Part shown: positions 1 through 64,000 of the stretch, in pieces | Layout of the letters: the number at the start of each line of letters is the position of its first letter | How positions within the stretch are numbered: position 1 is the first letter of the stretch | Translations under genes and position numbers: made by a program | The notes under the pieces: generated by a model | Databases searched by the model: none | Told to the model about the DNA's origin: nothing | Seen by the model: the letters and a program-made list of their open reading frames with translations, nothing else | Source of the DNA: Haplodiscus bocki | Taxonomy: Eukaryota | NCBI GenBank assembly: GCA_965655095.1 | Contig: OZ296653.1 | Span: 52,948,001-53,012,000 of the forward strand | DNA: 64,000 nt | Direction of reading: 5' to 3'

Positions 1-2090
1 ACATATGGCTGGACTGAACATCTCAATTTTTTTCAAAAAGTACAACATCTCATGGGTAGCAAAATAAAGCTTTCGGACTGCTCAAGCCCTCAGCCATATG
101 GGGCAGCAGAAGCAGGCAGGCAGTTCGATGAAGAAGTTGTAATCAAAACACTAATATCAATTTGTGAGCACAGTGAAGCAACCAAAAAACCGACCGTGAA
201 TGAAAATTACATACGTAACGGCGCAATGAAAAAAAACACGGACAAATGTTAACTAGTGGCAGACAGCGCGGCGGAAAAGGCTCAAGTAAACAATCAAGAT
301 TTTTCAAAAACATTTGATCAACCGTAGTTATTGTACGAAATTGAGTCACAGCGGTACAAAATCAAACTAGTGCGTAGAATTACATAGGCAAAACTTGGAT
401 CAGAAAAAAAGAGTAACACTGGGAGCAACCAGCCATTTATTGCGAATATTTCAAAAGCTGGACAATGAGCTGAGCACGGATACGCTGGAGAAAAATGACA
501 GAAAACTGTCAAAGAGAGCAAACCTGGGCTGAAAAATACGGCTTCGAACGCCATTTCTAGTCATTGAGGAAACCCCACTCTAAAAGCAGAAAAACAGTGT
601 TGGGAATTGACGTGCTATCAACCACACCAGACTGACAAGAAAAAGGTAAAACAAACAAAGAAACGTGGCCAAGAGAAAATCAAACCGAATTCCGGTCATA
701 CTTGTATCAAATTGTACCATCGCATGCGAAAGCGAAAAACATCGATGGCCATTCCGGCCAAATAATTTGTTGGTGAGAGTGGAGAATTATGCTGTAGAGA
801 AAACAAAAGTTGTACAGTGTTTGTATCTAAACAGAAAACCGAACTGCCCAAAAAAGATACGGCCAAGACAAAGAAATTGTCAGCTGAGCGAAACAAGAAT
901 TCATGACGGACTTGAACACTCTGGTAAAGGAGACAGCCCCGAACAAATTTTTTTTTGAGACAGCGGTGGGTTTTGAAACAAAAAGTTGGAAGCTCATTTC
1001 GTACGATTACTTCGGATTTCATAACCGTCTGTCAAGTCGAGTCGGAAAGAATTTTCTCGTTGACAAGCTTGTTGCACCCTCCTACATGACGGTCTAGAAC
1101 GTTCTGCCTTTTGTCACCCCATTGAGAGGAAAATATCAGAGAAATCGATCAATTTCTGATGGTTAAAGTTCCGAGAAAACACTTTGAAAAAGAGAATCAT
1201 TTGTACCGCTTTCAAAAAAACTTGTAAAAGTTTAAAAAAACTAACTATTACTAAAAAAAAACAAAATAAATGCAAAAGAACTGAGCGAAGAACTACAATT
1301 AGTTTCCAATAGAAAAATTCACAAGGAGCAATTAAAAAAAAGCCCCAAATTTTGGTAGCAGCAGATCATTTTAGTAAATGGATGCCAGCTAGAGTTTTTG
1401 CAAAACATGAAAACAAAAATGGCTGTACCATTTTGAGATAATCATAATTTTACATGCGGAACTCCGAAAACAATCCGAGTGTTTGTAGATTCTGCTTTTA
1501 GGAGCAAAGAATTTAAAGACTCTTGCACCTTATCCGCCATAAAGTTGAAATCGGGATTACGGTGAATGCATACTGCCACCGAACTAGCGGAGACATCAAT
1601 TCAAAAGCCAAAAGACGTAGAGTCTGCTTTTCTGGAGGACGGCCCCACATCAAACGAAAATACAAACCGTGCCTTAGGGGTATTGAGGTTCAAGGCACAC
1701 GCAACAAGTTACTGAGAATCACGATTAGAAAACGATTATCGTTTACAATACATCACGGACGGTACTTATGAATACTTTCAAAACAAAACCGACTGCACTA
1801 TCTAATTGAGACTATGTTTGTTTTTTTACGAAATCCGAAAAAAGTGCCATCTTACACTATGGGAAACGGGAACGGAATATAACGGACTACTTTGTGATGA
1901 CCAAAAAAGAAGCCTGTTTTGTTACAGATAAAACGGTCCGACTGGCAGAAACAACAATTTTTCTCCAAGAAAAGAATCACATAAGGAACTTCTTTGGTAG
2001 CAAATCTAAACCAATTTTACAGAAAACGATGGCCGGATCAGAAGATACTGTATTAACGGAAGAAAACCACACGCTACAATAAAGTCAAAC
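1..2090 (+). mobile_element. Highly decayed Ty3/Gypsy pol remnant (RNase H end and integrase)
   Basis: Manual translation gives integrase-core-like QILVAADHFSKWMPARVF (~1346-1400) and GTPKTIRVFVDSAFRSKEFKD (~1458-1520). Many stops and frameshifts; boundaries approximate. Confidence 0.7.
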
Positions 2091-2496
2091 ATCAAAACAT
2101 TTAAAGTTTCAGCGTGCGTTGTTGCGCAGGAAAATGGAAAGCGGGGCGACGATGGAGTTTACGGATAAATGCATTAATTCGTTTTAACTCAGCTTCAGTG
2201 AGAGGTAAAACAGTTTCATTCCACAATAAAGGGCTACAATTATAATCCCTTAAGATTCCAGGTTATGTTTTAATTTACCTGGGGCGTCGCAGGCATTTGT
2301 ACATGCGCCAATTTCAAAATGTACTAAATTTTTATTGAACAATTTTTGCACGACTTCAATTCGACTGAACTTCTTTTTCTTTATTTGAATGGAAAGTGCT
2401 CGGTAAATGTTTTTTTTCTGTCTCCTGTAGCTTTTAATTCTCTTTTACTAACCGTTCCACCTTTACACCTTTTTACACCTTTTTGTGTTTCGTCAG

Positions 2497-2677
2497 CGAT
2501 ATATACGTGGATAAGAACTTCATGTTCTACCCTGGACCCAAACCTGCACCGGAAGAGGAAGAAGATGAGATGGATCATCATAGAGTGGAGACGTACGATT
2601 TGGAGGAGTTCATGGAAGAGCCAGACTTGATCCAGAGTCACACTGGATTCGAAACATACGACTACTCTGTCGAAGTT
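2497..2677 (+). CDS. Internal exon of unidentified gene (acidic segment)
   Basis: Pyrimidine-rich acceptor ...tttcgtcag| and donor |gtacgt. Open frame DIYVDKNFMFYPGPKPAPEEEEDEMDHH...YDYSVEV, phase 2 to 0, coding-like composition. Confidence 0.6.
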
Positions 2678-2973
2678 GTACGTGTACCTTTTTACTCTGA
2701 GCAATTTCTTCAAATTTTTGTGCTCTGCGAGTATTAATCATGAACGTTTTCATGGATTCTTTTCAATCTGTCGGCCAATATCGTCAAATTTTCTCTTAAA
2801 GTAGAAAATTCCCACATACTGGTTTTCAAACCAGATCAGTCAATATTGAAAGATAAAAAGGACGAAAAGGCTGATCAGCTGAATCTATTCATCAGTTTGA
2901 TTCGGAGAATTTTGTTATTTTCTCCGATTAAAACAATGTCCTATTGAGCGGTTCAGTGTTTTAATGTTTTCAG

Positions 2974-3123
2974 GACGTTAACCCTGACCTTTTGCTAACC
3001 TTTTCGACCCCAAAGATTGATTTCCAGAAGACTGGAACCTTTCCTCGATGCAAAAATTTGACCCTTTACGAGAAAAGCATCATTCATGAATCCGCTCTGC
3101 AACCTTTAGAAGAAGCAAGACTG
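2974..3123 (+). CDS. Internal exon of the same unidentified gene
   Basis: Acceptor atgttttcag| and donor |gttagg. 150 nt, phase 0 to 0, continuing the previous exon: DVNPDLLLTFSTPKIDFQK...LEEARL. Confidence 0.5.
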
Positions 3124-3207
3124 GTTAGGAAGATTTCTCTCAAACAATCTCCGAAGTATTTTATATTGAAACTATATGAAGACTTTCTTTCTTGCTTTGC
3201 ATTTCAG

Positions 3208-3273
3208 AAACAGGGATCTATTGTTAAAAGGAAGGCCATGCAAAATAACAACACAAACTTACTCTTGACCTGA
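3208..3273 (+). CDS. Probable terminal exon of the unidentified gene
   Basis: Acceptor tttgcatttcag|, phase 0: KQGSIVKRKAMQNNNTNLLLT then TGA. Confidence 0.45.
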   Translation, partial: KQGSIVKRKAMQNNNTNLLLT

Positions 3274-5339
3274 AAAGCTGTGAAGGATTTTTTCTCGGGC
3301 GCAATTTTCAAATTCAACAGTGAGCTTCTGAAGTATTCCCAACGCAATTTTCAGTAATTTTAGGCGGAAAACGAATGAAATTTATTTTACAGAAGACACA
3401 GAAGAAGGCGCTCAAACCGGCCTTCTAAGACTGTAAACAGTGTAGGAAATTTTGCCGTTAGCTGATTTAGCTTCTCGTTGGCCGTAGTAAGCTCCATTCA
3501 GCCGCAGCACCCGTTTAAGTCTAAACACCTTCACAAAGGCAAACGAAGGCCAGGTGTCCTACACAATATTTTTCTACAGAATGTCTATCAATGATCTCAA
3601 TAGCAACAATGGGATTAGCCGCGGCGACTCATTCATTTTGCGATCTGTTCGTGCAGGGTCTCTGGTTCTTGGCTGTTCTGTTCCAAACACTGTCTTTAAT
3701 ATAAGAAATGAGATCGCCCACAAATAATCAAAAAAGTCGGTTATAAAAAGCCAGTCACCTATACGTCGACAAAAGATAACGATCAAGTTACAAATTATGT
3801 TTGAGGTACACAATCGCTTTGAAGATACAATGGACAAAACAGACGCTTGGGGTCGAGATTCAGCTCACGCTAAATGAATTTTTTTTCTATCTGATGGACT
3901 CATACTCAAGTTCTCAACGTGTTTAGTCGCAAGACCCAACTACTTATCGTTAAATCACGACTGGACAATTTCTTTTGTCTCTATCTCGGCGCAACTTTCT
4001 CAGTTCGTCGCTCTCGGTCTCTCTGGTTTTCCTTCGCTCTCGGTTTTTGTCTCCGCTGAGTCAGTGCTCTGCGTCATTTACGCATCCCCCCCCGGTAGTA
4101 GAGCCTCTTTCTAGTTCTCTTTGCCAGTGCATTTATAAAAAGTCGTCATTTTTCTGTTCTAGTGCCGCTATCGTTGTCCATTTATCACGTCATCTTAGCG
4201 GCGCTTGCGTTTGCAGCTGCGGGGACACTTTTTTGTTCGGTTTTGTGATCAGCCGGCATTAAAATATTTCTTTTGTTTAAGAAGACGAGCAACTTCTCAT
4301 TAAAAAAGCAAATAATAGCTCAAGCGGGACACTCGGTTCCTTCTGGACATATAGTGGCTGAGTGAGTTTTTACGGATCATGAAATTTTGATTAGGTATAG
4401 TTTTACGCTCAGCGTAAAAATTATCCAGCAGCGGGGCTGCACTAGGGATGACTCGAAGCGTGATAAGGAAAAAAGTTCCTATCTTAACACATAGGCCAGT
4501 AGAAATGGGGCTGGCCACGTCAGCATGTTGACTCAGAGGGTATAAAACCGACAGGCCAATAAACGGGGCCAAGGGAGAGTCACAACATTGCGAGGCCGAA
4601 CTTGTTGTAAATCGTCTTCGTGATGAAAAGTGGGTTTGAATATGTGGGGTTAGGGGTTCAGAAAGTGCCAAAACTTCCTACTTCAGAGAATGGGGCAGCA
4701 TCCTGTGGTAGAGGGTGTCAAAAAAGGTCAATTTTTCCCTGATATAGTTTAATATACCTTCCTGTGAAATATTTTGCCTTCATCCGTTGTCTTTTGAGGG
4801 GTCAATGGGGTAAAGTTAAGAATTTATCCAAAATTTTGCATATACAAAGATGTCTTCAGATTTGGGAGCCAAAAACTCGGCTTTGAAAAAAAAATATCAA
4901 AATTTTGGTCAACAGATTTGTGTATACATGTCTTGAAAGCGATTGAGCCAAAATCGAGCAATCCTGCCAAATTTAAGCAAAGCTACACTTTGCCCTTTCT
5001 TGCACCCACGGCCAGGGGTACCGGGTGTCGCCCCAAATAACCCTGGGTATAATTTCTCGTTCCCTAGTTTTCAAAAGTGAAAACCAATTGCCGCTATCTC
5101 TCTAAGTTCTCAAAAATCAAAACTTTTTCTGCTGAAAACTGGCTGGGTTCTTGTAATTTCTACTTTAATGCATTTTTTCTTCAGCGCTGGCGGCCTCAGT
5201 GTTCAGGAATTATCTTTTCAGCTTCGTTCCGCTGTTTTACGTTGATTTGTTTCACATACACATGCCCATTCTTTTCATTCCACTCGCAGTTCGTAGTCAC
5301 TTTTTTTCTGTAGCAGTTACTTCTGATTTTAAACATGAT

Positions 5340-6260
5340 GGCTTCCCTACATCCAAACAAAATTGCTGCTACTCGTCATTTTATTTTCAGGGCACCACAG
5401 GGAGCCCGACTTTGATTTTATAAATCCCGAAATCAAGGGTCATCAACAAGAGTGCACCAGAATTTTCCGGGGGCCATCAACCGTCCTTCCTTTTCATCAG
5501 CATAGGAAGGCCAAAAAGTTGCGTTTGGCCTCGCCTTTACTGGATTTCTTCACTTAACGGACTGATGCAGGAGTTTTGAGTCCTATTTAGTAAACCTGAC
5601 GCCTTGGGTGAAAGTAGCAAGGAAGTTCACCCCGTAAGGTCTGGTAGTTGGATGGCTCTGGAACGATTTGACCCCGTCGATTTGGTCCATCACGCGTTTT
5701 TGGACATGAAAGCTCTTGTTTTTAATAATCTTGTCTCAGGTGGACCGTGGTTGTCACCGACACACAATGAAACTATGAGGGACGACGAGCAACGCCTTGG
5801 TTCGCCAAGGACTGAAATTGTGGTTGATTTTGACGTCCTTGACGGCGTCACATTTGTTCAAGAGGCATTTGCGAGACCATTGCCGTTTTTTCAGCACCAT
5901 CTGGAAACCTCTCTGCTAAACTCAACTTGAAAAAATATCCTTTTTGTGGCTGTTCAACAACCAGGTATGCAATAATCATCACTCACATGTCTGCGAACAC
6001 TGTTATGACCATCGACATTGGTGTGTTTTCCGTTTTAGTTGGCTGGGAATGTATCACCCCAGCCAACTTGTCCATTTACGTCAAAGTGTTTGACAATTTA
6101 GCCTTTGGAGCTCGGAAGGAGCTGTGGAGGAAGCATCTTTTGGAGGGTGGGGTGGAACAGCTACAAGATTGCTTGATGAGTCTACACGCGGGCAACGACT
6201 TGCACAAGCATTTTGAGTAGTTCGTAGAGTACTACGACCTGTCCCTGATGCCTGTTAAGC
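5340..6260 (+). pseudogene. Decayed intronless ORF of unknown family (possibly TE or virus derived)
   Basis: GC-richer than flanks. Consecutive frameshifted ORFs 5604-5930 and 5927-6220; the reading continues past the stop (HKHFE*FVEYYDLSLMP). No motif recognised. Confidence 0.3.
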
Positions 6261-6928
6261 CCCCTGTCAGACGAATTTTTCGAAAAAAGAAAATATCTGG
6301 GCAAAAAATTGAAAAAATGTGCCAGCGAGCCGAACTATCCCTCGATTCATCCAGTACCTCCAGCTCTTGAATTTTTTCCCCGTTTTAAACGTTATTTTCT
6401 ATACTTTTTCAATTTTTTCTCTTCGAAAGTTTGTTCACACCAAAGATTGTTCAACATATTTTTGGAGAGTAATCACCGCTGTCGAAATAATTTTCCAGCG
6501 TTTTTTATGACAAACAAGGCAGTTTTGCAAGGTAATTGGAAACACGAGCGCAAAATTAGTACAGAAAAAAATTCAGTCTGTGCAGTTAGTCAGGGTCCGA
6601 GTGGCAGATTTTGTTCTTTTCGCTTGCATTTGTACTCGGTTTTGCTAGTCATTCTTCCCTGGAGTGCTCTTCGGGCCGCGTCGTGGCCGCTGACTAACCA
6701 AGTAAATAGGTCAGAACGGCCTGCTCGTCTAATATTTGTTTTATTTTTGGCGGACGCATGCGCTGGAGAAAAGAAAATCTTCTACGAACAGCTGATCATC
6801 CGTCGCTTGGAGTCTAGCTGTTTTTGGTAAATGTTGGATGTCTCTGATTTATAGTCACGACTCTTGGTTTTCGATTTTTTCCCAAGATCTTGGCGAAAAA
6901 CTTTGCCAGAAAGTCCATGATTACTTTT

Positions 6929-7128
6929 NNNNNNNNNNNNNNNNNNNNNNNNNNNNNNNNNNNNNNNNNNNNNNNNNNNNNNNNNNNNNNNNNNNNNNNN
7001 NNNNNNNNNNNNNNNNNNNNNNNNNNNNNNNNNNNNNNNNNNNNNNNNNNNNNNNNNNNNNNNNNNNNNNNNNNNNNNNNNNNNNNNNNNNNNNNNNNNN
7101 NNNNNNNNNNNNNNNNNNNNNNNNNNNN
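6929..7128. other. Assembly gap (exactly 200 N)
   Basis: Run of N. The round size suggests a scaffolding join of unknown true length. Confidence 0.98.
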
Positions 7129-7669
7129 ATAAAAAGTCCAAATTATTTACTATTTTGGGTGCTAAAACCAATCATTTTAGGTGGCAAAAACGCCAGAATA
7201 GTATTATTACACTTGAAATTTTTCCAGAAAAGTTTTTGAAAACACTAATGCAGCTCGCGGAACGGTTTTATCGGTCCAATTTCGAAAATCGTCCTTAATG
7301 TTACCCGGGTCATTAAGGCAACCCTTTTGAAAAAATGAAGCTCAAAAATATTTTTCAACCTTTTCTAGAACTCAGCCATGGATTGGAATTTGTATGCAAT
7401 GGTTCCATGTCCCATCTTTGGACATCGATGCTCCATTGAAAGCCATCGATGATTTAAATTAGGGTATATCGGTGACCATCGACTATTATCAATGGATGCT
7501 CAACCTGAACTACGATATTCAGGGATTTTCCGATACTGTACAGTGCGGATTCAGATCTGAACAGCGGTAATTTCATCAAGCGTTAGATTTTTGCGATTTG
7601 ATTCAAAAGCCAAAAAAATCTCCCCACAATTTTCGTTCCATATATTGTGTTGAAATTTTAAGAAAAAAC

Positions 7670-10505
7670 TTGGAACTCGATTGAACCGTAGTACCGCTGT
7701 TCACGAGACGGGGAACGGGCCGAGATCCACAAAAAATTATAACTCCCAAGTTAATCAAAGGGAGATTGTATTTCGGAGGCAGGCGATGGGGTTCTTCTGC
7801 AAAATATATGCACTGTATTTTTCTTCGATCAACTGAGAGGGGTATCTCGTAACTGTTGACTCTTATTTAAATAAACTGAAGAAAATGGTCGTTGGGCAGA
7901 CTTTGATTTAACTTGTTTCAGAACTTTGTGCTAAACATTTTTCTATCGTGAGTAAATACAATATTAGGAAGATAATAACAATTAACGGAATAATAATGAG
8001 TGACAAAATTATATATTTGTCTTCACGCATCAAAAAAATACTGAATAGAGACTTCAATAAGTACTTTAATACAGGTTCGAATGATAGCAACGAATCACTT
8101 TGAAGAAATTATTACAGCAACTTTACGTTGATAGTCAGAAAAAAGTCTAGTCACTGATAGAATTGGATCGCACACCAATACCACAACTCAATTCGTAAGT
8201 GAATGGGAAACTTTTGTCCCACTAGACTCTCAAACGAGTAACTTAAAAAAATCAAAAGTCCTGGACTGTTCAACAATAGCTTTTCAATACCGATTCTCAA
8301 AATTCATTTTCCCAACTTCAGTCCTGGACTCAGTTGAGGAAAAACGGCTTTAACCAAAATAGCAAATGCCCGGTGAGTCAACTCACTTTTTAGCAGCGTT
8401 TACCAACGCTTCTTTCACTTAGTTTCGTACTTTTACCGCTAGGGTTTTTTTGGCCTTACTTTTATTCGTCCGGTGAATCGTATCCAATATTTTCTGAAGA
8501 GGCTCATCAACTTTCGCTGGTTAATTCTTTGATTTCATTTCGGTACATCAATCATCAGTTTGGCAACTACTTGATTCTCACTTTCTTGACTTACATCAGA
8601 TATGATTATTCAACGTTGGTCGTATCAACTGGCTAAACGGGTGTCTTAAATGTGACTAAGAAAATTCTTCTTCGTTTCCGTTCGTATATGTCACTATTCT
8701 GATTGACAATTGACTATTCCTTCGGGTGATGTGTCAGCTCTTTCATTTGTCACGCTTCGTCAAGTACTTCCGAAACAGGCGATTGAATTGTCATTCTTAA
8801 GCATTACCAACAAATTATTCATGCAAAAACAAATGTCCCCAAAACGGTGTAATTTCTGTGTAAACTTCGTAATAAATTGTGTCAACCATAAACGCTGGGG
8901 AAACAAAATGAGCACACCCTCACGCGCGGTTCTTAACGTATTTTTAGCAAGATATATTTTTTTATTTTTATTTTCGATATTCACAATCCAAAAAAGCGAT
9001 TTTCTTTAAGTAATCAAACTTCCGTTCCCAAAAAGTCATTTTCTGAGCCATTTGAGGTCCTTTTTCTTAACGTATAAATTGTTTTCTAGAGCGGGGTGGT
9101 TATTTGCTCTTAACAGAATCAAACAGCAGTATTTTAACGAATTGTTGATTTCTCTGATTTGTCTCAACAGAAATTCATTCAGTTTCTCGCAAAGTCTCAT
9201 TTTTGGCCGCTTTCGACTATTGAGGGGCAGCTTTAATGACGATTTTCTTAACATACTGGCAAATTTTCAAAAACTCTCTGGTCAGTTTCCTAGAAGACGT
9301 TGTTAGGAACCTTTTGTCAAAATAAGAGTTTTCTATTTTCGGAAAAGTGATGGGGGGTAGCCATTCTAAAATCCACCTTTTTCAAAGTCAGCGATTTTTG
9401 CTAGTTGTAAATTAGCGGGTCGGCCATTTGTACTTTGTTACGTTTTTTATTATTATTTTCATTTTAATGAGTTTTAGACTTTCATTTGATATTTTTTCGG
9501 TTGAATTCTGTTGGCTAGTCGTTGACAATTAGGCAAAAGAAACACAATTTTTGGCGATTGTAGACTGATTGGGGCGTTTTTTGGCGACTTCTTCCCTAGT
9601 TCTCTATAAGGAGTTAATTTATTCAATTCATCTTTTCAGCCACAACAGTTCATCTACATATATTCCGTCTAACTATTTCGAGCTTTTTTGTTGCGTGATT
9701 TGCTCGGAAAAAACTTTTAATTGAACTCAATTCACCAGTTTCTGCACTGTTTATTTCATTTTCGACAAATTTTCACTATCTCAATTTCGTGCGATTTTGC
9801 TCATATTCCAAATATAAGCTTTCCTGCAGATGTAGTTTACAATGGTGAATTTTATTTGTCGCCATCTTTGCAATCTTAGGGAATTTTTGATAAAAACGTT
9901 GAGATCTATTTAAAAAAGGTTTGATTTTTGGGAGCGGCAATGTAAATTTGCTAATACGTGGGGTGGCGGCCGTGGGCGTGGTCAGAACTTTTTCAAATTT
10001 CATTTAATTTGTAATTTTTTTACTTGCAACAAATTGTTTCTCTCCGCTTTCACTTTTATGAACTTCTGAACTTGCAATTGAACTGAGACCTCACCATTTT
10101 ACTTTTTCCACTGACCGTAAGGCTTTACGTTTTTATTTTTCGACTACCCATAACCTTTCACTCGCAACGAAAGTCACCCAACATGTTTTTAATGGAATGT
10201 TGTTGTCAATGGTGAAAACCGTTTTGCTGTATACATCACAGTCTTTGAGTAAAATGACGTTAAAGTTCGGGCTCGAATTGGGGCTAATTTAGTTTTTTTT
10301 TGCTGCGATTACTATGCTATGTTAATACGCGTGCCAGGGTTGCTCCAAAAAAAATAAAACTTGCAGCACGGATTGTTTTCATTGCAACGTAAAGTTTATT
10401 GAGTTCGATATTTGTTTTTCACCTGTCTTCCTTTCTGCTAAATTTTACACAATTCACGTGCACTAACGTAACAAATACAGTATTGAAAAAATGGCAAAAA
10501 TCATG
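7670..10505 (+). repeat. ~2.9 kb dispersed repeat, copy A
   Basis: Colinear with 30132-33150 throughout. Shared blocks include gccgagatccacaaaaaa, gttcttctgcaaa, gtcactattctgattgacaa, ggcggccgtg.gcgtggtc and ttcacgtgcact...aaaatggcaaa. Confidence 0.9.
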
Positions 10506-12827
10506 GAAGTAGAATCTAAACGCAAACTTTCTTATTACTATACTTTCAAAACACGTTGTTCAAATGTTTTGGAGCTAATGCAAAGATTTTTGAATCTGTC
10601 CCTATGAGTCTCATCATAAATCAGCCTTCAATTATTAATGGAAATTGGCCAGTTTTATTACTGTTTCCGACGCTAATTTTACTGTAAACTCCCCCGTAAT
10701 CCCGCGTATCTTGGCTAGTCGTAATGTAGAGCCTACGGGTGTATTGAAAAATTTCTCAGGTTGTCCTAATTCAACTTCGGAGCATAAGAAAAACATCCTT
10801 TCACGTCCCCTAACCTTTTTTTGGGAATATCCTCAACATACCGTTACCCGCAACTTTCTAAATTCTATCCCAGCCGATATGGATTTCCGCGACTGTTAAT
10901 CCCCATATCGTTTCATTGATCAACTAATTACTATTTGCATAGGACTAATAACGAAAGTCCCGTGATTCACATTCACTTATATGGAAATTGGAGTCGACGC
11001 TTGTTGCGCTCTACTAAACAAAAGACTGAATGTTGGGTGTGCTTCTACTTCATCTACCGGTACTCACTCCTTTGAATGTTGTTTTCACCCCCTGCAAGTT
11101 TCATAGAATTAAAACAGCGCGGTCCGCGTGACGTAAGGCGAATTTTTTCAAATTTTACTATTCAACGCCACGGCGATTTGATTGTTATTCCGCATCTGCT
11201 TGCTCATGCCGTTTCAACTTTGGACACTGGTTCACCAACAATTTTATGAGGATGGGACACCGCTACTGTTTCAAATCAGCAAATTGATATTCAAATTTTG
11301 GTTGAGTATACTTTAGTGTGCGTCATGGTAGGTGGCTCGAAAATTTCCTTAAAAAAGGTTTATCAGCCTTTACAATAACGGGTGTTTTATCCCGCGACCG
11401 GCCCTTAAGAGAATAGGGAAAGGTTACAAAAACTTTAGAAATATTGGGAACAGCATAGTGCGGACTTTCTAAACACGTTATCTATCGAGGGGCCTGTCAG
11501 TAAGAAAAAGGTAAATCGACGTGCGCCTATTCAAACAAAAGATTTTCGTTCTACACATTCGTCTCACTCTTCACAACAATTTATCGTCAACATTATTGTT
11601 TTTTTCTATTCTCCCCTCTGACTATCAACGTAAGCAGATTTTAATTTTAAAGTAATCCAAAAGAAATAATCAGTAAAGATCTTTTTAAATACGGATTTTG
11701 TATATTTCGAGTAATAAAGTCATAATACGCTCTTTTTTGTTTCAATATTTTCGGTTTCCATTAACAACTCCACATATTGTGGGAATTCAGATTTTTGGGA
11801 AATTCTTCAAAATTTTTCACTCTTCCGAGGATTGTACGTGAAAATTGCGAACAATTCAAGGACGTAAATTTCTCAAAAAGAAAGTTCATTTCGAAAAGTC
11901 ACCGAGATGAAATCATCCTGGAAATGTCACTTCAGATGTAAAATTGGGACGTGTGCGACTTTTCAATTAAAGAAAGGGAATGAAACAAATTTTCTCCAAA
12001 ATCAAACAACGATCCATCGCAAAAGACTCGGCTAAAGTTGCATCAAATCTGCATATAATTATATTCACTGTTAATTACAAGGAATTCGAGGTGGATTGGA
12101 ATTTGTCCGATGAAGCACTGAATAACTTTCGGCAATCCAAATGTTCGTCGTGAATAATTTTCAGTGTGCATGTTTTGGAATTTTTCAAGACCAGTTATGG
12201 AATTTACGGCAATCCTTGACAAACAAATAGGCTTCGATAAATAAAAATTTATCAATCAAAAGTTTCCCTTAAGTTCAGAAGGTTGTCTATTGATCCTCTG
12301 ACCTTGTGAAGAAGCACTCATGATAATGAATGAAGCACATGCACGTCTCATACTTTCTTTCCGAAAGAGGGGTCCCGTTGTGAAGATTGGCTTTATGACG
12401 GATCCCCGCGTAAATCAAAATCATCAACATCATTTTTTTCAAAAATATGTAATCACAAGAAAGCAAAATTGAAAATTGAAAGGAGTTGATTCAAAAATCA
12501 AAATAAAACGAAAAATTCGAGGAAAATTAGTTGCCAATCGTGGCAGTTCTGTGCAATTGAATTGTTAATAAATGCACGAAAATTTAATTTCAGAATTACT
12601 TTACCGAATGGAGTGCACACTTTAGCAGTTTAGCGAAACACGACATTTTTCACGCTTTGTGGGACCAAGTTTCTAATGTGACCAACAAAACATTACCTTT
12701 GCCGGTTATGAAAATCTGATTTTTTCGTCCCAAACAAAACAAGAGATTTCATCCCCCTCCACCCTACGAAGTTTTTGGCCAAATAATATCAAAAAGTACT
12801 GTTAACCCCTTCTGTGGTATCCAAATT

Positions 12828-13872
12828 CGAGAAAAAAATGCGTTTTTTGCAAGGCATCTTGAAAAACCTTGTAAGATAATGCATTAGCCTTGCAAGGCTC
12901 TTGAAAGAGACTTATTAGTTTTGCAAGATTAACAAGTGCAAGACTTATTAATCTTTCCAGATTCTTGGAAGAAACTTATTAGTCTAGCCAGATTCTTGGA
13001 ATGAACTTATTAATCTTTCCAGATTCTTGAAACAGACTTATTAGTCTGGCCAGATTCTTGGAATGAACTTATTAATCTTGCCAGATTCTTGAAACAGACT
13101 TATTAGTCTGGAGAGATTGTTGAAAGGGACTTATTGGTCTTGCGAGGTTGTTGAAAGAGATTTATTAATCTTGCAAGATTCTTGAAAGGGACTCATTAAT
13201 CTTGAAAGTTTCTTGCACTTAAATTCATTGGTCTCACACAATCTTCAACAGTAATTTCAGGCTCTTCCAAGTGAAAAACACTCCTTCATACCCAAAAATG
13301 CACATTTTTCTGTAGAATTCCTGTTTGCCATCTTTTTTCTTTAACTCAGTATTTTTGGAAGAGATAGTTCATCAAGTTTTTGTCATTTTTTCCAGCTTCC
13401 AAAGATAATTTTAGTTACAAAAAAAAGAATAATATAGAGAACAACACTTCATCTGATGATATCTTCAAAGTTGTGCTGTGTGGTGATCATCATTGTCATC
13501 AGTCTGATTTCAGAAAGTGATCAAGTTTTTCCAGTTGAAACAAACATTTAAAATTTAATTTCTTGTGTTTTTGAATTTTTTGACAAGTGCAAGAAAACTA
13601 TCGATTACTCCGACCAGAACACTTTTTTGAAACATTTTACTAACTTCTAAACTAAATAAATTATGAATAATTTATCTTCAAACTAAAACCGATTTGCGTT
13701 ACAACCGTTACTTGTTTTTCTTTCTCTCCAGAGCTGAATCGAATATTATAAATGAGTTTCTTGCAAGATTTTTGAAAGAGCAATGCATCACTTGCAAGAT
13801 TCCCGCAAGAGACGCCTTTGCTGCAGGATTCTTGTAAAATCCTTGCAAATAATGTTTTTTTTTCATCTGAGA
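12828..13872. mobile_element. MITE/foldback-like non-autonomous DNA element with imperfect terminal inverted repeats
   Basis: Left end gaaaaaaatgcgttttttgcaagg...aatgcatt resembles the reverse complement of the right end aatgcatc...ccttgcaaataatgtttttttttc. Contains a subterminal tandem array. Confidence 0.55.
12910..13215. repeat. 31-bp tandem repeat (~9-10 units) with 62-bp alternating dimer
   Basis: Unit acttatta(a/g)tct.(t/g)ccagattcttg(g/a)aa.... Central units alternate ...gaaacag / ...ggaatga. Confidence 0.85.
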
Positions 13873-14358
13873 ATATCAACTTTTTCCAGACAAACCAAGA
13901 GCAATTTTGAACACGGTTTGCCTTGATTAAGTCTTTTGTGACAAAACGGATTTTTGTGGATCAAAAGGAGTTGAATAAAAAATTTTACCCCAAAAAAATT
14001 GGCCCTGAATGACGTTGAAATTTCTGATTCATAAAATTGGAGCAACAAGTTCACACTTTCTGCCCGAACATAATTTGCATTTTGAACCTGTTGAAAGTCT
14101 TTTATGAAGTTTTCTTTCAAGTGAAAGCTTGTTTCGAGTTCAAAGTATGTTGGAGGATCCTATCAAAATATTATTAACATCACTCCCGTTTGAAGATGTC
14201 AGTTCCCTTTAGAACTCTGCATTGAACATATGCCCATATATTATTCTTTCTGCGTTTTCCTCTAGACATCATTGAACAGTTTGTAGCTTTCATTTTCAAA
14301 TCACCATAATTTTTTCCACTTATTCACGAGGATTTTAAATGCAACATAATATTCTAAT

Positions 14359-14847
14359 TATTTTCCGCCATATTTATAATATGGGAGGTAAATCATCCAC
14401 TCACCGCGAAGGTTTTTTTACCCGATGTTTGCCAATTGATAATGTCCCATGTTCGACTGTTCTGACTCTTATCGGACAGTTTCTGACCTTGAATTTTTTT
14501 AATCACCAAATTATAACAAATTTTCCGTAGAACGTGACTGAATTAGTAAGATTTCTCAAAACGTATGAAATTTGGTTTTTTTTGAAAAAATAGGTGGCTT
14601 TTTTTCGGAAGATCTTGAACTTTACAAAAATGCTTAAGGTGGCAAATTCGCTGTACAATGCGTATCAAATTATTATACCTTTTTCTTAAAACTATCTTTT
14701 CCACCTTAATTGAGAAGTTTTTTGGCGAAAATTCGGAAAATTTTGAGAATTAAAAAAATTGGAAAACATGATGAAGAAAGAGAATATATTGAAATATTTA
14801 CAAAATGGGGAGGCAGAAAATATGCTGGTGGTATCCGGCCGTCTTGT
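14359..14847 (+). mobile_element. Helentron-associated (HINE/DINE-1-like) non-autonomous element
   Basis: 5' subTIR tattttccgcc with nearby IR (tatgggagg); 3' subTIR ggcagaaaata followed by GC stem-loop gctggtggtatccggc and cttgt. Homologous to copies at 48779-49268 and 58665-60606. Confidence 0.6.
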
Positions 14848-14933
14848 TCCAGTCAGAATATTTGGAAACTAGTTCAGCTTTGTTCGGGACCTGAAACCCA
14901 ATTTCTCAAAAATAAGGAATTCAATGCTGAACA

Positions 14934-14974
14934 GAGCTGATTTGCGCTGATTTGCGCTGATTTGCGCTGATTTG
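14934..14974. repeat. 10-bp tandem repeat (gctgatttgc) x4
   Basis: Directly visible. Confidence 0.9.
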
Positions 14975-15379
14975 TTCCGCAACGGTGGCACTCTGGATTG
15001 CACTTTGGATTTGAGCACTGCTGATCGGCGAAAGTGGACTTTTGAAATCCAGAAAAACCCTGATAGGTTTTGGTACAATTATGTACTTTGAAACAATCCA
15101 GCAGCTTTGATCACCCCTTAACAACCCTTTCCTCCAATCAGGGCTTGTTAATCGCTTATATACTATTAGATTTCAACATGTTTGATAAAACAAACGCGCA
15201 GCCGCCATAAGACTTCAAACATGTATTCAGAATCCTCTGGGCAGCCTAAATTTCCCAAAGTCGGAAAAAATTGTAGCAAGCCAGGAACGGCCCCAATGGG
15301 CACCGAGGCTAAGGTCCAATATATCCGTCATGGGGGTCGTTATTTTTAAAAAAATGTGGTTTAGCCGGCAAAAAAATGT

Positions 15380-15700
15380 GTTATAAATATGTCTTTTTAT
15401 ACAAGTATGTTATTTTCTTCATAGATTGTTTTTTTTTGGCAAAATCTTAATTTTTTTTCAAAATCACTAAAGTTGGTCAATGTGCTGAAAAATACGTATC
15501 AAATGATACTATTTCTTAAAAATGTCTTTTCCATGTCAATTGAGAGGTTTTATTGGCAAAAAATCAGAAAAATTTTAGATTTAAAAAATTAGAAAATATG
15601 ATGAAAATAGATTTATTTTGAAAAAAAAAAACGCTTTGAATTTTTGAAAGGCATCTTTAGCAAAATGAAAAGGCGGAAAATATGCACAGCCGCCTTGTTG
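15380..15700 (+). mobile_element. 3' fragment of the same HINE-like family
   Basis: cgtatcaaat...cttaaaa...ttttcca...aattgaga...ggcggaaaatatgc...cttgtt matches 14650-14847. Confidence 0.55.
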
Positions 15701-17120
15701 TAAAATCAAACAAAGTGATAGAATAATAAAATAAATACATGTATAGCGATCCTTGTACAACAGTGATTTTAATTAATGCGACAACTTTAATGCATAAGTC
15801 AAATTTAAGCACGAATAACTTCGGGAATAATCATTTTGGACAAAAGTACCAGAAACAAAAATATTCTTAGAATTTTTAGGAGATTATAATGGTGTTAGTT
15901 TGAAAAATTTCCAATGAATCTAGCAAAAACTAGAAATGCGTTTTTGGCCAAATTTTCTATTCTTTTCAGGATTTCGTATCATTAAAAAAATAATGGAATT
16001 CTACTTCATCAATAGATGCCCCTGATGTTTCTACGACAGCTGATATCATCTGTAGGCGGAAAAGTTTTCAAAAACTATTCCAAAATTCATCTTGAATCTA
16101 CTAAATTTGAAAATCAATGTATTAAAATAGGATGGTAAGATAATACTTTTACTTTATGCAATTTCTTCTGAAAATTCAAAGTTGTGAAAAAAGTGTTATA
16201 GATAAAAGTTCTGGGAAATAACCAAAATTAACAAACTATGTAATTTGTTTGTCGCTATTTTGCGTCATTGTCAAGATTTTTTAAAGAAAACTGCCAAAAT
16301 TAGTCATTTTTCGCCATGCTTGCATAGTTTATTTAGTCAACTTTGGGACGCGAGTTTCTACCCTTTTGAAGTACTTCTTTTGGCAAATAAAAAAACCATG
16401 TCGTAGCCGTCTTAATGAGCTTTCTCAGAGGACCTTTGTTTACTCTGATCTCCAATTTTTTACTTCTCCACTTAGGATTTTGTAAAGCTTATATGATCAC
16501 AAAGGTGGTCTATCGACTTGATTATTGTCTCAAATATTAACAAAATAGTAATAATCTAAAATAGCATTCTGTGGAACCGATAACACGTACAATTGTGAGT
16601 GAAAATTTTAAACTCTGAAGTACGTCGTGTATTAATTTTTGACTCAGCGCACCTTAGAGATTACAACTAACGTGGGTAGTTAAAAAATTTTGAGACGAAC
16701 TAAATTTGACGTGTAGTCAGTTATATACAGAACAGAACTGCTACTTTTCTAATTTTCAGAAAAATATATGAATTCCTTTTCAAACTATAAACAGAGACGC
16801 AGTTGCTGCTCAATATTTTGCGGAAGCGTTTTTCAGTGAATTGAACTAACCAGAATGTCTGAATAAAATTGGGAAAAAATATTTGCTTGAATCGAATACA
16901 ACCTCCGTCTAGGGGGATTCTGTCAACTTCCAATAAAACCGTCTAAGCGAATTCTGTCAACTTCAGCCAAGAAAACTCTGCAAAATAAGTAAATCGTACT
17001 TACTCTAATGTCCATGCATAGTTACGTCCATGCATAAAACGAACGCTCAAGTGTCAAAGTATGCCGTTTTGGTTTTGAAAAAATCTTGGCAAAACTACCA
17101 TTTTTATTTACGAATTATTT

Positions 17121-17270
17121 ACGAATTACTCTGACTATGATAAGGTGAGGTTGTCTAAAACTGGCCTAGAGAGCCTGGAGAAAGTGAAGTAAAATTTCTG
17201 TACAAATTTTATAAAGGTCACGTATTAAAAAAAAAACATAAATAAGTTATAGTTTTGTGGGTCCTTTACA
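17121..17270 (-). repeat. 3' LTR (recognisable part)
   Basis: Starts TGTAAAG on the - strand right after a purine-rich tract. About 10 mismatches in the first 110 bp versus 29282-29433. Confidence 0.75.
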
Positions 17271-17285
17271 TCAGTTCCTCCATTC
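17271..17285 (-). other. Polypurine tract (PPT)
   Basis: GAATGGAGGAACTGA immediately precedes the TG of the 3' LTR. Confidence 0.55.
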
Positions 17286-17289
17286 AAGA

Positions 17290-18230
17290 ACTGCGTCCCG
17301 CATTTCCATTTATGGTAAAAAAACTTCCAGTATGTGGAAGTGTCAAGATCGTTAAAAGGGCAGCAGAAACTACACAGCTGAGATTTCTGATTTCGGACTG
17401 CTCTAAGACCACAACAGTCCAAAATTCTTCTGTTCTTCGATGTGAACAAAATGTCATAGATACCAGTTACCATTGTTGCTATATTGTTCGCGTTGGAGTC
17501 GTAAACATTTTTTTACAATTTTCCTGCTGCGTGGCAGTTTCGGGAACCCCAAGAAACCTGTAGCAGTCAGCAGCAGTGAGGCGGTCGAAATTTGTTTCAG
17601 CAAAAGATTGAAGTATTTCATAGAGACAATCACGGGCTCCTTCATTTGCTTGGGTCACTTGTTTCTTCTTTCAATTCTTTAAGGTGAGTTGTACTTTGTC
17701 GGAAGTCGCGAGCCAAGACATCATTATCCTTTAACAACTTCTCATAACGGTTTCAAAAGAGGTTAAAAGACTTTCGGAGGCCGGAGAGTTCATCTTCCTT
17801 CTCTTTGACTTGTGCTTCTGACTTTTCAATTTCATTAGCCTCACGAAGTAGAGCAGCAAATTCTTTCATCTCCATAGAAGGTGTATTGCAGCCGATGGTG
17901 TGATTATTGGGAGGCGACGTAGAATTTGAAATGTGCATGGCGTCCGGAAGGACAGGAGGAGCAACAAGAGAGCAAAAGTTTTATTCTACGATGGGGTCTG
18001 TCTTGACAGCGAGGGTGGTCATTGGTTTCGGAGGAGCCCAAAGCGCTGAGAAACCAACAAAGAAAGAGCGGCGGCGGCTGTCGAAAACAGGGTGAATCAT
18101 AACGCTATTTGTTGAAGGTACGACGCAAACCGCGTGGTGTGGAAATGGGTCCACGATATACACGGTGTCACGACAAGCTACATCCTTAAACTGAACATCG
18201 ACTGTGAGAACTCGGGACCGGGAGTGAGAC
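17290..18230 (-). pseudogene. Accessory ORF downstream of env: coiled coil, DnaJ-like J-domain and Cys-rich tail
   Basis: One frame across two stops gives ...MEMKEFAALLREANEIEKSEAQVKEKEDELSGLRKSFNLF*NRYEKLLKDNDVLARDF.... After frameshifts: DCYRFLGVPETATQQE/IVKKCLRL/ANNIATMVTGIYDILFTSKNRRILDCCGL...CSFC. Confidence 0.7.
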
Positions 18231-18671
18231 CTGAAATGAAAAAGCGCTTGAAAAAGTTTACTATAAAACCCAAAAAAGAAAAGCGGTAAGTTTCTTATGC
18301 ATGGGCGTGGGCGAAAAGGTTCTTGAGTTAACTCAAGCACACGGCGAAAACGTTCTGCCTTAGAGCCGGAATCTGCAACTAAGCGTCGAGAAAAAAACCT
18401 CATTCAAGCGTCCAGAAAAAAAGTGTCAAGCAATGGTCAGCAAAAAAAATTTCACAACGTGTGAGTTAGATACGACATAAGAAGGGGTGTGAAAAAGAAA
18501 AACTCGCGGTACAAACAGGAACAAGAATGAGTTCTCGCTGTAAAACTGAAGATAGAATCAGTATTTGACCTCAGTGAACTGACACTGGACGCAAGTAGAT
18601 TGTGATACATAATATATAATAAACAGGACATAAAATTGGAAGGGGAATAGGAGGTTTGCGGTGGTCAAGCA

Positions 18672-20990
18672 TTAGGTGTGAAGTACGTGTGCGACAACGG
18701 AGTAGAGGAGGGGTTGTTCTATGGATGCGTTGCTTTTGGGACAAGTGGCATCTTTGCGACGTGTGAGAACTTCTTTGGCAACTTGGGATGACACTGAAAA
18801 TTCGTCTACGGTTAAATAAAGAAACGCAGTTGATGCTTGCGTATCATCTGCGGCAAGCTCGTTAATAACGTGTAAAAATCGTCCTTGTGTACCGCGGAAG
18901 AACCGTTGCGGATGAGTGATCAACTGCTTCTACTGACGTCAGAACAAAATGAAACGTAGTAGTGAGAGATGGGCTCAGCGACTTCTTTAAGTTTATCAAA
19001 ATCCATAGTGTGAACTTCCTGTAACTCTGCTAGTTCCATGCGGACACTAGTCAGGACAGACTTGTGTGCCTCGCTGTGAGAATACATGTTAAACTCGGAA
19101 CTAGGTGGTGGTAAAGACTCAATGAATCTTTGCAACGATGGGGTTAGTTGCACTCTGGCGACAAATGTCTCCGGACGAGTTTCATAGTATTCCATGTCGG
19201 CGTTCAAAACAAGATCTCCATGGTTGACCGTCAGTATCGACCAGCAACATGGGCGAATGACACATGCTTGACAGTCAATAGTGGACATTCTAGTGACATG
19301 AGAATCGGTATCGTTCATCGTCGGAAGGTGGCGTCTTCGTGAGATGACGTGATAAAGACCATCTGCGAGGTAAAAAGCTTGCGGGACATTAGGTAACGGA
19401 ACTGATACAAGATGACATTTTCGAGGAACCGGAACAGTAAAAATGTAGAACAGGAACGTGAGACACAAAGAGGTTACATCTGTGGTATTAGAAAATCCTT
19501 TACGATAGAGCTTGATTCTATTCGTGTCTGAGCACTGTTGTAACATGGCAACACCTAGTTTGGCATACGGGGACTTGTCGATCGCGATTGTTAAATAGTC
19601 ATGACGGAACTGATACAAAGAAGCAATCGAGCCATCCTCACTGGGCTGATACAATGGAAGTTCACGAAGAAGATTGAATGTGGCAGACTTAGAAGTCATC
19701 GGTATCCCAAGTACAGCACAGATACCAAAAACTAGGATGGAAACTACTTCAAATACAAATTGAACTTCGTAATACGTGTCTTTGTAACCAACTTACATGG
19801 CTGGTGTTGTATTAGTTCCACGATGAACTTCTTCTATTGTGATCCCTTAAACAATCTCGGCTAGACGAATGGGTGTTAGGAAAATAGGAAAGACAGAGCC
19901 GGACGATAATGAAGATACTGCTGAATAAAGATTAGTTTTGTAAGAAATGAAGGCTGATCGGTAGGCTTTATGACGAGTGTAGACAAGATCCAAATACGAA
20001 GTGCATTTTGCAACTTTAAAAACAAGATTGCTAAAGTGTTTAGTATGGACCATACAATGGGGAAAATAGATCAAGGAATGAGTGAGTTGATCTATAGCTC
20101 TGGACGTGGTGGTGAAACAGTTTTCGACTACATCTCTAATTGCCTTGACATTTTCCAGTGTCTTTGATATCTCCGAACGGAAGAGAACAAATTTTCTGCC
20201 GTTGGTGGTTTGAACCGTTTTCATTGCTTCAACAAATGAATTCTGTTTGGCCATGAGGGTTGCTATGCCCTTCTTCAAATCTTTAATATCGCTGCACAGT
20301 ATGATAATAGAGAGAGCACTGAACACTGAATACTGCATCTTTTATTGGGTTGCCAAAAAAGCTAGTTCCTCCAGATGCGGCCATGAATACAGGAAAAAGG
20401 CAACGTTGCAGAGAATGTCCCGTTTGTCCTTTGTCTTCGTTCGGTTTCGTGGGCGACGGTGCGAAAGAATTGGCAGCTCGATGGCGTTCAAGGTCATTGT
20501 TTGCAATGGCTTTTTGTTCATTCAAGACAAGATTCAGGCGATCTTCGATTCACTCAGCTAAAACTGCCAACTTTGCTAACATATCATTGCTTTTGACCAC
20601 CCAAAACATGGGTGTAGGAAAATATTGGCCTGTGGTGGAATCGATTTTATCTAGTATTGGAAAGATTTTGATGCGCCTCTAAGACAATCTGCCTTAGACG
20701 GAGGGCTCCAGCGGGGTCGAATGCTGGTGGTTAATGAATTTGTGAAGGAAGTCTAAGCTTACTCTCACGATCGGATGTGACGGCTTGATAAGCGTAGATA
20801 TACACTGCGCCTCGCTGGAAAACCGGGTCTTTTTTCTCGGAGCTGCGCTTGTTTGGAAAGTAATTTCAGAACTGATCATAAGGAACCAGGATTTCAAGAA
20901 GATAATGGCATTTAGCCAAGGACATGTTTCACGGCGTTGGTACTAAACAAAAGTAGAAAAAATTAGAAAGACACGAAGGGTACACAATGG
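18672..20990 (-). pseudogene. env: env-like (class I fusion glycoprotein-like) gene
   Basis: Downstream of IN. Hydrophobic signal-like start (~20990-20930); fusion-peptide-like LFPVFMAASGGTSFFGNPIKDAV; heptad region (ORF 19847-20338) ending SSLSSGSVFPIFLTPIRLAEIV; Cys-containing ectodomain (18920-19699); tail ITHPQRFFRG. Confidence 0.75.
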
Positions 20991-21701
20991 AAACAAGTGA
21001 GATAAATGACTGATGAGAACAAAAAGGAAGACTACTTTTTCTTATCATGCTTTGATTTATGGGAGCTATGTTTCTCTTTACTTTGACTTGTGTTCTCTGA
21101 CTTCCAATGGCTGGGAAAGTGTTTCTCTAATTGGTGAAGCGGTTGTGCATGACGTTGAAGCAATGTTGACGAACGTAATTGACCCGGACATACGGCTTGA
21201 CTATCAAGCTTGGCAGACTCTTCAGGAGTAGCTGAACAGTCCAAGCTTTCTGCGGCGTTAGACATGGGACTCTCAACTGAAGGAGAGGAGAAAGTTGAGT
21301 CTAGTTGTACGGAAATTTTCATGGAGAAACTTGAAAGACCAAAAAGTGTCATTAATTACAAATTGGGCTTACGATGGAACTTGAAACAAATCCAGAGGTG
21401 GACTAAAAGGAGTGGTTCTGCTAGGAACCAAGGATGCTCGTTCTGGTCTTGCAGCAGTTGAAGAGCCTTGGATTGGAGTTTCCAAGATAAAAAGTGCAGA
21501 AAATGGGGCTGGACAGGCACTTCGGGGTCGAGGGCTGGGTGGAATTTGGTCAAACAAGCTTTGGGAACAGTTACAATGTTGGTGAAGAGCGGTGTGTGGT
21601 TTTTGTGCCGATTTGTTTGTCAGCTCCTTGGGGAGATTTGGTTTACGCCTTGGAAGCTGTAGTTCTTCCGGGCGTTGAATGAATGGTTTTAAAGGGTCTT
21701 A

Positions 21702-22950
21702 TTAAACGATGGTCTCCTTTTGATTCGCTGTGTTCTTGGTTTTATAGGTAACTTCATTAAGACACTGTATAATTGTGAAAAGACCTTTCCGCATGGATGA
21801 AAGTTCAGGACTCAATCCTTTGGGGGTGATGGAGCTATGTAGCCAAACACTGTCACCTGGCTGGTATCGGGGGCCATGCGTTTTAGAATCACACAAAGGG
21901 TTGCGTCGCAGTTGAGCAGCTTGAAGATGAAGGCGTGCTGCTTCGTGAGTTCTTTGCATGTCGGCACATTTTTGTTGGATAAACTGATGCACATGAATCT
22001 TGTTCCATTCTTCTGGAGAAGGGTAGTGATTATCAATGAAGAGGTTGATTTTTTCGCCAAAAACAAGAAAATGGGGTTTCTAACCTGTCGATTCATGGAC
22101 TAAGCTTCGAATTGTCATCGTCAAATTCGCACGTTGCTGAGTCCAATGGTTTTGGAGGTCAACAAAAATTTTGGACAACATATTCAGGAAAAGTTCTCTT
22201 CATTCGTTCGATCACAGCGTTCGATTAGGGATGGAAGGTTGTAGTTCGCGTTTAATCAATCTGAAGGGACTGCATGAGACTTTGGTAAAAATTAGATTCA
22301 AAGTTTCGACCTTGGTCTGTGTAAATGCTCACGGGAACGCCAAAACGAACAATCCGAAGCTCAAGTAGTGCGGTAGCAGTCATTTCAACTGTCTGATCTG
22401 TCAATGGGACTGCCTCATACCACTTTGTGAAGTGATCACCAAATAATGCAAAATATGCGTTATCATTTAAGACCGGAAGAGGTCCAAGGAAGTCAAAACC
22501 AATGTGAGCAAAAGGGAAACTAAGAAGGCCAAATGACAAGGCTGTGTCTTTGTTTTTGCTTGGGGCTGTTACAGTGTTGACAAACAAGACCACTTGAGAC
22601 AAACACACCTACATCTTTCTTACTTCCTGGCCAATAGAATCTTGGTCGAAGTTTATCTAGGGTTTTTGTAACTCCTAGATGGGCAGCTGTTGTGGAATTG
22701 TGAAATGATTCTAGGATTTTGGGTCGCAATGTTGTTGCAACGACTTGTTGTAGGTGACATCGGTCTGTGCTTGAATCCTCAAACTACGGCACAGGATATC
22801 ATTCACGACGTTGAGGAAGTCAAAATTGTTCCAAAAAAACCAAGTGTTTATTGAATGGCCTTGAAGGACTGAGCGACGGGGCTGTTTCCTGTTTTCCACC
22901 CAAGAAAGAACGGTGCTAAGAGTTTGATCGTCTTCTTGTGCATGTTGCAT
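21702..22950 (-). pseudogene. pol: pol: integrase
   Basis: Zn-binding HNSTTAAHLGVTKTLDKLRPRFYWPG...CQHC; core PFAHIGFDFLGPLP...GDHFTKWYEAVPL...FGVPVSIYTDQGRNFES; GPF-like KGLFTIIQCLNEVTY. Confidence 0.95.
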
Positions 22951-23013
22951 GTCATTCTTTGTTCCCTTTTCTTTTTGAGTCCCGCTAGAACTGGAATTCT
23001 GCTGTTACGGTTG

Positions 23014-23430
23014 CATATAAACCGTAACTTTGGCGAGCGAGTTGTGGAAGACATCCGTGATGATTCCTTTCACTTCAAACCAATTAAGCCTGTCGAGTCC
23101 TGTCGAAAGTTGTTGTTGGCTTATCTTTTCAATTTTGTGTTTCTGCGCGTGTTGCAACATGGTTTTGAATGCTGCACGTAGGGAACTATACGTCGGTTTG
23201 TTCCAAAATCTGGGCTTGATAATCAAGTGATAAATGAATGTAGTCGGAGAAATTTGTTGTGCGTAAAGGTTTCTTTTCGACGCTTTCGACCCAAACTCGA
23301 GGTATGTGGTTGGAAACTCTTCCCTAACCTGCTTGGCAATACCTCCAGCCAGCTTGAAGTCTGCTAAAATGCTATGGGTTTTTTAATCTGTGGAATCAAA
23401 TAGATATCCACTCATTTCTACTAGTTCGAA
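23014..23430 (-). pseudogene. pol-embedded macrodomain (TARG1/OARD1/Poa1p-like)
   Basis: In frame with RNase H, one stop: FELVEMSGYLFDSTD*KTHSILADFKLAGGIAKQVREEF...FIYHLIIKPRFWNKPTYSSLRAAF...STGLDRLNWFEVKGIITDVFHNSLAKVTVY. This parallels TARG1 GDLF..LAHCIS.D..MGAGIA..YLITK..KPTY..GLDRLQW..EVF..ITVY. Confidence 0.88.
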
Positions 23431-23699
23431 TTGTTTTAATTTTTCTGTTTGGCAGACAATCTGTACGAAGTCAAAACTTTGATGACTTCTCTCTTGGGCA
23501 TCATCTTTCGTATAGAGATGCTGTTGCTGCAATTTTGTCTTCGCTTGCTTCTTCTTGTAGGTGACTGGTTTTCTTCTGTTGCCCGTGCCAGGAGGTTTTG
23601 GCCATTCTGTGTCACTTGCTTCGTCGTTATTCAGCGTTGGGTGCTTTGCTTCTGCACCGCGCGTAAGTGCATACACCTGATCCGTGGTGGCATCTTGAC

Positions 23700-24070
23700 T
23701 GGGAATACTGGACATAGAGTCCGAGTGTCCAATATTTTTTCCACTGCGGTGGACAATTTCGTATTCAAAAGTTGCTAGTTTTTCTAGCCAACGTGCTGTT
23801 AAACAATCAAGGCCTTTGAAATTATGAAGCCACTGCAAAGGTCTCTGATCAGTGACAGTTTGGAATTTTCTTCCTAACAAGTAAAACTTGAAATATCTGG
23901 TGAAATTCAAAATGGCCAAAAGTTCACGCTTCCTGGCAAAAAATCGGCTCTAGGCTTTGCTGAAGGATTTGGATGCGTGTCAAATGACGCGTTCTGGACC
24001 ATTTTGAACTTGAGCGAGCACTGCACCCATTGCATGCTGGCTAGCATCAGTATACAATATGAAAAAATTT
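23700..24070 (-). pseudogene. pol: pol: RNase H
   Basis: YTDASQHAMGAVLAQ...RELLAILNFTRYFKFYLLGRKFQTVTDQRPLQWL...ARWLEKLATFEYEIVHRSGK. Confidence 0.95.
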
Positions 24071-24197
24071 TCTCGTGCTCAGGAAAGCCAAAAATAAGGC
24101 GGAGGTGAGTATCGTTTTCACAACTTCAAATGCTTCTTGGGCTTGGAAATCCAGAGGAAATGTTCTTATTTCTCGGTCAGTTGATGCAGTGGACGGG

Positions 24198-25000
24198 CTA
24201 TTTTTCAAAATCTTGCTCATATCTTCTATAGTATGAACAGTGGCCTAAAAAACGTTTGACTTCAGTAGCGTTCTTTGGTACCGGATGCTTGTTAACTGTA
24301 GAAATTTTCTCAGGAAAGGCTTGGATGCCTTCACGGCCTACATCGTGGTCCAGAAAGGGTACTGTCTCTCGGAAAAACTCACATTTAGTTGGAAGGATTT
24401 TTAGATTGGCGTCTTTGAACCTTTGAAAAACTTCACAAAGACGCTCTAGGTGTTCTTCGATTGTGCGAGAGAAAATGATGCAATCATCCAAATAAGGAAT
24501 TGTGGACTTCCTAGTTAGGCCTACGAGTACCTTTTCCATGAGACTCTGAAAGTTTTTGGGACTACCGGTGAGGCCCATTGGCATGCGTAGCCACTTAAAT
24601 GATCCAAATGGTGTCCTGAACACTATAATCCTGAATTGCCTCTTCTATGGGGAGTTCATAAAATCCCCAAAATCTGTCAATGGTAGACAAGTAACAACTG
24701 CCTTCCAAAGTTCAAAGGTTTCTTCGATGGATGCTATTGGCCAGCATGACTTGATGGTCTGCTTGTTCAACTGCCGATAGTCAATGACAAGTCTCTGTTT
24801 ACCATTTTTCTTCAGAACTAATATAGCAGGTGCACTGTGAGGCCTATGGCACGGCTCAATGAAGTCATGCTCAAGGAATTTGTCCAATTTTTTCGCGAAG
24901 GTCTGGTTTGAAATGCATTGGCATCCGGCAAGTTTGAAGTTTGACCGGAGTAGAACCTGGATACAGTTGAATTTTATGTTTCACGAGATCAAAGTTTCCC
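24198..25000 (-). pseudogene. pol: pol: reverse transcriptase
   Basis: RLVIDYRQLN, FRTPFGSFKWLRMPMGL, YLDD, KCEFF, EVKRFLG.CSYYRR; frameshifted. Confidence 0.97.
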
Positions 25001-25449
25001 ATGTCCCGTTCATCTTCAGAGATGACATTTGAAAACTTACGGAGTAACTGCGCAAATGTCGCATGGAAACTTTCGTTCAATACTGGCTTAGCTTGGTGGA
25101 TGATGCTTTTTGAGGTCATACATGGTGGTGACTGTGGTGTGCTTCTGTTTTGTTTGAATGACTACAATGTTCTGGGCGAACGTGTCGTCCTGCAGAATGT
25201 TCCTAATGTTGAACCTTTGCAGATCTTTTGATCTTCTCCGGGACTAATGATACTTGCTGGAATGGCATCCTCTTGAAATTCGGAAAGAGTGTTGAAAGCT
25301 AAGACATTTTGTTCGTCGCACAAGGATTGTGAAGTTTTGAAGATTCCTTGTTTTGTCAGTAAGGTGTGATCATCAAGGTCAGATTTACCTAGAATAATCG
25401 CTTCATATGCGGAAAGTATGAAGGATGTTTCTCTGGCAACTAATCTCAT

Positions 25450-25880
25450 GACTGGGTTGTTCTAGGTCTGTACCGTTGCTGTTCGATAAAAAAAAGTTTG
25501 CAGAGGTATCTCGGTTCAAACGTAACATCATTTCAGAAAACATAGGATCACACTTGTGTGTTTCAAAAAACTCAGGACCTAACAAACACTCAATTTTAGA
25601 AGCTTCCAGGACAAGCAAAGTGTGTCGAAAAGTCATTGATTCTATCTCTTCAAGTCAGCTTCAAGTTCACCTTTTACTTTTATCTCGCCTTGATTGGCAG
25701 CTAGGAGTCGTTTAAAACATGTTACCAGAGATGATTGTGTCTTTGGAGGAAGTCAAACAAACATTTTGCGGCTCAAACAAGGAGCAGCTGCGCCTGTGTC
25801 ACAAACGGCATCAAACCGAATTTCACAGACCGTAATTCGTACGAAAACACTTTTGTGATCCACCACTGAATTCAAACATT
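25450..25880 (-). pseudogene. pol: pol: aspartic protease
   Basis: DHKSVFVRITVCEIRFDAVCDTGAAA (DTG at ~25792-25800) and downstream ECLLGPEFF. Confidence 0.85.
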
Positions 25881-25905
25881 CCGTCTATTGGAGGTTTTTT
25901 GAGTT

Positions 25906-25950
25906 ACCTGCGCAGTTGCCTTGTTGATACGTAGGTGCTTTCCGTTTAAA
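25906..25950 (-). promoter_or_regulatory. -1 programmed ribosomal frameshift signal (gag-pol)
   Basis: Slippery heptamer T TTA AAC in the gag frame, 7-nt spacer, then hairpin ACCTACGTA...TGCGCAGGT. The -1 frame is the protease frame. Confidence 0.75.
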
Positions 25951-27031
25951 TTTTGGCGTCGGGCACGGCATTCGTGCCTGAAGTGGCCAATTTTGCCACC
26001 ATTGAAACGTGCTTTGCACACACAGCTGGAATGGTTCGTTCGGCAACAATGTTTGCATTTTCTTCATCGCAATGCTGCGAACTGGAACTTCGGTTTCGTT
26101 AGTTGTTTTTGGAGTTATCTGAGAAGCGAACTTTAGAGCTATTCCTCCGATTGTTGCTGTTTCGAATGGTATTCCGCTCGTTGGGCTGATTAGGTTTGTT
26201 AAAGTTGGAAAAGTTGTTCTTGCGTCTCGGTCCTGGTGAGGGAGACCGACATCGGTTAGTATCTTGACTGTCTGAGTGTTCTCTTTGATTGTTTTGTGAA
26301 GCATTTCTGTCGGCTTCTGCTGGCTTAGCCACAGCGTGTTGAAGTTCTGTGCGTAAACTGCGAACCAACTCAGTAAATGTATCGAGGGGGGTCTCAATGC
26401 TGATATTCTTAACACCTGAAGTTTGTAATTTTAAACCGCTGATTTCAAGAAAAGAATGAGTTTCCACTGCTGCTTGCAGTGCAGCGTCATCATCTGCGGG
26501 TTTCGCTTTGCGAAACTCCCACCGAGCTTTGGAGTTGGACAAACCGGAAAAAAAGTGGTCAGCAGGATTTCATTGCGAATAACCTCGACAGGATAAGCAT
26601 TGCGGGCTAAATCTTGCAACTCTTGAAATAGTTGGGATTTTTCGTCCATGTTGTTGACGGAGAGCTTCAACTTTAGCCTTAAGTACATTTTTATTAGGAG
26701 CATACTGAGTTTGAAAAGCGTGACGAAGGCGATGAATGTTAGTCTGCTGGGATCGAGTCAGCCAGTGATGGCAATTTGAAGCGTCGCAACTGAGGCGGGC
26801 AGAATTGAATTCAGGACACAAAGCACCTGAGGGCTGGTTTTCCCAATCAGGAAGAGAAGTAACGGTATTGAACTGAGAGACAAAGTCTTCAATGTCAGTG
26901 GTGCCATCAAACGGGGCGGGCAAAAGACAAGAGTAATTAGGCGTAACTGTGTCACCAGATGACATACTGGAAGATTGTTGAGAGGCCACGTTTGGGACTT
27001 GATCGTCAGGATCCACACGAAACAGAAACAA
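25951..27031 (-). pseudogene. gag: gag with two CCHC zinc knuckles
   Basis: PAPFDGTTDIEDFVSQF N-terminus; LQDLARNAYP; knuckles CKHCCRTNHSSCVC and degenerate RFNGGKIGHFRHEC; frameshifted. Confidence 0.88.
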
Positions 27032-27486
27032 GAAAGAAAATCAAATAGACGTTCGACACATGGACATGTAATCGAGGATTTCGTTCAAATCATGAGCCTG
27101 ATAAAAACAAGTGAAAGGAATGAAACGTTGATATTCAGTCAAAGAGGAGTAAAGGTAGTTATAGTTGGGGGTATGCGCAGGCACAGTAATCAAATCAGCG
27201 TTTAAATGGTTATATGAGGCAAGGAGAAGTTGAATATCGGAACCATTGGTACGACAGCGGATTTCAGTAACAAGGTCAGGGAATGGACAATTTGGACGGA
27301 TCCACGAAAAAAAAGTGCAACAACAGTAGTTCCAACCATGAAGTAAATAGACTAAGAATCAACGACCCAAAAATGTAGAGAAAGAAGGAACAGTTTAGAA
27401 AAGACAAACAAAGAATGCACAAACAAATGAGAAGAATCAAGAGTCGTTCGATGGATTGTAAGCGAGTCAAAGGAAGAGAAACAGTG

Positions 27487-28099
27487 TCAGGGCGCAAATG
27501 CTAAGCGCCTTTGTAGCTCGGCAGAGGAGTGGTTTGAACTTGATCCGTTGGAGTTTAAGGATCTTGATGCTGCTGAGGCATTTGAAGTGCAAGAAGTAAC
27601 TGTGGAAGAAGAAGAAATGGCAACAGCGACAGTGGTCACGGGCAATGCAGATAATCGTGGTGCTGAGGCAACTGGTTGGGCCGTTAGGAAGTCAGGGTCC
27701 TTAAGCACGTACATTTCTAAGTAAACGAGCCAAAGGTTTCCGAGGAGGTAGACAGTTAGCACGTCGTGGACAGAAGAGTTACTAGTTTCAGTTATATAGG
27801 ACGATGTCGAAGTGCGGGAAAGATGTGACTGGTACTGCTGATTTAGGAGGGCACTGTGAAGAAGTTGGAGTTCACAAGGACCGGGTGACCGTAATTAAGA
27901 ATACAAGAGCATGCAATTTTAGCGCGTGGACGTTGACAAAAATATCAAGGGAAAGCAATGACAAAGGGGCCGGAGCTAGTGTGAACAGTGTGGTAGACGG
28001 ACATACAAAATAGTTAACAAGTTTATGTGTTCTTTGGTAGCGAACTGACGAAAAAGGTTGAATATTACGGCAGCACTCGATGTGACAAACGGACGGCAA
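27487..28099 (-). pseudogene. Possible extra ORF (ORF0) upstream of gag
   Basis: About 130 open codons (LRSPGPCELQ...VLTVYLLGNLWLVYLEMYVLKDPDF, then a Ser/Thr-rich tail) preceded by frameshifted Cys/His-containing segments. Confidence 0.4.
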
Positions 28100-28244
28100 G
28101 AAAAGAACGTAGCAAAAAGGAAGGCGACAGAAAAACTTTGCGGAACGACGAGAGCGAAATCGGGGCGTCGTGCAAGGCGAAAATCTTAATGGTGGGGGTA
28201 GTATGGCCCTGCGGCTATTCCTTCACCTATCATTCTCAGTGTTC

Positions 28245-28262
28245 CACACTGGAGGGACGCCT
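28245..28262 (-). other. Candidate degenerate primer-binding site
   Basis: AGGCGTCCCT on the - strand, one mismatch from TGGCGTCCCT (complement of a vertebrate-type tRNA-Asn 3' end), at the 5' edge of the internal region. Confidence 0.3.
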
Positions 28263-28964
28263 AAATTAGTCTAGTTGGTCACCCATACGGAAGAAACTCA
28301 CTGGATTGAAGTGCTAGATCAAATAAAAGCAGGTACTTATCAAACGTGTTGATGGACAAACAATATTCTTCTCAGTGAAATTTCAGGCGATGATCAACTG
28401 ATTGAAAAAGTACTTTGTCGTGGGAACCATACTCCAAGAATAAAAATTGAAAAAAACAAACGCAAGAATTGACGCGGGTTAGCAAAAAAGGGCTGGAAGC
28501 GCAAAAAGAAAAACAAAAGGTAGTTTGATAAGCGAACTTGATATCAAAATGATATCAATTTAAACGCCAAATATCGAAAAAATGGAAGAAAAATTTGAAA
28601 TTGTCAAAAAAATTGAAAAAATGCAGCGCTGATGATGTTTAGGAAAAGAAGGCAAAAACCAAAACACAACAGGGCAGAAAAATATGCTAGAGCCGAGAGG
28701 AAAGCTTTAAAGGATGCCTGTGGGTGACATTTAAAATGCTAAAAAATGCCTGTCACCATTTGTTATAGCGACCCTGCTTTGGGTGCTATGATTGTTGTGA
28801 GCTTTTTTATCTCAGGAATGAAAATCTGTGCGCACTTTGTACTGAAAAAATTTTAAAAAATATGTTAGTTATTACGGGGTTAACACGTTTATAAGTAAGT
28901 TGAAATATTTTCAAACAAACAGTGAAAATTATAGAACTTTAACATTTTTCTTCTTTTCGTGATG

Positions 28965-29030
28965 TAGAGAAAGAGGGGAGAGAGAGATAGATAGAGGCGG
29001 AGAGAGAGAGAGAGAGAGAGGGAGAAGAGA
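28965..29030. repeat. (GA)n microsatellite
   Basis: Directly visible imperfect GA run. Confidence 0.9.
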
Positions 29031-29281
29031 AATTTCAGATTTTTTTATTTAAGATGAGAAAAGTTTAATTTTGATACACGGATGAGCTGCTGTTTACTGC
29101 AAGAAAAGATTGTTAAGATTGTTAATAGAGGCGACGGAGAATTGCGTGATGGGAAAACAAATCGCGAGATGGCGGCTGATACGAAAATGTCTACTTCACT
29201 AATCGTAGCTATAACGAGTGATGACTGATATACTTCATCACTCATTTTCTACAACGAACAGATACGAGGAACGAAATATTA

Positions 29282-29433
29282 ACGAATTACTCTGACTATG
29301 ATAACGAGAGGTTGACTAATACTGGCCTAGAGAGCCTGGAGAAAGTGAAGTAAAAGTTGAGTACAAATTTTACTAAGGTCACGTACTAAAAGCAATATTA
29401 TTTAAATCAGTTATAGTTTTGTGGGTATTTATA
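29282..29433 (-). repeat. 5' LTR (part shared with the 3' LTR)
   Basis: acgaattactctgactatgataa...ctggcctagagagcctggagaaagtgaagtaaaa...gttatagttttgtgggt matches 17121-17270. Confidence 0.75.
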
Positions 29434-30131
29434 TTTCCTTCAATTGCAATTGTGATTGAAAACTCTTGGATCGTCTGTTTTACCTCAAAAGGATAACAAT
29501 AACTCTAGGCGCGTTTGCAGGCAAGAATTAACTCCGTCAAAAGCGGATTTCAGATGTTTTATGGTTTTGACGTCAGCAAACCTGGAACAGACCCATAATA
29601 AGAGTTTTCGAGACCAATTGTTTTGACAAGTTCTTTTACAAATGAACCAAACAGATTCCATAGGAAAATCCAAATTTTCCGCTTCATTTTGTTGGAGCAA
29701 AATGGATACAATTCAAAGCCCAGGTTTCAAAACAGACAGTTTTGAAACTATCGAGTCCGTGTCAGCAGAAGACAAGTGAACAGCTTTCCAAGTGAAAAGC
29801 TTCAAGAAAACCCTCCCTATTACTCTGCATAGTTAGCTAATATATTACTTTATCCTGCTCAGACAACGACTGAATCCGTTGAAAACTGAGGCAAAAATAC
29901 GGCTGTGGAATCGCTGAAATTGAGAAAAAAAGTTTTAGAGAAAATGACTTTTTCCAGTTTATCTATCATGAAACTTCCGATCAAAAAATGGAATGCCGAT
30001 ACAAGTTCCTATCCGGTACAAGCTCCTACTTTTAATGTCAGTTTTCTCAGAGCGATCATGAAATCGGTTCAGCACTCAGGCTAAAACTATCCAATTTGAG
30101 GAAAAGTATGTAAAATTCTCAGGAATGTAAC

Positions 30132-33100
30132 TTCCAACTCGATTAAACCGTGGTACCACTGTCCACGAGACGGGGGATAGGCCGAGATCCACAAAAAAAT
30201 TTATAACTCCAAAATTAATCAAAGGGAGATTCAACTTCGCAGGCATTGGGGTTCTTCTGCAAAGTATATGCCTGACTCTGTAATTTCTACCGTTCAACTG
30301 AGAGGGGTGTCTCGTAGTTCTTGACTGTTTTAGGAAATCGAAAAAATGTTTTGTCTCCTGAAGACTTGAATTAACTTAGTCAATCCTCACAAACAAATTT
30401 TCTGAGATAATAAATACAATAATACTAGGATAAAAATTGATAATAGAATGATAACGAGAGACAATATCACTGGTTCGCTTTTGCACATCAATTTATTATC
30501 GATTACATACTTCAATAATTATGCAGATACAATAAACAAATTCTAGCATCAATTTAATTTGGAGACAATTTACTACTACAACCTTCCGTTGATAGTCATT
30601 AAACTTCTCCTGTCTACCGGAATTGGATCGAACACCAAAACCACAACTCGACAAATAATCAAACGGGTAACCTAATCTCTCTAGACTTTCGAACTAAGAA
30701 CTAATCGATTTCAACAGTCCCGGACTGTTCACAATATCTCTCAAAATAACGATTTCCCAACTTCAGTCCTCGACTAAGTTGAAGAAGACAACAAACAGCT
30801 TTAAGCAAAGTAGCAACTGCCCGGCAACTCAACTCGCTTTCTTTTGGCCCGTCAAATCGTAATCGTAACTGTTCTGATCCCAGATCAAAATAACGTTTCC
30901 GTAAAAAATCCAAGGAAATCCATAACTTCAGTCCCAGACTAAATTACGGTCGCTCGAATAAATACGACGGCTTCAAGCAAAGAAGCAACTGTCCCACAGT
31001 TCGACTTCTTTCTTTTGGCAGTGCTTAGGGACGCTCGTTTCGCTCATGGCTTTCTTGGTTTCGTATTTTTACCGCTAGGGCTATTTTCGGCTTTGTCATT
31101 ATTCATCCGGTTAATCGTGTCGAAAAATTTATAAAATGACTTATCAATTTTCGTTGGGTATTTCGTTTGTTTCACTTCGGTTCGGTAACCATCAATTTTG
31201 GTACTACTCGGTGTTCATTTTTTAGCTTACATCAGTTATGATTAATCGATTTTGGTCGTATCCACTGGCAAAACGGGGGTGTTAAAAATGATTGAGAAAA
31301 ATCCTCTTCGTTTCCATTCGTTTATGTCACTATTCTGATTGACAAGTTCTTTCGGTTGATGTGTCAGCTCTTCTATTGGTCGCGCGTGACCAATTACTTC
31401 CAAAATAGCTGGTTACATTATCTTCCCTAACCATTCCCATCATAATATCCGTGTAAAAAAAATATCCAAAAAAAGGTGTAAATTTTGTCCAAAGTTCAAT
31501 AGTTATTTGTGTCTATCATAGACGTCGTAAAAATAAAATGAGCACATCATTACACGAAATTTTCAATGTTGTTTCTGGCAGTGTATACTGTGTCATAGTT
31601 ATTTCCAATATTCATGGTCGAAAAATGCGATTTTCTGAAAGTAGTCAAAATTCCATATCCGAAAAATCAAATTTTGGTCACTTTGAGGTCATTTTTCTCA
31701 ACGTTGACGTTTTTTTCCAGTGAGGGGGTTACTTCGTGTTAGCACTTTCCCAGAAAGTGTTTTAACGAAAAGATGAGCTCTCTAGCTGGTCTCAAAAAGA
31801 AGTTTTTTACTTTTCCGCAAAAGTACCGATTTTGGCCATTTTTGACTACCTGGGTCCAGTTTCAAAGTCGATTTTCTCAACGTACAGGCAAAATTTCAAA
31901 AAATCCTTAGTCGCTTTCCTCGGTGAGGTTGTTAGGAACATTGTGTTAAATGAAACTTTCTATCTTGAAGAAGGTGCGGGGGTGGGCGCTAGCCGTTTTT
32001 GCAAGTCGACATTTTCCAAAAACCGTGATTTTGGTTAGCTGCAATTTTGTGGGGCGGCCATTTGTAGCTCGCTATGCTTGTTCTATTGTTATTTTCCTTT
32101 TTTCTCAAAAATAAGCTTTCAACCGCTAGTAAAATGATTGCTTTCTATTGGCTATTTGTTAACTAATAAGCGAAAAACTGCGATTTGTGACGTTTTTAGG
32201 CTGTTTTGGGCTTTTTTGGCAATTTCTTCCTCAGTTCTCCAAAATGACTGAATATAATATATTCACCTTTTCAGGGACCTTAGTCCATTCAATTATCTTC
32301 CGCTTAAGACTAATACAAGCCTTTTTTGATGCGTGCTTCGCTCAGAATAAATTTTTAACTGAACTCAATTTGGCAATTTCGGCAGTGCACTTTTCGTTTG
32401 CTACAATTTTTCAATATCTTAATTTCGTCCGATTCCGCTCATATCCCAAACTTAAGTTTTCCTATGGCTGTAATTTACAATGGTGAAAACCGTTTGTGGA
32501 TATCTTTTTTCATCTTCGAGAAATAAGCAAGCAAACCTTGGGGAACATTAAAAAAACAGGTCTAATTTTGAGCAGCGAGAGCGTAAATATGCTAGTACGT
32601 GGGGTGGTGGCGGCCGTGCGCGTGGTCCGAAATCACTCCAAAAGTAATCCTATTGTATTCTTTTTGTATTTATAACAATTTGATTTCACTCCGTTTTCAC
32701 TTTTTTGCGCTTCTAAAGTTGCAACTGAACTGTGAATTCACAATTGTACCATTTGCCGGACCGTAATAATTTTCGTTTTAATCTTTCGACAACTTTTAGT
32801 ATTCAAAATGCGGTGAAAATCACCCGACTTGTTTGTCTTGGAATTTAATTTTTAATGGTGAAACCCGTTTTGCTCTATCTATAATAGTCTTTGAGAAAAT
32901 GGACGTCAAAGTTAGGGTTCGAATTAGACAAAATATTAAATTTTATGCTGCTGTTGCTTTGCTATGTTAATACACGTGACAAGGTTGTTTAAAAACAACT
33001 TATACTTGTTCCGCGGCTTGTTCACATTCCAACGTAGTGCTTATTCCGTTCAATATTCACTTTTCACGTATCATTCTTACTGCTAAATTTCACTCAATTC

Positions 33101-33150
33101 ACGTGCACTGACACAGCAAATTTCAATATTGCAAAAATGGCAAATATGAT
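30132..33150 (+). repeat. ~3 kb dispersed repeat, copy B
   Basis: Diverged direct paralogue of 7670-10505, with an internal duplication of the aacttcagtcc block (~30700-30990). Confidence 0.9.
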
Positions 33151-33249
33151 TGACTTATATCCTAATTTCCGACCAGCAACCTTTTTTCAGCTATTAAATA
33201 CGTAACTTTAAATCGCAAATGAAAGTTGCATAATATAGATCAAGTTTAA

Positions 33250-35860
33250 AATAGTATTAAAACAAAAAAATGTGTACTACAAATCCCACAAAGTACCATT
33301 TTTCGTCTTTTCCAAGATGAAAGGCAAGCGAAAGCTTTTGGTCACTTATGTAGCTCAAGACTTAAAGCTGTGTATCTCGTTCAATCTTAGAGTGAATGTG
33401 GGTCGATATGACACCGAGTTCACACAATTTAACATTGTAGAGAGCAGATTTGAAGCAATTTTCAGACAAAAAACTGTTTTTTTTTCTGCATGAAACTCCC
33501 GATAAGATTAAATAGGACGCCAGATTTACACACTTTGAAACTCAAACTTTCTTTTTGTTTTATGCGAGCAAATTTAAGATAAGATGAAAGCTTAGGTTCC
33601 AAGATGTGACCTTTCCACACTAGTGAGTCCCCGATGAAAGTAACTCCTTCTCTCGTTTTTCGACGGAAAGAGTAATCATTACATATTACATTGTCTATGA
33701 TAGCCAATAATGCTTAAAATTGAATTTTGAAGAATGCTCAGACTATAAAACAGTCCATTGAACATGGAAATAATTTACGGTTGTCAAAAAAAGCAAGATT
33801 GATGCAAATGTCTTTATAACAATGCATTTTGTAATGTTTTCTCGAGAACTTCTCATGAAAATGTCTATCATAAAAATCCAGGACTTGCAAAATATTCAAA
33901 GATGAATTTAACGAATCAGCAGGAAATTTTTGGCAACTATTCCCTCGAAAAGTTATAAGGTTAAGACGCCGAAAAAATTTCGGGCACTATGGAAAAAATT
34001 TGTTAGGTTTGAATGTTAAATTTATTGCCCTAAAGATTGAATGAAATAGCTTGTTCAATCACGCATGTGGATGTACGGAAATTGCCGCATATTTGTTCAC
34101 ATGTAAAGTGGGATGAACACACGTACGGCAGAGATGACCAGCTTTGCTCTTTAGTGTAAGCAATTGGCATGAGAGTGGAAGAAATGGAAACAAATGATAT
34201 GAATTTTTTCCTTATGAATCAAGTTAGGCAAGATAACAAATTGTCCCAAGATTATTTTGTAGTCTCAGTGACTCTCTTAGCAACAATTGCATGTCGTAGT
34301 CTTCTTTCTGAGCGTTGCTTTGATTTTGATGTCGACTCTGCCTAGCAACAGAGCCTTGTGACAAGGAGTTGAGCTTCAATTAGGCGTACTAGTCATATTT
34401 TGAAGTGACAGTTTAACGCAGCAACCCTCACTAGTCTAGTCAGTGAAAGTAACCTTTAAATCTGTTGCCCAATGAGAATTGAGTAAATTGGTACATTAAA
34501 AAGTAGCCAGCTTTTTTCATTGTTGCTTCTTCATTTTTCAAACGCAGTTTGGATTCACTACCAATCATCAAACTAAACAACATGCGCAAACATGATATAT
34601 AAGGTTTAAAAAAAACATCATTAAACTGCCGTTTTGTCTTCAAAGAGGGAAAAATCCTCTTCAAGTTCTTTGACATGAGCTTCCATGTACACTTGTCAAC
34701 CACGACGCCTTCGACATAAACCTTGAAGAGTTATGTATTTCCATTATAATTCTTGCAAATCCAATCAAGTTGCTTAGAAATGCATACATTTTCTGAGGAT
34801 GCGCTCCATAATTTTTGAAGCAATTTCTGCGAAACAACCCAAACATTCGCTGTAGAAATTGGATACAAATGGTAACATTGTTATGCAACTTCTCCTTTTG
34901 AAATACTTGGAAGGCTACATTGTGAGGAGCAAATGTTTCAATAATAAACAATGTAAAAAAGATCAGCGTGGAGACATTTTTGATCGAGTGATGGTCCAGT
35001 CAGTTTTGGTGCAGTCAGAAAATCATTGCTCAGTCCTGTTTCAGCCTGTTGGCGTTATGCTTATACCCTCAGAGTGACAGAGGGCAACTATGCTCAACTC
35101 AAAACACAGCAATAGCCTCCTAATTGTCTTCCAAAATTGTCGTCCAGTTATTTAAACTGTTGCACAAACCAAAACAAACATTCTACACAGAATCAATATT
35201 TGTGTTTGTGAGCTGTATGCAATTGTGTAAAATGTTTTACCAGGAGTGCTTCGAAGTGACCTGATACGTCGATTCAAAAGAAAGGGTACTTGTCGGAACG
35301 TTGACTCCACGATTTCCAAGTCAAACGCGTAAAACTTTTTCCGCTTAGTACTCAGCGCCCCGTTATGGCCTCTAAGTGAATATAAATATAATTCGTCACG
35401 TGACCACTTTAGCACCTGTTGATTGGCGTTGAATTTTACTACTTTCTTATACTGCACAATCGCATTATCTGTCAACTTTCTGCATGAAAAGCACCAAAAA
35501 TAAAACTTGAGTTCTAAAGTTCATTTTACTCTGTCTCAAAATGTTGACATTACTAAAAGTTTTCATGTATAATTTTCATCCTAATTATTTGATTGTGTTT
35601 TCTTCTCTACACGTTCATCAAGCTCATCTGTTTTCGTCACGTTAATTGGTGGTTGTTTTTCTCAATTGTCCGACGTTTATTCAATTCGTCCACCTGAGTG
35701 AATCGGTACGCGCATTGCTGAGATGTGAAATTAGTGTTCAACCCAAGTGTTCCGTTCATATCCACTCGTCCGTCCAATTGAGTGAATGGGAACGAGTACG
35801 TTAGAGTGTTCATTCTTCTGCCAAATGCCTTGCTACATTCAACTGAACACTTGTCCAAAT
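33250..35860 (-). pseudogene. Possible very old Polinton/Maverick-type DNA polymerase B remnant
   Basis: Weak motifs in the expected order: QFLQRMFGLFRRNCF..HP, VVDKCTWK, YHLFPFLP...GHLCRTC, VTFIGDSLV. A degenerate C2H2-like KCSVECSKAFGRR lies upstream. Confidence 0.3.
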
Positions 35861-36386
35861 CGGTACGTGGATTTTTTGAAAGTAAATTTTGTTCATATTT
35901 TCGTCCTGTATTTGCTTAAGCACTTGTTGTGATTGGTACAAGGTATTGTGTAAATCAATTTTTGTGACCGTTCGCCTTGATTACCTTCGTGTATGGTCTT
36001 GTCTCACCGTTTGGTTTTTTTTTGGTTGGATAGATTTGGCTCAATCAACTAATGTATCGACTCACATCAATTTCGATATTCATATTATGTAACTGCCTTC
36101 GTTAGTTGAGGGAGGAATTAAAAGGAGACATTGGCTTTTATATCCAATCATATAGTGTGCTACAATAAATTTTCATCTCTTCAGTTATAGTTGACAAATC
36201 AAGAGCTTTATAATAGGACATAAGCTATTTGCATATTAATATGTGTAGTTGTTTTTCTCTCAAGCGAGCATGACAGTACTTTCAACCTTTCAGATGAGAT
36301 TATTGTATGTTAGCGTTTTCATCCCAAAAGTTATTGAATTTGTTGCCTATCAGGATATACAAACAGTTTAGTTTATTTCATTGATT

Positions 36387-36940
36387 ACTATACAGTACAC
36401 GTCTTTCGGCAAAACATTCCAGTTATCTATGAAAATATTCTGAGTTTTACAAAGACTGAGTTTCAATATTTTGTTTGTGTCAATCGATACTATTTTGTGT
36501 CTCGGCAAAAAATCCAACTTTCTATGAAAATTATGAGTTTTACAAAGGCTGAGCTCTTATACTTTGTTTGTGTTGATAATTACTATACTGTGCCGGCAAA
36601 AGATTGCAGTTATCTATAAAAAAGTATCTGAGTTTTAAAAGCACTGAGTTCTTATTATTTGTTTGTGTTTATAAATGAACACTATACTTTGTCTCTGCAA
36701 ATGATTCCAGTCTTCTGTGAAAATAATATGAATTATACAAAGACTGAGTTCTTATACTTTGTTTGTGTAAATAAGTACTATACTGTGTCTCGTCAAAAGA
36801 TTCCAGTAATCTCTGAAAATTTTCTGATTTTTACAAAAGACTGATTTCTTATAGTTTGTTTGTGTTAATAAATACAATTGTGTCTCGGCAAGAGTGCCCA
36901 GTAATCTATGAAACTAATCAGAGTTTTATAAAGACTGAGG
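36387..36940. repeat. ~95-bp tandem repeat, about 6 units
   Basis: Recurring tactat..tgtgtctcggcaaaa.attccag..atctatgaaaa...gagttttacaaagactgagttcttatactttgtttgtgt. Confidence 0.9.
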
Positions 36941-36999
36941 CTTAGTTCACCTATTCGTGTGGAGAAATGCGTTTAGAAGTCATCAATCTTTTGTTTCAG

Positions 37000-37235
37000 G
37001 TGCAGGATATAAGTGTCAGTGTGTCCAGTGACTGGCACGCGAATGAGATTGAGCTGATGTTGGATTACAGCAAAATGAGTACCTTGGACGTGGCCAATTT
37101 CCGAGACGATCAAGAGTGGACTTTGTTCAGACATGTTGAACTGGAACGCATTCCAGAGGAGACTAACAAAGATATCGAATTAGGCTACACCGCTGGCTTC
37201 GTCATCGCCCGGTGCAGAGTTGCTAGGAGAGCTAA
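37000..37235 (+). CDS. Cys-less pentameric ligand-gated ion channel, extracellular-domain exon
   Basis: ttgtttcag|VQDISVSVSSDW...NFRDDQEWTLFRHVE...ARCRVARRA(K)|gtatgg. Contains post-Pro-loop xQD, the QEW motif and pre-M1 RR. Confidence 0.85.
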
Positions 37236-37697
37236 GTATGGTTATTTTCTGACCTTTGCAACATTAATTGGCCATAAGTTCTTCCAGATAGTAGAAAATA
37301 TTTACTTGAAAGTGTTTGATTCAGAGGTAGATTATTTTGATTTGCTAATTTTTCCGGCTTTCCCTTAACAAACATCCGAAGTTCCAAAACTAGTTAGGAT
37401 TATGAAATATTTCGGAAATGAGTTGTTGTCCAAAACACATTTGGTGTTTTTGGGCTTTTTTTAGTTGCTGCAGAATTTGCATTCTCTGTGCCTTCGAAAA
37501 AATCGGTTAACCGGCCTTATGAAAAACAATGAATGCAAATGTATACCTTACAAATTTTTCAAGAAAATTTCTGATACCGAATTTACTATAACAATGTCTC
37601 CTGACTCTTTCCCGTATTGTACCAAAATTTTCCGAAGACATCCTTGTCAGTGTATCAAAGTACTAAACCGTTCACATTGATCGAATTTTTGTGTCAG

Positions 37698-38072
37698 GTT
37701 TTTCATGGTAAACAACGTGATGATGATGTTCAGTCTGGTAGTATTATCTCTCACCATCTTTGCTTACGACCCCGCCTGGAACATGGCCAGAATTGGGTCG
37801 TCCATGACTCTATTGCTAGTAGCAGTGGCCTTCAAACTATCCATGGCTGGCAACCTACCTCTCATATCGTACCTTACATATCTGGACATTTACATTCTCA
37901 GCGGCATGCTCTACCTCTGTGCCATTACCATTATCTTCACAGCCATTTCCCCCTTCAAGAACGATCTCTCGGCAGCCAAACATATTGACAGCATCACTCT
38001 TATTATACTTGTTGTCTGCATCGTGTCTTTCCACGTGGTCTACGGATTAGTTTTTTGGATCAACACCAACAA
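37698..38072 (+). CDS. Cys-less pLGIC, M1-M4 exon
   Basis: gtgtcag|, phase 2. Four hydrophobic helices; M2-M3 ARIGSSMTLLLVAVAFKLSMAGNLPLISYLTYLDIY; donor AA|gtaaga. Confidence 0.9.
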
Positions 38073-38844
38073 GTAAGAACATATTTTTGGCAAGCATGAA
38101 TTTCTCGCTAGTGCTTTAATTTCACTCATGCATCCAACTTTTGTACTGAGTTTTACTTTTGTACAGTGGCAGAGATCTATCCATTTGAATCGACCCATTT
38201 TTCCTAGATTTTCTAAAATGTGTATAACACCAACCGTGTAAAAGTTTCCAGATGAATCCCAAAGCGAAAATTTACCCATTGACAACTGAGTCAATAAATA
38301 CATGTAGTAGCCCCGGAAACTTGGAAATTTTGCAGACGAAACTAATTAAAACTTTGCAAAGAAACAAAACCCCCGAGAAATTGTGCAAATTTCATGAAAG
38401 AAAGTTAAAAAATATCACGGCCACTGATAAATTTCCGTCCTTGAACAATTTTGTATTAATTTTCTAAAATCATGCAAATAGTTTAGGGTATTTTGTAAAA
38501 TGATGTAAACTCTCAAATGCAATAAGACTAGGGCAAGTTTTAAACGTCATTATATTAAAAAATTACATGAGTGATTTCGAGCCAAAATATTGGGTGTAAA
38601 TGTCATCTGAGCATTAGAGACGTGAAGCATTATTCTCAGCATTTTCTTCCAATAAAATATTTCAAAGATTTTCAAATACTCGAAGGTAAGAATGTGCTGG
38701 AAAATACGGCCATGTTTGAAAACTCAATGGGGATCTGAAATGTAGTTGGAAATTCCAGATTCTAATAGATTATTTTAAACTTTCACGAAAACGTTTAAAA
38801 TACTTGATTTCGAGAATGTCAGTTCATTTCAAATATATACAAAA

Positions 38845-40300
38845 CTGTCATGCAAAAAGACAAACTTTTCTCATAAATCAGGATTAAGAATGTTCCAGTG
38901 ATCCGAGTTCTTATTACCGGAAAAACTGAATACTCGTTCGCAGCGTACTGAACTTGGTGGAACTGCAAGTCACGCACGTGCAACGCGTGTCATCAAATGT
39001 TAAAACCTTTATTTCCTCCGGTAAGGCATGACGTTCTCTGAATGGGGACGTCCTCCTTGATGTGTGAGTCCAATTCCAGTTCTTCTTGCGTATCAACATT
39101 GACGTTAGAATTTCTGGGCTCCACTGATTAATCCCACATTGACTGTTTCTCTTTTTAGGGACACTTACAAATATCAAATTCTAACGGGATGCAACCACTT
39201 TCACCAGAATCTCCTTCATCTAATAAATTTTCTTTCGATTTGTCTAAAATGTTGCCATAAAAGAAGTCAGTCAGGATTGAGAATTCTTCATGGAGCAAAT
39301 AAAATCTTATCAATTAAAGGAATATATCTCTTAACCAAGGCGTTGATGAGCAACTATTTGATGTCTTCAACCCCCTAGTGGTCCAATTCCAGCAATGTCT
39401 GCCGGATGACGATGTAGGCGGCAATTATCACTGATACAGCGCTGCTATCAGACAAACACCTTTTGGTCAATTGTTCTCATGGTTCCCAAAAGCTCTCAAT
39501 TTTTCTGTCACAGACCACTGCTTAGACAAAAGATGACGAATATCATTATCCAATGCATACTCTGCCAGAACATACAGTACTTTTTAGCATGTAGAAAGAA
39601 GAATTGCGCCGTGTACGCATGTCTTAATTTAGTTTCTTTTGCGGCTAATGAAGATAACGCTGAATTCTATGACAGCTTGGAAATGCCAGTAATATTTCCG
39701 CAAGTTCTCAGAAAGTCAATTAAGTACCATTTTGCCGAAAGCTCGTCGCCAATGAAAACTACATGTACTGCACAAGTGGTATTTTTTTTTCAGGTAAACG
39801 GCTTTTTCATGTTTCGGCATCACAGTCGAAGCGCATCTTCTTTGGATACTCGTAAATGTAGTAAAACCAAGCCTACGATGCTTATGTTATCTCCAGGTGT
39901 ACGCTACCAGGTAATGTTGCGTATTCAATGCCATATATTGCGATGAAGCTCTGCATGTTGCATTGGAATTTCAAACTAATGAAACAGTTCAAGTTTGTGC
40001 TGGAAGTCCAATATCATTTGTCCGGGCAATAAAGGTTCTTCATTTCTGATGTAAGTTCATAGAATAATGAGGTAATGATGTTTTCAGTGATTCATTTTCC
40101 TAAAGAAAATTTATATCGAGGCGCTCTAGATGAATAATCAAACACAAAATCATGGGTCCTCTTCTATGGACAGAGGTTGACATTTAGATGCAATCATACG
40201 CCATTTTTTTGATGATATTGAACAACTTTCGAGTTCTCAATGTTCCATTCTCTCGCTCACTTGGTTGCTTGTTGATTTATAATTTGGACTGTTATTATTG
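38845..40300 (-). mobile_element. hAT transposase pseudogene in the pLGIC last intron
   Basis: Degenerate DIWTS-like motif (~40010), KKLN*DMRTRRNSSFYML (cf. DVxTRWNS), RILNP (cf. LDPR) and dimerisation motif LAVPPSSVRCERVFSFSG (~38915-38970). Confidence 0.85.
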
Positions 40301-41224
40301 ACGAGGCGGAATCCAGAAAAAAACTCTAATCGAATTCTGTCCTAATATTTGCATGGCAATGAATGTGTTGAAAAAGACTGGTTGAGTAAAATTTCGAAGC
40401 TTTTTTCATACTCCCAGCATGTTTGACAAACCGTGAGCAACTGTCGCTTTGCTTCAGAGAAAACATTTTCCCGTGGAGTTCTACCTTCTTCGAAAAGAAA
40501 TTCTGTTGAAGGTGTTGCAATTTTACCAATTTGCCATTGTCTACTTGTTTGCTTTCTATAGCCAGAGTGTCAAAATAGTTAAACTGTGCGGCCGCATACG
40601 CGGTCCTTAATTTCTGAGAATTACGTGGAAAGTATGCGGCACTCATTTATTATATGCCTGGTAATGCCGAAATCCAACATATAGGTGGCTATTCTTACAT
40701 AGCGTTCGACTTCCTGGAAAATCTTGAATTTCCTGCCAGGAATCCAGAACTCCTGAGTTTCCTGTTAAGATCTAGATTCTGCATCAAAATGCATTAAATT
40801 CAAACGACATATGCGCAAAGTGTATTAAAAACATCACATTATTTCTAATCTACATTAATATGCTCTACCAATGTGCTACATCCGCTTTGACAATAGCAAT
40901 TCCAAGTTAATTAAATATCAACGTGGTCACATGCTCTACCTTTATGCTATATCAATAGCAATTGCTACTACCACGTTGAACTTTATTCAATTTGGAATTG
41001 CTGGCATCAAAGCAGATAAAGCACAACGGTAGAGTATTAGGTGACTGTTAAGGTTTGAATCCGAGTGGTAAAATTTTCATTTTTTGCATTTCTGCTTCCT
41101 GGACTTCCTGGATAATCTTCCATGATCTTGCAAGATCCTGGTAGGATTCCTGGATATTCCTACCAGGAATCTCGAGGAATCGTGGAAGGATCCTGGTAGG
41201 AAATCCAGGATTTCCAATGCTGGG

Positions 41225-41311
41225 TAACTTCGAATTTGTATTTTAGTATCATAACTCCAAACTTGTATTTCAGTATCATAACTCCGAATTCGTATTTTAG
41301 TATCATAACTC
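41225..41311. repeat. 27-bp tandem repeat x3
   Basis: taact(t/c)c.aa.tt.gtatt..agtatca repeated. Confidence 0.9.
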
Positions 41312-43749
41312 AGTATTGAAAATTGTGTCCCTAGTTAAGGCAGGTTGATTTTCTTTGGTTGAACTGAATGATTTTTTTTGTTTTTGACAATTTCCCATCA
41401 ATTTTTTATTTACTTTTGGCATTTTGGCACCAATTTACTTTATTTAAATTGAACCTTTTATTATTCAATTTATACTTGACTTCCGCATCAAAATTAGTCA
41501 CTTTAATCGTTGCGAAAATGATACTTGAGAACTTCTAGGTACGTTATATTAATTCGGAGATATGCACCTCGTTTCTTAATTTCGGAGCTATGAATGGTTG
41601 CTATTTATGAATCCGAAAATAAATTTTAATTCCTATGAGTCCGAAAGCCTTGTTGCTGGCCAGTATTGAAATCAGTGCGTTTGACACCTCAAAACAAAGC
41701 GTCCACACTCTGAGCTGTTTTATGCGTGCTCTCGCTTTGCTCAGAGATACTTATATCGAGTTGGCAAGTAGAATTGGACATTCAAGTTTTTGATTTTCGG
41801 ACTCATGGGAATTAAAAATCAATTTCGGACTCATGGTCTTCCGGACTCGTTGGAAGACACCATATGAATATTCGAAGCTACAAGACCTTACCAACGTAAA
41901 TGAACCTGGATCCGGTAACATTCATGTGGTCCCATCACTACTCGAGAGACCGAGCCATCATGAATCAATTGGCCTTTCCATTTTTGGATGTCCTATTGTC
42001 ATTCATACATAATGGCGGTCGTTTTCCATGAAGTTTTTACGTTTCTATGAAAATTCATAGCAGTGAACAGCAATTAATTATGGGTGCCATTCTGTAGGAA
42101 TTTTTGCTCTTCAGTCTATATTTGGCTACAGCGTCATTTTGCATCAGTTTTTAATCCGCAAGATAATTGCTCTCATTGTTTTATCACCGGCCTAGTGGGC
42201 TGCGCAGCCTCCTAAAAATTTGCGCGTGTATATTTAATATGTTCCAATCACCGCCACAAACCTCCGGCTGTTCAGACCTATACACCTCCACCACACAAAA
42301 TTAGGGGCCGAAAATTGCCGCTTTTTCGTCGAAAAACACCTATTTCTCGTAACTGGTGCTAGATATCAAAAAAACCGAGCTCAGCACGATAAATTAAATG
42401 TGAATATTTTTCCAGCGATGCCACAAACTTGAATTTCTAAAATAATTATGAACAGAAAAAGTACGTTGTTACAATTTCAACATGAAAAATATAGAAAGAC
42501 GTTTTTTTCCAAATTTCAAAGTCTCACTTCTCCAGGAATAAAGACCCGATCAACCTCAATTGTGCACCACATCAATCCCTGGTTATGGCGAATCTATGAT
42601 AAAAATTTCATTTGAATCGGATGAAAAGAGCAGATTTTAGAACAATTTGTTGAAGGGTGATAAGTATTTTTCAAATAATTCCAAAATTCGAATTGTGATA
42701 GTTTTTCGGGAACCTGTTCCATTTGGACAGTTGAGTGTTTAAAACAAACCAAGTTTGAGTTTGATCGGACCACGGGAAGTGCCAAAATTAACATTCGATC
42801 AATGAGGTACCGAAATGTCAATTTTCAAGAATTTTTCTTGGACTTTATCCCCCAAACACGGTTTTGGGAGTCCCGGTGAAACGGAGCTTACTGATAAAAG
42901 CTATGGGATATGTTCCATAAAACTATCGACAGAATTTTGGATATCTATCCTCATTTTTGAGAAATGGGCATTTGAAGTTAGGTAATGCCAAAAAACCATT
43001 TTGTGCCAAAACGGCCCCAAAAATCAAAGTGTTTCAATTTTCTGGAAAATGTCCAAAACCTCAATTAAAACTTGTATTCGTTAAAAAGAAGTTGTTAGCT
43101 TCTCAGAAAATTAAACCCGAAGGTTCTACATGGCTTGGAAGTGTATGAAATGGATTTTGACGTAAGTTAGTCACAGTGAGACAAGGGAAAATGTCACAAC
43201 CTAATTTATTCAACCCCAATTTTCACGGTGACTTCATGCCTTGCAACATCGCTTTTGCGACATTCAAACACCTTCATGGGAAGGTCTAGGCATCGGTAGT
43301 AAACTATGCGATTTATTCGATCGGACGAAAATGCCAGCTCACTGAATTTTTGTTTAGGCAGAAAGTCGATAATTGGACTAAAAACGACAAAACATCAAAT
43401 CGACCGCGTTACTTACTTTTATTACTTTTTGACAACTGAAAACAAAAGAAGGCGATCTATTGAGCTTAACAGAGGGAGACATAAGCATATTGATTGACAA
43501 AAGTGACAAAATATGTCAAAGCGAAACAGTAGCATCCCGAATGCCTAACACGCTCTGTTGATTTTAATTACAAAACTAATCAAATTTGAGTCCATTTTCC
43601 TATTTTAAAAACGTTTTTGAGTCATTTTGTTCATTTAGGATGTATTTTTTTACTGAAAAGCTGACAGGTTGCTAATTGATTTTGCGGGAGAGATGAAGCT
43701 CTCTCTGAGTAAGCCGTCGTTTTTATGATAATCCCACGCGTCGGTGAAT

Positions 43750-44340
43750 GATTTTAGCAAAGGTAACCGCAACGTTCTGCGTGATCAAAGCACAACTTTT
43801 GACACAGTGTGACGCGTGCGCGGGTGCTCAAACCACAGAGGAAGAGCGTAAGAATTAGAAAGGGGACAAACATCTGGGAAGTGCTACTGGACGGTCGGTT
43901 CATTAAGAAAGAAAAACCGTTTGTTTGCTCCACTTTCAGTTTTTTTTTCAAAATTGAGGCAGTTCATTTTATCCTTCCCAGACTGATAAAGGAAACTCAA
44001 CAGAATTGTAAAAATTTTCGCCGAATTTTGGAGAAATCGCTGTTGTTTTTGGATTAGAGATTCAGGGAACTATCTTTGGATCGTTCAAGTTTATCTCGCG
44101 TTTGCTACTTCTTACTGGACTGGTAAAATAAATCCAATATAAGATTTCAGAAAAACAGGAGCTACTAGACGTTTTCGAACTTCTTCCAGTCCGCCGAATT
44201 CGTTCCAGTATGGAGTCTTCTGACAGAATCCTGAACGGTACTTTTGCGGAACCTGTACTGTTGAAATATTTTGGAGAACCAGTGCCAAGTAGAGGGCAGA
44301 TAACGATTCCATACAACAATTTTATTCTCATTGAGTTTGT
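43750..44340 (-). mobile_element. Possible piggyBac transposase C-terminal remnant
   Basis: LALVLQNI...LEEVRKRLV resembles PGBD-type ELVLQNAW...FLEFRRRVV. Cys-rich tail HFPDVC...FLCGLSTRARVTLCQKLCFDH. Confidence 0.4.
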
Positions 44341-45076
44341 TATTTTATGTGGTTTGGTTTCACCGAGTTTTAATTGCAGTAGTTATTTGCAAAGGCATTA
44401 TTTATTTTTGAAGGTTGTGGAACGAAAAGTATAAATTGAAGTTTCTGGTTAAAACTAGAGTATTTGTCTAGCAGCTTCAAGGGAAGTGCATTTTTGGAGT
44501 TACAACAGCAAGAAAAACGAGGTTCTGCCCGGTTTAGGTATTAACACAGTCCCTATTCCGTCAGAAATCTAATCAAATGTACGCGGAAAGACCCATCAAA
44601 CCTCTTCGGTATATAAATTTCTTGTGGATCACCTGGCTTCCCTGCTACCTCGTCTCGGAGGTGTATACGCACTTAATTGGGTGGGCTTGAGGAAGGCGTA
44701 GTGGCAAAGTTGCAAACTTTGAAGCTACATCACCCTAATTCAAGCCGATTTTTCAACAAATTCCGTAACGCTTTCCTATGTTTAGAAAAGAACCAAAATT
44801 AGAAACCAGCGCTGTTCCAGTTTTGATGGTTTCCTGAACACTCAGTGTTCAAATTGATTTCTATGACATTTTCTATTATTATCATCAGAAAGGCCATTTT
44901 AGATCCAAAAAAGTCAATTTCTGATTACATGAAATGAACTTTCTTTCATAAATAGTTATCTCCATCAAATAATATAAATTGACTCACCCTAGAACCAAAT
45001 GAAAAATTTGAGTTGAAAAGCCATTTTGACGTTTTTCCATCCGTCAAGTTTCTATTGTATCATTGAATTTTTCCAG

Positions 45077-45353
45077 ACGGATCAATGAAATGCTGAAGAA
45101 GGACAAAGAGTATGCAATTGAAATAAGTCGCCACCGAGAGATGCAGTGTCTCATGGCATCCACGAGCACGAACATGCATTCGTTGGCGTCGAGCAGCAAA
45201 TCGACTAACCAGGAATGTCTACGAGTCCAAGAGAACAAACTTCATTTGCAGAACATATCAAAGTGGTCCGTCGAGCCTGATCGTTCCATCTCAGAAGAAT
45301 TTGTCGGCAAATATGACGTCGAGAAACTTCAAAATCATTCGTCAAATGTTTGA
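45077..45353 (+). CDS. Cys-less pLGIC, terminal exon
   Basis: aatttttccag|A, phase 2, completing the AA from 38072: (K)RINEMLKKDKEY...HSSNV*. AATAAA at ~45522. Confidence 0.7.
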
Positions 45354-46021
45354 TATTTTCCACTTTAATGTCTCGATTAAATTTTTCAATTATGAAATAT
45401 TAATTTTGTGGCACTCATTGGTGCACAATTAAAACTATTCTTGAAAATTTACAATAATCAATGTATCCCTTACAAAATAAGAGATACGGCAACATTGCCA
45501 CTTCTTGAACAACTTTTTTGAAATAAATTGTCTTAAACTTTACTGTCCAACAATGCTGCAATCGAGTTTAATTCCAACGGACCTGATGAAATTTGTATCA
45601 TTTTGTTAACAATACATAATTTTTTTCACTTTTTGTATTTGTATTGAAAACGTAGTCTTCAGCACCTCAAATATTTTCCTGGTGCAGATAATGTTTGCAA
45701 ATGTATTAGGCATATGCAGAACTATGTAGTATGTTTATCATGGCAAATTAACCGGGGAACTATTTGATACCATTGATTTGACAGGGAAGAACCTTGAATG
45801 ATTTATACCATCTTTTAGCAGCTTCAGTTTTTGGCTGCAATGGAATTTGAAAAAATGAAACTTCTGTTTTGTAAACTCTATTTTAATTGACTCAGCTGTA
45901 TGTCAGAATGAAACTTTAGCTCATGCATTGCTTAAGATGGTACATTAACAGTAAGTAAAGGTTAGATTTCACGCAAGGGCAGAAAGTAAGTGTGAGACTT
46001 GTAAGCAAGAAGAGAGAGAAG

Positions 46022-46276
46022 TTAATTTTTCAACTCTTCTTCATACTGTTTGCGGAAGCAGTCGCCAAGAGGGAAGAAGTCGAAATTGCGTTCCTGGTAG
46101 AGAGTCCAAACGTATGTTTCTTGACCAGTGTATTCCGTCTCGTCTTTGTTGATTAAGTACATAAGGAAGAACATGTAGTTTGCGAAATTGTGTTCTTTCT
46201 CCGTATGTATTTCAAACCCATGCGCCGCTTGCTCGTCGAAGTATTCTTTCCCCAAGCCGCAAATGAAACATTTGGT
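46022..46276 (-). CDS. RyR: RyR last exon (C-terminal Zn-finger domain)
   Basis: tgcag|TKCFICGLG...HTEKEHN...[14 protein letters not shown]. Confidence 0.97.
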
Positions 46277-49200
46277 CTGCAAATAGGAAAAAATTTTTTT
46301 GCTATCCTTCAGAAACCATACTGAAGACTCTAAGTTTGCAGTAGTATGGAGACAACAAAAATCCATCCAAATATAAGCTCAACAAGTCAAATTCAGAACA
46401 CTGGAAGCTGCCAAGTTTTGGAAAAATGAAATGAATTGTCTTTTTAGGCCGCGCTTTTACTTTAGTAAAAAAAGTCGACTCTTGTAAGTCACTTCACTTT
46501 TTTAAGATCACAACGATTTGACTTCTTTCCCCCCAAATTTTGTCCCTGACATATTAATTTAAAGCATGCAAATACAGTCCATCACAAGCTTGGGCAAGTA
46601 CTTACAAACACCAAGAGGTACCTTCTACGAAAACTTTCCATACTGTGACACCAAAAAAAATTCGAGGAATAATCGTGATACCCCCTGATATATTAAGTTT
46701 TTCGATACTAGAAAGTATCAGAAACACTACAGGGTCCCCGTACGAATTTTTTCGTTACAGTGTGGAAAAAAAGTTGAACTTTTTTGTGTAACCCCACACT
46801 ATGCCTAATTAAAATTTTCGCATGGACTGCGCCGACTTTGAGCTGTTCTCAGCTTGTTTAAACTGGAAATTGCAACACATTATAAGTGAATTCAGTTCGA
46901 ACTTGAAAGAAGCTAATGTAGTTATGCACGTGTGATGGAGGCTTAGAGTGAGTCAAGATAAAGAAATGTTGGAAAGCAAATACAAACACCAATATAAACA
47001 GTGCTAAATTTACACCACAGCTAAAAAAGATTCAGTGCAACGTTTGTAACCGTAAAATAAACCAAGATTACTTGCATGTCTTAAATGGCTCTTACAACAT
47101 GCAAATTCCCAAATTCTTACATAAGAGAACAAGTATTCAAATCTGAAACAACGGAGAAATGACAGCGGCGGAACTCAAAATAACGTAATTCAAAAACAAC
47201 GGACCAGAAAAAAAGTTTAGTATATGCTCAGCGAAAGGCCGGAAAAATAGGCCACCGTGTTGGAAAATTTCGTGGAGTTGAATTTGGGCCGAATATTAAG
47301 GATAAAATCGAGCCTACGGAAACAAAATGGAATGAAAGAGGAGCAGAAATCCAAAACTTTTCAATTTAGGCAACGTAATTTTAAATCAAATATCAAAAAT
47401 TGACGAGGGCGCCGAATCTTACACCACAAAAGCACTGTTGACGAATTTTAAGGACTATAACATGCCCAAAAGGAACACCGTCTACAAAACAGGAGGAAAG
47501 ACAAAGAGACAAGCAATCAACGGAGGAGATAAGTGGCAATCGAAACAACAATCAAACTAAAACGACAAAACATAGTGAAAGATACAGAAATCATAGAAAA
47601 TCTGATAGAAGTGATATAAAAAACCAATAAATACGAGAGAAAGAAGGAAAAACAAGGATCCAAGTAGAGAATGTGGATATAGTGACGGAAGAGAAGAGTG
47701 AAAAAACGAAAGAAGTTGGCGTAGCGGGGCACAGCTATAATTTTTTGAAGAACATTTAGTTCAAAAAATCTTCGCACTTGCCCGATGAAAACTACGTAGA
47801 AGAATTTCTAGCCATGGATGTAGAGCTAGAAATAAGACAGTGGTACCAATAAATTTTTCCCAGCAAATACGATAGAAGATGCTGTTAAGCAGAAGAAGAT
47901 GAATCTCAAATTTACTCACGATGTGACTCGGTAGTTCTTGCAAGGGAACAGGAGCGCTAACCGGCCGTCAGCGTGAGGGAATATGCGGCAGAAGCTAAAC
48001 AATTCGGATTAACAAGCAGATGGAAACCAAATACCACGTCAGCAAACGAGCAAATGAAAATGTAGGAAAATTGGTGACGGATTTTTTGCTTCATTTACGG
48101 GTACTGATCCGAGAAAGAGCCATTGATCTGAACCTAATCTAATCAAAAGCGTGGATGGGGAAAATCAGATGCAGCAGATACAAGAAGACAACAATGGAGT
48201 GGCTAGAAAGTTAACAGCTTGATGAGATTACTACTTGTCGATTATAGAATAGTAGTATCGAAAGATTAACGACAACTAGCACTAAACTCATTACTTCGAA
48301 CATCTAGGAGTGTGCAAAAAGTGCCAAAAAACAAGTAATTTTTGGTAATCTGGATTGCCATTAGAGTCAGAAAAAAAGTTTAACTCGGTACATCTTTTTT
48401 TATCAAGTTCGGCTAAGGATTGGCAGTACGAAATCTCTGAAACTGAAAAAAATCATTTCTTTCTAAAACTTTCAGAGGCAAAAGTGAACTAGATTTGACG
48501 AGTAGACCTTCTATTCTGGCAATAAATTCTGAAATTACATACAAGGTGGTAGCCAGCAACACTATAGGAAGCACCCGACAGCAAATTCAAAACAAAGAAC
48601 AGACTCTGAAAAAAATTTAAAAAGACTTTGAAATTCTGCAAACTCTTCGGATTATCGATTACACAGGAAGAACAGTTTTCTTTTGCAAGGAAACGTTATG
48701 GAACAAACAACGGAGTGCCAAACTTGGACAACGGTGCCGGATCAGTAGAACGATCCATCCAAACACTGAAGAATCTCGACAAGATGGCCGGCTTCTACCG
48801 GCAATTTTTCCGCTCACAAAATTTGTTAAAGATGCCCTATAAAAATTTGATTTTTTTTTCGAAAACCTTCTTCATCAAATACTTTTATTTGTCCATAACT
48901 ATTTCTTTGTATCATTTTTCCTAGAAACCTTAAATTCGGGGAAAAGCAATTCAACAAAAAATAACCATTTGATACACAATCTACATCAAATTGGCTACCC
49001 GTAGCAATTTTGTCGAAATTCGGTTTTTTTCCAAAACAATCAAGTATCTTTTCAAAAAAACTCAATTTTTAAACGTTTTAAGAAACCTCATTATTTCAGT
49101 CGTATCTGACAGCAAATTCGCTAAAAGTTAATGCTAAAAAATTTCAAGCTCCGATTGAGAACATTGGGCATTATCAATTGGCAGACATTGGTTAGAAAAA

Positions 49201-52200
49201 ACGTCGGAGTTCAGCGTTTCGAATGGAAAATTTTCCTTCCATTTTATAAACCTGGTTGAAAATTAACAAGATGAATTGAAATGTTAAAATGGGACTGAAT
49301 AAAAGTGTCAAACGCGTTTTTCAAGTACTACGAATCACTAATCATATTAATTTGAAATTGATGTTCGAATTTTGAGAGAAAACGGAAAACGGAAAACGGT
49401 ACAAAGCATCTTGAAATCCGCGATCACAAACCCTTAGAATATTTCAGCTGTACAGGCGGTCTACCGGTGAATATTACAAAATATAAAGGCAGTGAAATAA
49501 CCGATCATTCTGTAATGACCAAACAGCGAAAGACGAGACAGGCATTCGGATTGCGAAAAAGAGCAAGATTCTAACCACGTAAACCAGTAATGCTTCAATA
49601 ACGAATCACTTCTTTCTAGAGAAATTACAAGAAATCTTCTATGCTTAGTGAAGTTTCCAAAAAACTGCAAGTTGTCATATCTGGAGCCGAGCTCACGGTT
49701 TATATGCACAAAAAAATCACAGAAATTAAATAATGAACTCGGTTTTTTCAAAATAACCAAAAGATTGTTACCCGTTCCGACAACAGATCGAGTTTAACAA
49801 AACTGGGCAACAACAACAACAACAACGACAACACAATGGACTAACGAAAGAGTTGTAGCCAACCACGCGGATCGAAATCAAAACTTGACCAGAAAAAAGG
49901 ATTTATACGAGACCTGAAGCTAAGCGACGATGATAAATTTGAATGCTACGACAACCGACAGACCTAGAGCACCAAGTTAGCATTTCAGCGAATTGAGCGG
50001 AAGGAAATTGTATAAAGTCCCCACCAACAAGTAAAGCATATTTGGTGAGTGAAAATGAAGGAGAAAAACAAAAAAGAGTAGAATTACAGGGAAACGAAAC
50101 AAAAGACACTCGAATTAATTACCATTTGCAAAACCACCAAAGAGACACGAAACAATACTAAGTACAAATAGATAATGAAATCAAATTGAATTTTTTTTAC
50201 AAATTACAGGAGTTGGTCTGAAGAATCAAGAAAAATTGGAGAAGAAATCCAATAATCAAAGAAAGGACAATGATGAAACCGTTTGAAGAGAACTTCTCGG
50301 AAGGGGTAAACTTTAGCTTGAGGTAAGCTGAAAAGAAGAACTGTTGGGTAAACAAGTACGAACATTAAACTAAACGATGCTAAATTTATACGACATTTAA
50401 AAAAGATTCAGTACAACGTCTGTAACTTTGACAATAACCAAGGAATAGAGGTTATTTGTAAGTCTCAACGAATTTTACAACAACATGCATAAGCACTTTT
50501 AATTTATAAAAACACAATTATGGTAACCTCCAAATCTTCTTTCGTTTGTTCCAGTTGACCTCTGAGCTCTCCGAACGCATCAATGATCAAACCTGCAGCA
50601 ATAGTCAATATAACTTTTCATGACTGTTAGCCAGGCCAATTTGACCTTTACATTTCATGGGAAAAAAGAATAGTTACAGAAAACTGAAATGAAATACTTC
50701 ATGAACAACATTTCTGGCCCATCTACTTCTTGTAGCTTCTTGAACTTTGAGAAAAAATGAACCATTCGGGTCAGTCTGTGATATCTAAAAGTTATTACAA
50801 TGTCACTGCTACTTACCATCTATCATCATCAAGACAAGGTTCTTTCCAAAGACAGTCGGAATTTTGAATTGCTAGAGCTACAGAATATTTTCTAACCCTG
50901 AATAATTGCGAGTAGAATGACGATGACGAAGAAAAAGAAAGTCATGTCAAAAATGATTCTTGAGTACATGTAATCTTGTCCGTCGGGGTCCTCAATCTCA
51001 TCGCCAATACCCCCTCCAGCTCGCAGTCCGTGGTGCAAATGGAAAATGAAGCACTGCCACATGTTTCCACACTTTTGGGGTTCTTCCAGCTCTGCCATAG
51101 CCGCTGTCACCTGATTGGCTGCAACTTCGGCGGCAGAAGCCAGTTCATCAGCCAAACCACTGGCAACTTGTTCAGCTGCCTCTCCGGCCGCCTCCTCAAT
51201 GTAAGAAGTTCGGAAGAAGTTGAAGGCCACGACTGTGTACAGGTAAATGACAATGGCTGTCAGAAGAGCAGTCAGCACCAACTGCAAATAAAACAGAAGT
51301 ACTGATTGCGAAAAAAAGGGAAAAACTTTCATAAGGAAGTGGTAGGAAAAGTTGAAATGAGCCCGACAGGCTCCGACACTTCTCCACCTAGTTATCAGAA
51401 CTCAGGATTAGTGTATACTTTCTAACGATTTTCAATCAGAATTTGCTTCCTTTCAGACTGCATATTTCAAGGTATTAAGTGAATTCATGTCTGGCATATG
51501 TATATTGAAGTCTACATAGAAAGCAGAAAAGAAAAAATTATATAGAGGGAACAAATTGAAGGACGGCAGAGTTATGTGCCTGAATCCGAAAGATTGAACT
51601 GACTGGCAATTTTTTTGCACCTAGATTCGGGCATCGAAGTTACTCAATTTTTCACAGACTGTCGGCATTGTTGTCGTTTTTCATCAAAAAGTTAGGCCTT
51701 TAGTGACACTTTCTGAAAATATTTTGTTGACACCCTCAAAAAAATTTTTTAGCTGACTTGCAGGATTTTTTGAGCGTTCTGGAAAAAATTAATGGAATAG
51801 AAAAACACAGTGCAGAGCATTTCAGTTGGCGCCACAGTTGAAGCTCATCAGTTGAGGCCAACTATTCAGTGGAGATACGTTTTCTTATAACTATTTTTTT
51901 CCTTCCAATGGAATAACAGAGTTCCCCGGTTTGACGTCCCAGAGTAAATCAGCGCTGTTTCAAAGATTTCGAAATCTTCAGAACTGATCAACTGTTTTTC
52001 GTTGCTCTGAAAATCAGTTTTCGGCGCTGGTCTTCACTGAAACAGCTCTAATTCTTTCCCATGTGAATCAGATCATTAGACTGTGATAACGAAGTCAAAC
52101 AAAAATGAAATCACATAAACCCGTAACGAACACTTTATCTCTGTATCTGAAACCGAAATTTTTTCTTGCTTACAAAAAATTTCACAACACGGAAAAAAAC

Positions 52201-55200
52201 TTGAGAAAATTCTAGTCTGCATCCACTTGGGCTATAGAGTGCTAAAAATTTCGTGGTCATCATAGTCATGTTACTTTTATAACATCATTAACTCCCAAAA
52301 TTGGGGTTTTTACAATACTTTGGCACATAGAAAGATTGAAAAACTAAAATGTGTTTGCTTTTTGTACCATTGTGAGTCGAAAATGAGAGTTCTCCGCCTC
52401 GACTTAGAAGTACCTCGATATTACTCGAAAAAAAATTTGCAAAAAAACAAAAGTATTTCATTTTGAATTCAAGAAAAAAACAGCTTTTTTCTGCATTGTA
52501 CAGCGCTGAGACTGCTCTAGAGATGGCTGATAATTTCTGAATCAGATCTCATTAGCCCTAAATGTCTCGGAGACCTCGACCCAAGTTACCTCGGAAAGGT
52601 CAACTTATAGTAGAGTTTTCATTAATTCACTTACTGCATCAATCAATGAAGTATTTCAATAATTGATTATTTAATGATAGGTAATTTTACCTGTTTTCCA
52701 TTGTGAGTGACAGATCTGAGAATGGCGCTGAGGTCTTTGTTGCCGAAGGCGATGTCCATCAAGTGGATGGCAAAGAAGAATCTGGAGAAGTTTCCAGCAA
52801 TTGAGAAGAGGAAATAAAAGAAGATGTAGAGGAAAGCTTGATCGCTGAAAATCACTCCAAACTTCCAAATATTGTACCGTGCGTCTCCTGAAACGTAAAA
52901 AGCTCAGAAATCAAATATCAGTAAAGTAAACTCTTCCATCCATAGGCTACAGATATGTGTTCGAAATTAGAAAATCAGTTGCCAAAAAGTATATAAATGC
53001 TTAAAATGTTGGGCGACTATTTTTTTCAGTCCAAAAATTTTTTCGCGAGGAAATTAGTAAACTCAGTAGTTCGAATTTTTCTTTTTATTTCTCGAAACTG
53101 CCCATGACGTGCAAATTTCGTGTTTCGCAGAGCAGAAACGTTGGCGGCTTGTACAAAACATGTATGTGGTGTATCACCATGGTTAGGGAGCCAGATATGA
53201 AAGCATTGCTTTTGTTCCTTGCATCAGAACGTTGAGAGACCGGAAATATGAAAAGTTCCATTAGCTATGATAAATTTCGACCCGACATTCAAACATTTCA
53301 TCTCGCCATAACTACTGGCTTAATTTCTTCCAGCAAGATCTCAATCAACAGTTGTAAATAGTTGAAGATCTATGCAAGTAAAGCATCAACGAGCGATTTC
53401 CTGACATCGGAATACTAGTAGTACGAAAATCCAAAAAGTTCCATCATTAGTGTTTTGACTTGAAATTCCAACTCTTATTTCTCCTTAACTACAGCCTTGA
53501 TTTCTACTAACAAGGTCTCAATCAAAAATTTTCAACTTGTGGCAATTTTTTCAACCGAGTAATTGTCAAAAATTTTCCTTGCATGTGAATCAATCACATT
53601 AGTCAGAAAATTCCGAAATAGGCTATTACTGTTAGTTTAGCTCCAAATTTAGCTATCATTTTTCGAAAACCACGAACCTAATTTCTTCCTCAAAATCTTC
53701 AAATCCAGTTGTAAACACGCCAACGTCTATGGAAGTAGATTATCATCAATTATGTTCCTGATGTCGGAATGCTGAGTGTCAGAAAATTCCAAAAGTGCTT
53801 TTTATTGCTCAATCTTAAAATCCAAGCTCAAGTTTCTCAGTATCTAGGGGCCTACTTTCTTGTATCAAGGTCTCAATCAAATTTTTCAAGCTTTCTTTTC
53901 ACGGTACGCTGCTCGAATGAAGTATAATCAATTTCAAAAGGTGCTATAGTAATTGGTCCGTCTCCATATTAAAACTCATTTTGCCCCGTAACTACAGGTT
54001 TGATTTTTTTATCAGGATCTCAATCGGAAACTTTCAGCTTTTGGCAAAATACTCGATTGAAAAACTCTTATTTTTGTTCCCTTATTTGGAATTCTATTAT
54101 TTCGAAAACTCCAAAGAGTGTTATTAACGTTGATTCATCTTTGTAATCAGACCCATATTTCTCCGAAACTCTTGGCCTCATTTTTTAAATCAAAATTTCA
54201 ATCGAAATGTTCATACTTGTTGAGGAATATTCCATTAGAACATCGTTCGTTTTGTTCGTCGCTTTAGATTTTTGATATATCGTAAATGAGAACCTGTGCT
54301 AAAAGTTTTGAAAGATCTCTTTTTTGAAACTCTTCGTTTTGTAGCCTTTGGTTTCACTTCTCCGTTAAAGTTTTCAGTAGACATTTTCTTAGACATTGAA
54401 ATGTTTTAGATCGGAAAGTTCCCTACGCTGGATTTTTTAAATAGCTTGAAAGTTCCAAAAAAATTTCTATTAGTTTCGACATTTTTCCGATATTCCAATT
54501 GATATTTTTCCATAACTTTTATTTGTTTTCTTGCTTCGAGGTATCAATCTGAATTTGTCCGTTTTTGGTGCTTTAATCGAAATCAAAATAATTGAATTTG
54601 CTCGATGCGTCAGAAGATTGATAGCTTGATATTCCGAGAAACCAAAAATGCCATTATTGGGATAAATCTCTATGTTCAAACTCATGTTTCTTCATAACTA
54701 CAGACTTGATTTCTTCCATCAAGGTCGCAATCAAAAATTTATAGTTTTTAAGGACTTTTGAATTAAAAACTCTCGATTACGCTCCTTGTGTTGGAAAAAG
54801 GATAGTTCAATTTTTCCACAACAAATTCAAAATTCCATCAGTTTGGACATGTGTCGATAGTCCAACCCATTCTTTGAGAAAACTACAGCTTTGAATTTGT
54901 CCATCAAGATCTGAACTGACTGTGTTATAGTTTATGATGACTTTTGGATTGAACAATCTCTTATTTTTGTTCCCAAGATTTGAATCTTGACAAGCCGAAA
55001 ATGCAAATGGGTCCTAATAATTTTTCTCTGTCGAAGTTCAAAGTAATCCATTCTCTAAAACTTCCGGCTTGAATTCTTCTGTCAAGGTCATGGTCTCCGT
55101 CGAGAATTTTTGTCAACGTGTTTTGTTTTTAAAATCCTTTGATATATTTTCGATCAATCATTTCAGCGTCATTTTGACGTAAAATAGCTCAGTGCGACTG

Positions 55201-58200
55201 GGCTGCTGGTTTTATTTGTAGTTTTTCATTTAAAGTTTCAAAAGTGAGGAAACGAGCTTCTTTTTTTGAGGGTTCAACAACACAAAATATTAGTCAAATT
55301 CGACTATTTCGAGATATATTCAAACAATACACTCGGCAGACACCAGGATGTTTTCCGCCTTCTAATTTTTTGAACAAATGTTGAAGGAAACGGAATTCGA
55401 ACCACAAAACGTCAGTCAGAAAGTTGTTTTGTTTCCGACTCCTTTTTTTTCGAAAAAAAATCCTAGATTTTGGCAGGAAAACAACTTTTGAGAAATGCTA
55501 CTATGCTAGATCAATACGAGGAAATTTGGCTAAAAAGTAGCAAAATAAAAATTTTCAGCGTGTAATGGTGCAATAGGTAAATTTTTGGAGTATTGGATGA
55601 AAGATTTTCCTTCATAAGAAATATGGTTGTAGAATAATAATTAAATGAAATTGCAACTGAGGCTTTCTTTTTGAACTGGTTAAGTAGTAAATAGTGTGTT
55701 TGTGTCTACTTAAAGTTATCTCTCAGCTCATTGAAAGATTATGCAACACTCCGTGAGAAATAAATTTGATTAATCTTAAAAGAAGGATCGAAAAATTCTA
55801 GTCCCACCTAGAAGTAAGTTGACGATTCCAACCGAAGATCCACTTTGATTGGCTGCTGAATTCTCATCCTGATTGGCTGCCGCAGACATTCCCAATATGG
55901 CATCAGTTTCTTCTGCACCCAGACTTTCAGTGTATTTACTCTTGGCTCGCTTTTTGACGAACTTGTCCCAGAAGTTAACAGGGAAAGATCTCGAACTGAC
56001 AACGACACCATCCCACTTGGCTCTGAAGTTGTTCCATTCTGGTTGACTGGTCAGATAGAGTCCTTCAAACTCCAGTTTGCGAGATACTTCTTTTTCACGT
56101 TGAAACACCACCAAAGGTACCTGTTGAAAAAAAGACAGCTTACAGTACATTACCATACGATGTGTTTTTTACTGAGTACAAACATTCGATCCAGAGAACT
56201 TGAAAGTCGAAACGTTAATAGGACATTGCTATTCCAATAACTGAAAGCCGGAACATAAAACGCGTGTTGCTGACGTAATTACATTAATGCATTGGATTTG
56301 AGGAAAATTCGCACTATTTTCTCTTCATTGTGTTGCCAGGGGGAAAAAACAGCCAACATTGACTATTTGATGTTAGCACAGATATTGTAGCTCCTGGTTT
56401 CGGGTGAACAAGGTAAAGATTCTGATGATGTTTGCAGGAACTTTGCAGGAACATCAAGTGTGAGTGAGCCGTAATGAGAAAAGCGAAGTTTTAATAGATT
56501 ATACACTAGCCCACAAAAGTAACCGTCAATTCATTTTTAGTAAGAATCAACATTCAAGTTCAAATTTTATGGATAAATTTCCAACAAAAGCACCAATATT
56601 AAAGACTATTTTATACAGTCAGAACATTTTTTTTCAGCAAGATTTTTCAAGAAAAAGAAATTTTCTGTGAAATTTGCACCTGAACATTGATTGACCTACT
56701 TAAAATGATCGGCTGGTTACATTTGTCGGCTAGTATATACCCGAGTTATTTTGAATGAAATTTTCATATGTTGCATTGATCTTAATGTGAATTGGAAAAT
56801 AATTTATGAAACATGCACTGTAAAACTGGCGCGTGCAAAATTACCTGCAATGGCCGCAGGTAAACTGTTCCGCAGGTAAAATTACTTGCGGATCCAGGCG
56901 AAATTTTCCGCAGGTAACGATTGCCTGCCGTTCTGCAGATAATATATGTAAAGCCTCTATTGTGCGTGCCAGGATGAAACTTCTTAAGCATATAGACATC
57001 TCCCTTTATCCAATAACACACAATTTGACCAAAGTAACCCCTTGCTGCCTTTGAAGTACATGGTAGAACCTTCGAAATTGATTTTGTTCCGAAAAAAATG
57101 GACTGCTAATGTTGGTTGTTCAATCTGTTGTCCAAAAAAATACAGATCGCTGAAAATTTTTTCACTGGTAAAATTGATCGGGAACTGACTGTTGTCACTT
57201 TTTTTCACATGTATCGAGTGAAGGAAAATGTCAAACAAAACTAAAGCGAAGCAGGTATTTTTGCTTCCAACTGGGGGTATTTTTTGCCTAGCATTGCGGG
57301 TATTTCTGCCTGCAGTTGTGGGTAATTGTTTGAAATTTGCATGTGATTTGGCTCACGAAACCAGGTAATTTTGCATGCTAATCGCAAGCGAATTTGCAAG
57401 AGCTCCGTATGTAAAATTATCTGTAAAATATACGCTTTTTTCAGGTAAAGTTACATGCAGCTGCAGGCAATTCGTGTGTATTCTGCGTGAGATGCTTGCC
57501 GCGTAGACGCAGGTAAATTTAAATTTACCTGTTTTTACATGTAAACTGCATGTAACGCATGTAAACTGCATTTGGGGCCTTTTTACGAGCGGTCCGCAAG
57601 TAGATGTACTTGCATTTGCAGGTAAATTTGCACGCGCCAGTTTTTTCAGAGTAGAAAATTCAGACATTAAGCATACATTTATATCAGAAATTTTCACTGC
57701 TGCATTGAAAGAATGTTCGAGTTTCCGAAATATGTATAGATAAAATGAAATACTAAGCGGGTCCAATGTTTTCATTGCTGCTATTGCAGGCTTGTTAGAA
57801 GTACTTATTACATCATTGACGCGTTGACCGTTAACCTATTAGTTGTTTATAGGTGACGCTGAGTGGCTAAATATAAACCCAATTGTATCTACTTCAGCCG
57901 AAAACTGTGGTAAAATTGGAAAGATGTCTGCTACATGCAGAATAACTTCAGTTGCATCTTAAAACTTGGAAAGTTTCAATGATTTGTTGTCATTAACATT
58001 TTGCAGTTAACTGACAAAACCAATTTTTTTCGCAAAATTCATCAAAGAAACTTGGCTCAAAAAGTCAAATTTTAGGCATGCAAGATTTCACAAGAATCCT
58101 TCAAAATCATTTTAAAAAGTCTTGGGAAACATACAAAATCAATCACACAAAAATTTCATGTAAGCTTCATCAAGGTAAGTAACAGATTGGTGAATAAACA

Positions 58201-61200
58201 GAAAACCAGAACTTCAATTCTTATTAAAGCCAGTGACTCACTTTCAACTTGTAGTATGCAACCAGAATGAGAAATGATATATTGACATGGAGTATGGCTA
58301 GAATGAATAGAACTGGTTCCAGAAACATGACGTCATCGCTCATGGTGACAACTTCAATACCTTCTGAGTCGGCCGATGGGTCCATCATTCCACTGCCCAT
58401 CGAGTCACAGGTCAATCCGTCCGAATCTGAGCATGTACTCACGGGATCACCACTCTCAGAAGCTGGGATGTAGATTGAAATCTTAAAAAAAACCTTGAAA
58501 GAAAGTCGCCCATTTTGGTTCAAGAATATAATGACTTTTTGCGATACAAGAGTTCGAGAAGGTCAAAACAATCGGAAGTGCAGTGTAAAATTTTCGAACA
58601 GTTTAAAAATATAGAGCAAAAGCATTAATCACTGAAAAAACATCATGCATTCAAAATTTTATTCATTATTATGTCCCGCCCATACTCATAATATGGGAGG
58701 AAAATCATTTACTCAATGCATTTTTTACATTTACTTGCCAACTGACCGGAGGACGATTCTGAGTTTGAATTTTTAAAATCACCAAACTATTGTAAACTTT
58801 TCATGAAATGCGACTGAAATAGTAAGATTTCTCAATTACGTACAACAGATGGTTTTCGATTTAAAAATTGTTCGATTTTGAGATTATGATCCCATACGAA
58901 TAGTAACACCATTTAGCGTTAAAAGAGTTATGGCGATTATCGGGTAAAGAATGGGACAGTGAGCTTCCAACAGATTTTGAGAAAAAGTTCATTGAGTGGA
59001 CTTTCAATTTGCCAAAATCCACGGAAGTAACAACACCGCGAAGTTTCTTCTCAAGTGCAGAAGAGCATGTAGCAATACAAGTCTTTACAGACAGCTCCCA
59101 GAATGTATTCAGTTTTGTAACATTTTTGCATGATGAAACTGCATGTTCAACGAAACAGTCAACTGAAATCGCTTTCGTCGTTGAAAAAGCGCGCGTTGCT
59201 TTCTTGAAAACACTAACAGTCCTAAAAATAGAGCTACATGCTTCATTGCTAGCAGCTCATTTGTCAAAAGAAGTGATGCAAGTGGTCACACGGTCAGTTG
59301 ATAAGACTTTCTTGTGGAGAGAAACCACCAATGGCATTGTATAGCTGCATCTGAAAATCCAGCACACGCTGCCACTCCAGGATTATTATTGGCCGATAAC
59401 TTGAAAGTTAGTAATTGGTTCAAAGGTCCCAGTATTTTCCGAAAACCCACTTCTCTTTTCGAAGTCGACAATTCAGTCGCCAATTCTATCAAACGGAGGA
59501 AATTTGAACAACAAGTCCTAGTTACAGTGATTTCCCGAAAACAACCGTGTCAGCCTTCGTTTCTTAACTGCAAGTAGAGCAATTTCCAGATACTTGTCCG
59601 AATTACTGCTTACAATTCACGTCTTCTAGAGAAATATAGACATTTCCGTTCGAGTGACCGACAGCTAACGGATTCAGAGGAATCAACTTCAACAGAGCGG
59701 AAACTGATTCATCTGTGTCACAGTGAACCCTTTAGAGAAGAGATGAAGTGTCTGGCAAATGAAAAACCAGTCGCTTCAACCAGCCCCGTTCGACTTTTGT
59801 CAACATTCATTGGACCTGGTGGATTAATGGGGGTCATTGGAAGGACAAGACGTTCGAAAGGGAATGCTACTTTTTCCACTCTTTGAGACGTCTTTTCCAA
59901 GGGTGGTGGACGTTGAAAATACTCGTTTGTAAACAACGTCTGCGTTATATACGAGCGCATTCGCTCGGAAACTGAGCCATTGTTGCCTAATGGTAACATC
60001 GGCAACCGGCGTGCAAAATGGAACGAGTTCGTTCAATCCATTTCGGGAGAGCGTGTCGGAAAATACGTTTTTCGTGTTTTTATATTTAATATGTTGCGTA
60101 ATTTCTCCCATTTATCTTCTTACTTCAGCAACTTTGATAGTCAACATGTTTGTAAACCGTACATAATTTGCGGTGCAGTTTAAATATTTTGCATTTACTT
60201 TTTGCTGAAAACGTCTGATTTGGAGCAAGTGCAAATTGTTTTTGCCGTAATATTCCATTATTATTATTTTCACCATTTTCTCTCGAAATGCTACCAATTT
60301 ATTTTTGTTATAGAATTCTTCGGAACTTCATTATTAATTTTTAACGTCCTTTCGAAACTCCTGGAAGTACCGAGAAAAGACAAAAATAGGGGCCCGTATA
60401 AGATGATATTAGTTCTTGAAAATTTACTTTTCTGCCTCACTTGTAAGGTTTTGTTGAAGTTTATAAATTTTTTGAATTCGGAAAAATTGCAAAATTTGAT
60501 GAAGAAACAGTATTCTTCTGGGAAACAAAACATTTTCATCCTCTTAAAAGGCATCTTCAACAAAATTGGAGGGCGGAAAATATGCCGGTGGTTGCCGGTC
60601 GTCTAGTAATACTTGGACTGGAAATTCACATTTTGAAAAGATGAAACGGCTGAAATGATACATCCATTTGTTGAAGCGTACACAAAAAAATGAGAAAAAG
60701 AACTTACGCGACAGAAGAGCAAAACGATGTTGATGAAGAAGGACAAAACGGCTCCCAGATTCTTTATTTTGTAATAATTTCTTGCTAGTAAGCACTGAAA
60801 ATAAAATTCGACTGAATTAGCACGGAAAGCAATACTTTTGAATTTCAATTTCTCTTCTTTCTCACCATGAAGTTTTCAGCAAATGATTTCGTGTTCGTTT
60901 TCTGCTGTGCATTTGATTGATCGTCAGAGTTTGAGTCCGATTTCGAAGAGTATTTGAAACTCACTGATGACTCCCGCATCTTGATCCAAGACCTGAAAGA
61001 GATATTCGCAAAAACAATGGAAAGTTAGCGGGAGGGCAACGTGCTCACATGACTCATGAGACCTTTGTATTCATTTTAAGTTGTTATAATTATACATTTA
61101 AATGCTCATACATTGCAGCATTTGCTTTTACAGAAATGCTTGATGAAGAAAGTTTATATAAGGATGTTATATTGATTGGGTTCTCGCCAGCAATTTTTTT

Positions 61201-64000
61201 CTCAATCCAAACTCTTTAGTTAGTTAAGCAAGAAATGTTAAGATTTCTTTCCTTGAAACATGCAGATTAAGAATTTGTTCAAGAACAAACGGTACGCATA
61301 TGAGATGTTTCCCGAACTTAGAGAACATCATGCATTCTACTCACTCATAAAGTCTCAAGAATGCGGGCGATTTTGAATTGGTAGTTGTAGCTGGTCTAGC
61401 AAGTTCTTCCTAAATGCCACGAAACTTCTTCACCGCTGTTTAACTTTTCAATCACTTAACATTTCAAAAGTTTTCATTTTTTGAAAAAGTTATGGGACAA
61501 CTTTTCTTAACATTTTCTGTGAAGGGGAAATGCTCCCCAACTCAAATAAATTGCAATTTTTGAGTAAATGTGTTCTGGTTAAGCATAGCCAGTCATTTTC
61601 CTCAAACCGGGGTCTTAGAACAAGTTTAGAACGAGTCAAGGACTTCAATAAGCTCTACACTAAAATATCTCCGTGTAGAGATTTGTCAGTGTAGATTTCT
61701 GTATCTTATCAAGACTACGTGTGCTATTTCTGGGTCAAAACCCCACCCCTTCTTTGTTCTGTCGAAAAAAAAAGATTAAACAAAACAACCAAGCTTTCGT
61801 TGGGGGTAAATTCACTTGTCTCATATCTGCATTATTTTTCGATTTGATTATCAACAATCTGTTTATTCTACTCTATAATTCCAGCGTTAATCAGTAAAAT
61901 TAAAGTAAAAATCGCCTTTTCTCGTTACAAATGTGTCATTGTCTAGCAGAAGATGTGAGAACATGTCACTATAATCCGATCACAGTTATAAATCCTATTG
62001 TTTCCAGACTTCTCAAGAACATCAATCCCAGTATTCATAAAACGCCACATCATCTTACCTTGGGCGTGGTATCGGTGGGCGTGGGGTTGTGTTCTTTCAT
62101 AACCTCCTCCACCACATTAGGCATGTGTTTAGCTGTATTCCTGTTAGCATCACTCTCGTCTATGACCAAGTCGGGCAGGGGGGACGCAGGGGTTGCCGTG
62201 GGTGCTATCGACATCTTCCGTTTCAGAAGAGAGTGCGCCACCTGAGCAGCCGGCTTCTTGGATTTGGCAAGATGGTAGAATGGACTGAGTGTTAATTTGA
62301 TTAGCGCAATCGCAATGCGAAACGTTTTCCTGGAACGATACAAATGAATTTTCATTCTTTCTGAAAAATCTTCGGATGCAGAGTGAAAATGTTCCATTCA
62401 CTCAATTTTTTTCTCAACGATTTTGATACTAACGATATATCATCAGCGCGATCGTGTTAATACGTGGTTGTTTTCTTTCATAGAAAGGCTCCTTCAATAT
62501 TGTTACATTCACAATAGTTTTCGAAAAATTCAAACAATGCAGAAGTGTGATGTTTACCTTAATATGTAAGAGATTATCCAGTACGGCAATTTGATAACGA
62601 ACAGAAGCGGCAATTTGAGAGCGAAGAAAACGAAGAGTTGTAAGAGAAACATCATGACACTTCGAGGAGAAAACAACTTCCAAGATAACACCTGGAACCA
62701 GCTGCGAACTTTGGACAAAAGTGGCTCTTTCCTAAAAATGAATCTAAGATTAAATTAGTGAGTAAAAAACTTATCGAAGGTCTTACACGAGGAGGAGGTA
62801 CTGAACTTACGTTGGCAAACTTTCGTCGAGAGGCTCTGGATTGAGTGACCTGGTATGTTGCATTTCATAGATTGTGTCTTCGCAAAAGTTCACAAACGTG
62901 TCCAGTTTCTCCAGATCTGCCATTCCAACAACTCCGCTGAACAGAAACTCCCTCTTGGATTCCTGAAAACAGAGAGGAATTCACTATCTTATTAGTTAAC
63001 CAATTAATATCATAAGTCATATCTGTTATATCATATGTTACAAGTTTATATATATATATATATATCACCTAATATGTTACTTATAGTAAGCTATAAATCT
63101 ATTCTTGGGCTGAGACCCTTGTGAATATCAGCAATCATAGAAGTCGTGGTAGGTATTTTACAAAAAATGTCGCCTTGATTTGTAAGATTGTAAAATTGAA
63201 CAAAAATTTCGAAAACCCAAATGTTCGTTTTAATTTGGATCTTGTCTGAAATTTTATTTTGGTCTGGCAGGTGTACTCAAAAGACTCCCCACATGGCTTC
63301 TAATCAATAGAATTATGTTTTCTGATGACTAAAATATTGCCTAAGTTAGAGGAAATGCCGAAAAGCGATAGCTACATTCTATAAAATTGGATCTTGAAAG
63401 GTGTATTATATTACGGGGGGTTACTCCAGCGATGAATCAGATCTTCAATGTAATTGTATCTTTTGCTTTGGTTGTAATTGTATCATTTGGTTTCTTTTTG
63501 AAAAGAAGTAGGGTTTTTGCTAAAAAAATGATTATTTTCAAAATCGGTACAGGTGGCAAATTTGCTGTATAGTGCGTATGAAAAGATTTTACTTCTTGAA
63601 AATAATCTCTTAATTGAAACTGTGAGTCTTGAAGATTTTAAGTTGAGCCCATTAGCTAACTTTCCTCTTAATGTTTTGCTTAAAATTGATGAATACCTTT
63701 ATAGTTTCTGCTTCCCATGAAGACTTGTTCTCTTCAGATATCTCGAAGTAAACTCGCTCAATTCTTTTCGTTCCACCGAGAATCTCAATTCGTCCGAGCT
63801 GAGATTCGAACACGTCAATTAAATCAGCAGCAGCTTCGACCAATTTGTCCAACCGAGGATCATTCGTTGTGTGTTCTGATAGGTTGGTGAACAACAGAGC
63901 AATATTGAAACCGATCTCGCTGGCAGGGTCCGAGAACCGCTCGCTGAATTCTTTGTACGATATGCGACCGTCGCTGTCTTTGTCAGCACACTCGAGCAAG
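46022..64000 (-). CDS. RyR: Ryanodine receptor, 3' part (13 exons; gene extends beyond the window)
   Basis: EF-hand, [109 protein letters not shown]. All splice phases are consistent. Confidence 0.97.
46930..50485 (+). mobile_element. Decayed Gypsy-type LTR element in the RyR last intron
   Basis: Direct repeats at ~46960-47098 and ~50335-50485 (tgctaaattta...aaaaaagattcagt.caacgt.tgtaac); gaagggg PPT-like tract at ~50300; integrase-like [22 protein letters not shown] at ~48712-48777. Confidence 0.7.
48779..49268 (-). mobile_element. HINE-like element nested in the intronic Gypsy remnant
   Basis: Reverse complement of the 14359-14847 family (acaagatggccggcttctaccggcaatttttccgc). It interrupts the integrase reading frame. 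Confidence 0.65.
50528..50592 (-). CDS. RyR: RyR exon (S6 gate and cytosolic extension)
   Basis: ctgcag|(G)[21 protein letters not shown]|gttacc; not in the ORF track. Confidence 0.95.
50897..51281 (-). CDS. RyR: RyR exon (S5, luminal loop, pore helix, GGGIGD filter, S6)
   Basis: ttgcag|LVLT...LAIIQ G|gttaga. Confidence 0.97.
52691..52887 (-). CDS. RyR: RyR exon (S3, S4, S4-S5 linker)
   Basis: tttcag|(G)[20 protein letters not shown]...SVTHNGKQ|gtaaaa. Confidence 0.95.
53200..55100. repeat. Degenerate ~180-bp tandem array (~10-11 units) in an RyR intron
   Basis: Motif taactacag.cttgatttctt..atcaagg.ctcaatcaa recurs near 53308, 53486, 53668, 53841, 53988, 54166, 54511, 54693, 54880 and 55057. 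Confidence 0.75.
55808..56120 (-). CDS. RyR: RyR exon (S2-S3 domain)
   Basis: caacag|[22 protein letters not shown]...[11 protein letters not shown]...LLL G|gtggga. Confidence 0.93.
56816..57651. mobile_element. Non-autonomous DNA transposon with CACT-type TIRs (CMC/EnSpm-like MITE)
   Basis: Left cactgtaaaactggcgcgtgcaaaattacctgca versus right tgcaggtaaatttgcacgcgccagttttttcagag; many internal gcaggtaaa/ttacctgc motifs. Confidence 0.75.
58242..58481 (-). CDS. RyR: RyR exon (S1-S2 loop, S2)
   Basis: ttttaag|ISIYIP...[28 protein letters not shown]|gtgagt. Confidence 0.92.
58665..60606 (+). mobile_element. HINE-like element split by a BEL/Pao fragment
   Basis: 5' end cccgcccata..tatgggagg homologous to 14359 onward; 3' end gggcggaaaatatgccggtggttgccggtcgtctag. 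Confidence 0.55.
58900..60050 (+). mobile_element. BEL/Pao LTR retrotransposon pol remnant
   Basis: [18 protein letters not shown]...[32 protein letters not shown] and [11 protein letters not shown]...WFKGP match the Pao RNase H region (KxRVAP..TIPKLEL, NPAD.ATRG, WxxGP). Confidence 0.88.
60708..60794 (-). CDS. RyR: RyR exon (S1)
   Basis: tttcag|[29 protein letters not shown]|gtaagt. Confidence 0.93.
60866..60992 (-). CDS. RyR: RyR exon (divergent region)
   Basis: ctttcag|, phase 2: SWIKMRESS...FAENFM|gtgaga; fits the phase chain. Confidence 0.8.
61345..61409 (-). CDS. RyR: RyR small exon (divergent region)
   Basis: catttag|[23 protein letters not shown]|gtgagt; supplies the phase 0 to 2 link needed. 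Confidence 0.72.
62059..62284 (-). CDS. RyR: RyR exon (divergent region 1)
   Basis: actcag|, phase 2: [10 protein letters not shown]...TDTTPK|gtaaga. Confidence 0.8.
62558..62731 (-). CDS. RyR: RyR exon (pre-S1 hydrophobic segment)
   Basis: tttttag|[57 protein letters not shown]|gtaaac, phase 2 to 2. An in-frame alternative acceptor at 62701 is possible. Confidence 0.75.
62811..62962 (-). CDS. RyR: RyR exon (thumb-and-forefinger region)
   Basis: ttttcag|ESKREFLF...[19 protein letters not shown]...|gtaagt. Confidence 0.93.
63047..63065. repeat. (TA)n microsatellite
   Basis: Directly visible. Confidence 0.85.
63697..64000 (-). CDS. RyR: RyR exon (EF-hand 2, core; 5' end outside the window)
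   Basis: [17 protein letters not shown]...[15 protein letters not shown]...LGRIEI...RIERVYFEI...ETIK|gtattc. Confidence 0.95.

Follow-up and report, generated by a model that had tools for sequence, protein, structure and literature searches.

The window analysed here, a 64,000-nucleotide stretch of the Haplodiscus bocki genome, contains on its minus strand a decayed Ty3/Gypsy element arranged in the order LTR, three leader ORFs, gag, pol, env, ORF4, and truncated 3' LTR. This architecture is almost certainly real for a whole clade of elements. We consider it probable that the clade comprises env-bearing, errantivirus-like Ty3/Gypsy elements that captured cellular modules and kept them for their own replication, with the window holding a decayed copy. 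A first-pass annotation had described a single LTR-bounded Gypsy element with gag, pol, and env, and all of these parts were found, together with the LTRs, primer-binding site, and polypurine tract of Ty3/Gypsy elements. All features below lie on the minus strand.

The 5' LTR (28761..29434) was found again, over its whole stretch, at the 3' end in 8/8 older copies fetched. The flanking LTR had been taken for a repeat of ~160 bp; its true length is ~670 bp (29434-28761), and the window 3' LTR is cut off, retaining only the first ~160 bp (17110..17270), with 139 of 160 aligned bases identical to the 5' LTR. Directly after the LTR, the sequence TGGTGACA (28749..28758), seen in the window and in 7/7 other loci printed, is the probable primer-binding site and is tRNA-Leu-like, the leucine identity of the primer being our assumption from general tRNA features. 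The longer version of this site in family B is complementary to a tRNA-like 3' end located at L183, where ARAGORN called no tRNA. A polypurine-tract-like stretch (17271..17285) lies immediately ahead of the 3' LTR start.

The window copy is 74-88% identical in nucleotides to a young copy, gene by gene (84.5% between the window 5' LTR and the young LTR), and every ORF is broken by frame-breaking indels. With stops read as X, Pfam still recognizes RT (E 7e-17), RNase H (9e-24), and integrase (2e-16 and 6e-7) in the window frames, with Macro below the cut-off (E 0.013) and no match to DnaJ. Young copies in the same genome have LTR pairs 99.5-100% identical and carry the accessory parts constitutively, and 16 of the 128 genomic matches to ORF4 are full-length, stop-free, and 98-100% identical. 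The element group is recently active; the word 'fossil' in the first-pass annotation fits the window copy, but not the lineage.

Gag (25941..27016, broken in the window) consists of a Retrotrans_gag domain and two CCHC knuckles. Pol (21032..25977, also broken) is identified by Pfam and has Ty3 RT as its best PDB match (E 2e-80). Its parts, protease (25851-25550), RT (24818-24339), RNase H (24153-23767), and integrase (22741-21684), follow the order of Ty3/Gypsy elements (Metaviridae). The RT is nearest to Ty3, with 274 bits versus 189 for 8r0s ('enzymatic polyprotein') and at most 134 for retroviral RTs; an RT tree of 43 rows, whose drawn root was unused, contains P0311 as a long branch and no named references (insect/ancient, Tor, Mag, or Cer). 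Env, the third ORF (18665..20927, broken in the window), is a candidate F-type-like class I fusion protein with a furin site, heptad region, Cys-rich ectodomain, and membrane anchor, as in errantivirus-like Gypsy elements. The young copy has a 797-aa frame with an RQRR site and a C-terminal hydrophobic segment; in the window, the furin site is altered and the stretch matching residues 671-696, which hold the predicted membrane anchor, is absent. A profile search returned a weak match (E 0.0016) to a structure labelled 'fusion protein' (PDB 9w4c), while a single-sequence search matched no solved fusion protein, Pfam gave nothing above its cut-off, and the env alignment found no relative in IMG/VR. 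Families A-G all include young copies with an open env frame.

The macrodomain (23011..23433) occupies the RNase H-integrase interval of pol. It belongs to the family, as annotated, and in the young copy scores 26.5 bits in Pfam (cut-off 22). The domain had been likened to the nsP3 type of coronaviruses and alphaviruses (MacroD class); the best PDB match of the young-copy domain is instead TARG1/OARD1 (human TARG1, PDB 4j5q, E 1.9e-25). Five of the seven PDB matches at E<=0.01 are TARG1 (E about 2e-25), the rest being 5m31 (4e-5) and 7omu (0.007), and none of the seven is labelled viral. Lys and Asp motifs, present in 9/9 loci of families A-H and still legible in the window, align with Lys84 and Asp125 of TARG1, which form its catalytic dyad (PMC9411070, PMC8120803). 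Human TARG1/OARD1 and bacterial DarG (5m31) share the macrodomain class and the catalytic Lys/Asp with the element, but they are stand-alone cellular enzymes, whereas the element macrodomain is a polyprotein insert. Unrelated Gypsy pols of other origin likewise carry TARG1-type macrodomains; the deep forks of a 44-row macrodomain tree are weak. We predict that the domain is very probably enzymatically active.

ORF4 (17321..18230), which the first-pass annotation had placed between env and the polypurine tract as a fourth ORF with a J-domain, is a real part of the family. It comprises a KOW/Tudor-like barrel (~18217-18025), a Pro-rich linker, a coiled coil, a J-domain (~17571-17417), and a C-terminal (C/H)CG...CxxC motif. 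The window copy lacks the HPD loop (residues 245-265 are unmatched), whereas HPD is kept in 20/20 top family-A loci and in 8/8 ORF4s from seven families at 25-36% identity. DnaJ scores 30.9 bits in the young copy (cut-off 27.8) and exceeds the cut-off in families A, C, D, and E; in families F, G, and H, the J-domain falls below it and has lost basic residues from helix II. An ORF4 model (pLDDT 70) matches the ERdj5 J-domain (Z 7.5, rmsd 2.4, 72 residues) and the Spt5 KOW barrel (Z 6.8, rmsd 1.8, 55 residues), Z-scores below 8 being middling on the tool's own scale; the single-sequence fold was poor (pLDDT 53), and the barrel gave only matches below 0.9 in the ESM Atlas. A homologue search returned 35 proteins, 62-99% identical, whose sources, where shown, are ENA assemblies, and the ORF4 alignment found no relative in IMG/VR.

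Polyomavirus T antigens contain viral J-domains and are virus-encoded recruiters of Hsp70, and the ORF4 domain had been compared to them. It lies at the C-terminus, and its 23 PDB sequence matches at E<=0.1 are all cellular DnaJ proteins, without a single T antigen. Since the macrodomain is of TARG1 class and the J-domain matches cellular proteins, both modules look like captures from cells, not from viruses. The J-domain is predicted, with good likelihood, to stimulate Hsp70. Because young copies retain the catalytic and motif residues, ADP-ribose removal by the macrodomain and Hsp70 recruitment by the ORF4 J-domain are reasonable inferences.

At the 5' edge of ORF4 lies a putative splice acceptor, a pyrimidine tract followed by AG (18231..18245). 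The identical AG, in one phase, precedes ORF4 in 9/9 loci and the last ORF in 3/3 family-B loci; the leaders of families A and C contain no clear donor candidate. Four runs over one young stretch, none listed as RNA, gave even, DNA-like cover, with 0 splice-like joints among the 15 of 66 listed. An extra 50 window codons upstream of the acceptor were rejected as coding, since the youngest subfamily does not keep them in frame.

Upstream of gag, where one possible ORF had been noted, coding sequence is indeed present, but it forms three leader ORFs, all broken in the window. Leader ORF 1 (27556..28004, ~149 aa) carries a PCY.CQ motif, is 44% identical in amino acids between families A and C (identity at codon positions one to three, 0.48/0.63/0.37), and has homologues in families F and G with a score reached by 0/500 shuffles. 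Leader ORF 2 (27352..27581) encodes a ~75-aa single-pass membrane protein with one hydrophobic segment and an (L/P)PxY motif; families A and C are again 44% identical (0.54/0.68/0.34). Small membrane ORFs with a PY motif are found in families A, C, F, and G, those of F and G showing no significant homology to the A/C protein against shuffles. Leader ORF 3 (27041..27339, ~99 aa) has 42% identical homologues inside 130-aa open frames of family C (0.54/0.64/0.44) and others in families F and G; a 126-aa ORF of family B was rejected as a homologue, its score being reached by 193/1000 and 179/500 shuffles. Neither leader ORF 1 nor leader ORF 3 has a Pfam match. In all three leader ORFs and ORF4, A-versus-C identity is highest at the second codon position and lowest at the third, and alignment scores are 157-466 in frame versus 33-68 off frame. 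The leader ORFs, like the macrodomain and ORF4, show coding constraint.

The 3' slot changes its content among sister families, holding a J-protein, RING-like ORFs, or an extra ORF5; the RING-like ORFs occur in one such family, which lacks a J-domain. Assignment of ORF5 as an SGNH-hydrolase is unsupported by Pfam and PDB, and ORF5 has no ESM Atlas match. Neither coil nor J-domain is present in family B, which is nonetheless young (LTR 99.8%) and abundant; transposition therefore does not require the J-domain. Family C includes derivatives with env deleted and near-identical LTRs.

Several known systems share parts of this design. Walleye dermal sarcoma virus and other complex retroviruses carry ORFs before gag and after env, but their RT family differs. 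The 'ancient' errantiviruses with F-type env (Chary and Hayashi, eLife 2026, PMC13524379) resemble the clade in pol type (Ty3/Gypsy), gene order (gag-pol-env), young insertions in multiple copies, and additional structure between RNase H and integrase. The bridge domains described there are mini or pseudo-RNase H domains, and no leader ORFs or post-env J-protein are described in the portion available; the main text mentions neither macro nor DnaJ, and 'macro' in the supplements occurs only in species names among the matches listed (4/14). Fish epsilon-like endogenous retroviruses, likewise env-bearing LTR retroelements, are reported to encode macro domains (Basta et al. 2009, through the review PMC4977317), but they belong to Retroviridae and carry these domains as additional ORFs, whereas here the RT is of Metaviridae type, the macrodomain lies inside pol, and a J-protein is present. 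The Drosophila MDG1/412 group (Voichek et al., PMC11952523), compared by description, has small ORFs upstream of gag (sORF1 and sORF2), one of them a ~70-aa transmembrane protein, but lacks env; leader ORF 2 also differs from that protein in having a PY motif and then a C-terminal helix. Bdelloid rotifer LTR elements (Rodriguez et al. 2017, PMC5408684) resemble the clade in their exchangeable, family-specific 3' ORFs (ORF3); the rotifer ORFs are reported to be expressed typically from spliced messages, and one lineage has a paramyxovirus-like env; their cargo is a GDSL esterase, DEDDy exonuclease, or env, and the text available mentions no macro, DnaJ, or ADP. In Ectocarpus, Gypsy Pol is fused to another ADP-ribose-processing domain, NADAR (PMC12477816), which is of a different fold family and N-terminal, with no env or J-protein described in the portion available.

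The first-pass annotation had suspected that the combination was new. In the paper listings searched, we found no J-domain in an LTR element, nor any description of an env-bearing Gypsy element with both macrodomain and J-domain; the full combination is likewise undescribed in the available portions of PMC6338049, PMC4695847, PMC8509805, PMC12859917, bioRxiv 2021.11.30.470311, and PMC8195603. The macrodomain part has precedent, given the TARG1-type macrodomains of other Gypsy pols and the macro ORFs of fish retroviruses.

We propose that the element would replicate by the standard Gag/Pol route. Made as a part of Pol, the macrodomain would therefore be packaged alongside RT and integrase and would strip ADP-ribose placed by host PARPs on element proteins or nucleic acid. 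Env and ORF4 may be expressed from spliced messages. ORF4 would act as an adaptor whose barrel binds an RNA or protein client, whose coil oligomerises, and whose J-domain, through HPD, activates host Hsp70 on the bound client, for capsid assembly, uncoating, or the dismantling of a host silencing complex. PY motifs recruit Nedd4-type ligases, which the small membrane protein may use for budding or for removal of host membrane proteins. Whether the accessory set serves mainly counter-defence rather than replication support is an evenly balanced matter, and the chances of putative cell-to-cell infectivity are about equal either way.

A negligible probability attaches to the reading that secondary insertion or passenger DNA accounts for the accessory regions at the window locus, where no accessory frame is intact and HPD is missing. 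The regions are collinear in those older copies that cover them, open in young copies (16 of them near-identical), conserved as protein over seven families, and under coding constraint between families A and C, which together refute this explanation. Replication housekeeping alone has a substantial but lesser chance: the macrodomain would free integration or repair intermediates from PARP marks, Gag or Env would be folded or assembled by the J-protein, counter-defence would play no part, and env may act over short soma-to-germline distances only, or not at all. The position of the macrodomain within Pol, its recurrence in Gypsy pols that show nothing of this accessory set, the env-deleted family-C derivatives, and the proposal that Ectocarpus NADAR domains process RNA intermediates (PMC12477816) all suit such a role, yet the turnover of the 3' slot between sister families is expected under conflict, as is the divergence of ORF4, which outpaces that of env and pol between families A and C (36% amino acid identity versus 62% for env and 57% for pol), and env is kept open in young copies of families A-G.

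The TARG1-type macrodomains of other Gypsy pols would suit not only a virus-like way of life but also an advantage for reverse transcription in general. It is distinctly unlikely that the modules are decoys or scaffolds, the J-like domain binding Hsp70 without activating it and the macrodomain binding ADP-ribose without hydrolysis, for instance as a guide that brings integrase to PARylated chromatin. Helix II is divergent in families F, G, and H, and the macrodomain lies immediately upstream of integrase, much as in the chromatin-reader fusions of other Gypsy elements; however, neither HPD nor the Lys/Asp dyad varies over deep divergence. We regard as doubtful the boldest reading, in which an undescribed, complex, still-infectious Metaviridae clade arrived by convergence at a counter-defence kit like that of true viruses. 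The kit would comprise a PARP-opposing ADP-ribose eraser packaged in the particle, a J-protein directed at host silencing machinery by an RNA- or methyl-reader barrel, a PY-motif membrane adaptor, and RING ligases in one sister family, exchanged through modular slots. If it were true, the host would use ADP-ribosylation against its retroelements, and ORF4 would be the first Hsp70-recruiting J-protein of any LTR retroelement.

Env-bearing Gypsy elements are usually viewed as simple gag-pol-env entities, to which the clade described here adds up to five conserved genes, two of them with predictable biochemistry. The TARG1-type erasers fused to Pol in this clade and in further Gypsy lineages offer a testable case for ADP-ribosylation acting on retroelement replication, and the young sister families with differing cassettes in one genome provide a natural comparison. 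A retroelement J-protein would offer a direct way to study the use of Hsp70 in particle assembly or silencing escape.

The env-bearing Gypsy element with an accessory gene set, described in the first-pass annotation, is real and richer than first read: coding constraint acts on the accessory genes, which belong to a clade and, in copies that inserted recently, keep their active-site motifs. The window copy is decayed; it occupies minus-strand positions 29434 to 17110. A six-frame Pfam search of it, with stops read as X, found RT, RNase H, and integrase, a weak Macro match (E 0.013), and no DnaJ. Set against one young copy that served purely as a ruler (frames of 367 codons for gag, 1646 for pol, 797 for env, and 321 for ORF4, the last ORF after env), it is 74-88% identical gene by gene, carries frame-breaking indels in each ORF, and lacks the HPD loop of the J-domain in ORF4 and the anchor region in env. 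The repeat initially taken for the LTR (139 of 160 positions match in the window pair) is just its first 160 bp; because the 3' ends of all eight older copies examined carry the whole 29434-28764 stretch, the LTR is ~670 bp long and the window 3' LTR is truncated. The element is flanked by two copies of a ~3 kb repeat (window 7667-10476 and 30129-33121; 71-85% identical in blocks). Tandem arrays lie at 12883-13215 (31-bp unit, 10.7 copies) and 36406-36939 (95-bp unit, 5.6 copies), and a dispersed repeat beyond the truncated LTR (15756-16492) is 83-87% identical to parts of the host loci L017, L110, and L168.

In the 1.5-Gb host assembly, the ORF4 region gave 40 scored DNA matches among 160 candidates, and the ORF4 protein gave 128, of which 16 are stop-free and 98-100% identical. 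LTR pairs are 99.8% identical in young copies of family A, to which the window copy belongs, and 79-87% identical in six older copies. Sister families B-H were uncovered by searches with the macrodomain, leader ORF 3, PF00226, and a related protein; LTR pairs of B, C, D, E, and F are up to 99.5-100% identical. The closest solved structure to the RT-RNase H is that of Ty3, and identity to A in this region is 76-85% for A-G versus 32-50% for the 29 other rows of the RT tree, from which H is absent. Four of the seven family-C copies examined (L105-L109, L113-L114) are without most of env, one also without pol; these env-poor copies, with LTR pairs 97-99.8% identical, keep the leader ORFs and ORF4 sequence and are non-autonomous derivatives retaining accessory genes. 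Locus L171 (G000 C10, ~69.55-69.58 Mb) is a tandem array whose 2.73-kb unit spans the post-env region with ORF4, the LTR, and the leader start; it holds 11 partial ORF4 matches (residues 66-321) in 267-codon frames, 10 of them stop-free. An older copy (L019:8333-9971) has 1.66 kb of ORF4 end and LTR repeated on its 5' side at 87% identity.

The macrodomain lies in frame within pol, between RNase H and integrase. Judged by sequence, it is of the TARG1/OARD1 class, matching human TARG1 at E 1.9e-25, with 5m31, which we take to be DarG-type, far behind. A Lys and an Asp aligning with TARG1 Lys84 and Asp125 are kept in 9/9 loci; these residues are described as the catalytic dyad of TARG1, and viral macrodomains are classed as MacroD-like (PMC9411070, PMC8120803). 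The nsP3 likeness drawn at first pass is therefore one of function, not of origin. Fusion of such a domain to a Gypsy Pol is not unique to this clade: it occurs in 1 among the 150 best pol-like representatives. Five proteins from databases, of which one is named from tiger barb, carry it after integrase, and 4 of 43 metagenome loci, these 4 lying in a separate RT group, have it ahead of integrase and behind RNase H. In one Gypsy-like Pol (JGI protein P0311), the TARG1-type macrodomain after integrase is followed by a Tpt1/KptA RNA 2'-phosphotransferase domain. Two ENA proteins of 814-831 aa (P0278 and P0280; 22 and 87 members) combine protease and macrodomain without RT, and only their macrodomain region matched the host genome.

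DnaJ scores above the Pfam cut-off in families A, C, D, and E and below it in F, G, and H. HPD is kept in all of the top 20 family-A loci and in 8/8 ORF4s of seven families, where a conserved (C/H)CG...CxxC follows. A model built from a 9-row alignment (pLDDT 70) predicts an N-terminal barrel of five strands, then a disordered linker and a long helix, and finally a J fold, with middling similarity scores to the ERdj5 J-domain (Z 7.5, rmsd 2.4, 72 residues) and, for the barrel, to Spt5 KOW (Z 6.8, rmsd 1.8, 55 residues), Tudor and NusG also being among the barrel's middling Foldseek matches. ORF4 is likely made from a spliced message, because conservation of the protein begins at a pyrimidine tract and AG of identical phase in 9/9 loci and some frames in families B and C lack a Met ahead of the first domain; no clear donor was found in families A and C. 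Family B keeps the barrel alone (19.2 bits, 0/1000 shuffles), with RING-like ORFs (best E 7e-5, below cut-off) in place of the J part, and the nesting of B among J-bearing families in the RT tree suggests loss. As many as four small ORFs follow env in family B (L090:3356-5524, L086, L088, L092); two of them are RING-like, and their starts are marked by AG sites in the same phase. Directly after the PBS, this family has a strong donor, AAG/GTAAGT. Families F-H carry a conserved ORF5 after ORF4 (L176:6707-7321, L177:6377-7045, L178:6632-7315, L179, L180) of 205-247 codons, 56-59% identical, with a basic C-terminus and no match in Pfam, PDB, or Atlas.

Between PBS and gag, three leader ORFs share 43-44% protein identity between A and C; nucleotide identity peaks at second codon positions and is weakest at third ones, and control alignments out of frame score close to background. 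Homologues of ORFs 1 and 3 occur in F and G (0/500 shuffles); ORF 2 encodes a predicted membrane protein of 75 aa that spans the membrane once and carries an (L/P)PxY motif. By tblastn, no leader homologues were found in D and E, whose leaders hold frames of 88 and 113 codons; that of B is short. Six env proteins, drawn from A, B, and C, can be aligned over their full length at 45-60% identity and share an R-x-R-R cleavage site and Cys pattern; the env is likely F-type, the only fusion-protein link found being a weak profile match (E 0.0016).

Env-bearing Gypsy elements are reported as widespread in animals in a survey whose main text names neither macro nor DnaJ domains (PMC13524379). Partial precedents have been reported: macro ORFs in fish epsilon-like retroviruses (via PMC4977317), a NADAR domain in brown-algal Gypsy Pol (PMC12477816), leader sORFs in the MDG1 group (PMC11952523), and exchangeable ORF3s in rotifer LTR elements (PMC5408684). 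In the literature covered, which took in few subscription journals, we found no LTR element described with a J-domain and no Gypsy Pol described with a TARG1 domain.

In the mechanism we propose, Pol would carry an ADP-ribose eraser into the particle beside RT and integrase, ORF4 would direct Hsp70 to a client selected by its barrel, and the PY protein and RING ORFs may engage ubiquitin ligation. The J-domain is dispensable, as family B lacks it. Plain support of replication is nearly as likely a role for these genes; we lean towards the view that they serve conflict with the host, because the 3' slot turns over and ORF4 diverges faster.

Follow-up and report, generated by a model that had tools for sequence, protein, structure and literature searches.

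A J-domain accessory gene downstream of env in Ty3/gypsy elements of Haplodiscus bocki

The window, by which we mean the whole 64,000-nucleotide stretch of Haplodiscus bocki DNA analysed here (assembly GCA_965655095.1, contig OZ296653.1, positions 52,948,001 to 53,012,000), contains a decayed, env-bearing Ty3/gypsy copy on the minus strand. It runs from about 29430 down to 17110 in the order 5′ LTR, gag, pol, env, a fourth open reading frame (ORF4) and a truncated 3′ LTR, and its ORF4 is an inert relic. The features, all on the minus strand, are as follows.

28764..29432, minus: 5′ LTR, decayed, ends approximate (blastn against the 626-nt LTR of a young relative; locator motifs)
28741..28758, minus: primer-binding-site-like word directly after the 5′ LTR
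25944..27016, minus: gag, broken (tblastn, 71–85% to family A gag)
21083..25977, minus: pol (protease, RT, RNase H, Macro, integrase), broken (Pfam RVT_1, RT_RNaseH, Macro and rve on window segments; tblastn)
23008..23382, minus: Macro-bearing open segment between RNase H and integrase (Pfam Macro 23.2 bits, cut-off 22)
18675..20924, minus: env, broken (tblastn, 47–77% to family A env)
18231..18240, minus: predicted splice-acceptor-like site, pyrimidines then AG (codon phase the same across families)
17324..18230, minus: ORF4, broken in the window copy (stops at about 17983 and 17755, frame breaks near 17665 and 17514, gap of about 32 nt near 17491)
18035..18190, minus: predicted N-terminal SH3-like beta barrel of ORF4, KOW/Tudor-like, approximate (models of intact relatives; VIA-align)
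17600..17875, minus: predicted long helix of ORF4, likely coiled coil, approximate (helix 119–211 in the family A model)
17408..17568, minus: J domain of ORF4, without the HPD loop in the window copy (profile score, Pfam match of a sister copy, 30-locus alignment)
17363..17416, minus: [C/H]CG...CxxC motif, likely zinc site (17-protein alignment)
17110..17270, minus: 3′ LTR remnant, truncated (137 of 159 aligned bases identical to the 5′ LTR)

Elsewhere in the window, positions 12883–13252 hold about 11 units of a 31-nt tandem repeat, and diverged copies (71–85%) of one repeat of about 3 kb lie on either side of the element region (7667–10476 and 30129–33121). Exon-like open frames at 36946–38076 (plus) and at 46022–46378, 50892–51401 and 55776–56168 (minus) may encode parts of a ligand-gated ion channel and an IP3/ryanodine-receptor-type channel, which they resemble.

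A preliminary description of this locus proposed a J-domain reading frame, split across three frames, between env and the 3′ LTR. Three J-like peptides are indeed present on the minus strand (17568–17521, 17519–17496 and 17491–17408), and as one peptide, each break filled by X, they reach 13.6 bits on a profile built from 13 host J domains, a value that none of 2,000 shuffles attains (best 2.6). Unjoined, neither window piece passes the Pfam DnaJ cut-off of 27.8 bits (one scores 12.5 bits, the other has no match); the natural open frame of a sister copy, L002, passes it at 32.6 bits, spans 273 codons and matches solved J domains with a best E value of 1.5e-5. The suggestion that the HPD loop was lost here through a small deletion also holds, as about 32 nt are gone exactly over the HPD codons relative to L002. 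Searching the organism's own genome at the DNA level gave 41 matches, from which 30 loci were fetched and aligned: HPD is read in 12, other letters stand there in 17, and the window copy alone is gapped. Intact elements likewise have ORF4 between env and the 3′ LTR, and the CSFC noted after the J domain falls in a motif, [C/H]CG...CxxC, that recurs after helix IV in an alignment of 17 natural proteins. Two points needed correction. The segment before the J domain does appear as a helix in our models but is about 90 residues long, not about 60; and ORF4 begins about 250 nt upstream of the interval first described and gains an N-terminal beta barrel. In full, the fourth ORF has about 310–370 codons, and the J-like stretch occupies its 3′ part. 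The preliminary description did not extend to this barrel, nor to the many intact families, the coding constraint and the cassette exchange set out below.

Across the 30 loci, which form a subfamily that we call W, median pairwise identity is 78% and singleton variants have an N/S of 0.96; on these two grounds the subfamily is dead and decaying. Two of its ORF4 copies lie 12.1 kb apart within a 1.66-kb repeat (L071–L074; G000:C1:84.06–84.10 Mb) and belong to tandem elements. This pair had raised the idea of a J ORF inside the LTR, which intact elements rule out, since they carry a single ORF4, ending about 30–80 nt before the 3′ LTR.

The genome holds at least 14 ORF4 types (A, W, B, C, D, G, H, H3, M, N, O, P, Q and R, from fetched full stretches), and every fetched type has gag, pol, env and then a fourth ORF of about 310–370 codons. 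Family counts are lower bounds, as the protein and Pfam genome searches score the best candidates only. Among 109 near-full-length matches listed in one genome search, about 79 have a stop-free ORF4 (counted by eye). Outside W, LTR pairs, where found, are mostly 98–100% identical, and all four young copies checked have 4-bp target-site duplications and LTR pairs 99–100% identical. Intact relatives have a gag with Pfam matches to Retrotrans_gag and zf-CCHC, the latter a CCHC knuckle, and the Ty3/gypsy pol order of protease, RT, RNase H and integrase. By LTRs, target-site duplications, gag and pol order, these are Ty3/gypsy LTR retrotransposons. The primer-site word is conserved across families and, we presume, resembles tRNA-Leu sites. 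The termini at L061–L070 are non-canonical: family A has TA...TA and family B TG...TA, both with target duplications of 4 bp. A further array, at L075–L078 (G000:C10:69.55–69.59 Mb), has about 14 units in tandem. Each unit, of about 2.73 kb, is made up of an ORF4, an LTR and a piece of the leader, and many contain HPD in an open frame of 267 codons.

Two other features of the backbone deserve mention. The Macro domain between RNase H and integrase exceeds the Pfam cut-off in A, G and the window and falls below it in B and in P0036, a pol relative from the protein search discussed below; our literature search returned Macro ORFs in retroelements only from fish epsilon-like endogenous retroviruses (ERVs). 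It is possibly a second counter-defence module. Family B env matches Pfam Baculo_F (29.1 bits, cut-off 24.1), and the envs of A and G, about 50–60% identical to it, have no Pfam match to that family. Env also provides an independent test of the association with ORF4, as the intact elements were otherwise picked through ORF4 itself. All of the best 30 loci of an env-only search have an open 326-codon ORF4, with HPD in 29; these loci represent one family, and 28 of them are near-identical young copies.

In AlphaFold models of two families, A (pLDDT 73, from a 9-sequence alignment) and G (pLDDT 83, pTM 0.39, from 17 sequences), an N-terminal beta barrel is followed by a proline-rich, disordered linker, then by a helix about 90 residues long and the J domain. 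The predicted layout of ORF4 is thus a KOW/Tudor-like barrel, linker, long helix, J domain and terminal Cys/His motif. For the J domain, Pfam DnaJ scores exceed the cut-off in W (L002), A, B, G, H and P0216 (32.6–53 bits); P0226 misses it at 18.3 bits, and no DnaJ match is reported for family M, P0248 or P0276. A profile of the 17-protein alignment matches solved J domains at an E value of 4e-13. Foldseek searches of the models against the PDB returned nothing at E ≤ 0.001; the top 12 rows are J-domain proteins, followed by Spt5/NusG KOW and Tudor domains. With VIA-align, J-domain proteins fill the top eight rows (Z 9.8–8.5), and J matches overall have Z of 8–9.8, with an rmsd of 2.1–2.4 in the best-fitting rows. 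HPD is exact in 14 of the 17 aligned proteins and altered in three, at 22–40% identity to the first protein, and its three positions are near-invariant (H in 16, P in 14, D in all 17). On its Pfam match, its modelled helical hairpin and HPD at the level of the family, ORF4 fits a J-domain protein of class C; the window's own copy lacks HPD.

The best non-J fold matches are Spt5/NusG KOW chains: VIA-align gives the barrel Z 8.2 with a DSIF KOW chain (rmsd 2.7, 62 aligned), 8.0 with an Spt4/5 chain and 6.8 with a Tudor domain, which are middling matches (Z about 8, 13–23% identity). An atlas search of the barrel was uninformative, with a best score of 0.78, and neither the PDB nor viral fold searches returned a whole-length match combining barrel, long helix and Cys motif. 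The long helix is likely, from the models, to be a coiled coil, through which ORF4 may dimerise. After helix IV two cysteines are invariant, the first ligand position is Cys in 12 of the 17 proteins and His in five, and CxxC is complete in 15; because His takes the first Cys place in those five, we regard the motif as a likely zinc site. As for where the J domain came from, a tree of 31 J domains over 77 columns sets 13 host genes apart from ORF4 and from a more distant lineage, K, described below, with weak support, and names no donor. The genome also has a host-like single-frame gene (L184:3717–4943) with membrane segments and then a C-terminal J domain.

That this frame codes for a maintained protein is borne out by constraint among copies. 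In Nei–Gojobori counts, dN/dS between natural open copies is mostly 0.1–0.2 (A–A2 0.11, A–A3 0.16, C3–C1 0.13), similar to env (0.06–0.17) and below gag (0.20–0.36), and it is 0.28–0.41 in pairs involving older copies. Young and older copies of G differ with pN of 0.036–0.040 and pS of 0.19, a ratio of about 0.2. Purifying selection acts on ORF4, which is a genuine accessory gene under constraint. When different types are compared, synonymous sites are saturated and pN is 0.19–0.49; positive selection behind the A/W and B/C divergence was considered and ruled out, pS being saturated and pN lower. ORF4 diverges far more quickly than RT or env, median identity over 107 distant pairs being 75% for RT, 63% for env and 30% for ORF4.

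ORF4 is swapped as a cassette between backbones that are 94–100% identical in RT and env, independently of U3. Between B and C3, leader, gag, pol and env are 96–100% identical, whereas most of ORF4 and U3 is 51–63% identical, and pS is 0.009 in env against 0.77 in ORF4. Identities (%) in RT, env and ORF4 are 97/99/57 for B–D2, 97/99/70 for C3–D2, 94/96/61 for H1–H3, 99/100/68 for N1–Q1 and 96/96/81 for P1–R1, compared with 98/94/94 and 99/99/97 for the unswapped pairs A–A2 and M1–M2. Breakpoints cluster directly before the acceptor and directly after the stop codon. Reassortment of ORF4 and U3 is seen in L092 (B-type ORF4, C-type LTR) and D1 (D-type ORF4, C-type LTR), and W combines a distinct ORF4 with an A-like LTR start. 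The window's subfamily is itself recombinant: an A-like backbone (about 80–89%) runs through the first 200 nt or so of ORF4 and resumes in the LTR, and the linker, helix, J domain and tail between are 47–60% identical to A. In W, then, the barrel stayed with the A-type backbone and the remainder is of another type; between swapped types generally, the barrel is usually better conserved (64–79%, versus 50–69% for the remainder). Trees agree with exchange, those of RT, integrase and env leaving W/A and B/C/D unresolved and that of ORF4 separating them with support of 96–100; deep splits are congruent (two to five broken copies were omitted per tree).

The 5′ boundary of ORF4 suggests how it may be expressed. 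Families become alignable immediately 3′ of a pyrimidine-rich AG whose codon phase they share. For C, D, G, H, M, P, Q and R, no in-frame Met is reached until 41–120 residues further on, within the conserved part; these two facts make it likely that ORF4 is a spliced 3′ exon. Families A and B have an early Met of their own, and we could identify no start codon shared by every family. In G2, G3 and H1 a donor-like site some 300 nt past the primer site would give a junction ATG, and in H2–H4, I, P and R it would give ACG. Splice junctions that create a start codon are described for some Drosophila env genes in bioRxiv 10.1101/2023.08.03.551782. The donor-like site was not found in A, B/C/D, M or O, so a universal splice-made start is uncertain for these elements. 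An exact-pattern search revealed no spliced ORF4 retrocopies of families A and G, and none of the joints listed for four contig sets, which have even, DNA-like cover, falls at the acceptor.

Between env and the acceptor, four related family groups (G, H, M and related) carry two to seven copies of a tetraloop hairpin (for example at L183, about 3015–3480, and upstream of ORF4 in L236–L259). Among the 31 distinct instances, taken from 31 regions, pair 4 varies in a compensatory way (C-G 18 times, T-A 13 times), and G-U outnumbers A-C by 12 to 6. Family B has the same core word on the hairpin 5′ arm; the array is absent from A and W, the window's lineage. Lying just upstream of the acceptor, it would be missing from spliced ORF4 RNA.

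These observations suggest a working model. ORF4 would be expressed from a spliced RNA via the conserved acceptor, its helix would dimerise as a coiled coil and its Cys motif bind zinc, and its J domain would recruit and stimulate host Hsp70. Judged from its HPD, stimulation of Hsp70 is quite probable; the main ground for calling ORF4 an Hsp70 recruiter is that HPD, which Hsp70 stimulation requires according to PMC13254874, is retained at 24–40% identity. The weakest step is the target. Here the predicted KOW/Tudor-like barrel would deliver Hsp70 to the element's own transcripts and their bound proteins would be remodelled, so that genomic or env RNA in unspliced form escapes retention or silencing by the host, much as with Rev or CERV. 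CERV, from the C. elegans Ty3/gypsy element Cer1, is a spliced accessory protein that has a leucine zipper and a putative zinc finger rich in Cys and is needed for genomic RNA export (PMC10309623). What leads us to favour an own-RNA target is the KOW-like barrel and the way it tends to remain with the backbone, together with the hairpin array in G, H, M and related families and the CERV precedent. Taken as a whole, recruitment of Hsp70 through HPD and its delivery by the barrel to element transcripts for remodelling is a tentative reading, which we would put a little short of evens. Against an RNA target, the barrel's matches are middling and Tudor domains score too, which leaves RNA binding a conjecture; the window's lineage is without the hairpin array; and fast divergence, with old types persisting on near-identical backbones, suits a host-protein target no less well.

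The strongest alternative, which we consider less likely, takes up that last point: ORF4 might be a counter-defence protein whose barrel reads a host protein and whose recruited Hsp70 dismantles a host complex, such as PIWI/Argonaute or a chromatin silencer, with host pressure maintaining many types. SV40 T antigen would be the parallel, as it is said to dismantle a host complex, Rb–E2F, by means of Hsp70, and the host J protein DNJ-12 reportedly works with Argonaute in silencing. Rapid divergence, repeated exchange of synonymous-saturated types between near-identical backbones and the Tudor domains among the barrel matches all fit, and host J proteins act in silencing in the case of SILENZIO (PMC8616336). 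However, pN is well below pS in nearly every region compared, which gives no sign of positive selection, KOW chains score above Tudor domains, and the barrel tends to travel with the backbone.

It is improbable that ORF4 is a dedicated co-chaperone for the folding or assembly of Gag, Pol or the particle. A J domain with HPD, kept in every family examined, would suit such a role, and many viruses need Hsp70 (PMC13254874), but tight co-evolution with structural proteins is not what one sees where RT and env are 99–100% identical and ORF4 only 56–68%. We give little credence to an LTR transactivator that binds its own U3. Foamy-virus Tas and HTLV Tax are LTR transactivators, ORF4 lies between env and the 3′ LTR, families B and C have diverged jointly in ORF4 and U3, and the barrel is predicted to have a Spt5/NusG-type KOW fold; however, ORF4 and U3 types reassort in L092, D1 and subfamily W, and joint inheritance with a cognate U3 is therefore not found. 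A shade less credible is a J-like fold with an Hsp70-independent role, to which the few basic residues in helix II of families G, H and M and the members below the Pfam cut-off might point, because H, P and D are among the few near-invariant positions. Passive capture of a host DnaJ fragment without function for the element can be set aside: W copies do decay neutrally, but that decay is post-insertion, the frame is open and constrained between active lineages and at the env-selected loci, and no host J domain nests with ORF4.

On our preferred reading, that of an Hsp70 recruiter, ORF4 has partial counterparts in several known systems. The usual view is that retroviruses and retrotransposons rely on J proteins borrowed from the host. 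Certain viruses instead carry their own: polyomavirus T antigens, phage Rki and giant-virus DnaJ resemble ORF4 as HPD-bearing J domains of a mobile genome that are known or presumed to harness host Hsp70 (PMC13254874), and giant-virus DnaJ proteins are among the rows of our viral fold search. Those carriers are DNA viruses and phages, whereas ORF4 belongs to a retroelement; the virus section of the same review names no retroelement, and 'transpos' does not occur in its main text. With the env-carrying Ty3/gypsy elements, the 'errantiviruses' in the wide sense of PMC13524379, our elements share the LTR-gag-pol-env-LTR plan, the domain order and, in family B only, an F-type env signal, but their pol also carries a Macro domain and their env is followed by a fourth gene. 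The main text of that survey has no occurrence of 'DnaJ', 'J-domain' or 'macro', and seven of its supplement files have none of DnaJ. CERV is likewise a Ty3/gypsy accessory protein, but has H, M and G-protein-like domains, and 'DnaJ' is absent from PMC10309623; the RNA role of ORF4, by comparison, is our conjecture. The ORF3s of bdelloid LTR retrotransposons are also modular accessory ORFs before the 3′ LTR, common to several lineages (PMC5408684, in which 'DnaJ' and 'chaperone' do not occur), and fish epsilon-like ERVs have extra ORFs, some with Macro domains (PMC4977317). Unlike ORF4 with its J domain, these bdelloid and fish ORFs encode GDSL esterases, DEDDy exonucleases, coiled-coil/transmembrane proteins, CNPase or Macro.

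In the full-text literature searched, mostly that outside subscription journals, we came across no J-domain gene reported from an LTR retroelement; a prior annotation is possible, and as far as that literature goes a J-domain accessory gene is a new kind of gene among retroelements. If elements encode a conserved J protein of their own, the strategy of T antigen and Rki would reach reverse-transcribing elements as well, and invertebrate env-bearing elements would gain a new accessory-gene class. The interest lies in the gene family, not in the window's relic copy. Many natural versions of ORF4 on almost identical backbones offer a ready comparison for identifying the host process acted on and for understanding the persistence of old versions.

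ORF4 is not confined to this assembly. A profile search of 1.84 billion proteins returned full-length relatives, and the ten clusters looked up come from ENA or Logan. The best genome counterpart of P0216 is 42% identical (among 129 scored of 1,441 candidates) and that of P0248 56% (among 118 scored of 2,031); as neither is closely matched by any scored candidate, ORF4 is present in at least one other assembly. A metagenome scan for P0216 gave no relative. P0036, with its weak Macro domain, and a P0216 cluster member both list a longest contig of 12,273 nt, which suggests that they may belong to one element. By RT, the nearest named relatives are 40–53% identical and come from fish, a mollusc and an arachnid.

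Finally, the same genome contains an older gypsy lineage, K, with RT about 28–36% identical to that of family B and two tandem J-domain ORFs before the 3′ LTR. Both exceed the Pfam cut-off (40.8 and 41.2 bits), and a coiled coil precedes the second. Two J-domain ORFs at the same position in lineage K would make Hsp70 hijacking a recurring strategy of retroelements. This leads to a broader and still more tentative picture, of a 'complex' invertebrate retrovirus-like clade with a spliced Hsp70 co-chaperone gene, drawn from an ancient, interchangeable pool and swapped between genomes like counter-defence cassettes, which together with the hairpin array would strip silencing or retention factors off transcripts; K's two J-domain ORFs would be the recurrence. 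All seven lineage K regions examined are decayed; the loci are L187:3533–4845 (minus) and L220–L234, with about 3 kb of unassigned sequence between integrase and the first J domain.
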